A stretch of 64,000 bases of DNA from Candidatus Babeliales bacterium (GTDB taxonomy: Bacteria > Babelota > Babeliae > Babelales > JANWKD01), in contig CAVRJO010000001.1 of the NCBI GenBank assembly GCA_963722255.1, positions 81,007 to 145,006 on the forward strand, read 5' to 3'. The notes beneath the pieces were generated by a model. That model worked only from the letters and a program-made list of their open reading frames with translations. It searched no databases and was not told where the DNA came from. Both the position numbers and the translations under genes were made by a program. The first letter of the stretch is position 1. Each line of letters opens with the position of its first letter. Below are positions 1 through 64,000 of this stretch, piece by piece.

Positions 1-199
1 TTCCCACATCTTACAATTTTGACTCATTTTGTAAGGCCTGGGGACGCTCTCATAACCTTGCTTACTTAGCTGAAAAGAACTATTCCAACTAAGTTCAAAT
101 AAGAACTCCAAATATTCTTTTTTTGGTTTATTGCAAATTGCAACTATTTTCTGATAACCTTACAATGGATACTAACTAAAATAGAGGAGCATTAAAATC

Positions 200-604
200 A
201 TGAAAAAACTCAACTTCTTGCTAGCTGTTTGTTTAATTACCATTACACTACACAGCATGGCACCGGCAAATGGACTGCATGAGCCCAATGAAGAACTCTA
301 TAAACAGGAAATTGAAAAACTAACTAAACAGCTAGAAAAAATTGTTCTGATGCCTCATGAAAAAAATAGTTTAATACATAAACTTATAAGTTATTTTAGG
401 CAAGAACCTACGATCTCAATACTTAATAATAAGAAAACCGAAGTATTATATTGCTCTATAATTCATTCGTATCATAAACTTTTAAAAGATCCTAAAAAAA
501 TAAGAATTGATAATGAACCTCTTGCTCAAATGTTTCAAGAACAGGTGCTTGGAAAAATATTGCTCCATAAAAATCAGCTTATTATTAGAGAAAATTATAG
601 GTAA
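200..604 (+). CDS. hypothetical secreted protein (N-terminal signal peptide)
   Basis: ORF preceded by GGAG Shine-Dalgarno ~10 nt upstream; hydrophobic N-terminus MKKLNFLLAVCLITITLHSMA; no recognisable domain. Confidence 0.4.
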   Translation: MKKLNFLLAVCLITITLHSMAPANGLHEPNEELYKQEIEKLTKQLEKIVLMPHEKNSLIHKLISYFRQEPTISILNNKKTEVLYCSIIHSYHKLLKDPKKIRIDNEPLAQMFQEQVLGKILLHKNQLIIRENYR

Positions 605-637
605 TTATATTCAATCAAATCTAAAAGGGAGACCCTT

Positions 638-1282
638 ATGAAGAAACAACTACTTTTACTCACTCTCGGTGCAATCATTGCATCACCATTATGCGCTAAT
701 GGTCAAAAAAGAAAACACCATGGCGGCAGAAAAACAGGTATTATTGGAGCAGCAAGACAAGAGTATCGCAACACCTTTAATATCATTAATGCCAATGCTA
801 ACCAACTCAACCCACAAGAAAAACAGGGCCTCATCAGTAGTTTAATTGCACATTTTAATGGCAAAGCAGGACTTCCTCGTTTCAATCAACAACAACAAGA
901 AATTTACGCGGCAGTAACAAAAACCTTTGATGATTTAAAAAAATTCGAAGCTGAAAAAGCAACTAAAAAAGCCGCAAGAAAATCAAAACTCTTAGGAACT
1001 GAAGGTAGAAAAAAGCATGTACAGAGAAGACATTATTCTCCTTCACGCCACTTTGCTCAAAAAGTCTTAGGAACTATTCTGTATCCTAACCCAACCCCAG
1101 CTCTTACTGTTAAACCAGCAGGAGCAACAGCACAAAAATTAACAAGTCCCGCACTTCCACTTAAAAAGTCTTGGAAAGGAACAACGCGTATTGGTACTGA
1201 AGGCATTAGCCCAGAAAAAATTTATGCACCAAGAACCCTTGGACCTAAATCAGGAACTACAAGAGCAGGCGTTATTCGATAA
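638..1282 (+). CDS. hypothetical secreted, lysine/basic-rich protein
   Basis: GGGAG SD upstream; signal-peptide-like N-terminus; low-complexity basic C-terminal half; no recognisable domain. Confidence 0.4.
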   Translation: MKKQLLLLTLGAIIASPLCANGQKRKHHGGRKTGIIGAARQEYRNTFNIINANANQLNPQEKQGLISSLIAHFNGKAGLPRFNQQQQEIYAAVTKTFDDLKKFEAEKATKKAARKSKLLGTEGRKKHVQRRHYSPSRHFAQKVLGTILYPNPTPALTVKPAGATAQKLTSPALPLKKSWKGTTRIGTEGISPEKIYAPRTLGPKSGTTRAGVIR

Positions 1283-1416
1283 ATAAATAGTAATTTTAGG
1301 TAATAAGTATGTAAACTGCTTTGTTTATATACTTATTACTTTTTACTGCAATTTCTATTAAAAATACTAAAAAACATTTGAAACAAATGGTCGTATATTG
1401 ACACAAAACTGAAGAA

Positions 1417-1519
1417 TGTCATTGCGAGCGAATGCGTGGCAACCCAGTTATAAAGACTTTTCATTGTAACTACTGGGTCACCACGTCGTAAAACTCCTCG
1501 TGATGACATGGTGTTTAAT
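1417..1519. repeat. imperfect ~100-bp palindromic element (full copy A); a half-copy recurs at 31521..31570 in opposite orientation
   Basis: Arms gtcattgcgag / ctcgtgatgac, gcgtgg / ccacgt and caacccagtt / aactactgggt pair, with G-U wobbles only when read as plus-strand RNA. Positions 1470-1519 (tactgggtcaccacgtcgtaaaactcctcgtgatgacatggtgtttaat) closely match the reverse complement of 31521-31570. Confidence 0.55.
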
Positions 1520-1601
1520 TTGTTAGTTCTGCTTGTAAAAATATAAATTTATTCATCAAATTGAGTTAGCCAATCTTTTGGAAAAACATTTCAAATCAGC
1601 T

Positions 1602-4250
1602 TTAACCTTCTTCTTTAAGTTGCCACAAAATATCAAAAGCCTTTTTAGGCGATAAGTTATTATAATCAACTTCACCAATAATATTTGTAACTCTCGTGCT
1701 CATCAATAACGTATTTTCCAAGTACACAACTTGATCTATTAAATTTTTATTTTCTCTACGTAATTGGCTTAACTCAGAATCTTTCAAATTAGTTTTTGGC
1801 AAATTAGTTTCTGGCTCATCATAATCACAATTTTTGTACTTATTTTCTGCATTTTCTAATAGTTCTAGAATCTCTTGAGAACGCCGAATAACTGAATGTG
1901 GAAGACCCGCAAACTTTGCAACTTCAACACCAAAACTACCGTCTGCGACTCCCTTTTCGATTTTATGCAATAATAAAATTCCTTCCTGAGTTTTTTTACT
2001 TGCAGCATAATGACATTCAATAGCTGAAAAATCTTCGTGCAATGTAGTGAGTTCATGATAATGCGTAGCAAATAAACAAGGAGCTTTTACTGTTGTGTAA
2101 AGATATTCTATAACAGCTTGAGCAATAGCAAGCCCATCAAAGGTACTTGTACCACGTCCAATTTCATCCAAAATAATTAAGCTTTTTTCTGTTGCTTGTT
2201 CACAAATTATTGCTGTTTCTTCCATCTCAACCAAAAAAGTGCTTCTACCTTCAGCAACATTATCACCCGCACCAATTCGAGTAAAAATACGATCACGTAA
2301 GGAAATAATTGCCGAATCAGCAGGAACAAATGAACCTATTTGCGCCATAAGCGTAATAAGCGCAACTTGCCTCAAGTAGGTGGATTTACCCCCCATGTTA
2401 GGTCCAGTAAGTATCCAAAAAAAATTTTCATTTTTTAAGAAAGTAGAATTTGCAATAAAGGAATGCAATAACCGTTGAGCAATAATAGGATGTTTACCAT
2501 TAACAATTTCAATACATGTTCCATCGCTTAATACCGGTCGAATATATCCTAATTGGTAGGCAACTTGAGAAAGGCCAAAAAGTGCATCAAGATGTGCTAA
2601 CAAGAATGCTAGCTTACGCAGTTCAGCGCCAAAATGCATAACATCACGCTTTACTTGCTCAAAAATTTCTCGCTCCAATTGATTGATCTGATTTTTTGCA
2701 ATAAGCACATCAGCCTCTATCGATTTTAGCTCTACCGTTGTAAAGCGATCTTTTGCCACAAGTGATTGCGATCGAATAAAATAATCTGGAATCAAATGCG
2801 TATTGGCTTTAGTAACCTCAATATAATAACCGTGAATATGGTTATAACGAACTTTTAATGAATTAATACCTGTTTTTTGTTGTTCGCGTTGTTCTAATTG
2901 AGTAAGAATAACTGTTTGATCATCGATTAATGAACGTAAATGATCCAGCTGTTGGTTAAAACCTGTTTTAATAATCCATTCTCTTGTTGTATCAGTATTA
3001 AAGGCTGCTACAAGCAAGCTTTGCAACTCTGAAAAATTACCAATTTGTTGTGCAAAGCGTTGCAAATAGATTGATTCGGGCCGATTTATAAGTTCATTTT
3101 TTAGTAAAGGAACCATCGTAAGCGCATGTGCAAGCGCATTGAAATCATGTAACGCCGCTCGCCTAAGCATAATACGGCCAACAATTCTTTCAAGATCACC
3201 AATTTCAGATAGCTGTTTTTTTACAGCATGTGACAACATAATATCTTGTACAAATTTTTGAACAACTTCCTGTCGTGCAATAATTGCTTCTTTTTTTACC
3301 AATGGACGCAATATCCATTTTTTAAGAGTCCGAGATCCCATCGCCGTAACAGCATGATCAAGATGTTCATAAAGACTATTTTTTCTACTACCATCATTCA
3401 TATTTTTAACAAGCTCAAGATTGCGTTGCGTCGCTGCATCAAGCATTAAAAAATCTTCAGGTTGATAATAGGTAAACTGATTAAAAAGCGAGAGACTTGA
3501 TTCCTGATTTTTTTTTATATAGCCATGAAAAAGGTTTAGGGCGGATTCAACGGCACTATATTTTTTTATTTGTGCTTGAAGATCGGGAGTAAACTGCTGC
3601 TGCATCCATACAGTTGCTTCAGAACATACTGCATCATTATATGGAGCTACTGTTGTATAAAAACCTAACTGTGAAAAATAGGCTCCAAAAGAATTTGCCA
3701 CTTTTTGTGATGGAATAATAATCTCATCCGGACAAAATCGACCAAGCTCAGCTTGCAATGTTTTATCAGCTGCTGCAGGAAGGATGGTTGCAAAAAGTTG
3801 CGCTGTCATTAATTCAGCAAAGAGCAACCCCCATTGATTGGCCATAGGAAAAAATGAAAAAAGATATGATGCTGATTTTTCATCTAATAATTTTGCATCA
3901 GTTAATGTTCCCGGAGTAAAAACCTGAGCAACACCACGTTCTACTACCTTTCCCGGTGTTGCAGGTTCAAGCTGATTGCATAAGGCAACTTTGAACCCTC
4001 CTTTTATCAATTTTGCAATATAAAATTCTGCAGCGTGAACAGGTACACCACATAAAGGAATGGGATCACCATTATTCTTACCGCGTGCCGTTAAGGTGAT
4101 TGCCAAAAAGGCTGCTGCTTTTTTAGCATCTTCATAGAATAGTTCATAAAAATCACCAACTTGAAATAAAAGAAGGGAATCAGGAAAATTTCTTTTAATT
4201 GCTTGATATTGCAGCATTAAAGGAGTTGTTGCCTGTATTTCTACGCTCAT
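1602..4250 (-). CDS. mutS: DNA mismatch repair protein MutS
   Basis: 882 aa; N-terminal mismatch-binding region (TPLMLQYQAIK...FYELFYEDA); Walker A TGPNMGGKSTYLRQ; ABC ATPase signature region. Confidence 0.95.
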   Translation of the reverse strand: MSVEIQATTPLMLQYQAIKRNFPDSLLLFQVGDFYELFYEDAKKAAAFLAITLTARGKNNGDPIPLCGVPVHAAEFYIAKLIKGGFKVALCNQLEPATPGKVVERGVAQVFTPGTLTDAKLLDEKSASYLFSFFPMANQWGLLFAELMTAQLFATILPAAADKTLQAELGRFCPDEIIIPSQKVANSFGAYFSQLGFYTTVAPYNDAVCSEATVWMQQQFTPDLQAQIKKYSAVESALNLFHGYIKKNQESSLSLFNQFTYYQPEDFLMLDAATQRNLELVKNMNDGSRKNSLYEHLDHAVTAMGSRTLKKWILRPLVKKEAIIARQEVVQKFVQDIMLSHAVKKQLSEIGDLERIVGRIMLRRAALHDFNALAHALTMVPLLKNELINRPESIYLQRFAQQIGNFSELQSLLVAAFNTDTTREWIIKTGFNQQLDHLRSLIDDQTVILTQLEQREQQKTGINSLKVRYNHIHGYYIEVTKANTHLIPDYFIRSQSLVAKDRFTTVELKSIEADVLIAKNQINQLEREIFEQVKRDVMHFGAELRKLAFLLAHLDALFGLSQVAYQLGYIRPVLSDGTCIEIVNGKHPIIAQRLLHSFIANSTFLKNENFFWILTGPNMGGKSTYLRQVALITLMAQIGSFVPADSAIISLRDRIFTRIGAGDNVAEGRSTFLVEMEETAIICEQATEKSLIILDEIGRGTSTFDGLAIAQAVIEYLYTTVKAPCLFATHYHELTTLHEDFSAIECHYAASKKTQEGILLLHKIEKGVADGSFGVEVAKFAGLPHSVIRRSQEILELLENAENKYKNCDYDEPETNLPKTNLKDSELSQLRRENKNLIDQVVYLENTLLMSTRVTNIIGEVDYNNLSPKKAFDILWQLKEEG

Positions 4251-4317
4251 GCATTAAAGTCTTTCATTAAGGATTTGTTATGCATTGTAGTATACAATAA
4301 TCGGTAAAAAAATTGCA

Positions 4318-6208
4318 ATCGGGTAGGAGCGAGTGATTAACTCGCGTCCTCCCACACCACCGTACGTACCGTTCGGTATACGGCGGTTCATGTCGATACT
4401 TTCGCGAGCATCTCATAATATCTTTCAACAAGACTTACAAGCCCTTGCTCTCGCCAATAAGCGAGGCCGAGGGCTTTGTTTATTTGTGGAGTATTTGCCA
4501 GCCGCCAGTATTTCTTGTCTGAGAATGCTATGCGTCCTGCCCATTTTCCTTCGATTCCTAGGTCTTTTAACTTTGCAAGCTTGGTTTTCCCTAACTTCCA
4601 TTGTTTCAATAAACACATTCTCAATCTTCTGCGTATCCATTCGTCAAGTTCCTGGAGCACACTCTTTGTTTCGATAATACCGAAATATCCAATCCATCCA
4701 ATGAGATACTCATTGAGCTTCTTCAGTCGTTCTTTCATAGATATACCCCAATTGCGCTTCGTTAACTCGCGAATCTTCTCCTTAAACTTTATTCTGGTTT
4801 TGGGAGCGATTCGCAGCTTTACTTGCCAGCCAAAGGTGAATGAGAATCCTAGGAACTTTCTTCTCGATGGATAGTCTATTGCACTCTTTTGTACATTTAT
4901 ATTGAGCTTCAATCGTTCTTGTAGAAACTTCATTATACTTGCATACACTCTTTGTCCCGCTCGCTTGCTTGCTACGTAGATGTTGCAGTCATCGGCGTAT
5001 CGAACAAAAGAGTGTCCTCTTTGTGTAAGTTCTTTATCAAGATCATTCAGTATGATATTTGATAGCAGGGGACTTATTGGGCCACCTTGCGGTGTCCCGT
5101 CCTCTGATCTCACATGACATCCATTGAGCATTACTCCCGATTGCAAGTATTTGCGGATAATTGCGTGTATGCGTTTATCTTCGACATGTTGTGCTATTTT
5201 CGACATCAGTATGTCGTGATTTACACGGTCAAAGAATTTCTCGAGATCGATATCCACCACAATTTTCTTTCCGTGTTGGATATAGGTTTGGGCTTTATGC
5301 ACAGCTTGCCGTGCACTTTTGCCTGGTCTAAATCCATAACTGAATTCTGAAAATGTAGCTTCAAATATTGGTGTCAAGACTTGTTGGATTGCCTGTTGGA
5401 TAAAGCGATCAAGTACCGTTGGAATTCCTAATTCACGCACTCCACCGTCTTGTTTCGGAATTTCGACTCGACGTACGGGAGCTGGTTTATAGGTTCCGTC
5501 AAGAAGCTCTTGTTTGATGCGATTCCAATGCTCATTCAGATATGGAAGCAGTTCATTGACCTGCATATTATCCACACCCGCCGAGCCTTTGTTTCTTTCC
5601 ACTCGTTTGAGTGCCTTCTTGAGATTATCGTACTCTACCACTTTCTCCATCAGTTGATTATTATGATTTGCCAAGATATGTTTGTTGATTTGTGTCATAA
5701 GTTTGCTCAGTACCTCATCAGGACCTGGTAGAATTCACTACCGCCTCTCAGTGATGGTTCGATTTTTTTTTTTCGATTTTCTACTTTCATTGCATTCTCG
5801 ATGTACGTATCAATCATATCTTTATCGCTCATGTTCAGGCCTTCCCGATTTTTTTTTTTCGGTACTATGCCATCTGCTGACTTCTGTCCCTCAACCTCTA
5901 TTTTCACAGAGGGTTGCCAACTTAGTCGGCGTGGAAACAGATCTCCCCGGGTAATTGCGCGCCCTTTCACCTCATCTACCTGCTCTATTTACTCTCGATA
6001 GTTTTGGCAACCATGGCTTTTGTCTTACTTGGCAGACTCATCCGCTATCGCTAGCCTCGCATAGAGTTCGTATACCTCAGGCCAAGGTTTTGCTGCCGGC
6101 TTCCTTCAGATTTCACCTCGCGATGAACACCCTTGCCTTAGGCTAATGACTTCGTTGCCTTCGTCATTCCGGACTTTCACCGGTAGGTCGCGCCCATGCC
6201 GGGCGCAC
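4318..6208 (-). mobile_element. bacterial class C (IIC) group II intron, ~1.9 kb, inserted directly downstream of a Rho-independent terminator
   Basis: On the minus strand the 5' end reads GTGCGCCCGGCATGGGCGCGACCTACCGGTGAAAGTCCGG (GUGCG start, domain I-like). Domain V-like hairpin CCGCCGTATACCGAACGGTACGTACGGTGG and domain VI-like hairpin GGGAGGACGCGAGTTAATCACTCGCTCCT(A)CCC with a bulged A lie 3' of the intron-encoded protein ORF. The intron begins just after ...GCTCCAACTTTTTTTTGG. Confidence 0.8.
4388..5698 (-). CDS. group II intron-encoded reverse transcriptase/maturase (no endonuclease domain)
   Basis: 436 aa; RT motifs including YADDCNIYV (YADD box); N-terminal ...ALKRVERNKGSAGVDNMQ...; C-terminal maturase (X) domain; the size is typical of IIC intron-encoded proteins. 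Confidence 0.9.
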   Translation of the reverse strand: MTQINKHILANHNNQLMEKVVEYDNLKKALKRVERNKGSAGVDNMQVNELLPYLNEHWNRIKQELLDGTYKPAPVRRVEIPKQDGGVRELGIPTVLDRFIQQAIQQVLTPIFEATFSEFSYGFRPGKSARQAVHKAQTYIQHGKKIVVDIDLEKFFDRVNHDILMSKIAQHVEDKRIHAIIRKYLQSGVMLNGCHVRSEDGTPQGGPISPLLSNIILNDLDKELTQRGHSFVRYADDCNIYVASKRAGQRVYASIMKFLQERLKLNINVQKSAIDYPSRRKFLGFSFTFGWQVKLRIAPKTRIKFKEKIRELTKRNWGISMKERLKKLNEYLIGWIGYFGIIETKSVLQELDEWIRRRLRMCLLKQWKLGKTKLAKLKDLGIEGKWAGRIAFSDKKYWRLANTPQINKALGLAYWREQGLVSLVERYYEMLAKVST

Positions 6209-6211
6209 CAA

Positions 6212-6245
6212 AAAAAAGTTGGAGCAAAAATTTAGCCCCAACTTT
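6212..6245 (-). terminator. Rho-independent terminator of the symporter gene; also the insertion target of the IIC intron
   Basis: Minus strand reads AAGTTGGGGCTAAATTTTTGCTCCAACTTTTTTTT, a stem-loop followed by a T8 run, immediately before the intron 5' GTGCG. Confidence 0.6.
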
Positions 6246-6252
6246 TACAAAA

Positions 6253-7695
6253 TTATTTATTTGTGATTAATGAAACACCATAAATGACAACAAATCCGGC
6301 AATAAAACCGGGTACAATTGAATAAATCGGCATAGTAGTTATCAATGGATTTATTAAATCCCAAATTGCTGAAACAAAAGCACCGCTCAGAACGCCCGCA
6401 ATTGCACCATACCTATTAACTTTTGTTGAATAGAGCGAAAGAATCATTAAAGGACCAAATGATGCTCCTAATCCTGACCATGCATATTTAACAAGTGCCA
6501 TAATAGTACTTTCTTCATTCCATGCGATTGCATAACCAACACATGCAGCAACTATCAATGCACAACGATAGACATATAAAATTTGCCGTGAAGTTGCTTG
6601 CTTATTAAATAAGTTTTTATAAAAATCTTGCGCAACAATACTTGCAAGCACCAAAAGCTGGGAATCAACGGTGGAAATGGTTGCTGCTAAAATAGCACAC
6701 AAAACAATACCTGCAAGCCAAGGATTAAAAAGACCTTTAGCCATCTCAATAAAAATAAATTCAGGTTTTCCGGGAACACCATGAGCAAAGTAGGCCAACC
6801 CAACTATACCAACCATAACCGCTGAGGTAGTAGCCAAAAGTTGCCAACTAATACCCAGATACTTTGCCTTATGCATATCACGAGCATGAGCTGCGCCCAT
6901 AAATTTTGTCAAAACATGTGGCATACCAAAATATCCTAAAGACCATGCAAAAGGATTAAGAAGAATTGATGTTAAGCTGTAGAGCGAAAAATCAGGAATT
7001 AAAGCAAGAGACACATTTCTTAGAGCAGCACCAGCAAAAATCGCTTGCAATCCACCAACATACATAAAAGCATAGACCGGCACAAATATAAGCATAGCAA
7101 GTAGAAAGAGGCCTTGAAAAAGATCTATCCAGGCAACTGAAATAAATCCACCAATCAGGGTATAACTCAGCACAACAAGAACGGCAAGAAAAATTCCGAT
7201 ATGATAATCAATATGAAATGCTGATTTTAAAACATACCCTATACCCTTTAGCCCAACAGAAAGATACACCGCAAAGAAAAAAAATGAAATAAGTGCACAA
7301 AGTGTAACTAACATCCCTGAAGCATCATTAAAACGATTTTTAAAATAGGATGCTAGAGTAACACCGCCATATTTTTCTGAAGCTATACGCAATCGTGCTG
7401 CGATAAAATGCCATGCACAAAACATGCCGCATAAAAGTCCTATTGGAATCCACACTTGCGTGCCCCCTTGCATATAAACAGCTGCAGGCAGTCCCATAAA
7501 AAGCCAATCACTCATATCAGCTGCATGAGCCGAAAGTGCCGTTAAAAACCAGTTTGTTGAGCGATCACCAAGTAAAAAGTCTGCCGTTTGTCCCGCAGGG
7601 TTGTACGTAGAACGGGAGGTGCGGGAAGCTATAAGCCCAATACATAAGACGAGCGCAAGATACACAATAAAAGAAATAATAAATGGTATATACAT
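6253..7695 (-). CDS. sodium:solute symporter family transporter (PutP/PanF-like)
   Basis: 480 aa polytopic membrane protein; N-terminal region ...FLLGDRSTNWFLTALSAHAADMSDWLFMGLPAAVYMQGG resembles SSS family signatures. Confidence 0.75.
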   Translation of the reverse strand: MYIPFIISFIVYLALVLCIGLIASRTSRSTYNPAGQTADFLLGDRSTNWFLTALSAHAADMSDWLFMGLPAAVYMQGGTQVWIPIGLLCGMFCAWHFIAARLRIASEKYGGVTLASYFKNRFNDASGMLVTLCALISFFFFAVYLSVGLKGIGYVLKSAFHIDYHIGIFLAVLVVLSYTLIGGFISVAWIDLFQGLFLLAMLIFVPVYAFMYVGGLQAIFAGAALRNVSLALIPDFSLYSLTSILLNPFAWSLGYFGMPHVLTKFMGAAHARDMHKAKYLGISWQLLATTSAVMVGIVGLAYFAHGVPGKPEFIFIEMAKGLFNPWLAGIVLCAILAATISTVDSQLLVLASIVAQDFYKNLFNKQATSRQILYVYRCALIVAACVGYAIAWNEESTIMALVKYAWSGLGASFGPLMILSLYSTKVNRYGAIAGVLSGAFVSAIWDLINPLITTMPIYSIVPGFIAGFVVIYGVSLITNK

Positions 7696-7878
7696 AGAAA
7701 CTAAACCTTTGTGCTTATTATAAAAAAAATTACCTAAATTTTGGGTAAAAAGAAGGTTTATTGAGGTGGGGCAAAAATAATCAAATTCACAAAAAACTCC
7801 TGGTTATAAGCACTTATTTTATATAATAGTCTTTTTATGGTATACTAAACTAGAATTTAATCAATAAACAAGGAACTT

Positions 7879-8871
7879 ATGAACCAAGGTGGGTTACTCC
7901 TCATAGGAATCATGCTTATATTCGTAGGGAGCAGGCAAAATCTTGCATATGAGGTGAATTTTTCCTATGATCAAACTCAACAAACTCTTAACACCCTACC
8001 TAAGAATGCAAATGCCATGGATTCTAACCAAAGCAAATCACCCTTCTTATTGGAATTTCTCTATAAAAACTTTTTTGGAACCTTAATTCGCCGAAGCCTT
8101 ACTCAAAAATGGTTTAGCATTTTTGCCGGATGGTATTGTAATAGATCATTCAGCAAATTCCATATCAAATCTTTTATAAAGCACCATGCAATTGCTATTT
8201 CAGATGCTAAAAATGGATGTGATGAATTTAGATCCTTTAATGATTTTTTTATCCGAAAATTAAAACCTGAAGCAAGGCCAATTGACCCACATCCGGATCA
8301 TATAATCTCCCCTGCCGATGGCAAGGTAATCATTATCACTAGTTGCACAAAATCAATGCGCTTTCCCGTTAAACATTCAGATTTCAACCTTGAACAATTT
8401 CTGGGGTGCACTAAACTTACTGAGCTCTTTGATGGCGGAACCATTATGATTTTCAGGCTTGCTCCACATGATTATCATCGATTCCATTTTCCTCTCGATT
8501 GCATTCCTTTAACACCTCAGATTATTCACGGTCGCTATGAATCAGTTAATCCGTTAGTTTATTATATGGGCATTCAACCACTGACAGAAAATGAGCGCCA
8601 TCTTACGCTGCTTGCAACAAAAGGGTGCGGAAACGTCGCCTTAATAAGTGTCGGCGCCTTATGTGTTGGCAAAATTATTGAAACGTACATCCCACATCAA
8701 TGGCATAAAAAAGGTGATGAAGCCGGTTATTTCTGTTTTGGCGGTTCAACGTTAGTTCTTATTTTTAAAAAAGGAATCTTAGAGGTAGAACCCGAAATTA
8801 TTCGAAATTCTCAAGAAGGCAATGAAACGCCCATTTTAATGGGCCAGAAGATCGCAAAAATTATTGCATGA
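7879..8871 (+). CDS. psd: phosphatidylserine decarboxylase proenzyme
   Basis: FRLAPHDYHRFHFP motif and the self-cleavage GST motif (FCFGGSTLVL) near the C-terminus; N-terminal hydrophobic extension, so the true start is uncertain. Confidence 0.75.
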   Translation: MNQGGLLLIGIMLIFVGSRQNLAYEVNFSYDQTQQTLNTLPKNANAMDSNQSKSPFLLEFLYKNFFGTLIRRSLTQKWFSIFAGWYCNRSFSKFHIKSFIKHHAIAISDAKNGCDEFRSFNDFFIRKLKPEARPIDPHPDHIISPADGKVIIITSCTKSMRFPVKHSDFNLEQFLGCTKLTELFDGGTIMIFRLAPHDYHRFHFPLDCIPLTPQIIHGRYESVNPLVYYMGIQPLTENERHLTLLATKGCGNVALISVGALCVGKIIETYIPHQWHKKGDEAGYFCFGGSTLVLIFKKGILEVEPEIIRNSQEGNETPILMGQKIAKIIA

Positions 8872-8905
8872 TTTTTAATAAGACCAAAAACAAGTTTTAG
8901 TATAT

Positions 8906-9952
8906 TTATTTAGTTTCATTCATAACATCAATTCGTTTATAGGAATCAAGCAAGCTAAAATTAGAAAATTCAAATCCAATTTGCGCAGTTACTGCAACCA
9001 ACTCATCATAGAAGACAATAATGCCATTTTCACTTTGTTTAGCTTTTTCTTCACATCGTAGCGCAAAATCATCAACCAATCCTTGTATCTTAGTACTTAT
9101 TGCAACCATACGCTCACCTGTCACAAGATTTGTGGTTTGAAGACTTTTATAGTGCATAAAAGCTACAACGGTTTCAATTTGCTGTATAAAGATCTTCCAA
9201 TATGCAACAAAATCTTGTAAAGCCTCAGCACGCTTATCCAGACTTAACGCTTCAATAACAATCGGTTCTTGACCCACTTGCGTTGCATTAATAGTAACTT
9301 GACGTCCTTCAACAAGTGCAGCATAGCGCTTGAGCGTATTTGAAAGATCAACTAAATTTGCTTGATCGGTAATAAACCAGTTCAAACTATTTTTGTGAAA
9401 AATCCCTGAAACAGTCCGATCAACAAAGCCATCAAGACGAGTAATATACTTTGAAATTGGGCCAAGAGCATTATTCAGGCCACTGAAGACCATGTGTGCA
9501 CCAACGCCAACCGCAATAGATTGAAACTGGTTATATACCGTTTTTTTCAACCAATGCAGCTGAGACATAATCCAGTTCCTCTGTAAATTGTGCTTTTCAT
9601 TATACATTTCCATATATGCACCAAACTTTTCAACAAAAAGTCTAAATTTATCCGGATCAAGGGGATTATGAGGTATCAGTGCCTCTTTTTTAGTTGCCGC
9701 GTGGTAAATAGCGTATACAGCTCCTCCAACCCCTGCAATAAAGCATGCTGCTGTTGTTATTTGATACACAGTATGCCATTTAAGCATTGTCTCGATTTTA
9801 GCTTGTGCTTCTTGTATAGCCTGGAAATTAGTTCGCGCCAAAGAAATCTGCGTTTGTTCAGCAGACAAAGAAAAAATAAAACTTGCAAAAATCAAGAGGT
9901 GTTTAAACTTCATAACAATCTTTCTTATACTAAATTTACAAATAGAATTCAT
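8906..9952 (-). CDS. hypothetical secreted/membrane protein
   Basis: Long ORF with hydrophobic N-terminal segment (MKFKHLLIFASFIFSLSA) and an internal TM-like segment; no recognisable domain. Confidence 0.4.
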   Translation of the reverse strand: MNSICKFSIRKIVMKFKHLLIFASFIFSLSAEQTQISLARTNFQAIQEAQAKIETMLKWHTVYQITTAACFIAGVGGAVYAIYHAATKKEALIPHNPLDPDKFRLFVEKFGAYMEMYNEKHNLQRNWIMSQLHWLKKTVYNQFQSIAVGVGAHMVFSGLNNALGPISKYITRLDGFVDRTVSGIFHKNSLNWFITDQANLVDLSNTLKRYAALVEGRQVTINATQVGQEPIVIEALSLDKRAEALQDFVAYWKIFIQQIETVVAFMHYKSLQTTNLVTGERMVAISTKIQGLVDDFALRCEEKAKQSENGIIVFYDELVAVTAQIGFEFSNFSLLDSYKRIDVMNETK

Positions 9953-10182
9953 ATTTTATAGTGTATAGAAAAAGCCTCATTTTGACAAGAGCGACTTAGA
10001 TTAGGCTATTTAAATCTTGAGTATTTATTTCTAATTGTAATTATTATATGCTATAAATAGCTTTATCTTATCCAGAAGATGAAGTCTCTTTACTCTTTAA
10101 AAAGTATAATGTCAGCAGTTTGGTACTAGTTAGTTTTTGGAATGGATATATTCAGCAAGGATGTCCGATTATTGGAGCAAGG

Positions 10183-10205
10183 AGAGGCAGCCGAAAGGGC
10201 TGCCT
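10183..10205. terminator. GC-rich hairpin with GAAAG loop (putative intrinsic terminator) between two minus-strand genes
   Basis: gaggcagcc-gaaag-ggctgcctc is a perfect 9-bp stem in an AT-rich spacer; flanking T-run is weak on both strands. Confidence 0.35.
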
Positions 10206-10242
10206 CCTATCAGATTTGATTCACAAACAAATTTAATCAATG

Positions 10243-11283
10243 TTAGCTGATGATGCAATTCTTTTCTTTCGCAGGTTTTTCTAGAATCTCTACAATATCA
10301 GTATAACCACGACTTTTGGCTTCTTTTATGATTGCCTTAATAGTTTCTTTGCCAAGATTGTGCTTGTTTTCAAGTATGCATTGCAGTATTTCATTATCTT
10401 CTTCCTTGTTAAAATTTAAATTTTCCATTAATTCGAGAACTGCCTTTTTATCAACTTTTGCACCGGCTTCGATTAGAATTTTAAGAAGTTTAACTTCTAA
10501 ATCATAAAAGTCTTTAGGTTCAAATTTATAGGTGGCCTTATAGTCTTTAGGAGAAGAAAATGATTTTTTATAAAAAACAAAGTTAAATGGTGAAGCATAA
10601 TCTTTATTATGAAGATTAACATCAGCTCCAAGCCGCAGTAGTACCTTCACTAAATTTAGATCACGGCTTTCAATAGCATGAAGTAAAGGTGTCATAGAAT
10701 TTGAATCTACAGCATTAATATCAGCACCAAGTGCAACTAATTTGTTGATCATTCTAATTTTTCCGCCTTCTTGCAATCGATCATGACCTTGTGCTGCACA
10801 TATTAATGGCGTTCTGTTGTGATTGCCACGAGCATCTGGGGTTGCGCCATATTTTAAAAGCAGATCAAAAAGTTTCACATTACCAACCTTCGCGGCACGC
10901 ATGAGCAATGTTATATTTTTGTTATCTCTGGCATCGGCATTAGCTCCATGTTGCATTAAAAGTTCACAGCTTTTATAACTGACTTCTTCGGCAGCATATA
11001 TTAATGCCGTTTTTCCATTATTATCTGTCGCATTGATATCGACATTTTTACCAAGTAAAAATTTAATAATACGTGGGTTATTCGAATGAGCCGCACACAT
11101 TAATGCATTTGCATTATAATCATTTTTTGCATTGACATCTAATCCATTAGAAACTAATAATTCATACAAACCTTCATAATTCTTTTCTCTTCTTATACTA
11201 TCAAATGATATAGCTTTGGCCCATAAAGTTGTTTTTCTATTGTTGTCAGCGCCATTAATGAGTATAGTGAACCCCTTTGTCAA
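10243..11283 (-). CDS. ankyrin-repeat protein; the ORF opens with TTG exactly at the IS boundary
   Basis: At least 6 canonical ANK repeats (e.g. NGKTALIYAAEEVSYKSCELLMQHGANADARD; TPLICAAQGHD...LVALGADINAVD); no ATG start; the upstream in-frame stop lies inside the IS. Confidence 0.75.
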   Translation of the reverse strand: MTKGFTILINGADNNRKTTLWAKAISFDSIRREKNYEGLYELLVSNGLDVNAKNDYNANALMCAAHSNNPRIIKFLLGKNVDINATDNNGKTALIYAAEEVSYKSCELLMQHGANADARDNKNITLLMRAAKVGNVKLFDLLLKYGATPDARGNHNRTPLICAAQGHDRLQEGGKIRMINKLVALGADINAVDSNSMTPLLHAIESRDLNLVKVLLRLGADVNLHNKDYASPFNFVFYKKSFSSPKDYKATYKFEPKDFYDLEVKLLKILIEAGAKVDKKAVLELMENLNFNKEEDNEILQCILENKHNLGKETIKAIIKEAKSRGYTDIVEILEKPAKEKNCIIS

Positions 11284-11304
11284 GACACGAAATTAAAAAA
11301 AAAT

Positions 11305-12187
11305 TTAAATCATAGCGGCTCCAAGTTTATAAATTTGTGAAGCTATAAAACTTTCGAATAATTCTTTTTTAGATGGAATAATTTTTTTTGCGAAAATAGC
11401 GTCTGGTGCGTGATAATTAAGCTTTGAATGATAACGTCGTGTATTATAAAAAACAATGTAACTTGCAAGCGCATCTCTTACCTGTTGAACTGTATCAAAG
11501 CTATGCAAATGTATCATCTCATATTTTATCGTACGCCAAAGCCTCTCAATATAAACATTATCTGCCCATCTTCCTTTACCATCCATACTTATTTGAATTC
11601 CATATTGTTGCACTAATTCAACCCACAGAGCACTGGTAAATTGACATCCTTGGTCGCTATTAACAATTTCTGGAATACCATGTTGCAAAGCACTATTGAA
11701 CGCCTCTATGCATAACGCTGTATCAAGAGAAATTGACAATTTCCATCCCATGATTTTTCGACTAAAAACATCAATTAAGCAAACCCAAATATACAAAACC
11801 ACCCCGTATTTTTATATAGGTTATATCTACTTGCCAAACCTGATTTGGTCGATTAATAAGCAACCCACGCAATAAATAAGGAAATACTTTGTGCCCCTGA
11901 TTTCGTATGGTTGTTTTTTTGCGAGGGTAAATGGCCTGGATGCCCGCTATCTTAAGCAACATAAAAACTTTTTTATGATTAACCAAAAAACCATTTTCTC
12001 TTAAAGCTACTGTCATGCGCCGATAGCCATAGGAAGGCGTTTCTTGATAAATTTCACGTAGCTCATTCATAATAATTGCATCATTATTTTTTTGAGGTTT
12101 AGGCTTGTAATACATCGATCCTCTCGATACATCTAAAAGTTCACATTTTCTTTTAAAGTCTATTGCTTCATTTACACACTCAACCAT
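11305..12187 (-). pseudogene. IS3-family transposase OrfB (DDE integrase), disrupted by a +1 frameshift
   Basis: Two ORF pieces (11771..12187 and 11305..11802) together carry the catalytic motifs QVWQVDITYI, SDQGCQFTS and ADNVYIERLWRTIKYE. Compared with copies at 46.4 kb and 60.1 kb, this copy has an extra C (gcaaaCCCaaatat versus gcaaaCCaaatat) at ~11791-11793. Confidence 0.8.
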
Positions 12188-12207
12188 TTCCTTACGCTGC
12201 TTTAAAT

Positions 12208-12534
12208 CTATCGATTGAGCGAGCGTTCTAAAAAATCACGCTCTGCCGTTATTTGACCAATTACTCGATAAAGCCTATCAATTTCCTCTTGTTGGTCCTT
12301 TTCTTGTTTCCCCTCAAAAAGGTTGCTCATATTTTCTTCAGCATGTCTTTTCCAGATAGAGATTTGTGCAGGAGCAATGCTATGTTCCTGACTTAGTTCG
12401 TTTAAAGTTTTTTGTTCTCTAATAGCATCTATAGCTACTTTTGCTTTGAATGAACTACTATGTTTTTTATATCTTCTTGCCATAAAAATTCCCCGATAAT
12501 AATGTTCACTTTCATGTTCATTAAAAACTAACAC
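12208..12534 (-). CDS. IS3-family transposase OrfA (HTH DNA-binding)
   Basis: MARRYKKHSSSFKAKVAIDAIRE... is typical of IS3/IS911 OrfA; ends just after slippery heptamer T TTT TTA (12229-12235), with orfB open in the -1 frame. Confidence 0.8.
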   Translation of the reverse strand: MLVFNEHESEHYYRGIFMARRYKKHSSSFKAKVAIDAIREQKTLNELSQEHSIAPAQISIWKRHAEENMSNLFEGKQEKDQQEEIDRLYRVIGQITAERDFLERSLNR

Positions 12535-14657
12535 ATTTTTAATTTTATCGTGTCAAGTTTCTGGGGTTCATTAAAGAGTTCATCGATAATGCCGCGTTTC
12601 TTTGCTTCATTAAGTATGGTCGCACAAAGTTTTGGACAATGACGCATTGCAATTTTTAATGGTGTATCATGATAATTATCGGAAGAAACAATATCTATGC
12701 CGCTATTTATTAAAATTGTTGCTAAATTTTTTCGGTCTCTATTAATTGCCCACCATAAAGCATTTGCGCCGACGTTATCTTTTGCATTAATATTTGCACC
12801 CATCCCAATGAGCCATTGAAAAATTTTTTTTCGGTTCATCATCGTTGCAATCATCAGGGGAGTAAACCCATGTTGATTTTTGAAATTAATAGTAATGCCC
12901 TGAGATGTTTCGTACTGTATGGTAGGAAGATCATCCATGAGAATTGCCTTAAAAAGAGTTCGCTCTTGTTGTGTCAATCCTTTAAAATTCTCGTAATGGT
13001 TAATTGGTCCCCATTTTTTAACCTGCGTTCTTTTTTCTTTAGGTAATAGCTTAAATTTTGGTACAGGCCTTTGAAGATTTTGGGTTGAATAGCTTAAAGA
13101 CTCGTTTTCTTTTACAAATAATAATTCATCTAAGAAAGGGTTATTTTCTTCTTTATCTTGAGAAACCGTTGCAACCTGTTCTTCACGATCAGCGGTTAAA
13201 AAACCTTTATTTTCATTAAAATTGACTTCATTTTCCATTTCAGCATCAACAATCTTATAATTTTCTTCGATTTGTTCTTTATATTCTTGAGGCTGTGAGG
13301 AAATCTGTTCTTTCATTAATGGCACAAGATGTTCAAGCCTCAAGTCTCTTTTTGCTTTTTTAATAGCAGTAATGCCATCCCGTCCACGAGCTTTGCAATT
13401 TGCACCATGTTCAATTAAAAATTGGGCAATAGGAGCATTACCTTTTCTTAGAGCTTCTAGGAGCGGTGCTGTATCGGATGAGTGTCCGTCAATATATGCA
13501 CCTCTATTAATTAACTTCTCAATAAGTAAAGGATTTGTATTAGTAACTGCAAAGAAAAGTGGACCAGATCCATTGTTATCACATATGTTTATATCTGCGC
13601 CCATATCGATTAATAAATCAACTGTTTGGGGACTTCCAAAACATATTGCTTTAATTAAGGTTGTTTCGCCATCATGATCTTGAGCATTTATATTGGCTCC
13701 TTTTTTTATTAAAAATCGAACAATCCTGTCATGCTTTTGTGAAATTGAACGCATTAATGGAGTTATTCCTTTATTATCAGGCAATTCTATGAGAGCTTCC
13801 CTGGTATTTATGAATCTTTTAACTGCCTTATAATTACCAACAAAGCAAGCCTCTGCTAAAGGTGTTAATCCCATAATAGTATCTTGTTGATTTATATCAA
13901 ATGATTGACCCTCTAAAAGTGCTTCTATTTTTTGCATATTATTTGAATAAAGAGCTGAAACTAATTGAGAATGCCCTTCTATACATGATTGTTTATCATA
14001 AGAACTCGTTTTTTTATTAAAAAAATCATGCAAAGCACTTTGTTGTTGTGAAGCATTTTTTTTATGATTAGTCATCAATAATTTTACTGCATCAACGCCT
14101 GCGCTGAGCTGTACCTTAAAATGGGAAAAGGTGCCTTTTGTTTTTTTTGAACTTGTTTTCTTTTTTTGTGGTAGTTTCTTATCGTCCTGATTTTGTTTGT
14201 CTCCTGTTTTTACTGTTCTTTTAGACTCACTTCTGTTTTTGCTAGAAACCATAAGCTGTGCAAGTTCTGCAAAACCATAATCAAGCGCAAGAGAAAGGGC
14301 CGTTTCTCCTTTTTCATCTTGGATATCGCTTTGAGCACCATGATCTAATAAAAAGTTAACAACATTAAAATTTCGACAACGAACGGCTTCCGAAAGAGGC
14401 GTTGAACCATTTAATGCTTGTGTATTAACGCTTGCACCAAATGCGACAAGCTTGTGAACAAGGTTGTCGTCATTATTTTGAGCTGCTAAGACCAAAGGCG
14501 TATTGCCACTATGATTATATTGATCAAGATTAGCACCTTCAGTCATATATGTTTCTATCGTTTCTTTTTGATCTTGAAAACTCATCTCCATGGCAATAAT
14601 GGGTAATGAGCTGCAGATCGTGAAAATAAGAGCAAAGTGTGTAAAATGTTTTTTCAT
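12528..14657 (-). CDS. large secreted ankyrin-repeat protein; the last ~9 codons and the stop are supplied by the IS
   Basis: Signal-peptide-like N-terminus; more than 12 ANK repeats in two blocks separated by a lysine-rich linker; stop codon at 12528 lies within IS sequence (IS ends ~12554). Confidence 0.8.
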   Translation of the reverse strand: MKKHFTHFALIFTICSSLPIIAMEMSFQDQKETIETYMTEGANLDQYNHSGNTPLVLAAQNNDDNLVHKLVAFGASVNTQALNGSTPLSEAVRCRNFNVVNFLLDHGAQSDIQDEKGETALSLALDYGFAELAQLMVSSKNRSESKRTVKTGDKQNQDDKKLPQKKKTSSKKTKGTFSHFKVQLSAGVDAVKLLMTNHKKNASQQQSALHDFFNKKTSSYDKQSCIEGHSQLVSALYSNNMQKIEALLEGQSFDINQQDTIMGLTPLAEACFVGNYKAVKRFINTREALIELPDNKGITPLMRSISQKHDRIVRFLIKKGANINAQDHDGETTLIKAICFGSPQTVDLLIDMGADINICDNNGSGPLFFAVTNTNPLLIEKLINRGAYIDGHSSDTAPLLEALRKGNAPIAQFLIEHGANCKARGRDGITAIKKAKRDLRLEHLVPLMKEQISSQPQEYKEQIEENYKIVDAEMENEVNFNENKGFLTADREEQVATVSQDKEENNPFLDELLFVKENESLSYSTQNLQRPVPKFKLLPKEKRTQVKKWGPINHYENFKGLTQQERTLFKAILMDDLPTIQYETSQGITINFKNQHGFTPLMIATMMNRKKIFQWLIGMGANINAKDNVGANALWWAINRDRKNLATILINSGIDIVSSDNYHDTPLKIAMRHCPKLCATILNEAKKRGIIDELFNEPQKLDTIKLKMC

Positions 14658-14749
14658 GAGATCCTGTATTTTATAATTGAAATAAATTGTTTTTATTATT
14701 TTTTAATAATCTAATAATAACAAAACTAGTGAAGATATCAAGACTGCTT

Positions 14750-15170
14750 TCTTTATCAAGAATGGTTTTAAAATAATAATATCTTGCCTATTTGAACTTA
14801 TTAATAAAGTGCATGAAAAGTGACAACTATGAAGAAATTAATTTATTAATCAAATATGGAGCAGAAGTTAACGTTATGGACTCAAATTGTATGACTCTCT
14901 CTTACTACATACATAGCACTCGAAAATAAAAACAGTGGCCTGCAGAGCACCTAATAAAAAATGGAGTTGATGCTAATCTTCATCACAAAGATTATACTAC
15001 ACTATTCAATTTCGTTTTTTACCACAAAACTTTTACTACAATTAGATTTCATCAATATAAATATGAAGAACTTCCGTCTCTTTATTCATTTACGGTTGCT
15101 ATTGAATCTGCAAAATATAACCAAAATTATGAGGCATTGGAAAGGGTTAGAGGATAAAAATTGCTTGATA
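14750..15170 (+). pseudogene. ankyrin-repeat gene remnant (in-frame stop plus frameshift), paralogous to the C-terminus of the 10243..11283 ORF
   Basis: Translation EEINLLIKYGAEVNVMDSNCMTLSYYIHSTRK* then, in another frame, HLIKNGVDANLHHKDYTTLFNFVFYHKTF... aligns with ...LVALGADINAVDSNSMTPLLHAIESRD...LGADVNLHNKDYASPFNFVFYKKSF of the intact gene. Confidence 0.5.
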
Positions 15171-15254
15171 AGTTAACCTAGGGAGATCATTGTCAAAAAG
15201 AGAGAGCCAACCTGTTTTTAAAAACAAGTTGGCTCTCTAAATTAAGATTATTCT

Positions 15255-16688
15255 TTATTGATATGTTAATCGCGGTGTAAAATCCAGCACTCCTGTTTTT
15301 ATGAGACCATAGGCAGCAAGCCCGACGGTTAAACCCCCGTAGGTAAATAACGCAGGTTTTGAAGAAAGAGCATAAGAACCAAACGACACTGAATTAGCAA
15401 AATAACGTTTATACCAAGGTTGAGTTATTGCTTTTTTAATACGAGAAATTGAAGGCATTACAACTATATCATCATCTTCATCTGTCAATCTCAAACCTTG
15501 GATCTCGCTAGTACAGTTCTGCAATGCAGCAATTTGGTCTTGAACATTAGTCAAGATCTTATCAATTTCTTCATTCAAGACTGAATGAGTAATTTCACCA
15601 TTTTTCCTCAAAAACCTCCTGTATGAATATTCTTCACTTATAAGTTGAGATCTAATTTCAGGAACCATTTTTGCATATGCAGATTCTAGATGACAAGGTG
15701 CAATTGCAGGATTTTTTAACCTAACAGCTTCGCAATGGGCATTTTTAACAAGATCCGATAGATCTCTTCCTGAAAAACCAATAGTCAATTCTGCAAGCGA
15801 TTCTAAATAATCAATCCCGGTGCCTGAAATTGGAAAAGATTGCGAAAATTTCATTAAAATATCTTTACGATGTGCTGCCACAGGCGGCTCAATTTTAACA
15901 CAACTAAACCTTTGAATAAAAGCTCTATCAAGCTCAAAAAGATGGTTTGTAGTACCTATTAGTACTACATTTTTTGGCAGCTGCTGGATTAATGTATTCA
16001 ACTTGCTAATGACATCTGCGTTTTTGGTTTTACTTTTTGGACCAACGCGTTTACCAATAGCCTCAATTTCCTCAATTCTAACAATAACCTTTTTTCCTTC
16101 TTTCATTGCTTTTTTAGCAACCTTATTTATTTCTGCTATAAGAACATCAGTAAAATGCAATCCATAACTTTCAGCTATGTTTGCAAAATCTGTTCCTAAG
16201 TAATCAAGATAATAAGAATCAAGGGCGGCTGCAATTTGAGGAACTACAGAAGATTTACCAACCCCTGGTTGTCCATAAAAAATATAATGAGTTCTATCTT
16301 GATCAATTTCGTTTTCAGGGTGTTCACTTTCAGTATTGTGATCAACTGCAGCAATATCTTTTACAATATCATGAATATTTGTCGAAAAAATAAACCTACT
16401 ATCTAATGACGGCATTGTATATTTCTTTTCTTTAACTGCTTTGCCCATACGCATTTTTTGATATAATTCCGATGCACCATTTGATGCAAAGACATTATAA
16501 AAAATTGAAGCGGTATGAAATGCCAAATTAATACCTATATTAAGGCCTATGTTTAATGCCTGTTGTTTTAATGTTGGCTCTTGCTTGAACTCAAAATTTT
16601 GCCCACGAAACTGAGCATTCGAAATACCAGGAGAAAGGACAAGAAAGGCGCCTAAAAAGAGCGTAACTCTAGAATAATTTATATTCAT
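15255..16688 (-). CDS. membrane-anchored AAA+ family ATPase
   Basis: Walker A GQPGVGKSS; Walker B/sensor region VVLIGTTNHLFELDRAFIQRF; hydrophobic N-terminus (MNINYSRVTLFLGAFLVLSPGISNA) and hydrophobic C-terminal segment. Confidence 0.7.
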   Translation of the reverse strand: MNINYSRVTLFLGAFLVLSPGISNAQFRGQNFEFKQEPTLKQQALNIGLNIGINLAFHTASIFYNVFASNGASELYQKMRMGKAVKEKKYTMPSLDSRFIFSTNIHDIVKDIAAVDHNTESEHPENEIDQDRTHYIFYGQPGVGKSSVVPQIAAALDSYYLDYLGTDFANIAESYGLHFTDVLIAEINKVAKKAMKEGKKVIVRIEEIEAIGKRVGPKSKTKNADVISKLNTLIQQLPKNVVLIGTTNHLFELDRAFIQRFSCVKIEPPVAAHRKDILMKFSQSFPISGTGIDYLESLAELTIGFSGRDLSDLVKNAHCEAVRLKNPAIAPCHLESAYAKMVPEIRSQLISEEYSYRRFLRKNGEITHSVLNEEIDKILTNVQDQIAALQNCTSEIQGLRLTDEDDDIVVMPSISRIKKAITQPWYKRYFANSVSFGSYALSSKPALFTYGGLTVGLAAYGLIKTGVLDFTPRLTYQ

Positions 16689-16824
16689 TTATATCATCCA
16701 AAAAAAGTGTTAAACATCAACAAACACAAAAACTATTATGATAAAAGATTATCACAATTAATAGTTTTGTCGACATATAAGCAATATTTATTAAATAATT
16801 AACTATTAAAAAATATTTTTAGTA

Positions 16825-19485
16825 TTATTTTATAACACTATTAGAATTTAGTTTTTTGAGATATCGACCCGTATGACTTTGTGAATTACGCATAATATCA
16901 GCCGGCGTTCCTTGCGCAACGATATAACCACCCTCATCGCCACCTTCAGGGCCCAAGTCAATAATATGATCAGCGACTTTAAGCACATCAAGGTTATGCT
17001 CTATGATAATCATAGAATTTCCTTTTGCAACTAAACGATTGAGCACCATTAATAACTTTTCAATATCATGCGTATGCAATCCGGTGGTCGGTTCATCTAA
17101 GACATACAACGTTTTTGAGCCACGTTTTGCAAGTTCATCAACTAATTTTATCCGTTGAGCCTCTCCGCCTGATAGGGTTGTCGATGGTTGTCCCAACTTG
17201 AGATAATCAAGCCCCACATCACAGAGCAGCTGTAACCGTTTTGCAAGATTTTTATGAGCAGCAAAGAATTCAACGGCCTCTAATGCTGAAAGATCAAGAA
17301 TATCCGCAATAGATTTACCCTTATACATTATTTGCAAGGTTTCTTTGTTATACCGTTTACCTTTACACATTTTACAGGTCATAATAACATCAGCTAAAAA
17401 CTGCATTGAAACAGTAATGGTGCCATCGCCTGAACATTCAGCGCACCGACCCTCAGGCACATTAAAACTATAGCGGCCTACCTTATAGCCTCGTACATTA
17501 CTTTCAGGCAGCTGTGCAAAAAGTCTCCGTATTTCGTCAAAAATGCCTAAATAGGTAGCAGGATTTGAGCGTGATGTTCTTCCAATAGGCGATTGGTCAA
17601 TAACCACCAATGCTTCTAGATTTTCGGCTCCGGTTAAGCTTTCTGGCTCTTGGCTCACAAACTTTGTTCTTCCTCTACTTTGTAATGCTCGCTCAACAGA
17701 AGGAACCAATTGATCGAGAACCAATGAACTTTTACCCGATCCTGAAACCCCTGAGACACAACAAAAGACACCCAATGGAAACTTTATGGTAATATTTTTC
17801 AAATTGTTTTTTTGTGCGTTATGCAACGTTAAAAAGCCTGTCGGCTTACGCAGTTCATTTGGAATAGCAATATATCGCCTTCCTGACAAATAAGAACCCG
17901 TTAAAGAAGCATTATTCTGTGCAAGCTCTTGTGGCGTTCCGTAGGCCGTAACGTTACCGCCTAAAATACCCGCAGCTGGCCCCATATCAATAAGATAATC
18001 AGCTTGTTGCATCGTATCGGTATCATGTTCAACAACAACAACAGTATTGCCTTGATCACGTAATGTTTTGAGTGTTTCGATCAAACGGTCATTATCGCGC
18101 TGATGCAAACCGATACTTGGTTCATCTAAAATATACAAAACTCCGCTTAATGCTGAACCAATTTGCGTTGCTAAACGAATTCGTTGACCTTCGCCTCCTG
18201 AAAGCGTCACGGCCGTTCTTGTTAAAGAAAGATACCCTAACCCCACATTACGTAAGAAGGTATAACGATTTATAATCTCTTTTAATAAAGTCTTACTAAT
18301 AGCAGCATCATTACTGCTCAGTTTAAGCTGAGTAAAAAATTGCAATGCTTCTTTTACTGAAAATGAGGCGATATCATATATTGTTTTATCACCAAGAAAA
18401 ACCGACAATGCATACTTGTTAAGACGCTTGCCTTTACATTCAGGACATTCTTTTTGATGGCGATAATCGGTATACACGCCTAAAGCTTCACCGGCCATAA
18501 AGCTCCAATCATAAAGCATTCCTAACCCATTACACTTTTTACAAGCTCCAATAGGCGAATTAAATGAGAAGAGTCTGGGTTCAAGCTCAGGAAATGAGAT
18601 TGAACAATTAATACACATACGGTGTGATGAATAGGTATATTCTTGCGGCCCAACAATAATTTTACAAAATCCTTGCGCAAGCTTGAATGAAGCCTCTATT
18701 GCTTCGTTAAGGCGAGATTGTTCATCAGCATTAACTTCACAGCTATCAATGAGGACATCAATAGAATGTTTGAATGTTTTTCCAAGTTTTAATGCCTTAA
18801 TTTCATCTTGATGAGAAAATCTTATTTTTTGGCCATCGATACTAAAGCGATAATAGCCATTTTCAAAAAGCTGAATAAGTTGTTGTACAAATTCACCCTT
18901 TTTAGCTATAGCAACAGGAGCTGCAACCGTAATGGTCTGTTTATAAAACTGATTCTGAATCATAGAACCGATATTCTCAGGCGATTCAGCAGAAATTGGT
19001 AAGGAACAGGTAGGACAACTTGGCTTGCCAATTCGGGCAAAAAGAACGCGTAAATAATCATAAATTTCAGTAATAGTCCCCACGGTAGAACGAGGATTGT
19101 GACCAACTGTTTTTTGTTCAATAGCAATTGAAGGGCATAAGCCATCAATGCGATCAAAATCGGGCTTTTTTGCAATACCCAAAAATTGACGTGCATAGGA
19201 AGACAATGATTCCATATAACGGCGTTTACCTTCAGTATATAAGATATCAAGTGCTAATGAGCTTTTACCTGAACCCGAAGGGCCGGTAATAACGGTTAGT
19301 GCATTCTTAGGAATAGCAACATCAATATTTTTTAGATTATGCTCGCGAGCTCCTATAACTGTAATCCATTGCGTTAACTTTGTACTCTTTTTTGCTTCTT
19401 GAGCGGTATCTTTTTTTATTTTTTTACTAATTTTTTGTGAACAAATCTCCATGGGCCCCTCTTTAGATCGATTTCTCGTAAACAA
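16825..19485 (-). CDS. uvrA: excinuclease ABC subunit A
   Basis: 886 aa; two ABC ATPase modules (GPSGSGKSSLA..., GVSGSGKSSLV...), zinc-finger cysteine pairs, conserved UvrA C-terminus; ~40-aa basic N-terminal extension, so the start is uncertain. Confidence 0.95.
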   Translation of the reverse strand: MFTRNRSKEGPMEICSQKISKKIKKDTAQEAKKSTKLTQWITVIGAREHNLKNIDVAIPKNALTVITGPSGSGKSSLALDILYTEGKRRYMESLSSYARQFLGIAKKPDFDRIDGLCPSIAIEQKTVGHNPRSTVGTITEIYDYLRVLFARIGKPSCPTCSLPISAESPENIGSMIQNQFYKQTITVAAPVAIAKKGEFVQQLIQLFENGYYRFSIDGQKIRFSHQDEIKALKLGKTFKHSIDVLIDSCEVNADEQSRLNEAIEASFKLAQGFCKIIVGPQEYTYSSHRMCINCSISFPELEPRLFSFNSPIGACKKCNGLGMLYDWSFMAGEALGVYTDYRHQKECPECKGKRLNKYALSVFLGDKTIYDIASFSVKEALQFFTQLKLSSNDAAISKTLLKEIINRYTFLRNVGLGYLSLTRTAVTLSGGEGQRIRLATQIGSALSGVLYILDEPSIGLHQRDNDRLIETLKTLRDQGNTVVVVEHDTDTMQQADYLIDMGPAAGILGGNVTAYGTPQELAQNNASLTGSYLSGRRYIAIPNELRKPTGFLTLHNAQKNNLKNITIKFPLGVFCCVSGVSGSGKSSLVLDQLVPSVERALQSRGRTKFVSQEPESLTGAENLEALVVIDQSPIGRTSRSNPATYLGIFDEIRRLFAQLPESNVRGYKVGRYSFNVPEGRCAECSGDGTITVSMQFLADVIMTCKMCKGKRYNKETLQIMYKGKSIADILDLSALEAVEFFAAHKNLAKRLQLLCDVGLDYLKLGQPSTTLSGGEAQRIKLVDELAKRGSKTLYVLDEPTTGLHTHDIEKLLMVLNRLVAKGNSMIIIEHNLDVLKVADHIIDLGPEGGDEGGYIVAQGTPADIMRNSQSHTGRYLKKLNSNSVIK

Positions 19486-19623
19486 ATCTACTCATTAATT
19501 GATTATTAGTAATTTTACACTTATTTTATTTTTTTGCAACGCATACCACATTGACCAACAACTATGCTTCAAGTATTCTAAACTCAAATTATACTAGCTT
19601 CTAAGAGGAGTGCACAGTTTAGC

Positions 19624-20145
19624 ATGAAACACACTATTAAGCTTTTCATGGGAATGATATTGCTTTTGTGGACATTATCAAACAACGGGATAACAACCCC
19701 TTTACAAGCTCAAGCTTACCATGCCTACAGCCCTTATAAAGAAAGCTTTCGTTACTTCTGGCATTCTTTAAGCGAAGATCAACAAAACAAGCTAAAAAAA
19801 GAATTAAATGAACATCTTACCCTATATTTAGAGAGCAAAAACAAAAGCAGATCATACTTAAAAAGTAAAAAAATTAGCTCGGGCGCCTTTTGGGCATTTA
19901 TTATTCCTTCTTTAAGTTTACTAACCGGGGTATTACTTATTATTATGATTAAAGACTTTACAACTCTTTCGCAAACGATTCGCGCAACCTTTGCTGCGCT
20001 TATAGCCTGCCAGGCCGGAGCTAGCTTTATTTCGGGGCTTTCAAAAATTATTAAAGGAATATGTTACAAACGGCGACTAGAAAAACGTTGTAACCGAGAT
20101 CAAATACTTTTACAAGCGATTGGAACCTATGAACAAGAATCTTAA
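19624..20145 (+). CDS. hypothetical membrane protein (signal anchor plus one TM)
   Basis: ORF with hydrophobic N-terminus and one internal TM (AFWAFIIPSLSLLTGVLLIIMI); no recognisable domain. Confidence 0.35.
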   Translation: MKHTIKLFMGMILLLWTLSNNGITTPLQAQAYHAYSPYKESFRYFWHSLSEDQQNKLKKELNEHLTLYLESKNKSRSYLKSKKISSGAFWAFIIPSLSLLTGVLLIIMIKDFTTLSQTIRATFAALIACQAGASFISGLSKIIKGICYKRRLEKRCNRDQILLQAIGTYEQES

Positions 20146-20686
20146 TTATATACTAATGTTACTGGTAATTTTTAGTTTTACATCTTTTATTATTAGTATG
20201 GAGCAAAAGATGCCCCTGAAAAGCGTGCTTGATGCCGCACAAGAATCACAATTGGATTTCAATCATTTCCATGCAAAACATTTATATGACTTCGAACAAG
20301 ATCGTATTAAGGATGCTTTAAAAACTCAAAAAGCAGTTATCAAGGCCAAAATACAATCATTACCAACATCTCCCTTTATACTTAATGAAAAATTGAAAAA
20401 AGGTATTCGGTATTCTCTACCAACAGTCATAACCACATTACTAGGCGCATGTGGCTTATATGAGGTACAGAAAAGTCTTCAAACTGATAATGGGAACTTG
20501 CAGAATTTAGTATATTCTTGTGCTGCTGTTTTTACCTGCGGATATTGCCTAAAGCATACATTGCCCTATTTCAAAATTGGCATTTTCTCATTGTATAAAG
20601 GTTTCTCTTATAAAAAATACTTGGAAACTAAATTAGAAAAAAACAAAGAAGCTTCTAAAAAAATCAATGCTACAACAAACAATTAA
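20129..20686 (+). CDS. hypothetical membrane protein, same architecture as the upstream ORF
   Basis: N-terminal TM (YILMLLVIFSFTSFIISM) and an internal TM; ORF-track start 20120 overlaps the upstream gene, and the first internal Met at 20129 is more plausible. Confidence 0.35.
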   Translation: MNKNLNYILMLLVIFSFTSFIISMEQKMPLKSVLDAAQESQLDFNHFHAKHLYDFEQDRIKDALKTQKAVIKAKIQSLPTSPFILNEKLKKGIRYSLPTVITTLLGACGLYEVQKSLQTDNGNLQNLVYSCAAVFTCGYCLKHTLPYFKIGIFSLYKGFSYKKYLETKLEKNKEASKKINATTNN

Positions 20687-20749
20687 TTTTCAAAATAGTT
20701 ATTTTTAGGTTGATTTTATACGTAAAATAAAGTAATTTTATCTTCGTAC

Positions 20750-20826
20750 GGTGAGCGTAGCTCAGTTGGTAGAGCATCAGGTTGTGGTTCTGAGGGTCGT
20801 GGGTTCGATCCCCACCGCTCACCCCA
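20750..20826 (+). tRNA. tRNA-His (GTG) with genomically encoded G-1
   Basis: Cloverleaf by hand: G(-1)+GTGAGCG acceptor, D-arm GCTC/GAGC, anticodon arm TCAGG-TTGTGGT-TCTGA (anticodon GTG), T-arm GTGGG-TTCGATC-CCCAC, C73, CCA encoded. Confidence 0.9.
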
Positions 20827-20910
20827 AATAAGCGCAAAAAAAGAAGTTGCCTTAATCAGAAAAAAAATATAAAGTGGTCTTGGTTGATTGAATAAATCTG
20901 AATTTAACGT

Positions 20911-20986
20911 CGGGGCGTGGCGCAATTGGTAGCGCACTCGCTTTGGGAGCGAGGGGTTGCCAGTTCGAGTCTGGCCGCCCCGACCA
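20911..20986 (+). tRNA. tRNA-Pro (TGG)
   Basis: Acceptor CGGGGCG/CGCCCCG, anticodon arm CTCGC-TTTGGGA-GCGAG (anticodon TGG), T-arm GCCAG-TTCGAGT-CTGGC, A73, CCA encoded; closely resembles canonical bacterial tRNA-Pro. Confidence 0.9.
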
Positions 20987-21042
20987 TTAGTTTCAAAAAA
21001 AGTAGTAAAGAAATTCAAAACTGTTCTATAAGGTTACCTTTC

Positions 21043-21306
21043 ATGAAGAAATTCTTTGTAGTCATCTGCTTATTATCAGCAACTTTATCACTGACCATGT
21101 CGATGAATGAGCAAAAAGTAATTCAAATGATAGCTAACAATCATCCCCGCTCTGTTGATGAATTTATTGAATACTATGAACCATGCACTCTTTTACTGAG
21201 TGGTGCATGTTCAAAAATTTTAGCGGTCGGCAATGACTTATTAAAACAAATTGAGCTTCTTAATCGAGCATTTAATGCTTCTGAACAAAAAATAAAGCAG
21301 GATTAA
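21043..21306 (+). CDS. small hypothetical secreted protein
   Basis: Start chosen at internal Met (MKKFFVVICLLSATLSLTMS) downstream of tRNA-Pro; the ORF-track start 20917 overlaps the tRNA. Confidence 0.35.
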   Translation: MKKFFVVICLLSATLSLTMSMNEQKVIQMIANNHPRSVDEFIEYYEPCTLLLSGACSKILAVGNDLLKQIELLNRAFNASEQKIKQD

Positions 21307-21310
21307 TATC

Positions 21311-22189
21311 GTGAATACCGTAAAAAGAATAGTTCTATCGCTTCTCTTTATTGTTAGTAGTTATATCTCTCAATCATGGTGTGATTTAAATGACTTACCC
21401 ATCATTCAAGAATCAAATGATTTTATTATGAAATCAATCAACGAAATGAATGAAGAACTATTTACACCAAAAACATTACAGATACTGTGTAATATTTTCT
21501 TTTCAGCATTTGAATATGCTCGATTTGATTTGGAATCAAATTTTCTTAAAAGATCAATCATAACAGAACTGGATAAACTTACTAAGGAATCAGCTTGTGC
21601 TACTTGTGCATTTAACAAGTCACTAAAAATGCTTGATCAGTACGAAAAAAATAAAAAACTCGCTTTGCAACGCTGGAATCATGTTTCTGCCTTTATGAAT
21701 GAAAATGAAGCGCTTACGGAACTTTTTACGCTCATTGCAACTGCGCGTTTAGAATTCTTGAATACCGTTGTAAAAAATAACTCTGATGAGATTTCAGTTC
21801 TTATAACATCATTACTCACCGCCACTCGAACAACAACACAAAAAATTCACATAGTTTCAAATTTTTTACAAGCTGCTTCTGAAAAAGCATTACCTATAGA
21901 TTATGAAGAATCTTATGCACAATTAAAAGAGATAGATATTCTTAGCACTATTACACAACAATTAAATAATGAAATAGATTCTTTACGAAGCTCTCTTCAT
22001 GCTTTTGAACAGTATAATGATACCTTTTTAACCTTGTGTGCAATTCTTGATATGCTCTATTTCAATAGGCTTCATGAAATATTGCTTAAAAAATCGGAAG
22101 ATACTGTATATAATACCATTCTTTTTAATGAAAATGGTTTAATTCCTGAAGATGAACGAGTAGATCTATTGCCTTATGCTATTAATTGA
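21311..22189 (+). CDS. hypothetical secreted protein
   Basis: 292-aa ORF with signal-peptide-like N-terminus (MNTVKRIVLSLLFIVSSYISQS); helical, no recognisable domain. Confidence 0.4.
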   Translation: MNTVKRIVLSLLFIVSSYISQSWCDLNDLPIIQESNDFIMKSINEMNEELFTPKTLQILCNIFFSAFEYARFDLESNFLKRSIITELDKLTKESACATCAFNKSLKMLDQYEKNKKLALQRWNHVSAFMNENEALTELFTLIATARLEFLNTVVKNNSDEISVLITSLLTATRTTTQKIHIVSNFLQAASEKALPIDYEESYAQLKEIDILSTITQQLNNEIDSLRSSLHAFEQYNDTFLTLCAILDMLYFNRLHEILLKKSEDTVYNTILFNENGLIPEDERVDLLPYAIN

Positions 22190-23288
22190 TCGACGTTACC
22201 TAAGATACTTTGATTGGTTAAGTTTATTCATTATAATTCTTCTTTCATGCATTAGTCTCCTTTTTGTTTTTAGCGCAACCTATAAGGTTACTCAACCATT
22301 TTCTCTTTTTTTTAAGAAGCAAGCTTTTGGAATAGCCTCAGGATTTTGCATTTATTGCACATTTTGCTTTATTGATTATCGAACACTCTACCGTTGGGGC
22401 TATTTTTTCTATTATATTCTTCTTGGGCTTCTTGTTATTACACTTGTTAAAGGTTCCACGGCAATGGGAGGACAACGTTGGATCAACCTTTTCTTTTTTA
22501 AATTTCAACCTTCTGAATTAGCAAAGCTCTTATTACCTGCATACATTACCTATTATTGCTATACACAAAAGAACTTTCCTCACCTTGATCTTAACCATTT
22601 TATGCCTATAATTACCACCATCTTTATCAGCTTTATTCTCATTTTAAAACAACCCGATTTAGGAACAGCCATTATTGTCTTGCTATCCGGACTTATTCTT
22701 TTATGGTTAGCCGGCATTAATCATAAATTTTTTATTTTGGGAGCACTAATTTTTTGCATAACCACTCCACTTAGTTGGAAAATTCTAAAGCCCTATCAAA
22801 AACAACGAATTATGGTTTTTTTAGGACAAGGAGAACGACACAAGGAACGCTATCAAATAGAGCAATCAAAAATTGCCATTGGCTCAGGAGGCGTTTCTGG
22901 AAAAGGATTTTTACAAGGAACCCAAAATAAACTTATGTTTTTACCTGAAAGTCGTACCGATTTTATCTTTTCTGTGATTGCAGAAGAGTTTGGTTTTTTT
23001 GGCACGATTGTTCTTCTTATTCTCTTTTGTTTACTCTTTTTTCGTATTTTTTACATCATACTCTCAATTAAAAATGCTAGTGCACAACTGCTTGCCACAG
23101 GCCTTTCTATCCATATCGTACTTTCAACCATTATCAATATTGCTATGGTTATTGGATTGTTACCGATTGTTGGGATTCCATTACCTCTGATTAGTTATGG
23201 AATATCGCATCTTTGGATAACATTCGCCAGTTTAGGTTGGTTTAATGGCATTGCAATGCGACGATTTTATATCAACTTTAGTCAGTGA
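22176..23288 (+). CDS. SEDS-family peptidoglycan glycosyltransferase (FtsW/RodA)
   Basis: ~10 TM segments; conserved SEDS motifs ...RTDFIFSVIAEEFGFFG... and C-terminal ...PLPLISYGIS... Confidence 0.8.
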   Translation: MLLIDRRYLRYFDWLSLFIIILLSCISLLFVFSATYKVTQPFSLFFKKQAFGIASGFCIYCTFCFIDYRTLYRWGYFFYYILLGLLVITLVKGSTAMGGQRWINLFFFKFQPSELAKLLLPAYITYYCYTQKNFPHLDLNHFMPIITTIFISFILILKQPDLGTAIIVLLSGLILLWLAGINHKFFILGALIFCITTPLSWKILKPYQKQRIMVFLGQGERHKERYQIEQSKIAIGSGGVSGKGFLQGTQNKLMFLPESRTDFIFSVIAEEFGFFGTIVLLILFCLLFFRIFYIILSIKNASAQLLATGLSIHIVLSTIINIAMVIGLLPIVGIPLPLISYGISHLWITFASLGWFNGIAMRRFYINFSQ

Positions 23289-23364
23289 TTTTTGTATAAA
23301 TTTGCTCTTCATATAACAAAAAAGTAATATAATAGCGTAGCTTTCTCTTATTTTTAGTACATAA

Positions 23365-23420
23365 TTCCGAAATATTCTTATGAACACCACCTCCAAAATT
23401 TTCACTTTCCTCTGTGGACC
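23365..23420 (+). repeat. direct repeat copy 1: duplicated 5' end (start codon plus ~13 codons) of the SPFH gene; upstream bracket of the beta-helix gene array
   Basis: ttccgaaatattcttATGaacaccacctccaaaattttcactttcctctgtggac versus 31585..31640 ttccggaatatttttATGaataactcctccaaaattttcactttcctctgtggac; last 32 nt identical; copy 1 reads MNTTSKIFTFLCG then stops after 5 more codons. Confidence 0.7.
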
Positions 23421-23628
23421 TCAAGAAATACGATAGCTCTCATATCTTATGACAAACATTAAGATGCGATCTCTATTTTTTTAAATTTTTAAAAATCTTT
23501 CATTTAGATCTCAAATTATAGTAGATATAGTAAACAGGCATTGTTAATGCTGTAGTACAAAAATTTAATTATTTTACCTAATAACTATTTTGTATAATAG
23601 TCTTTACTATAAAAAAAGGATTCTATAA

Positions 23629-25695
23629 ATGAAGTTCTCTCTTAAAACCTCTTTAAAAGCAATAGTATTGCTTGCTTGCTCTATCACTATGTTTTGTGGA
23701 TTTATTATATCTGAATGTACAAATAATATATATGCTACTAAACAAAAACCTTTTTCAATGGGTCATGGGAATCAAAAATATAGCGTAATTCCTTGTATGC
23801 TAGATCTTAAAAATATAATACAAGCTCTTATTGAACATCATATTCAAAATAAAATAGAAGATGAAATTCCAGAAGAGTTTTTTATTTGCTACAAAACATT
23901 ACTCGAAGGCAAAAATATATTTTTGACCGAAGATTTATTAAAAGCATTAACCTATATAGCTTTGAAACTTGATGAACTCACTCAGTCCAAAGCTCCTCGA
24001 GAAGATGCACCAAATGGGAATCCAATTGTTGGCCCATTAATTGCTTGTGATATTAGTTCGAAAATTATTTTAGTAAATCAAATAATTAACCTTATTAAAA
24101 ATTGCTGTAATCAATTAGAAGAAGATTTTAATCTTACTTTTAGTTTAGTTACTGATTTAAATACTACGATCACAACGTGCATAACTGTCATTACTGCTTT
24201 AGACTTTTCAGCTACTGCGACAGTATTAGCTGATATACAAAATACTCTAACAGCATGTTGCCAAGAGATAGCAAATGAATTTCAACAAACATGGACCATT
24301 CTAGCAGCTGGATTCAATGAAACTTCAACGGTACTCGCTGATATAAAAAATACCATGACCTCATGTTGTGCGAATACTCAACTAAATTTTCAAGGAACAT
24401 TTACTCTCATTACATCTATACAAAATAGCAAGCGGTGTCCTCCTATTTCACTCTGCTCGCCAATTCAAATTATGGCACCAACAACTATTTCTACACCAGG
24501 TTTTTACTGTTTAAATAACGATATTAGTGGTCAAATTGTTATCAATGCAAATGATGTTACACTCGATTTAAATAGTCATACGATTACCGGAGGAGGTATT
24601 GGATCAGGAAGCGGCATTATTGTCAACTCAGGATTTAATAGGCTTATTAAGAATGGAAATATCACTGCATTTGATAATGGTATTCAATGTATAGGAAACA
24701 CTGATACCGTTATAGAAAATCTTATAATCACAAACTGTTTTATTGAAGGTGTTACCATAAATACAGGAACTGCCATTTTTCTAGATTCATTATCAATACA
24801 TAATATATCAGGAATTGGTGTTCATTTTGTTAATGGAAATGATGCAAGTAGTATAAAAAATAGTACCGTAACACAATCTGAACAAGGATTTGTTTTTGAT
24901 TTTATTTATAACAGCTTAATTCAAAATTGCAATGTTCTTGATTGTAGTTCAAATTTAAACATTACTGCAGGAAACGTTGGCGGTTTTATTATCAATAATG
25001 GAAGCTTTATTCAAATTAATAACAGCTCTGTTAAAAACTATGTAGGGCTTCAACGCATAGCAGGGTTTGCATTAGTTAATGCGGTAGAAAACGTTATTTT
25101 TAGTAACTGTACTGCTCAAAATATTGTTGCAACATTGCCTGGACAGGTCGTTTCAATCGCCTTTGGATATATAGCAGGTTTATTCACATCGCATTTAGAA
25201 TTCACTGATTGCTCAGCTTTATCTGTTACTGCTGATCAAATTGCTGTTTGCTTTGAAATAGAAGGCCCCGGAGTAACGCTTGATAAATGTAGCGCCCAAA
25301 TTTGCACATCAAATAGTATTCTTGCCGATGGTTTTCACTCCATAAGCAATAATGTATCTATAAGTTATTGCCAAGCTTATAAATGCAAACAAAACGGCTT
25401 TAATCTAGATTCATTTAACAATAGTACGGTACTTCAATATTGCCAAAGTGCATACAATAATAATGGATTTATCATTCAAACACCTTCCAGTCTGCTTGAT
25501 AATTGCGTTGCATTTAAAAATAATATTGGATTTAATCTTAATATTGCAGGAATCTCCCTTGTACATTGCTTTGCAGCACAAAATACTACTAATTACACAT
25601 TTTTTGCTAATAATGTACAAAATGCAAATACCCAAGTTAATAATGCCGCCCCTCTCCTTACCGGTCCCTTTGCAGGAGCAAACCTATTTATGTAA
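23629..25695 (+). CDS. secreted Cys-doublet-repeat / right-handed beta-helix-like protein, paralog 1 of a tandem array
   Basis: AGGA SD; signal peptide; 4 spaced CC doublets in repeats (...DIKNTMTSCC...); then ISTPGFYCL...VINANDVTLDLNSHTITGGGIGSGSGIIVNSGFNRLIKNG and ~20-25-aa periodic N/G/I/V-rich repeats; conserved C-terminal tail NANTQVNNAAPLLTGPFAGANLFM. Confidence 0.7.
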   Translation: MKFSLKTSLKAIVLLACSITMFCGFIISECTNNIYATKQKPFSMGHGNQKYSVIPCMLDLKNIIQALIEHHIQNKIEDEIPEEFFICYKTLLEGKNIFLTEDLLKALTYIALKLDELTQSKAPREDAPNGNPIVGPLIACDISSKIILVNQIINLIKNCCNQLEEDFNLTFSLVTDLNTTITTCITVITALDFSATATVLADIQNTLTACCQEIANEFQQTWTILAAGFNETSTVLADIKNTMTSCCANTQLNFQGTFTLITSIQNSKRCPPISLCSPIQIMAPTTISTPGFYCLNNDISGQIVINANDVTLDLNSHTITGGGIGSGSGIIVNSGFNRLIKNGNITAFDNGIQCIGNTDTVIENLIITNCFIEGVTINTGTAIFLDSLSIHNISGIGVHFVNGNDASSIKNSTVTQSEQGFVFDFIYNSLIQNCNVLDCSSNLNITAGNVGGFIINNGSFIQINNSSVKNYVGLQRIAGFALVNAVENVIFSNCTAQNIVATLPGQVVSIAFGYIAGLFTSHLEFTDCSALSVTADQIAVCFEIEGPGVTLDKCSAQICTSNSILADGFHSISNNVSISYCQAYKCKQNGFNLDSFNNSTVLQYCQSAYNNNGFIIQTPSSLLDNCVAFKNNIGFNLNIAGISLVHCFAAQNTTNYTFFANNVQNANTQVNNAAPLLTGPFAGANLFM

Positions 25696-25729
25696 GGTAA
25701 TAGAAAAATATACTATATAAGGAATAAGA

Positions 25730-27556
25730 ATGAAGCATACTATCTATAAAAAAATAAAAACAGTTTTGGGCTTTGTAATAATTGTAGTACCACTCATATG
25801 TTATTCACAAACAAACAGCGATTATTTGCATAATCGTGCTCCTCGAATAGATGCGATAGAATTAGCCGATGGAGCTGTTGTAGGACCATTACTTAATTGT
25901 AATTCAGTAAAAGTTTTAGGATTACTTAACATTTTAAAAAAAGACATCAACTCTTGCTGTATTGAGTTGGAAAATGATTTTATAGGAACATTTACGATTT
26001 TATCAGATATAAAAAATACATTTACAGCGTGCTGCACAATAATCCAAAGTGATATTAATGGGACTTTTACAACGTTATCTGATGTTTTAACTACGTTAAC
26101 GAATTGTTGCAATGAAATAACCAATGAATTTAATCAAACATGGACCATTTTAGCAGCTGGATTTTCAAATACATTCACTGCATATTTTGATTTTAAATCA
26201 ACCTTAACAACATGTTGCGATCAAATCGAAACAAATTTTACAAACATATTCATTGCATTAGAAAATCTTTCTGCTATCTGTCAAGGTTCTGTGTGCAACG
26301 CAATTACCATAACTGCACCAGGAACCATATCCATTCCTGGTTCATATTGTCTTGCTAACGATATTATTGGATCAATAATAATTAATGCAAATAATGTTAC
26401 CTTTGACTTAAATAATCATACAATTTCAGGTTCAGGTGCAGGAAGTGGTGCAGGGATTATACTTAATGCTGGCTCCAATCGCGTTGTAAAAAATGGACGT
26501 ATAACCAATATTGATTCTGGGATTGTATGCAATAACAATAACCAAACAATCTTAGAGGGTATTGTTGTTGAAACAGCATTTGTTGAAGGCATAACCATTA
26601 ATAATGGTAATACTATACTGTTAGATTCTTTAATTACCACAAGCGTCCTTGGTATCGGCGTTCACTTTACCGGTAACAACAACGGTACTCTCATCAATAA
26701 TACGACCGTTACTCTCTCCCAACAAGGTTTTGTTTTTGATACTATAACCAATAGTTTAATTAGGAATTGTAACGTTCTTGATTGTAGCACCACCGTAGTT
26801 ACTCCATTAGGAACCACCGTAGGCGGTTTTACTATTATTAATGGTAGCTTTATACAGTTCGAAAACTGCTCTGTCAAAAACTACATTGGAGTTGACTCAG
26901 TGGCAGCATTCTCACTTAATAATAATGTTAATAACGTAATTTTTAAAGCTTGTACTGTGCAAAATATAATTGCAACTATTTCATCTTCGTTTGGATCCAT
27001 AGCTGTTGGTTTTAATTGTGGCGTTACCAATACTATTCAACTTCTTAATTGTTCTGTTTTAGATGCAGCAGCAGATCTATTTGCAGGTGGTTTTTTATTC
27101 ACAGGATCGAACATACAAGCAGAAAATTGTATTGCGCGCCATTTTACTACTTTTACTATTCCTCCTAGCTCTGGCAATAGTATCGGATTTCAAGTTACCA
27201 ATAATAACGTTATACTAAAAAATTGCGAAGCCTATGAATGCGCCCAAACAGGATTTTTCATATCACCCACAGGAACCCTTATTAATGTTTCACTCATTAA
27301 CTGTCAAGCTGCGTATAATAATTCTGGTTTTTCAACGCAATCAGCAGGTACCATTTTTGAACAATGTGTAGCATTTAAAAATGGCACCGGATTTTTTTCG
27401 TCAGTGGTGGGGGTTTCACCTTTCAGATGCTTTTCTACACAAAACACAACTAATTATGGTGGATCCATTGTCAATGTACAAAATGCCAATACCCAAGTAA
27501 ATAATTCAGCGCTTGGACTCACAGGTCCATTTGCTGGTGGTAATTTATTTATTTAA
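25730..27556 (+). CDS. secreted Cys-doublet-repeat / beta-helix-like protein, paralog 2
   Basis: Same architecture as paralog 1; 34-bp spacer; tail NANTQVNNSALGLTGPFAGGNLFI. Confidence 0.7.
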   Translation: MKHTIYKKIKTVLGFVIIVVPLICYSQTNSDYLHNRAPRIDAIELADGAVVGPLLNCNSVKVLGLLNILKKDINSCCIELENDFIGTFTILSDIKNTFTACCTIIQSDINGTFTTLSDVLTTLTNCCNEITNEFNQTWTILAAGFSNTFTAYFDFKSTLTTCCDQIETNFTNIFIALENLSAICQGSVCNAITITAPGTISIPGSYCLANDIIGSIIINANNVTFDLNNHTISGSGAGSGAGIILNAGSNRVVKNGRITNIDSGIVCNNNNQTILEGIVVETAFVEGITINNGNTILLDSLITTSVLGIGVHFTGNNNGTLINNTTVTLSQQGFVFDTITNSLIRNCNVLDCSTTVVTPLGTTVGGFTIINGSFIQFENCSVKNYIGVDSVAAFSLNNNVNNVIFKACTVQNIIATISSSFGSIAVGFNCGVTNTIQLLNCSVLDAAADLFAGGFLFTGSNIQAENCIARHFTTFTIPPSSGNSIGFQVTNNNVILKNCEAYECAQTGFFISPTGTLINVSLINCQAAYNNSGFSTQSAGTIFEQCVAFKNGTGFFSSVVGVSPFRCFSTQNTTNYGGSIVNVQNANTQVNNSALGLTGPFAGGNLFI

Positions 27557-27583
27557 TTTTAAATACAAAAAAAAGGAATATAA

Positions 27584-29317
27584 ATGAAGCTTATTTCTAG
27601 CAATAAAAATAGATTACTTTGTATTGGTTTGGTTTTGCTTGTATGGTCTCAAGACCTTTTAGGAGACGAAATAAATAGGAAGAATCCAATTATTGTTTGC
27701 GATTTTAATCCTACCATTGAAACGATACTTGAGATAACTACGCTTTTTAATAGTTGCTGTAATCAGTTACAACAAGATTTTAGCGAAACATTTACAACTC
27801 TTAATGACATTAAAAATACCCTAACAACCTGTTGCACTTTAGCTCAATCAGAATTCGATGCAACATTTACTGCCCTTGCAGATTTAAAAAATACTCTTTC
27901 TGCATGCTGCTTTGAAACCACCTTAGAATTTCAGGGAACCTGGACAATATTGGCAGCAGCATTCAATGGTACATTTACCGCAACTGCTGATATAAAAAAT
28001 ACCCTTACGAGTTGTTGTAACATTATTCAGAATGATTTTCAAGCTACCCTTAGTGTTATTAGTTCACTCAGTTCTATCTGCTTGTTTGCTTGTTCAGCTA
28101 TACCTATAACTGCTCCAACAACAATTTCAACTCCAGGATATTATTGTCTTGCAGCCGATGGTGCAGGTCCCATTATTATTAATGCAAACAATGTTACGTT
28201 AGATCTCAATAATCATACGTTAGCAGGAAGTGGCATAGGATCGGGTTCTGGTATTATTGTAAACAGCGGCAATAATAGAATTATTAAAAATGGAAAAATA
28301 AGAAATTTTGATACGGCAATTCTTTGCAATAGCAATATTAATACTCTTATAAACACACTAGAAATTGATACCTGTTTTGTACAAGCAATAGAAATAATAA
28401 GTTCTACTGCAACATATTTAAATAGATTATTAATAAGCAATATAACAGGTATTGGCGTTCAATTTTCTGGATCCAATAATCATGCAAATATACTAACAAA
28501 GGTCACTGTTATTGAAGCACAACAAGGTTTTGTTTTAACAAGTTTTTTTACTGGTTTATTACAAGAATGTGAAGTAATAGATTGTATATCTTCGATCATT
28601 CCGGGTACAACTTTGAATGGTTTTGTTATTAATGAAGGTAATTCTAATCTATTTGATACTTGTTCAGTAAAAAATTTTGCTTCTTCTCGTTCTCGAGGGT
28701 TTGCTTTCAATAATGCATCTACTATAATTCTACGGAATTGCTCAGTGCAAAATCTTGTTACTTCACCCATCTTATCAAATGAAGTGATCGGGTTTGATTG
28801 CACAGCTTCTTCAACCGATATTCAATTGTGGAGCTGTTCTTTACACGATGCTCAATCTTCCTCAGTTTGTACAGGATATGAGTTTGCAGGTAATACCATT
28901 ACCGCAAAAAACTGTTTAGCACAAGCTTGCACATCACTCGGGGTAAATGCTGGAACTGGTTTTGATCTTACTGGAATCAATATTTCTCTCATTAATTGTC
29001 AAGCATTGAGCAATACTCAAAATGGTTTTAATGCTGTAACGAACAATCCAGGTCTTATGCAATACTGCCAAGCTGGTTTTAATGCCAATAATGGATTTAT
29101 CATTGGTGCAAATACCACTACCGGAAATTGTTCATCATTCAATAACAATATAGGCTTTAATGCTCCTTCTAATGCAATTATTTATAACTGTTTTGCATCA
29201 AAAAATAGTACCAACTATGTTGCAACAGTTCCTAATACGGAAAATGCTAATACTCAAGTTAATAAAGCTGCTCCAGGGCTCACAGGTCCATTTGCTGGAG
29301 GCAATGTATTTATGTAA
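27584..29317 (+). CDS. secreted Cys-doublet-repeat / beta-helix-like protein, paralog 3
   Basis: Same architecture; 27-bp spacer; tail NANTQVNKAAPGLTGPFAGGNVFM. Confidence 0.7.
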   Translation: MKLISSNKNRLLCIGLVLLVWSQDLLGDEINRKNPIIVCDFNPTIETILEITTLFNSCCNQLQQDFSETFTTLNDIKNTLTTCCTLAQSEFDATFTALADLKNTLSACCFETTLEFQGTWTILAAAFNGTFTATADIKNTLTSCCNIIQNDFQATLSVISSLSSICLFACSAIPITAPTTISTPGYYCLAADGAGPIIINANNVTLDLNNHTLAGSGIGSGSGIIVNSGNNRIIKNGKIRNFDTAILCNSNINTLINTLEIDTCFVQAIEIISSTATYLNRLLISNITGIGVQFSGSNNHANILTKVTVIEAQQGFVLTSFFTGLLQECEVIDCISSIIPGTTLNGFVINEGNSNLFDTCSVKNFASSRSRGFAFNNASTIILRNCSVQNLVTSPILSNEVIGFDCTASSTDIQLWSCSLHDAQSSSVCTGYEFAGNTITAKNCLAQACTSLGVNAGTGFDLTGINISLINCQALSNTQNGFNAVTNNPGLMQYCQAGFNANNGFIIGANTTTGNCSSFNNNIGFNAPSNAIIYNCFASKNSTNYVATVPNTENANTQVNKAAPGLTGPFAGGNVFM

Positions 29318-29353
29318 TTCTTTTGATAAAAAATGTACTTAAGGAGAACCGTA

Positions 29354-38030: not shown

Positions 38031-38921
38031 ATGACTTTTAGCATGACCGGATTTGCGACCAAGACCATTGAGGTTGCTTTGCTTAACAATAAAGCATATC
38101 TTTCAATGACGCTCAAATCATTAAATTCCAGATTTTTTGAAGCGACTTGCAAATTACCCCATGCATTACAATCATTAGAAATTGAATTTATTAAACTTTT
38201 AAAAGATTCTTTACATCGGGGTAAAGTAACATTTTCAATATCAATAAGTAATCCTTTAGTATTCAAAGGACCTATTGAACCATCTTTCTATATGGTGCAA
38301 AATTATCTAGAATCTCTGAATCAGATACAAAAAAAATATGCAATTCCCGGAACTATTACTATTTCTGATCTTGTAACATTACCCCATATTTTTATTGAAG
38401 AAGAAGCAACTCTTGATGATTCAATGCTCAATCTTATCAAACAAACTGCGCAAGAATTAATCGCTGAGCTTCGCAAAGAACAACTTACAGAAGGAGTTGC
38501 TTTACAAAATGATATTCAAGCTCGCCTTATACTCTTAAAACAAGAAATAAGGGAAATTGAAAACTGTGCTATCAACGTTAGTCAACAAAGAAAATTGGAA
38601 ATTCATAATAAACTCAATGAGTTAGAAAAAAGCTCCTCAGATGTCATTGAACTTACAAAACATCAATTATTTGCTGAACTCGAGCGTATGGATATCAATG
38701 AAGAAATTGTTCGATTCAATAGCCACCTCTTAAACTTATCTGATGTCATGCAATCAAATCAACAAGAAAAAGGCAGAAAAATCGATTTTATTATACAAGA
38801 ATTAACTCGTGAAATTAATACTATTGGTGCTAAAACAAGTGAAGCTGCAATTGGCACTCGAGCAATTTCTATTAAGGTTGAATTAGAAAAAATTAGGGAG
38901 CAAGCACAAAATATTGTATAA
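38031..38921 (+). CDS. yicC: YicC/YloC-family protein (stress-induced endoribonuclease family)
   Basis: N-terminal SMTGFA motif; ~290 aa with long central helical region and conserved C-terminal DUF1732-like segment (...IDFIIQELTREINTIGAK...). Confidence 0.75.
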   Translation: MTFSMTGFATKTIEVALLNNKAYLSMTLKSLNSRFFEATCKLPHALQSLEIEFIKLLKDSLHRGKVTFSISISNPLVFKGPIEPSFYMVQNYLESLNQIQKKYAIPGTITISDLVTLPHIFIEEEATLDDSMLNLIKQTAQELIAELRKEQLTEGVALQNDIQARLILLKQEIREIENCAINVSQQRKLEIHNKLNELEKSSSDVIELTKHQLFAELERMDINEEIVRFNSHLLNLSDVMQSNQQEKGRKIDFIIQELTREINTIGAKTSEAAIGTRAISIKVELEKIREQAQNIV

Positions 38922-38957
38922 ATAGTCACTATCTTTATTAAAAAAAGGAAGATACTA

Positions 38958-40706
38958 ATGAACGCAGGAGTAAAGAAGTTTATAGTAGGTCTGTTCTGTA
39001 TTGCATTTACGTCTATCCATGCCATTGAATCTTATAACGAAAAAAAAACAGTTTTTGATGAAAATTTTAGTAAAACTTTAGAATCAGAAATTCGTTCCAT
39101 CATCTCACGTGACTGTTCCTTCTCTATCGGACAAATTTCACAATTCAATATTCCTTTTGTTATTAATAATAGAATCAGCCCGAATAACAGTTTCAATAAT
39201 ATTACACCAACAACAAATGCATTCAGTAATAACACGTTAATCGGACTTTCTGCGACCAATAATACCACGAACTCATTTAATACTGACAATACAATTAATA
39301 CTAATAACATTACTAACGGCTTTAGTTCCTTTAATAGCAATGCAAATCCAATAAACTGTAATGTTACGGTTAATAATAGCAATAATCCATCCGGTCTTTA
39401 TTGTCTGGCTCCAAACTTTGCTTCACAAGTTACCAATAATCCTCAACTCGTTGGGAAAATTGCTGTTCCTTGTAATGTTGGAATTACTATTAGTGCAAGC
39501 AATGTTATTATAGATTTTAATGATACCGTGCTTATGGGTAGCGGAGGGTCAACAGGAATCTTAATTAATGGTGGCGTTTCAAATATCATTATACGAAACG
39601 GTACCATAAGCAATATGACAAATGCAGGGATTACTATAAACAATGGTAGTAGTGCCATGACAGGTTCGATTCTTATTGAAAATATGAAATTCTTCAACAA
39701 CGGAACAGCTGTCAATGTTATTGGTGGATTCAATGTTATACTACAAAACTCTCGAGCCTATTTTTCAAATTCTAATGGATTTTCATTTTCCCAAGTAACC
39801 GACTGCTTTTTAAATAATTGCATAAGCAATAGCAATAACAACCATGGCTTTAACATTGCAAATTCAAATTCTATTGTTATATCAAATTGCCAATCTGATG
39901 AAAATACCCAAAATGGTTTTAATATCACTGGGCTTACGGGAAGTGTCATCGAACAATGCGTGGCTAATAATAATCAAAATGGTTTTGTAATTGCACCAGG
40001 GAGTGCTCTATCACAAAACGTATTAATAAATCATTGTTTTACCGCGCAAAATACGATTATAGGATTTTCAATAACAGGAAATGCCATAAATGGCGATGAA
40101 TGTGTTTCTTATAATAACACGACGGGATTTCAATGTATTGGCAACGCTATTTCATTAAGTGATTCTGTTGCAAAAAATAACTCCGGTAATGGATTTCAAG
40201 TTACCGGTAATTTTGCTCAACTAACCAATACAGAATCAATGAGCAACACGGCTCAAGGATTTCAAATTAATGGAATTACTAATTCACTGTTACATGCTCT
40301 AGCAAAAAATAATGGCACCAATGGATTTCAAATTACCGGTACCGGGTCAGAGATACAATATTGCACTGCTTCAAGCAACGGTTCAAATGGAATCATTATC
40401 AATGGCAACAATCATGCCATCTTAAATTGCATAGCACAACAACATAATATAGGTAATGGAACAACGACAGGAAATGGAATTTTATTAGCAGCGCTTAATG
40501 GATTTGGCCCAATTTCAACGACCTGCCAAGTTAGAAATAATACAACAATTGGTAATGTAACCGGTATCAACAATCAAGGAACCAATAATAGAATCTATTC
40601 AAATTTTTCAAACAATAATACCACTAATTATATCAATGTTCCCAATGTAGCAACATCCCCACTGATAACGGATCCAATTAACTTCACAGCAAATATCTCA
40701 GAATAG
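38958..40706 (+). CDS. secreted beta-helix-like protein, divergent fifth paralog lacking the CC-repeat module
   Basis: Signal peptide; Asn/Thr-rich low-complexity linker; GLYCLAP...ISASNVIIDFNDTVLMGSGGSTGILINGGVSNIIIRNGTI parallels the ...YCL...INANNVTLDLNNHT..GSG.GSG.GII.N.G.NR.IKNG.I block of the array genes; many NGF[NQ]I(T) repeats; C-terminus ...NNTTNYINVPNV... is related but lacks the LTGPFAG tail. Confidence 0.6.
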   Translation: MNAGVKKFIVGLFCIAFTSIHAIESYNEKKTVFDENFSKTLESEIRSIISRDCSFSIGQISQFNIPFVINNRISPNNSFNNITPTTNAFSNNTLIGLSATNNTTNSFNTDNTINTNNITNGFSSFNSNANPINCNVTVNNSNNPSGLYCLAPNFASQVTNNPQLVGKIAVPCNVGITISASNVIIDFNDTVLMGSGGSTGILINGGVSNIIIRNGTISNMTNAGITINNGSSAMTGSILIENMKFFNNGTAVNVIGGFNVILQNSRAYFSNSNGFSFSQVTDCFLNNCISNSNNNHGFNIANSNSIVISNCQSDENTQNGFNITGLTGSVIEQCVANNNQNGFVIAPGSALSQNVLINHCFTAQNTIIGFSITGNAINGDECVSYNNTTGFQCIGNAISLSDSVAKNNSGNGFQVTGNFAQLTNTESMSNTAQGFQINGITNSLLHALAKNNGTNGFQITGTGSEIQYCTASSNGSNGIIINGNNHAILNCIAQQHNIGNGTTTGNGILLAALNGFGPISTTCQVRNNTTIGNVTGINNQGTNNRIYSNFSNNNTTNYINVPNVATSPLITDPINFTANISE

Positions 40707-40779
40707 TTTCATCCTCAATGCAAAAGGCCCAGCATTTATTGCTAGGCCTTTACATCATAGAACTATTTCAGAATATTCA

Positions 40780-41931
40780 TTAATCCCAAGGATTCCACTC
40801 TTCTTCCTCTTCACCCTCTTCTTCTTCAGGATTCATTGATTTATAACGCTCCCCAAGTACTTTTTTCAATCGCTCTTGCAAAGAACCTTCTCCCTCTCCC
40901 GTTTCAGGCTTTTTTTCTTCCATTTCCGGTTTTTTAAGTTTTCCCATCTTTTCTTTTAATTGTTCTTCTAAACTCTTTTCTGGCGCTTGCGGAGCTCCAG
41001 GTTCTTTTTTTTCAGGTGAAGGTGGCGGAGGAGGTATTGTTCCTTCATGTTCTTCTTTTTGAGGCTTCTCAGGCTCTACTCCAGGTAAAGGAGGCAACGG
41101 TCTTTCTTCTTCTGATCCTTCAGGCAATTCTCGTTTAGGCACCGGCGGTGGTTCATTTCCTTCATATCCTTCTTGCCATGATCTTTTAACATTTCTATAG
41201 GCATTATTTAGTTGGTTTACATAACTTTTTCGCGTCCCAAGAATATTCTTTTCTTTCATGATCTCTTTCATGAGAGATGCATGCCGAGCCATTAAATCTT
41301 TTTCACGCTGCAATTCTTCAGGTGTATAAACTAATTCTTCTTCTTTTTTAGGCAAGATAGGCAATTCTCTGAGAGATTCCAATATTTTTCTATATATTTG
41401 TAGTGCATAAGGTGATTGATCAATTGCTTGCAATAATGCACTGATCTTATCTTGAATTTTTTTATTTTTTATTTGTGTTTCAAGCAGTGGCAGCTTTTGG
41501 GAAAAACGTTTTAATAGTTCTTCTAAATGAGAGTTAACAAATGATCGTAAAATTTCAGGATTACTAGATTGATCAACTTCCTGCAATAGATCTGAAAATT
41601 CTGCAAGAATGCTCTTTTGCGCTTGCTTTTCTACAGGAGTTAAATCTTGTAGTGGTAATTCTGACTTGCTTATAGATGGGACAAGGTTTGCCTCATCAAA
41701 GAGCGCGTAAATAACAGCCAGAGGTTTTCCCTGAGCACCAATTTTAGTGAAAAATATTTGTAACTTTTCTTTTAACGGCTCAAGCGTCTCATCTCCTGCC
41801 AAAACCAAAACAAGTTCTTGCAATGTTGCCCGCAAGCTTTTTAACTGATCAACAATAGTATATGAGGCATACACAGAGGCAGAACACAGTAACAAAACAA
41901 ACAAGAGACTCATAGTTTTACATTTGTTCAT
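40780..41931 (-). CDS. secreted coiled-coil protein with proline-rich SH3-ligand-like motifs and acidic tail (candidate effector)
   Basis: Signal peptide MSLLFVLLLCSASVYAS; central helical region; C-terminal NEPPPVPKRELPEGSEEERPLPPLPGVEPEKP...GTIPPPPPSPEKKEPGAPQAPEK...EEEEGEEEEEWNPWD. Confidence 0.5.
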   Translation of the reverse strand: MNKCKTMSLLFVLLLCSASVYASYTIVDQLKSLRATLQELVLVLAGDETLEPLKEKLQIFFTKIGAQGKPLAVIYALFDEANLVPSISKSELPLQDLTPVEKQAQKSILAEFSDLLQEVDQSSNPEILRSFVNSHLEELLKRFSQKLPLLETQIKNKKIQDKISALLQAIDQSPYALQIYRKILESLRELPILPKKEEELVYTPEELQREKDLMARHASLMKEIMKEKNILGTRKSYVNQLNNAYRNVKRSWQEGYEGNEPPPVPKRELPEGSEEERPLPPLPGVEPEKPQKEEHEGTIPPPPPSPEKKEPGAPQAPEKSLEEQLKEKMGKLKKPEMEEKKPETGEGEGSLQERLKKVLGERYKSMNPEEEEGEEEEEWNPWD

Positions 41932-42139
41932 AGGTAACTCTTTTTTTAGGCTAAAAATATGTCACATCACTATAAACTATAAAAATTTCTCCAATTCAAA
42001 CTCAAGAATTAAATACAACAAAACAATAAACCTCTATAAAACAGATCTTTTTTGTCGAAAACAATTCAATTTTTTAAATTCTCGTTTACACTAATTACTG
42101 TAGAGTTATCCACAAAAATAATCATTAAGACCCATTTCT

Positions 42140-45100
42140 ATGCTGCAAAAACATTTTACCCATCTGCATTTACATACTGAATTTTCCCTTCTTGATGGGG
42201 CAATACATATTGATAAGCTCATAGATTTTGGTAAAAAAAATAATTTCAAAGCCCTTGCTATCACTGATCATGGAAATATTTTTGGTGCCGTAAAGTTTTT
42301 CCAAAAATGTAAGAAAGCTGGTATTAAACCAGTTCTTGGGATGGAAGCTTATTTTACCGAAGATGTAGCAATCAAATCCGCCGACCGCAAATATTACCAT
42401 CTTATTTTGCTGGTACAAAACGAAACAGGTTATAAAAATCTTTGTAAACTCATTTCTTTTGCCTATCAGAGCGGATTTTATTTTAAACCTCGTATTGACT
42501 ACGCAATACTTAAAAAATATTCTGAAGGACTTATTGCAACATCGGCGTGCCTGGGCGGACACATCCCAACACTGTTGATGAATAATCAACTCGATGAAGC
42601 ACGAGAAAGGCTTCTTTGGTTTTTAGAAGTTTTTGGCCCTGATAGATTTTTTTTAGAGGTGCAACCGGAAGATCAACACGAGCAAGCAGAACTTAATACT
42701 AAGCTCTATGAGCTTAGTGCACACTATGGAGTAAAACTTGTCGCAACAGGAGATTGCCATTACATTCATGCTACTGATCGCGAAGCACATGAAGTCATGC
42801 TTGCCATACAAACGCAGCACAAAATCACTGATCCTGATAGGTTTTCTTTTGGACAGGCTCGAGTACATATGCGCACTCAAGATGAGATGCTTAATCTCTT
42901 CTCAGAACACCCTGACGCAGTATGGAATAGCGGCGCAATAGCGGACTCATGCAACTTTGATTTTACTACAGGCAAACTTTATTTCCCTGAGTTTCAAATT
43001 CCGGACCAACATACACCTGAATCTTTCTTTACCGAACTTTGCCATCAAGGGTTGCATAATCTTATACAAAACGACCTTATTGATAAACAAAAAGAGCACG
43101 AATACTGGAATCGTCTCAATTTTGAACTTGATCTCATTATTAAAATGGGATTCGTTGGTTATTTTCTTGTCGTAAGCGATTTTATTCAATGGTCAAAAAG
43201 AAATGGCATTCCTGTTGGCCCCGGACGTGGTTCTGCAGCAGGATCATTAGTTTCATGGTCGTTACAAATTACTAATATTGATCCTTTAAAATATAACCTA
43301 CTTTTTGAACGCTTTTTAAATCCAGAACGAATCAGCATGCCCGATATTGATATAGATTTTTGTATCGAAGGTAGAGATGCTGTTATTAATTACGTTCGAG
43401 AAAAATATGGCCATGATAAAGTTGGTCAAATAATCACCTTTGGTACCATGATGGCAAAAGGTGTTATCAAAGATGTTGCACGTGTTTTGGGAATGCCATT
43501 TGAAGATTCAAATGCAATATCAGCACTTATACCCGAGCAACTAAAAATAACGCTTAAAGAAGCAATCGAACAAGAACCAAAACTCAAAGAGCTTATCGAT
43601 AATAATTCCCAAGTTGCAAAAGTCTTTGAAATTGCATTCACCTTAGAAGGCATTACTCGTCATGCCTCCAAACATGCCGCAGGTATTGTTATTTCTCCCG
43701 AGCCTATTGATGAAGTTCTTCCTGTGTATGTTCCACCAAAAAGCAGCGAACTCGTTACACAATATGCAATGACAGAATTAGAGGCATTGGGTTTTTTAAA
43801 AATCGATTTGCTTGGGTTAAAAAACCTTACACTTATTGAACGAACTCTTCAACTTATTAAAAAAAATCATGACATTGTGATCAATTTGGATAAGTTACCC
43901 CTTGATGATGCTAATACCTTTAAACTCATTTGCCAGGGAAAAACATCGGGGGTATTCCAGCTTGAATCAAATGGTCTTAAAGAAGTTTTACAAAAGCTTC
44001 AACCGGAGAAATTTGAAGATATTATTGCTGTAAATGCTTTATATCGTCCCGGACCTCTTGGCTCCGGAATGGTAGATGACTTTATCGAGCGCAAACAGGG
44101 TCGTCAAAAAATAATCTATATCTTTCCGGAACTTAAACCTATTCTTGAAGAAACCTACGGTGTTATTGTCTATCAAGAACAGGTTATAAAAATCGCATCT
44201 GCAATAGGAGGCTATAGTTTAGGCGAAGCAGATATTTTACGTAAGGCTATGGGGAAGAAAAAAGCTGACGTAATGGCAGAACAAAAGGAGATTTTTTTAA
44301 AGAAGTCTTTAGCACTTAATTTTGATGCAAAAAAATCTGCTGAAATTTTTGACTTAATGGCCTATTTTGCCGGTTATGGTTTTAATAAATCACATTCTGC
44401 TGCTTATGCATTAATTGCGTATCAAACTGCTTATTTAAAAGCTAATTTCCTTCCTGAATTTATGGCTTGTTTGATTTCGCTTGAATCGGCCAATGCCGAA
44501 AATATGGTTTTTTATTTACAGGAAGCAAAAGATATGGGGTTACCAATTTTGCCGCCCAATATTAACAGCTCTGAAATCGATTTCAGCATTATTAATAACG
44601 CACTTCTTTTTGGTTTACGCGGTATAAAAAATGTTGGCATGGCATCTCTTGATAATATTATTAATGAACGTAAAAAAGGACCCTTCACTGATCTTTTTAA
44701 TTTTTGTAAACGAATAGATTTACGAACTTCAAATAAACGTGTAATAGAAAACTTAATTTGTGCAGGTGCATTTGATTCTTTACCGGGCAATCGAGCTCAA
44801 AAATATGAAGAGCTTCCTAAAATTATGGAACAAGCTTCTGCCAAAAAAAAGAGTGAAGAAACCGGACAATTAGGGCTATTTGATATTCAGAGCAGTCCTA
44901 GTCCTGATCTTTCAGTACACCAAGAGCCTTCCTATTCATTCAGTTCTCGCTCAGAATGGGATAATAAAACAAAGCTTGAAAAAGAAGAAGAGGTCATTGG
45001 TTTTTATTTAAGCGCACATCCACTCGATGCCTATAAACACTATTTACAATGGTTTAAAATTCAACCATTTCAACATATATTGAACGCGTCCTCTTCTCTA

Positions 45101-45601
45101 AATTCGATGCAAGAACCGGTTATTATTGCATGCGGATTACTTAAAGCAACCAAAGTTATTATGACAAAAAAAGGCGATCGAATGGCTTTTATAACTCTAG
45201 AAGATACCGTCTCAACCGCTGAAATAATTCTTTTTCCAAAAACATATGCAGTAACAGAGAAATGGCTCAATGAGCATCATGTCTTTATTGTTAAAGGAAA
45301 TTTAGATATAACTTCAACACAGAAATGCAAAATCAAAGCTCAATCTATGATTCCACTAGATTTGCTCTTTGAAGAATGGCCTCATATAGAAACTATTATT
45401 TTAGAGTTACCACCGGAATTTAACGAAACAATGCTTCATAATCTTAATCAAAAGCTTGTTGCAGGCAAAACGGCTCTTAATTTTATATTTTATGAAAATG
45501 GAAAAAAATTATATTTAAAAAGCCAAAAGAAGATCAACTTAAGCTCTAATTTTATTAAAGAAATTAATGAACAAAACATTCAAATACATATTACGCTCTA
45601 A
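42140..45601 (+). CDS. dnaE: DNA polymerase III alpha subunit
   Basis: 1153 aa; N-terminal PHP domain (HLHLHTEFSLLDGA), polymerase core (...GRGSAAGSLVSWSLQITNIDP...PDIDIDF...), OB-fold region. Confidence 0.95.
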   Translation: MLQKHFTHLHLHTEFSLLDGAIHIDKLIDFGKKNNFKALAITDHGNIFGAVKFFQKCKKAGIKPVLGMEAYFTEDVAIKSADRKYYHLILLVQNETGYKNLCKLISFAYQSGFYFKPRIDYAILKKYSEGLIATSACLGGHIPTLLMNNQLDEARERLLWFLEVFGPDRFFLEVQPEDQHEQAELNTKLYELSAHYGVKLVATGDCHYIHATDREAHEVMLAIQTQHKITDPDRFSFGQARVHMRTQDEMLNLFSEHPDAVWNSGAIADSCNFDFTTGKLYFPEFQIPDQHTPESFFTELCHQGLHNLIQNDLIDKQKEHEYWNRLNFELDLIIKMGFVGYFLVVSDFIQWSKRNGIPVGPGRGSAAGSLVSWSLQITNIDPLKYNLLFERFLNPERISMPDIDIDFCIEGRDAVINYVREKYGHDKVGQIITFGTMMAKGVIKDVARVLGMPFEDSNAISALIPEQLKITLKEAIEQEPKLKELIDNNSQVAKVFEIAFTLEGITRHASKHAAGIVISPEPIDEVLPVYVPPKSSELVTQYAMTELEALGFLKIDLLGLKNLTLIERTLQLIKKNHDIVINLDKLPLDDANTFKLICQGKTSGVFQLESNGLKEVLQKLQPEKFEDIIAVNALYRPGPLGSGMVDDFIERKQGRQKIIYIFPELKPILEETYGVIVYQEQVIKIASAIGGYSLGEADILRKAMGKKKADVMAEQKEIFLKKSLALNFDAKKSAEIFDLMAYFAGYGFNKSHSAAYALIAYQTAYLKANFLPEFMACLISLESANAENMVFYLQEAKDMGLPILPPNINSSEIDFSIINNALLFGLRGIKNVGMASLDNIINERKKGPFTDLFNFCKRIDLRTSNKRVIENLICAGAFDSLPGNRAQKYEELPKIMEQASAKKKSEETGQLGLFDIQSSPSPDLSVHQEPSYSFSSRSEWDNKTKLEKEEEVIGFYLSAHPLDAYKHYLQWFKIQPFQHILNASSSLNSMQEPVIIACGLLKATKVIMTKKGDRMAFITLEDTVSTAEIILFPKTYAVTEKWLNEHHVFIVKGNLDITSTQKCKIKAQSMIPLDLLFEEWPHIETIILELPPEFNETMLHNLNQKLVAGKTALNFIFYENGKKLYLKSQKKINLSSNFIKEINEQNIQIHITL

Positions 45602-45607
45602 GCGAGC

Positions 45608-46264
45608 TTACAATTCTTGCATATGCATAGTTGCATCAAAATAATAATCTTCATGTAATGCTTCAATTGTAGACAAAAATGTTTGTAAAATAGAAGCATT
45701 TTTACAAAGCAGCAGAAGATTAATTGATTTCTTTAAAAAAGCACGAACCACATCAGCATCATTTTTATTTTTGATCAATGCTACGGTAATTGCATTATAG
45801 AGACTCGCTACATCTGTATTGGTTATTTTTTTTTCCCAATCTTCCATAAATTCTTCTAATCTATCAATTTGGTTAGTATAAACAAAAAGAGAGCATAATT
45901 TGTTCAAATGTACGCATAATCTTGAGTTAATACCCAATTGTTCATATAATAAAATAGTTTGCATAAGATCATCCTGAGATGTCTCATCGAGCAAAAGAAT
46001 ATGCTCATATACAGCTGCAGCTTCTATTAATTTTTTATTTTGAATATACAGTAGTGCGGCTCCCCGGTATCGCAGACAAGCGGCAGGTATATCATTAAAA
46101 GAAAGTAGAATATCACCCTCTAATTGAGCGGCAAGGGCATAATCATCAAATGAATGGATAAGTAATTTATATAAGCAAAGCGCCCGTTCTCGTTCACCAC
46201 GAGAAACAAATTCTGCTAACTTAAACCATGCAACATTATATTTATCCGACGGGAGCTGCCTCAT
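45608..46264 (-). CDS. hypothetical helical (TPR-like) protein
   Basis: 218-aa all-helical ORF, convergent with dnaE; no recognisable motif. Confidence 0.3.
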   Translation of the reverse strand: MRQLPSDKYNVAWFKLAEFVSRGERERALCLYKLLIHSFDDYALAAQLEGDILLSFNDIPAACLRYRGAALLYIQNKKLIEAAAVYEHILLLDETSQDDLMQTILLYEQLGINSRLCVHLNKLCSLFVYTNQIDRLEEFMEDWEKKITNTDVASLYNAITVALIKNKNDADVVRAFLKKSINLLLLCKNASILQTFLSTIEALHEDYYFDATMHMQEL

Positions 46265-46443
46265 TATTTATATCCCTTTGCTTCTCAACCAATTTACTCT
46301 CATAATCTTTACCCTATCACGGGGAAAATTTGAGAACAAGCTTTTGTGCTAAATCAAATATTTTTAATTTCTGCAGGGATATATTTTCCATCAATATCTG
46401 GAAGAGGATTTGCTTTATGTGACTCCAAAATAATTTGAGCGGC

Positions 46444-46948
46444 AATTCCATCCCATGATTTTTCGACTAAAAACATCAATTAAGCAAACCAAATATACAA
46501 AACCACCCCGTATTTTTATATAGGTTATATCTACTTGCCAAACCTGATTTGGTCGATTAATAAGCAACCCACGCAATAAATAAGGAAATACTTTGTGCCC
46601 CTGATTTCGTATGGTTGTTTTTTTGCGAGGGTAAATGGCCTGGATGCCCGCTATCTTAAGCAACATAAAGACTTTTTTATGATTAACCAAAAAACCATTT
46701 TCTCTTAAAGCTACTGTCATGCGCCGATAGCCATAGGAAGGCGTTTCTTGATAAATTTCACGTAGCTCATTCATAATAATTGCATCATTATTTTTTTGAG
46801 GTTTAGGCTTGTAATACATCGATCCTCTCGATACATCTAAAAGTTCACATTTTCTTTTAAAGTCTATTGCTTCATTTACACACTCAACCATTTCCTTACG
46901 CTGCTTTAAATCTATCGATTGAGCGAGCGTTCTAAAAAATCACGCTCT
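46444..46948 (-). mobile_element. IS3-family element internal fragment (copy 2, ~505 bp), inserted in an IS4-like remnant
   Basis: Near-identical to 11740..12240 of copy 1; ORF 46415..46891 reads straight through the site frameshifted in copy 1 (..GGFVYLVCLIDVFSRKIMGW); similarity to copy 1 ends abruptly on both sides. Confidence 0.75.
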
Positions 46949-47455
46949 CCAATAATAAGCAACACTTAAAACAAGAATAAGACGTTCTATTCGTTCTGCA
47001 TGGCGTAACTGAGTAGTAGTGATATCAAAGCCTCTTGATTTAAAGTCTGAGAACATAGGCTCAATAGACCATCGCATGCCATAATCAAGAACTTTATATT
47101 CGGTAGGAACACAATCCATAGCAATGATCCAAGGTTCATCTTTGCCTTCATCTTGTAGTGCACCAATGTTAGTTGTAACGCCAGAATTATTCAACTGAAC
47201 ATTGCACAACGATGTTTGTTTTAATCTGATAAGCTCGCCAGAACTCAATTCCCCACCATGATGAAAAAGAATAAGATTACCTTTCAAGCGAATGCGGTAT
47301 CGCCATTTGAAACTTTGACATAATTGGATAAGCGCAGGATTCCCATAGAATCTATCCGCCATTAAAATAATTTTTGCATAGCTTGGTATGTTAGCAAACA
47401 CCGCCTCAAGCAGTTGTTTTTGAATGGTAAAGCCAATTTCTCCTTGAGTTTAGTC
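46940..47455 (-). pseudogene. IS4-like DDE transposase C-terminal fragment
   Basis: C-terminal Y-x2-R-x3-E-x6-K signature YGMRWSIEPMFSDFK; an in-frame stop ~47455 truncates the N-terminus, and the IS3 fragment abuts the C-terminus. Confidence 0.55.
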
Positions 47456-47763
47456 TCCATTTTTCTCTTTGTATTGAGTCACCCTTCCTTTGCACAAGAG
47501 CTCTGTATTTGTCTTTGGGTGAAGCAATAACCTGCCCCGATTGATTTATTTCTTTAACTTCTGATTTTTGCATTGTACACATTAAAAAAGTACAGGATAT
47601 ACTACAAAAAAATATAATTTTATTATTCATAAAACCCTCTTTTACTAATCGCTAAGATCGGTAAAAATAGTTTAAAACAATTAGAGCGAGTTTTGCAAGA
47701 AAGAAGGAAAGATATGCATTAATTTAAGAAACTGGCCTGTCAGGCATTTCTGAAGGAAATGAC

Positions 47764-47838
47764 TGGTGCCGAGGAGTGGAATTGAACCACCGACACTGTG
47801 CTCTTCAGGCACATGCTCTACCACTGAGCTACCTCGGC
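47764..47838 (-). tRNA. tRNA-Phe (GAA)
   Basis: Reverse complement GCCGAGGTAGCTCAGTGGTAGAGCATGTGCCTGAAGAGCACAGTGTCGGTGGTTCAATTCCACTCCTCGGCACCA; anticodon loop CTGAAGA; CCA encoded. Confidence 0.9.
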
Positions 47839-48061
47839 TAGACACTGCTTATGGTACAGATATGAGATTTTTTGTCAATAAAATTAACTAAAAAAATAGA
47901 TTTTCTATAATGAATTTTTCTTATAATGGTGCTACAATGCCTGAAATAATAAAACGTATTCACAATTAACCCAACAAATAGTCTTTTTTAGGTTTGCTAA
48001 TCCTATCTGTCTTTGCTACATTTAAGATAAATAATTTAGGTCCCTAAACAAAAATGATACA

Positions 48062-49090
48062 ATGCTTAAAGATAAAATTGAACAGTTGCTTCAAGAATTT
48101 AATCATGCTTTATCGACTATTACTAATTTAGTTGATTTGGAAGAGGCTAGAATTAAATTCCTTTCACGCAATGGAAAAATTGCTGAACTAATGTCCGAAT
48201 TAAAAAAACTTTCACTCCAGGACAAACAGCTCTTTGGTCCCCTCATGAACAACCTAAAACAGTTTACCTTAGAAGCTTATGAAGCTAAAAAAAAGAGTAT
48301 TGAAAATTCACTCTTACAGGAGCATTTGGCAAAAGATTTACATTTTGATGTCACAGCATACCTACCAAAACCTGTTTACGGAAGTTTACATCCGCTAACT
48401 CACATCTATGAAAAAATATATTCGATTTTCAGCTCCATGAGTTATGAGATTTTAGAGGGCCCGGAAATTGAAACAGAGTATTATAACTTTGAAGCATTAA
48501 ATATCCCTAAAAATCATCCTGCTCGAGATATTATGGACACCTTATGGTTAACTAAACCCGGTTATTTACTAAGAACTCATACCTCTACAGTTCAGGTTCA
48601 TGGCATGGAATCTAGAAAACCCCCACTTGCAGTTATTGCTCCAGGAAGAGTGTATCGACATGAAGCAACTGACGCAACTCACGATTTTCTTTTTAATCAG
48701 ATTGAAGGGCTTGTTGTCGCTGAAAATATCTCCTTATCTCATTTGCTGGCTACACTAAAAGTTTTTTTCAGAACACTCTTTAATAAAGAAGATTTAGAGC
48801 TTAAAATTCGTCCTGACTATTTCCCTTTTGTTGAACCAGGTATAGAAATTAATATTTCTTGTCCCTTTTGTAAGTCTGGTTGCTCCGTTTGTAAAAAATC
48901 ACGCTACATTGAAATGGGCGGCGCTGGACTTGTTCACCCAAATGTTCTACAATGCAGTAACATTGACCCAAAAAAATACAACGGATTTGCCTTTGGACTA
49001 GGGGTAGATCGAATCGCAATGATCATGTATACTATTAATGACATTAGACTTTTTGCGAGCGGCAAAATAGATTTTTTAAAGCAATTTTAA
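48062..49090 (+). CDS. pheS: phenylalanine--tRNA ligase alpha subunit
   Basis: Class II aaRS motifs (...FNFEALNIPKNHPARD..., ...RPDYFPFVEPG..., GFAFGLGVDRIAM). Confidence 0.95.
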   Translation: MLKDKIEQLLQEFNHALSTITNLVDLEEARIKFLSRNGKIAELMSELKKLSLQDKQLFGPLMNNLKQFTLEAYEAKKKSIENSLLQEHLAKDLHFDVTAYLPKPVYGSLHPLTHIYEKIYSIFSSMSYEILEGPEIETEYYNFEALNIPKNHPARDIMDTLWLTKPGYLLRTHTSTVQVHGMESRKPPLAVIAPGRVYRHEATDATHDFLFNQIEGLVVAENISLSHLLATLKVFFRTLFNKEDLELKIRPDYFPFVEPGIEINISCPFCKSGCSVCKKSRYIEMGGAGLVHPNVLQCSNIDPKKYNGFAFGLGVDRIAMIMYTINDIRLFASGKIDFLKQF

Positions 49091-49137
49091 TGACTTTTAA
49101 TAAAATTTCAATTGCATAATGATACTAAAGGAGTAAT

Positions 49138-50055
49138 ATGGATATCCTTAAAACAGTAATCCCCGCTGCTGGATTGGGAACACGCTTTCTTCCTTTTACA
49201 AAAGCGGTACCTAAAGAGATGTTGCCTTTGCTCAATAAACCCGCGATTCAATATCATGTTGAAGAAGCTCTTTATTCTGGCATCAAGAATATTTTAATGA
49301 TTATTAGTAAAAATAAACAAGCGATAGCCGATCATTTTGATGCTGACCTTGAATTAGAACTTACTCTAAAAGAACGTGGCAATCTTGAATTACTTGGAAA
49401 TCTTAAAAAAATTCATAATGATAGCTATTTTTCTTATATTAGGCAAACTGAGCCGCTTGGCCTTGGGCATGCAATTTGGCTTGCCCGGCATGGCATTAAC
49501 AAAGAATATTTTGGTGTCCAGCTCCCTGATGAGATACTAATCTCTAAAACGCCGGGCCTTGCTCAATTAATAAAAGTTGCTCGACAAGAAAAAGCAACCG
49601 TTGTTGGAGTGCAAGAAGTTCCTTCTGATCTTGTTTCAAACTATGGAATAGTTGCAATAAAAAAACAGATAACGCCGAACCTCTTTCAAGTTTCACATTT
49701 AGTTGAAAAACCGGATCAAAAAGACGCCCCTTCAAATCTTGCATTGGTTGGAAGATATGTTTTATCTCATAAAATCTTTCCAGCTCTTGAAACCATTGAA
49801 ACTGATATTAAAGGTGAACTTCAACTGACTGATGCTATTAGCCAAATGATGTTTAATAATGAAAAAGTTTTTGCCTATAAAATTCAAGGCACGCGGTATG
49901 ATATCGGTAATCCTATTGGATGGCTTAAAGCTCTTATAGGTTGTGCTCTTCAGGATCCTTATTATCAGCCGCATATAAGCAAATTTTTAGCTGATAAAGA
50001 ACTTATGGAATCATTTATTTATAATCCTGTTTCTATTACTGAACATACGCTCTAA
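49138..50055 (+). CDS. galU: UTP--glucose-1-phosphate uridylyltransferase
   Basis: N-terminal nucleotide-binding motif IPAAGLGTRFLPFTKAVPKEMLP; ~300 aa. Confidence 0.8.
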   Translation: MDILKTVIPAAGLGTRFLPFTKAVPKEMLPLLNKPAIQYHVEEALYSGIKNILMIISKNKQAIADHFDADLELELTLKERGNLELLGNLKKIHNDSYFSYIRQTEPLGLGHAIWLARHGINKEYFGVQLPDEILISKTPGLAQLIKVARQEKATVVGVQEVPSDLVSNYGIVAIKKQITPNLFQVSHLVEKPDQKDAPSNLALVGRYVLSHKIFPALETIETDIKGELQLTDAISQMMFNNEKVFAYKIQGTRYDIGNPIGWLKALIGCALQDPYYQPHISKFLADKELMESFIYNPVSITEHTL

Positions 50056-50117
50056 AAAAAATCTCCTCAATGCATAGACATTAAGGAGATTTTAAAATTA
50101 AGTACAACTAATTTTGA

Positions 50118-50744
50118 TCAAACCAATTCTTCAAAAGTTATTTCAAGCATTGGGCAAACTTTCCATCCTGCTAGTTCAAAATGCCACCAGGGATCTTGAC
50201 TGTTTTGTACAAACCCATGCTTTACCATGATTATTTTTAAAAGATCACGATTTTTACACGCTCTTTCTGAAATATCACACGCATCGCATGAAGCCTTACA
50301 AGTGATACAATCAAATGATGTTGGCATATCAATTTCTAACCCTGTTTTTAAATCAAATAAGGTTACATCAACTGCCATTCCTCGGGTATGAGAATCACCA
50401 TGAGATGGATTTGTAATATAGTTTTCATCAGGAAGTAGTTTCCATATTTTTTCTAACTCTTGTTTTGGTTGAAAGGCATCCCAAATTACAATGCCAAATC
50501 CATAGTGTTCAAATTCTTGAACTGCACCTTTCAAAGCATGTGCAACATCTTTATGAACATAACAACAGGTGCATGAATCATAAATCTTTTGTTGAGTAAT
50601 ATTCTGTTCCGTTGCATAACGTAGATTCATTACAATCGCAGGATTGTGTAGGGTATCAAGTGATACCAAATCATGTGCATCTGCCCTCCTTAATGAAAAG
50701 CTGAATACAACGGCTGTTATTATTGCTATTTTTGAAATGTTCAT
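50118..50744 (-). CDS. secreted M15-family peptidase (D-Ala-D-Ala dipeptidase-like) with Cys-rich insert
   Basis: Signal peptide; SHGDSHTRGMAVDV and DPWWHFE resemble M15/VanX-DdpX zinc-binding motifs; unusual cysteine cluster CITCKASCDACDISERAC. Confidence 0.5.
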   Translation of the reverse strand: MNISKIAIITAVVFSFSLRRADAHDLVSLDTLHNPAIVMNLRYATEQNITQQKIYDSCTCCYVHKDVAHALKGAVQEFEHYGFGIVIWDAFQPKQELEKIWKLLPDENYITNPSHGDSHTRGMAVDVTLFDLKTGLEIDMPTSFDCITCKASCDACDISERACKNRDLLKIIMVKHGFVQNSQDPWWHFELAGWKVCPMLEITFEELV

Positions 50745-51171
50745 GAAATTCTCCTTTTTTTAGCGTTTATTAGTATACCGCAGTATAAACTAACAATGTA
50801 TGAAAATACAAGATCGTTGTATCTGTACTAAAGTCATATCACTAAAAATCAAAAAATCATTTCATATCATTAACAATTATTGCAAATTGAAAATAAAATA
50901 AGTTATGCTTAACATGAATATGTTTAAGCAATTTAGATTGTGGAAATCTGCGTAATTCACCAAATTCACGTTATATAAAAAAGGAACTAACAATGAATTT
51001 TTCGACTCTCACTTATCTCCTTATTTTTTTTAGTAGCAGCGCACTCAGTGCAGCATGCCCAACTTGTGTAGCAAAAGTTCAACAGAACTCACCACCCTTT
51101 TTTGCAGATGAATTTTATACATCAAATAATGATGATCTTGATATCGATTTAGTAACAACCGGAACGGGTTC

Positions 51172-52392
51172 TTAACAATTACTTTGCTTCAAAAGGCGAA
51201 TAATAGCTTTATAATCTTTCTGTTGTCCAAGATGAAAGAATACTTTATAAAATGTCGTTTCTTTATTTTCGGTTTCAGCAAGCATCATAATTGCAATTTC
51301 TTCCGCTGTCCCCCCGCCATAGCCTCTTATCGTTCGATCGGCCCCATGCTTTAATAACGTTGAAACAATCGTTAAATTACCATACTTTGCAGCATACATA
51401 AGGGCGGTCATTCCTTGATGGTCTCGCACATTAATTAGAGCTTTGCATGCTAGTAGTTCATTTGAGGCAAAATAGTTATTATAGATCGCACTAAATATTA
51501 ATGGTGTCGCACCTGAATTATCTACGTTATTAACATCCGCACCATTTGCAAGCAATAAAGCTGTTGTTTTATGCGTATGATTAAATATCGATAATGCTAG
51601 CGACGTTACTCCTAAACTATTTCTATTATTAACATACGCCCCCCTTTGAATTAGCTCTTTAACTATTTCAAAAGGAAGTTGTTTATACATAAGGGGTGTT
51701 TTCCCCTGATTATCAATTTCATTAACATCAATCTTTCGGCTCAAAAAAACCTTAAGCACATTTATATTATTATTTTTTGCCAACGCATAACTGAATAATG
51801 GCGTCTCATATCTTACCATAACTTTTTGATGTACATTTGCGCCATGATCAAGTAAAAAATCAACCATTTCTGGATATCCGCTTTGTACAGCAATTACAAT
51901 AGGTGTAAAACCTTTCTTGTTCTTTTGATCAACCAGCGCACCTGCAGAAAGCAGTAACTGTGCATATACTAAAGATCTGCTTTTAATAGCACATCCCAAA
52001 GGAACATCATCACGCACATTACTATTATTAAGATCTATTCCTGTTGTTAAACAATCACGGACATCATCGTAACTATATTTACCCCGATTTTTCATTGCTA
52101 AGCATAAAGCCTCTACAAAATTAAAGTTTACATCAATCAATAACTGTACAAAACTACAAAGCTCATCCGGACATTGTTTATGATCATCTAACTTAATTTT
52201 TTTTTGCTTTATTTCTTGGGCAACAACAATTGCCGCTCTCATTCTCAATGATGGCATTGGTTTAAAAAGCATCTTAGATTCTCTATCGCCTTCCTCCATG
52301 CCATAGACATTATTTTTTCCAACTGATAGAACGAAACTTATAATAACAAAATACAATGAGCAGCTCTTACGTCGTTTATTTATTATTTTCAT
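51172..52392 (-). CDS. ankyrin-repeat protein
   Basis: At least 8 ANK repeats (e.g. GFTPIVIAVQSGYPEMVDFLLDHGANVHQK; GATPLIFSAIYNNYFASNELLACKALINVRD). Confidence 0.8.
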   Translation of the reverse strand: MKIINKRRKSCSLYFVIISFVLSVGKNNVYGMEEGDRESKMLFKPMPSLRMRAAIVVAQEIKQKKIKLDDHKQCPDELCSFVQLLIDVNFNFVEALCLAMKNRGKYSYDDVRDCLTTGIDLNNSNVRDDVPLGCAIKSRSLVYAQLLLSAGALVDQKNKKGFTPIVIAVQSGYPEMVDFLLDHGANVHQKVMVRYETPLFSYALAKNNNINVLKVFLSRKIDVNEIDNQGKTPLMYKQLPFEIVKELIQRGAYVNNRNSLGVTSLALSIFNHTHKTTALLLANGADVNNVDNSGATPLIFSAIYNNYFASNELLACKALINVRDHQGMTALMYAAKYGNLTIVSTLLKHGADRTIRGYGGGTAEEIAIMMLAETENKETTFYKVFFHLGQQKDYKAIIRLLKQSNC

Positions 52393-52445
52393 TAGGCATT
52401 TGCTTTCTCGTCAATAACTGGGCTGTTATTTATATACAAATTTTT

Positions 52446-54843
52446 TTATGAATATCTCTTCAAAAACGGAATAACCGAATCAGGATTTAATGATAACGAT
52501 GTTATACCTAAATCAACTAAGAACTGGGCAAATTCAGGATAATCTGATGGCGCTTGACCACAAATACCTATTGGTTTTTTATGACGCAATGCACCTTCAA
52601 TAACCATTGCACACATTTTTTTCACTGCCTGATCTCGTTCGTCAAAAAGAGGTGCAAGAAGCGCCGAATCTCTATCAACGGCAAGAGTAGTTTGTGTCAA
52701 ATCATTTGATCCAATCGAAAATCCATCAAAAAGCTTACAAAATTCATCAATGAGGAGAACATTTGATGGTATTTCAACCATCATATAAATTTTCAAACCA
52801 TTATGACCTTGAACAAGCCCATACTTCTTCATAACCGTTATCACTCGCCAAGCTTCATCAACGGTTCTAACGAAAGGAATCATAACAATAATATTGGTAA
52901 GGCCCATAGTATCTCGAGCTTTTTTTAATGCAGCACATTCAAGTGCAAAAGCAGGCTCATACAATGGATTATAATAACGAGATGCGCCGCGTAATCCTAA
53001 CATCGGGTTACTTTCTACGGGTTCAAAAAACGAACCACCAAGTAAATCTCGATATTCATTCGTTTTAAAATCAGAAAAACGTACTATAACAGGATGAGGA
53101 TAAAATGCCGCGGCAATAGATCCGACACCTTGGGCTAAAGAATCAATAAAAAAATCTTCACGTGTAGCGTAAGCGCTTGTTAAAAGATCCAGCTCATGAA
53201 TAATTTTTACGTCCTTAATAACAGCGTTTTGAGTAAATGCCATTGGATGAGCTTTTATTGTGTGCGCTATTATAAATTCTACGCGCGCCAGACCAACTCC
53301 AGATACAAAAGGCAATTGACACACCACAAAAGCATTATTTGGATCAGCAATATTAACCAGTATTTCTTTTGGTGGCTTTACAAGTTTTGTTGTATCAATT
53401 TCTGAAATGGTAAAAGGTATCTGACCATTATAAACAAATCCTTGTGCGCCCTGGCTACAATCTAAGGTAATTATGTGCCCATCTTTTATTAAGGTAAGCG
53501 AATTGGCTGCGCCTACAACAGCAGGAATACCCAATTCTCTGACTTACAATTGCTGCATGGCATGTTCTCCCACCTTCTTCGGTTACAATACCGGCCGCTT
53601 TTTGCATCAAAGGAACCCAATCGGGATCTGTCATTTGAGTAACTAAAATGTCTCCCTCATTGAAAATGGCTGCATCTTTTGCGCTTTTAATGATACGAGC
53701 TTTTCCTGATACTATTTTTGTACCAACACTTTGCCCTTCAACAAGAATCTGTTGCGCAGCATCTTTTTTATGAGCCTCTTGCAAAGAATAAAGTTGCATA
53801 AAAGCACTCTGCTTCTTTAAGGAATGTACCGTTTCCGGACGCGCTTGAACAATATAGAGAGAACCATCTAATCCATCTTTTGCCCATTCTATATCCATAG
53901 GCGACCAAAAACCATTGAGTTGCGTATAATAGTCCTCAATGAGCACAATATTTTTTGACAGCTCTTGTATTTCGGAGTCAGTTAAACAAAATCTTTGAGC
54001 ATCAGATTGTTCAACAGGCACCCATTCAACTTTTTTTTGCTCAGTTGCATAGATTAGTTTTTTTCTCTTAGAACCTATCACTTTTTTTATAATGGGATTA
54101 AATCCCTCTTTAAGCGTTGTTTTAAAAACACGATACTCATCAGGATTAACAATGCCTTGAACCACAGCTTCGCCAAGTCCATACGATGCATCAATCATAA
54201 TTAAATCTTTAAAACCTGTTTCAGTATCCAATGAAAATGCAACGCCGGAAACAGCTAAATCTGAACGCACCATTTTTTGTACAACAATTGAAAGCGCTAT
54301 ATCAAGATGATCAAAGCCTTTTGTTGAACGATACATAATTGCTCTATCGGTAAATAATGAGGCAAAACATTTTTTACATGCCTCTATCAACTGTTTTTGA
54401 CCTTGAATATGCAAAAAACTTTCTTGCTGTCCTGCAAATGATGCTCCAGGAAGATCTTCCGCGGTTGCTGAAGAACGAACTGCAACATCAACTTCATCAG
54501 TATGATATTCTTTTGAAAGCTCTTGATATGATTGAGCTATTTCATCAAATAAATCTGAAGGCATCTCTGCTTTACAAATGAGTTCTCGAACTTCTTTCGC
54601 TTTTTTAGTAAGACTGGATAAATCATTAAGATCTATCGAGTTTACTATTTTTTTTATGAGCGGTGCCAGACTATTATAATCTAAATAATGCCGGTATGCT
54701 CGAGCAGTTATTGCAAAACCGTCAGGAATTTTAACTCCTTTCTGAGTCAAATATTGAATCATTTGACCAAGAGATGCAGTTTTACCACCAACTAATGGAC
54801 TATCATGTATACCCACTTGATGTAGCGATTTAATATATTCCAT
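52446..54843 (-). pseudogene. ppsA: phosphoenolpyruvate synthase (pyruvate, water dikinase) disrupted by a +1 frameshift in the phosphohistidine motif
   Basis: N-terminal piece 53455..54843 (MEYIKSLHQVGIHDSPLVGGKTASLG...GGRTCHAAIVSQ) and C-terminal piece 52446..53534 (MGIPAVVGAAN...) overlap in different frames. Re-phasing by one A within CAGAGA (~53537-53542) restores GGRTCHAAIVSRELGIPAVVG. Confidence 0.8.
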
Positions 54844-54850
54844 TAATAGT

Positions 54851-55402
54851 TTATTTCCTTTCGTATGTTGCCATTAATTCTGCTTTTTCCAAGATATGAC
54901 CATCAATTGCTTTCATTATTTCATTTTTTGAAGCACCTTCAGGAAGATTAAGCATACTATCTAAAGCATAAAGAATAAAATAATACCTGTGCATTTTATC
55001 AGGAGGGCAAGCTCCGTGGAATTCATTTTTCCCGCTATTGGTCAAACCCTGTTTTGCACCCTTTAGTGTACCAATATTACTATTTTCATCAATTTTGTTT
55101 ATAAAGGGAGGAATATTAAAAACAATCCAGTGAACCCAAGGGTTAGGTTTTGTAGCAGGCGCATCAGGATCTTCCATGATGAGCATAAAACTTTTTGTAC
55201 CTGCCGGTGCATTCTGCCATTCTAAAGGAGGATTTATATCTTTACCATCACACGTATAAGCTGTTGGTAGAACAGTACCATTTTTAAATGCCGGACTCGT
55301 TAACTGCATAAAATTTCCTTCCGCTTCACTTTTTTTTAGATTTAACAATAGAAAGCATATAGTTACTACAATAATCAATACACAAACAATTCTTTTCATC
55401 AA
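54851..55402 (-). CDS. YbhB/YbcL-family phosphatidylethanolamine-binding protein (PEBP), secreted
   Basis: Signal peptide; PEBP motifs MEDPDAP...PWVHWIVFNIP and C-terminal HRYYFILYALD. Confidence 0.8.
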   Translation of the reverse strand: MMKRIVCVLIIVVTICFLLLNLKKSEAEGNFMQLTSPAFKNGTVLPTAYTCDGKDINPPLEWQNAPAGTKSFMLIMEDPDAPATKPNPWVHWIVFNIPPFINKIDENSNIGTLKGAKQGLTNSGKNEFHGACPPDKMHRYYFILYALDSMLNLPEGASKNEIMKAIDGHILEKAELMATYERK

Positions 55403-55826
55403 TTCCCCTTTTTTTATACTATTGATCCTTCAATTCTACTAATAAATAATTGCTAAAATCATTGTTTTAGCATTCTTTTTCTAACAAGCTATACAAAAAA
55501 ATGAAAAAAAAGCTATACTGTATAAAATAATAATTATTCATACATGATAGAAATAGAATTTATATCTATTCTTCAACGATAAGGAGCCTATGATGAATCG
55601 TAGTTCATCTCATACCTTTCCTACTTCTCTTACTCCAAAACACAACAAGTCAAATAAAGTCATTTTCAATGATTATTAGAACTTCAATGTGTGGCTCCAT
55701 TTCTTTATGTATTCCCGCCGTGGATATAACAATTTGCACATTATAGTGCTTTTTTAACCAAATTCGATCTTAATTTATTAATATACTCATAAGGGTTTAT
55801 TCTATTAAACCTTAAGGATTTTTTAT

Positions 55827-56990
55827 ATGAAACGTTTTTTCCAATCCCAAACTATAGCTACTGGACTCGCTATTTTTTCTATGTTTTTTGGCGCAGGTAA
55901 TTTAATTTACCCTCTTAATGTTGGATTTATTGCCGGTGCAAAAAATCTCTGCGCTATTTCAGGCTTTATGGTTACCGGTGTTCTTCTACCTTTATTGGCA
56001 CTCATAGCAATAATACTTTTTAATGGTGATTATCATGAGTTTTTCAATCGACTTGGTAAAATACCAGGCGCACTCTTTATTTTATTCTGTATGCTTATTA
56101 TTGGGCCTCTTTTTGCAATTCCTCGGATTGTTACTGTTGCACATATCATGATTGCACCTTTCATAGGAAATATTTCATTGCCAATTTTTACTTTTCTTTT
56201 CCTTGCATTAACTTTTCTTGGGACGTATAAAGAAAGTCGCATTATTAATCTACTTGGTAATGTGATAAGTCCACTCTTGCTTGTTTCTCTTATAATTATT
56301 ATTGTAAAAGGTCTTCTTTTCCGTGGAGAAATGACACAAGAAATTACATCAAGTTGTCTGGCACTCTTTTGGGAAAGTATTAAGATCGGTTACAAAACAC
56401 TCGATATGCTTGGAGCCATTTTCTTCTCTTCTATTGTGATCACTATCTTAAGAGAAAAGCTTAAAGACCAATCAGAAAAATCGCTAAAAAAATTAGCGAT
56501 TATGGGTTTAAAAGCAGGTCTTCTAGGGGTAGCCTTACTCGCAATTGTTTACCTTGGAATGAGCTATTTGGGTGTATTTCATGGTGCTGGACTTGGCCAT
56601 CTCAATGAAGGAGAGCTTTTTAGTGCACTTTCATTTAGAATTCTTGGCTCACATGGTGCAATTATTATTGCTCTTGCTGTTTTAATGGCGTGTTATTCGA
56701 CAATTGTTGCACTGACTGCTGTAGTATCAGAATATGTTCAGAAAACCATTTTTATCAATAAAATAAACTATATACAAGCATTACTCATAGTGTTGGGTAT
56801 AGCAGCAGTTGTTTCTAATTTTGGATTAAGCAAAATTTTAAAATTTTCTGGCCCTTATATTGACGTTTGCTATCCCGCACTTATAGTACTTGTGTTCGTT
56901 AATATTGCTTATAAATTATTTGGTTTCAAACCAGTAAAAATACCAGTGTTAGTAACCCTATTAGTCTCTTCATTATTTTATTTATGGTAA
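55827..56990 (+). CDS. brnQ: branched-chain amino acid transport system II carrier protein (LIVCS family)
   Basis: 12-TM protein; N-terminal LAIFSMFFGAGNLIYPL is the BrnQ signature. Confidence 0.8.
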   Translation: MKRFFQSQTIATGLAIFSMFFGAGNLIYPLNVGFIAGAKNLCAISGFMVTGVLLPLLALIAIILFNGDYHEFFNRLGKIPGALFILFCMLIIGPLFAIPRIVTVAHIMIAPFIGNISLPIFTFLFLALTFLGTYKESRIINLLGNVISPLLLVSLIIIIVKGLLFRGEMTQEITSSCLALFWESIKIGYKTLDMLGAIFFSSIVITILREKLKDQSEKSLKKLAIMGLKAGLLGVALLAIVYLGMSYLGVFHGAGLGHLNEGELFSALSFRILGSHGAIIIALAVLMACYSTIVALTAVVSEYVQKTIFINKINYIQALLIVLGIAAVVSNFGLSKILKFSGPYIDVCYPALIVLVFVNIAYKLFGFKPVKIPVLVTLLVSSLFYLW

Positions 56991-57061
56991 AGAAGGTTGT
57001 AAAAAATTAGATTTTTCTTACACTAAATGCAGAATAACTTTATTACATCGAAAGTCTACCT

Positions 57062-57226
57062 ATGATTACAAAGAATTTTTTATTGGTTGTTGTTTGTTTT
57101 GGAATTGCAATGACTTTAACAAGCTGCAAAAAATCAAGACAAGAAATTGTTGAAGTTCAAGAAAAAAGAATTTCAGGACCTTTATCAGATAGCTCTATTG
57201 AATGGTCAGAGTCTGATTATAAATAA
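57062..57226 (+). CDS. small putative lipoprotein (54 aa; below the ORF-track size cutoff)
   Basis: MITKNFLLVVVCFGIAMTLTSCKK has a signal peptide with lipobox LTSC; followed 10 nt later by a strong terminator. Confidence 0.4.
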   Translation: MITKNFLLVVVCFGIAMTLTSCKKSRQEIVEVQEKRISGPLSDSSIEWSESDYK

Positions 57227-57236
57227 CTAAAAAAAA

Positions 57237-57273
57237 AGAGGATGAATTATAATAATAACTCATCCTCTTTTTC
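57237..57273 (+). terminator. Rho-independent terminator
   Basis: AGAGGATGA-attataataataac-TCATCCTCT followed by TTTTT. Confidence 0.6.
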
Positions 57274-57823
57274 ATGAAAATTTTTTTTGAAAAAAAACGC
57301 TTTCGCGTTGGAGGTAATAACATGGTTTTCACCACGCCCCTTTTACGCTCAAGTCTCTACATGCTTAGTCTTTATACCTACATATACCTCCTAAAGACCG
57401 GTAACAGTATAAGTCACATGGTTTGTTCCTTTGTTCATGATACTAATCATGTAAACCTCTCATGAACATCTTACTTTTATTTACCCCTATTAGTCTAAAT
57501 TAGTAAGAGAATCTATTAACTAATCGGTGAAGTTTCTTTTACGGAAAACTTCTAAAATCCGGCATGCTGCCCCAAACGTAATGGGAAAGCTTTCGCTTTT
57601 ACCTCCAAATTTTCAAAGAACTTTTTTGAGAAAAAGTGCAGTAATTAGAATTTCTTCTAGCTTCTCTACTCCCGTTCCTCTTATTTACAACTTTAGCATA
57701 AATATTTCTATTTGTCAAGCAAAATTTGAAAATTGCATATTTTTCTCTGTAAACTCTAGAATTTTTGTCTAAAATCATGCTAGGTTAAAAAAAGCTAAGA
57801 TAAAACTGCTTTATGGAGCTTAT

Positions 57824-58135
57824 ATGATAAAAAAGTGTATACTATTTTTATTGATTTGCATGAAAATACATGATTGTAGTTCAATGGGTAATAACCGTAA
57901 AGATTCATCGGATGAAGATACATCTCAGCACGTCTACAATACTCGAGAGCTCTTCTCTTCAACTGAAATAAGTTTTTATGTTTCTCCTCCAACAAGTCCC
58001 CGAGACATAGTACCTACTAAACCTCACAAAAAACCAAACTGTTTTTTACAGTGCTTAAAAAAACTTTGTTGCTGTTTATGTTGTTGTAAAAAAAATGACA
58101 AACGTCTCATTGTCAGTTATGACACTATTCAATAA
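57824..58135 (+). CDS. small protein with C-terminal poly-cysteine string
   Basis: 103 aa; hydrophobic N-terminus; S/P/T-rich middle (SPPTSPRD); C-terminal CFLQCLKKLCCCLCCCKKNDKR. Confidence 0.4.
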   Translation: MIKKCILFLLICMKIHDCSSMGNNRKDSSDEDTSQHVYNTRELFSSTEISFYVSPPTSPRDIVPTKPHKKPNCFLQCLKKLCCCLCCCKKNDKRLIVSYDTIQ

Positions 58136-58209
58136 AGCAAAATTTATAATTCACTTTCACCATAAACATCAGTATACTGCTCATCGTTACTAAATTATTA
58201 TAGTATGAA

Positions 58210-64000: not shown

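Follow-up and report, generated by a model that had tools for sequence, protein, structure and literature searches.

Dependentiae (TM6) are widespread obligate protist parasites whose manipulation of the host is almost uncharted; the papers on the phylum considered here name ankyrin proteins and hydrolases and no cytoskeletal factor (PMC6561590, PMC4776705). The 64,000-nucleotide stretch of DNA analysed here, which we call the window, comes from a Babeliales (Dependentiae/TM6) bacterium and encodes a putative secreted protein with a proline-rich, acidic tail. The question raised by this locus is whether the protein is directed at the host and, if so, at which part of the host machinery.

The gene, its neighbours and its relatives

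The reading frame was found with exactly the translation quoted in the original prediction. Its placement between the fifth beta-helix paralog and dnaE agrees with the annotation of both neighbours: a right-handed beta-helix protein (38958-40706, Pfam Beta_helix) lies on one side and dnaE (42140-45601) on the other. Four more beta-helix paralogs are located elsewhere in the window, at 23629-31363, and three ankyrin-repeat proteins are also encoded there. The gene and the features of its N-terminal part are as follows.

40780..41931, minus strand: complete coding sequence, 383 aa and a stop codon (open reading frame translation)
41866..41931, minus strand: predicted Sec-type signal peptide, aa 1-22 (MNKCKTMSLLFVLLLCSASVYA, followed by SY), from features of the n-region, the h-region and positions -3/-1
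41164..41859, minus strand: predicted helical N-terminal region, aa 25-256 (AlphaFold2 helices, pLDDT 36-84)
41338..41397, minus strand: aa 179-198 (IYRKILESLRELPILPKKEE), where conservation within the N-terminal region is strongest (ortholog alignment)

The predicted signal peptide has two Lys/Arg residues in its n-region, a hydrophobic core with a KD value of 2.96 at aa 7-16, no acidic residue within the first 22 aa and a predicted cleavage site between VYA and SY, with small residues at -3 and -1. These features are present in all four orthologous proteins described below (4/4) and absent from P0006, an otherwise unrelated protein that has only the tail in common with them. An N-terminus of the same type is carried by two of the three ankyrin proteins in the window and by each of its five beta-helix proteins. 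Since 78% of the ankyrin proteins of C. destructans carry a Sec signal peptide (PMC6561590) and components of the type II secretion system (T2SS) are core in the phylum (PMC4776705), such a peptide is a lineage-appropriate export signal. A lipoprotein reading was rejected, as the Cys is not conserved and the lipobox is missing.

AlphaFold placed helices throughout aa 25-256, in line with the helical region of ca. 240 aa that had been proposed, and a disordered tail after aa 256; the model is of low confidence (mean pLDDT 51, from an alignment of four sequences). The N-terminal region gave no match in Pfam or NCBIfam, and about 100 aa of it are missing from P0004. The block at aa 179-198 contains a PxxPx[KR]-like LPILPxR sequence, and its invariant columns are I179, R181, I183, L184, S186, R188, L190, P191, L193, P194 and E198.

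Three orthologs, P0002, P0003 and P0004, share with the target a common dnaE / beta-helix / YicC / YebC / RuvB synteny, which makes four syntenic copies; P0006 is a fifth family member by its tail only. Overall identity between the four orthologous proteins is only 39-49%, and the target gene is the fastest-evolving one in its block (39-40% identity versus 78-90% for DnaE, RuvB, YebC and YicC). At the same locus of other Babeliales the gene is absent. Scans with the family alignments revealed no further loci in genomes of 185,579 species and no more in viral and metagenome contigs, and when 1.84 billion representatives were searched with a profile, six proteins were recovered, all of them the target family or P0006. 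The gene is confined to one narrow lineage. The pattern of Sec-exported Dependentiae effectors (signal peptide, narrow lineage, fast evolution) is thus seen in the target in all three respects. The conservation statements made here draw on 4+1 sequences, all of the same genus by DnaE, which are too few for deep conservation arguments. A promoter and terminator scan gave a result no better than that obtained with shuffles.

Motifs of the C-terminal tail

The SH3-type and poly-proline motifs and the acidic end named in the original prediction were all located within aa 261-383. Two further segments were recognised between the poly-proline run and the acidic end.

41131..41151, minus strand: PPPVPKR, class II SH3-type PxxPxR, aa 261-267 (pattern match)
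41083..41103, minus strand: RPLPPLP, class I SH3-type RxxPxxP, aa 277-283 (pattern match)
41014..41037, minus strand: IPPPPPSP, poly-proline run of the profilin/FH1 type, aa 299-306 (pattern match)
40927..40974, minus strand: WH2-like (V-like) segment SLEEQLKEKMGKLKKP, aa 320-335, a predicted short helix and LKK (motif and AlphaFold)
40834..40881, minus strand: C-helix-like basic helix LQERLKKVLGERYKSM, aa 351-366 (N-WASP/WASP register and AlphaFold)
40783..40827, minus strand: acidic run and Trp at the very C-terminus, EEEEGEEEEEWNPWD, aa 369-383 (A-region-like motif)

The RPLPPLP heptapeptide is identical in the target, P0002 and P0004 and reads RKLPSLP in P0003. The site equivalent to PPPVPKR is APPVPER in P0004 and, in P0002, RPLPPLP followed by KLPPQLP. 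Both SH3-ligand cores (RPLPPLP and, at aa 262-267, PPVPKR), which are matches at pattern level only, fall in the predicted disordered region and are conserved in the orthologs. The five family members, P0006 among them, all have I-P-[PA]-P-P-P without variation. Conservation among relatives, proposed earlier as a check, was thus found for the SH3-type and poly-proline motifs despite the fast divergence of the gene. Invariant columns make up 14 of the 46 positions in motif islands versus 3 of the 60 in linkers (Fisher p=4.7e-4, with the islands drawn post hoc); conservation of the tail is motif-specific and not compositional.

An acidic run with a terminal Trp is present in all five members, the endings other than that of the target being EWEYNPWE, SWDPWD, NWESDPWDR and NEWSD; among 1,407 background ORFs this combination was found in family copies only. 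Two W[DE] motifs in acidic context occur in three orthologs. The literal sequence EWE is found in P0002 and DPW in P0003 and P0004, the target has EWN and NPW, and EWSD occurs once in P0006.

The segment directly upstream of the acidic run was compared with the C region of WASP-family proteins at positions set a priori from PDB-verified N-WASP and WASP, with Arp-facing residues taken from a cryo-EM study (PMC7274804). All six positions match: L351, L355, V358, L359, R362 and M366 correspond to N-WASP I463, L467, V470, M471, R474 and I478, and the match takes in the Arg as well as three of the hydrophobic residues, four in number, which that study identifies as Arp-facing. Other family members match at four to five of the six positions, all four orthologs have both L355 and R362, and the C-like helix of P0006 is without the Arg. 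AlphaFold predicts a helix at aa 351-366 and another at aa 321-330, inside the WH2-like segment; these two short helices, located exactly at the V-like and C-like segments, are the sole predicted structure in the tail.

The register match had a P value of 3e-5 against local shuffles and a background rate of 6 in 1,407 ORFs, with at least five of six positions matched by 9% of background ORFs; because the WASP hypothesis was framed after the sequence had been read, these statistics of the tail are post hoc. An hhalign comparison gave a single alignment, in the identical C register, with P=0.0013 and a probability of only 18%. HMMs of the C and CA regions were powerless, since a leave-one-out control put the genuine WAVE1 at rank 458, and the hydrophobic moment of the C-helix was uninformative, N-WASP's own C-helix being indistinguishable from its shuffles.

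The WH2-like segment is present in the target, P0002 (LEERLKEGAENLKKIEQ) and P0006 (LEEQLKEKQSNLRKF) and has been lost by deletion from P0003 and P0004. Its last residues in the target are LKKP and not LKK[VTI]. Pfam WH2 did not match the whole protein or isolated tail fragments at E<=10, and a WASP/N-WASP WH2 HMM run against the 1,407 background ORFs ranked the family at 17-440 and recovered WAVE1 at rank 2 (E=1e-4). Since this leave-one-out control gives the WH2 test power, yet the family fails it, we have downgraded the WH2 claim: the segment is a candidate actin-monomer contact, non-canonical, with a loose resemblance to WH2 in three of the five members.

Comparison with WASP-family proteins and pathogen mimics

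A VCA module is defined by a proline-rich stretch, a WH2, a C region whose amphipathic helix bears a conserved Arg, and an acidic A region with a conserved C-terminal Trp (PMC2151093). A proline-rich stretch before the module is seen throughout the family (IPPPPP in 5/5 members, RxxPxxP/PxxPxR in the four orthologs), as is, in 5/5, an A region with the C-terminal Trp of the definition (PMC2151093, PMC7274804); a recognisable WH2 was not found in the family. Judged by its motifs, the tail has the P-V-C-A order seen in the Arp2/3 activators of the WASP family and in RickA and similar bacterial mimics. Since the acidic end, the basic helix and the terminal Trp follow a P-(V)-C-A layout, the SH3 and profilin motifs would be ancillary elements within a larger module instead of the main result. 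The proposal of a host-targeting effector stands in part. Predicted export and conserved eukaryote-type motifs speak for it; its "acidic tail" is not a generic one, and the WASP-like layout had been missed.

At motif level, the likeness to the VCA/WCA modules of WASP, N-WASP, WAVE/SCAR and WASH includes the C-terminal order of proline-rich stretch, LKK helix, basic Arg helix and acidic run with Trp (PMC2151093), the register of the C-helix at the six key positions of N-WASP/WASP, and the spacing: C ends two to three residues before the acidic run, and LKK is separated from C by ca. 15 residues. In contrast to WASP-family proteins, the target has a non-canonical WH2-like piece, dispensable within its family, a second Trp in the [ND]PW[DE] end, a predicted Sec signal peptide, an N-terminal domain that is unrelated, and none of the regulatory domains WH1, GBD, SHD and WAHD; no homology to them was detected.

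Searches of Pfam, NCBIfam and PHROGs with the whole protein and tail fragments returned nothing, and phmmer and family-profile searches of the PDB gave chance matches only (RPL27, KRE29, PKN). HMMs of V, C and CA built from PDB-verified mammalian sequences gave no significant family match among the 1,407 background ORFs. As a calibration, WAVE1 and N-WASP matched each other only at E=6.7e-4 against the PDB. The putative WASP link of the target is thus one of motifs only, and no sequence statistic detected homology to the WASP family. Domain and HMM annotation overlook cassettes of this kind, detection being marginal even between WAVE1 and N-WASP; motif order and conservation are needed to find them. 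The search of 1.84 billion representatives detected no relationship to RickA. Recent transfer from a eukaryotic WASP gene was considered and is unsupported, the six proteins returned by the same search all being the family or P0006.

P0006 has an unrelated N-terminus and is encoded on a virus-like contig, beside a gene that is terminase-like in PHROGs (E=2e-6). It has the V-like and C-like core in common with the family (43% identity over 49 aa, pairwise E=4e-6), ends in EWSD and is without an RxxPxxP motif. P0006 is a singleton, and nothing on the origin of its contig was obtained from tblastn against phages, an IMG/VR scan, a search of 5.8 billion proteins, the PDB or NCBIfam. The putative V-like/C-like/acidic cassette behaves as a portable module.

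Several pathogens are known to mimic nucleation-promoting factors: Listeria ActA, Burkholderia BimA and baculovirus p78/83 combine actin-binding, Arp2/3-binding acidic/Trp and proline-rich elements. BimA is an autotransporter. ActA is Sec-exported by a signal peptide, as we predict for the target; unlike the target, it carries its elements in the N-terminal part and in another order, and it has a C-terminal transmembrane anchor. Poly-proline runs of the IPPPPP[SL]P type are repeated in formin FH1 domains and in the proline-rich regions of WASP and VASP and recruit profilin-actin; unlike formins, the target family has one copy per protein and no FH2 domain.

In RickA of spotted-fever Rickettsia, an N-terminal region is followed by a proline-rich middle part, and the WH2-C-A module at the C-terminus activates host Arp2/3 (PMC2440523). 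It too is a protein of an obligate intracellular parasite with a proline-rich region ahead of this module, but it has no signal sequence (PMC2440523), whereas the target family has one, and the proline-rich part of the target consists of SH3/profilin-type motifs and not of RickA's repeats. The two bacteria also belong to different phyla. Legionella SidG, an effector of an amoeba-adapted bacterium, has a 13-residue acidic/Trp motif that is necessary and sufficient for Arp2/3 binding, and its short Asp/Glu-rich sequence with an essential Trp resembles the end of the target (PMC12904589). The SidG motif, however, is internal, in a large Cys-His-Asp enzyme gated by Rac1, and has no poly-Pro, V-like or C-like context; SidG reaches the host through a T4SS, and its effect on actin is disruption and not nucleation.

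Possible mechanism and competing explanations

We tentatively propose, from the motif layout and its conservation, that the target may be an exported Arp2/3-directed effector of intracellular Babeliales, its disordered C-terminal 125 residues forming a WASP-like cassette. Such an effector would be a known strategy in a new variant. The Sec signal peptide would carry the protein through the inner membrane, and release to the host side could, by what is published on the phylum, involve its type II secretion system or vesicles; to reach the host cytosol, the protein would have to pass the outer membrane and any vacuolar membrane. The acidic/Trp end and the basic helix would, to judge from register and position, dock on Arp2/3 like the A and C regions of WASP. 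The invariant IPPPPP run could bring in profilin-actin, and the RxxPxxP/PxxPxR motifs could serve as links to SH3-domain adaptors. The weakest step is the possible capture of an actin monomer by the helix that contains LKK. The net outcome, whose direction we infer, would be local branched actin assembly switched on for entry, vacuole remodelling or movement.

We regard the protein as a promising, as yet unproven candidate for an effector that manipulates actin, which would be the first in Dependentiae; a full-text literature search retrieved no paper tying the phylum to WH2 or actin nucleation. If the proposal is true, a secreted Arp2/3-directed protein would offer a concrete starting point, cheap to test, for studying how the phylum enters cells, handles vacuoles or moves. 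It would also extend the short list of WASP mimics from pathogens (ActA, RickA, BimA, p78/83) by one that evolved independently and is delivered by an ordinary Sec signal peptide. A wider version, which we regard as rather doubtful, is that Dependentiae independently built a Sec-exported WASP-like Arp2/3 activator from short linear motifs and that the P-V-C-A cassette is passed as a portable unit between them and the virus-like element, which probably has the same protist hosts as these bacteria. If true, this would mean both a first cytoskeletal effector of the phylum and an exchange of motif cassettes among intracellular parasites.

The tail might instead bind Arp2/3 and inhibit or sequester it: lacking a functional WH2, it would block host nucleation-promoting factors in the manner of A-motif-only regulators, perhaps so as to dampen phagosome or actin-dependent defences. 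Acidic/Trp motifs are common to activating and inhibitory Arp2/3 regulators, SidG disrupting the cytoskeleton with one (PMC12904589), and the WH2-like piece is non-canonical and missing from two orthologs. We consider inhibition improbable, since the invariant profilin-type IPPPPP and the conserved C-helix-like segment are activator features (PMC2151093) and the LKK helix is kept in the target, P0002 and P0006.

In the view of the original prediction, the protein would be an SH3/EVH1/profilin-ligand scaffold that hijacks host adaptors, and the acidic end, playing no part in Arp2/3 binding or control, only a tail of the solubility or chaperone type. This agrees with the conservation of RPLPPLP, PxxPxR and IPPPPP and with the failure to find statistical homology to VCA modules. 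It is nevertheless an unlikely account, as it leaves unexplained the conserved L...L..ΦΦ..R...Φ helix two residues ahead of the acidic run, the invariant terminal Trp, and P0006, which has V-like, C-like and acidic/Trp parts and yet no RxxPxxP.

EP/KP-rich spacers are known in envelope proteins, and the composition of the tail (28% Glu, 19% Pro and 13% Lys) would suit a protein of the bacterial envelope or periplasm whose charged, proline-rich spacer is of the TonB-/ZipA-type, without host contact and with motifs that are by-products of low complexity. A signal peptide alone proves periplasmic export only. Ca. 44% of the coding sequences of a related genome have one (PMC6561590). This explanation, too, has little probability in our view: a C-terminal globular domain of the TonB/ZipA kind is absent, the conservation is one of motifs and not of composition, P0006 bears the cassette without a signal peptide, and a narrow lineage, a locus without the gene in other Babeliales and fast evolution are atypical of core envelope machinery.

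W-acidic motifs recruit kinesin-1 light chain and DPW/NPW motifs bind AP-2 or EH-domain endocytic adaptors, so that the paired W[DE] motifs of three orthologs and the DPW of P0003 and P0004 could serve one of these eukaryotic machines; this is very improbable, given that functional DPW motifs are normally arrayed, that EWN and NPW are the sequences in the target and P0006 has EWSD once, and that the C-like helix and the poly-Pro run would be left unexplained.

The protein encoded next to dnaE and its predicted export

Translation of the ORF at window positions 40780-41931 (minus strand) gave a 383-aa product matching the sequence quoted in the original prediction, where it figured as a candidate host-targeting effector carrying SH3-ligand motifs. 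As had been proposed, it begins with what looks like a Sec signal peptide (two Lys, no acidic residues, a hydrophobic core of KD 2.96 and VYA/SY). Its gene is flanked by dnaE and by that of a right-handed beta-helix protein with a signal peptide of its own. Neither Pfam nor NCBIfam assigns the 383-aa protein to a family. In a low-confidence AlphaFold2 model (mean pLDDT 51, alignment depth 4), residues 25-256 are helical throughout, and the tail is disordered except for two short helices (residues 321-330 and 351-366). Conservation in the N-terminal region is highest in the block aa 179-198 (window 41338-41397, minus strand), which reads IYRKILESLRELPILPxR[DE]E, is almost invariant in four orthologs that are elsewhere 39-49% identical, and contains a PxxPx[KR]-like LPILPxR.

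Dependentiae (TM6) are a phylum of obligate intracellular protist parasites (PMC6561590, PMC4776705). The DnaE of the window is 60-70% identical to those of four MAGs, among them one that carries the label Candidatus Babeliales, versus just 39-46% for the other loci of the 80 kept, which places the window in a bacterium of this phylum. Relatives of the 383-aa protein were sought in 5.8 billion proteins with a word-indexed search and in 1.84 billion representatives with an exhaustive HMMER profile search. Together, these retrieved three orthologs (P0002, P0003 and P0004), two fragments of the 383-aa protein, the otherwise unrelated P0006, and nothing else; no further relatives came to light when 185,579 species genomes, IMG/VR and JGI metagenomes were scanned. 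P0002 and P0003 share the dnaE / 383-aa protein / beta-helix / YicC / YebC / RuvB arrangement, and more distant Babeliales lack the gene although the neighbourhood is retained. It is the fastest-evolving gene of the block, with 39-40% identity where DnaE, RuvB, YebC and YicC of the same genomes show 78-90%; the adjoining fifth beta-helix paralog, which contains a long Asn-rich low-complexity region, also evolves fast (55-68% identity to orthologs versus the same 78-90% for housekeeping neighbours).

In C. destructans, signal peptides are present on 44% of CDS; among ankyrin-repeat proteins the share is 78%, and those with a signal peptide are taken to be secreted effectors (PMC6561590). The core genes of Dependentiae include T2SS components (PMC4776705). 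The relevant families of the window are as follows.

10243-11283, 12528-14657 and 51172-52392 (-): three ankyrin-repeat proteins
23629-31363 and 38958-40706 (+): five right-handed beta-helix paralogs

Signal-peptide-like N-termini were found in two of the three ankyrin proteins and in every one of the five beta-helix paralogs, and in none of DnaE, YebC and YicC. Given this distribution and the lineage pattern, the signal peptide is the effector signal appropriate to the lineage. The protein presumably passes on beyond the periplasm. The two ankyrin proteins fit the secreted-ankyrin pattern published for Dependentiae.

Order and conservation of the tail motifs

From N- to C-terminus, the tail comprises SH3-type motifs, poly-Pro, an LKK helix, a linker, a basic helix and an acidic/Trp end.

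aa 261-267: PPPVPKR, SH3-type
aa 277-283: RPLPPLP, SH3-type
aa 299-306: IPPPPPSP, profilin-type poly-Pro run
SLEEQLKEKMGKLKK: short helix with LKK at its end (counterpart in P0002, LEERLKEGAENLKKIEQ)
about 15 residues: linker between the LKK helix and the basic helix
LQERLKKVLGERYKSM: basic helix, separated by two residues from the acidic run
aa 369-383: EEEEGEEEEEWNPWD, C-terminal acidic run containing Trp

The RPLPPLP, PPVPKR, IPPPPPSP and acidic tail noticed originally are all present at the mapped positions, and the motifs of the proline-rich region are kept across orthologs despite 39-40% overall identity. The RPLPPLP heptapeptide is the same in three of the four orthologs, the present protein included (the remaining one has RKLPSLP), I-P-[PA]-P-P-P does not vary in five sequences including P0006, and the helix pattern L...L..ΦΦ..R...Φ is retained. 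An acidic run with Trp ends all five members (EWNPWD, EWEYNPWE, SWDPWD, NWESDPWDR and NEWSD). Invariant columns make up 14/46 of the motif islands, which were set post hoc, versus 3/60 of the linkers (Fisher p=4.7e-4). That the protein belongs to the envelope and its tail is a low-complexity spacer is a reading we consider unlikely.

P0003 (L084:1196-2260) and P0004 (L086:267-1058) precisely lack a WH2-like segment of ~20 residues, and P0004 is additionally shorter by ~100 residues in the N-terminal helical region, so the family has long and short architectures.

P0006 (347 aa; L082:2367-3410, plus strand, and also L083:2345-3388) carries a poly-Pro / LKEK..LRK / helix / acidic-EWSD cassette, in the order IPPPPP, TLEEQLKEKQSNLRKF, helix, EEEEEEEEENEWSD. 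It lacks a signal peptide, and its N-terminal part bears no relation to that of the 383-aa protein, the tail alone being common to both; their V-like (WH2-like) and C-like (C-helix-like) core is 43% identical over 49 residues (pairwise E=4e-6, composition-adjusted BLASTP). The 7.5 kb contig (27% GC) consists of ORFans, and since the ORF adjoining P0006 (L082:756-1967) matches the PHROG terminase large subunit (phrog_2, E=2.3e-6), it is probably viral. The terminase-like ORF starts right at a Walker-B-like LIDEADF, so this gene may be split or truncated. Joined to unrelated N-termini, one with an export signal and one lacking it, the cassette behaves as a self-contained interaction module would, in the manner of VCA (the WH2, C-helix and acidic regions of Arp2/3 activators).

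Comparison with WASP-family proteins and bacterial effectors

The WASP-family module runs from a proline-rich region through WH2 and an amphipathic C helix with a conserved Arg to an acidic region with a conserved terminal Trp (PMC2151093), and the order of elements in the tail is identical. Human N-WASP and WAVE1 VCA reference sequences were confirmed against PDB chains 2vcp_D, 6uhc_H and 4n78_D. In the WASP/N-WASP register, L351, L355, V358, L359, R362 and M366 correspond to N-WASP I463, L467, V470, M471, R474 and I478. A cryo-EM study names four hydrophobic C-helix residues that face Arp; three of them are among those matched, together with the conserved Arg (PMC7274804). The only hhalign alignment of the family tail with a canonical VCA alignment was in the basic helix and in the same register (P=0.0013, probability 18%). 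The 6/6 register match recurs in 3e-5 of shuffles of the local 33 residues and, within the last 60 residues, in 6 among 1,407 background ORFs drawn from the window and 86 loci. In this background, only family copies combine an acidic run and Trp within their last six residues.

Homology to the WASP family was not supported by searches of the PDB with phmmer and the family profile, nor by custom HMMs of V, C and CA, and Pfam WH2 did not match the protein. In a leave-one-out control with WASP/N-WASP-only models, genuine WAVE1 ranked 458 with the C model and 29 with the CA model, so these two tests have no power; in them P0006 and the 383-aa protein rank level with or better than WAVE1. The WH2 model recovered WAVE1 (rank 2, E=1e-4) and did not recover the family. 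This result, LKKP in place of the canonical LKK[VTI] in the 383-aa protein, and the deletion in P0003 and P0004 indicate that the V element is no canonical WH2. At most, it would be a WH2-like helix of the kind found in Legionella RavH, where actin binding has been shown experimentally (PMC13481308). The top match of a mammalian WH2 mini-HMM was an ORF of a Selenomonas MAG (L028, plus strand, frame 1, from ~aa offset 3573; E=0.004, 13 bits), probably by chance; this locus came in through the DnaE query.

The closest functional analogue is RickA, from an obligate intracellular bacterium; RickA is built of an N-terminal domain, then a proline-rich region, then WH2-C-A and, unlike our protein, has no signal sequence (PMC2440523). 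The exhaustive profile search of 1.84 billion representatives detected no relationship to RickA. As neither homology nor a canonical WH2 was found, the protein is not assigned to the WASP or RickA family; judging from sequence, we liken it to them in its presumed way of working.

Legionella SidG, an effector of an amoeba-adapted bacterium, has a 13-residue acidic/Trp motif that is both required and sufficient for binding Arp2/3, and such motifs are found in Arp2/3 activators and inhibitors alike (PMC12904589). SidG thus supports the proposal that the tail binds Arp2/3 and would be compatible with either direction of effect; that the protein is an inhibitor seems improbable to us. The reading we favour, tentatively and as possible rather than probable, is of this fast-evolving protein as an exported effector; its tail would be a WASP-like P-(V)-C-A cassette engaging host Arp2/3, to which the SH3 and profilin motifs add accessory inputs. 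The original view is supported in part: the protein looks like a host-targeting effector with eukaryote-type motifs, while the emphasis on SH3 and profilin ligands overlooked the WASP-like layout; a scaffold for SH3 and profilin only is a doubtful alternative. Recognition of the Trp motifs by other Trp-motif readers is very improbable. In Dependentiae, which have no known cytoskeletal effector, an Arp2/3-directed cassette would be a variant of the known WASP-mimic strategy; the searchable literature contains no paper linking them with WH2 or actin nucleation.

Other features of the window

At 4388-5698 (minus strand), where GC rises locally to 41% versus ~34% for the window, lies the gene for the reverse transcriptase/maturase of a group II intron (RVT_1 and GIIM). 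Pyruvate phosphate dikinase (52446-54843, minus strand) is divided between two overlapping ORFs, which could reflect a frameshift, a pseudogene or an assembly error.

53455-54843 (-): PPDK_N and mobile domain
52446-53534 (-): PEP-utilizers_C part

Two short transposase fragments (HTH_21/rve and DDE_Tnp_1; 46415-47401, minus strand) adjoin a 218-aa ORF at 45608-46264, immediately downstream of dnaE, with weak sub-threshold Pfam matches (FlbT, E=0.005; TPR_2, E=0.37). Together, they look like degraded IS elements.
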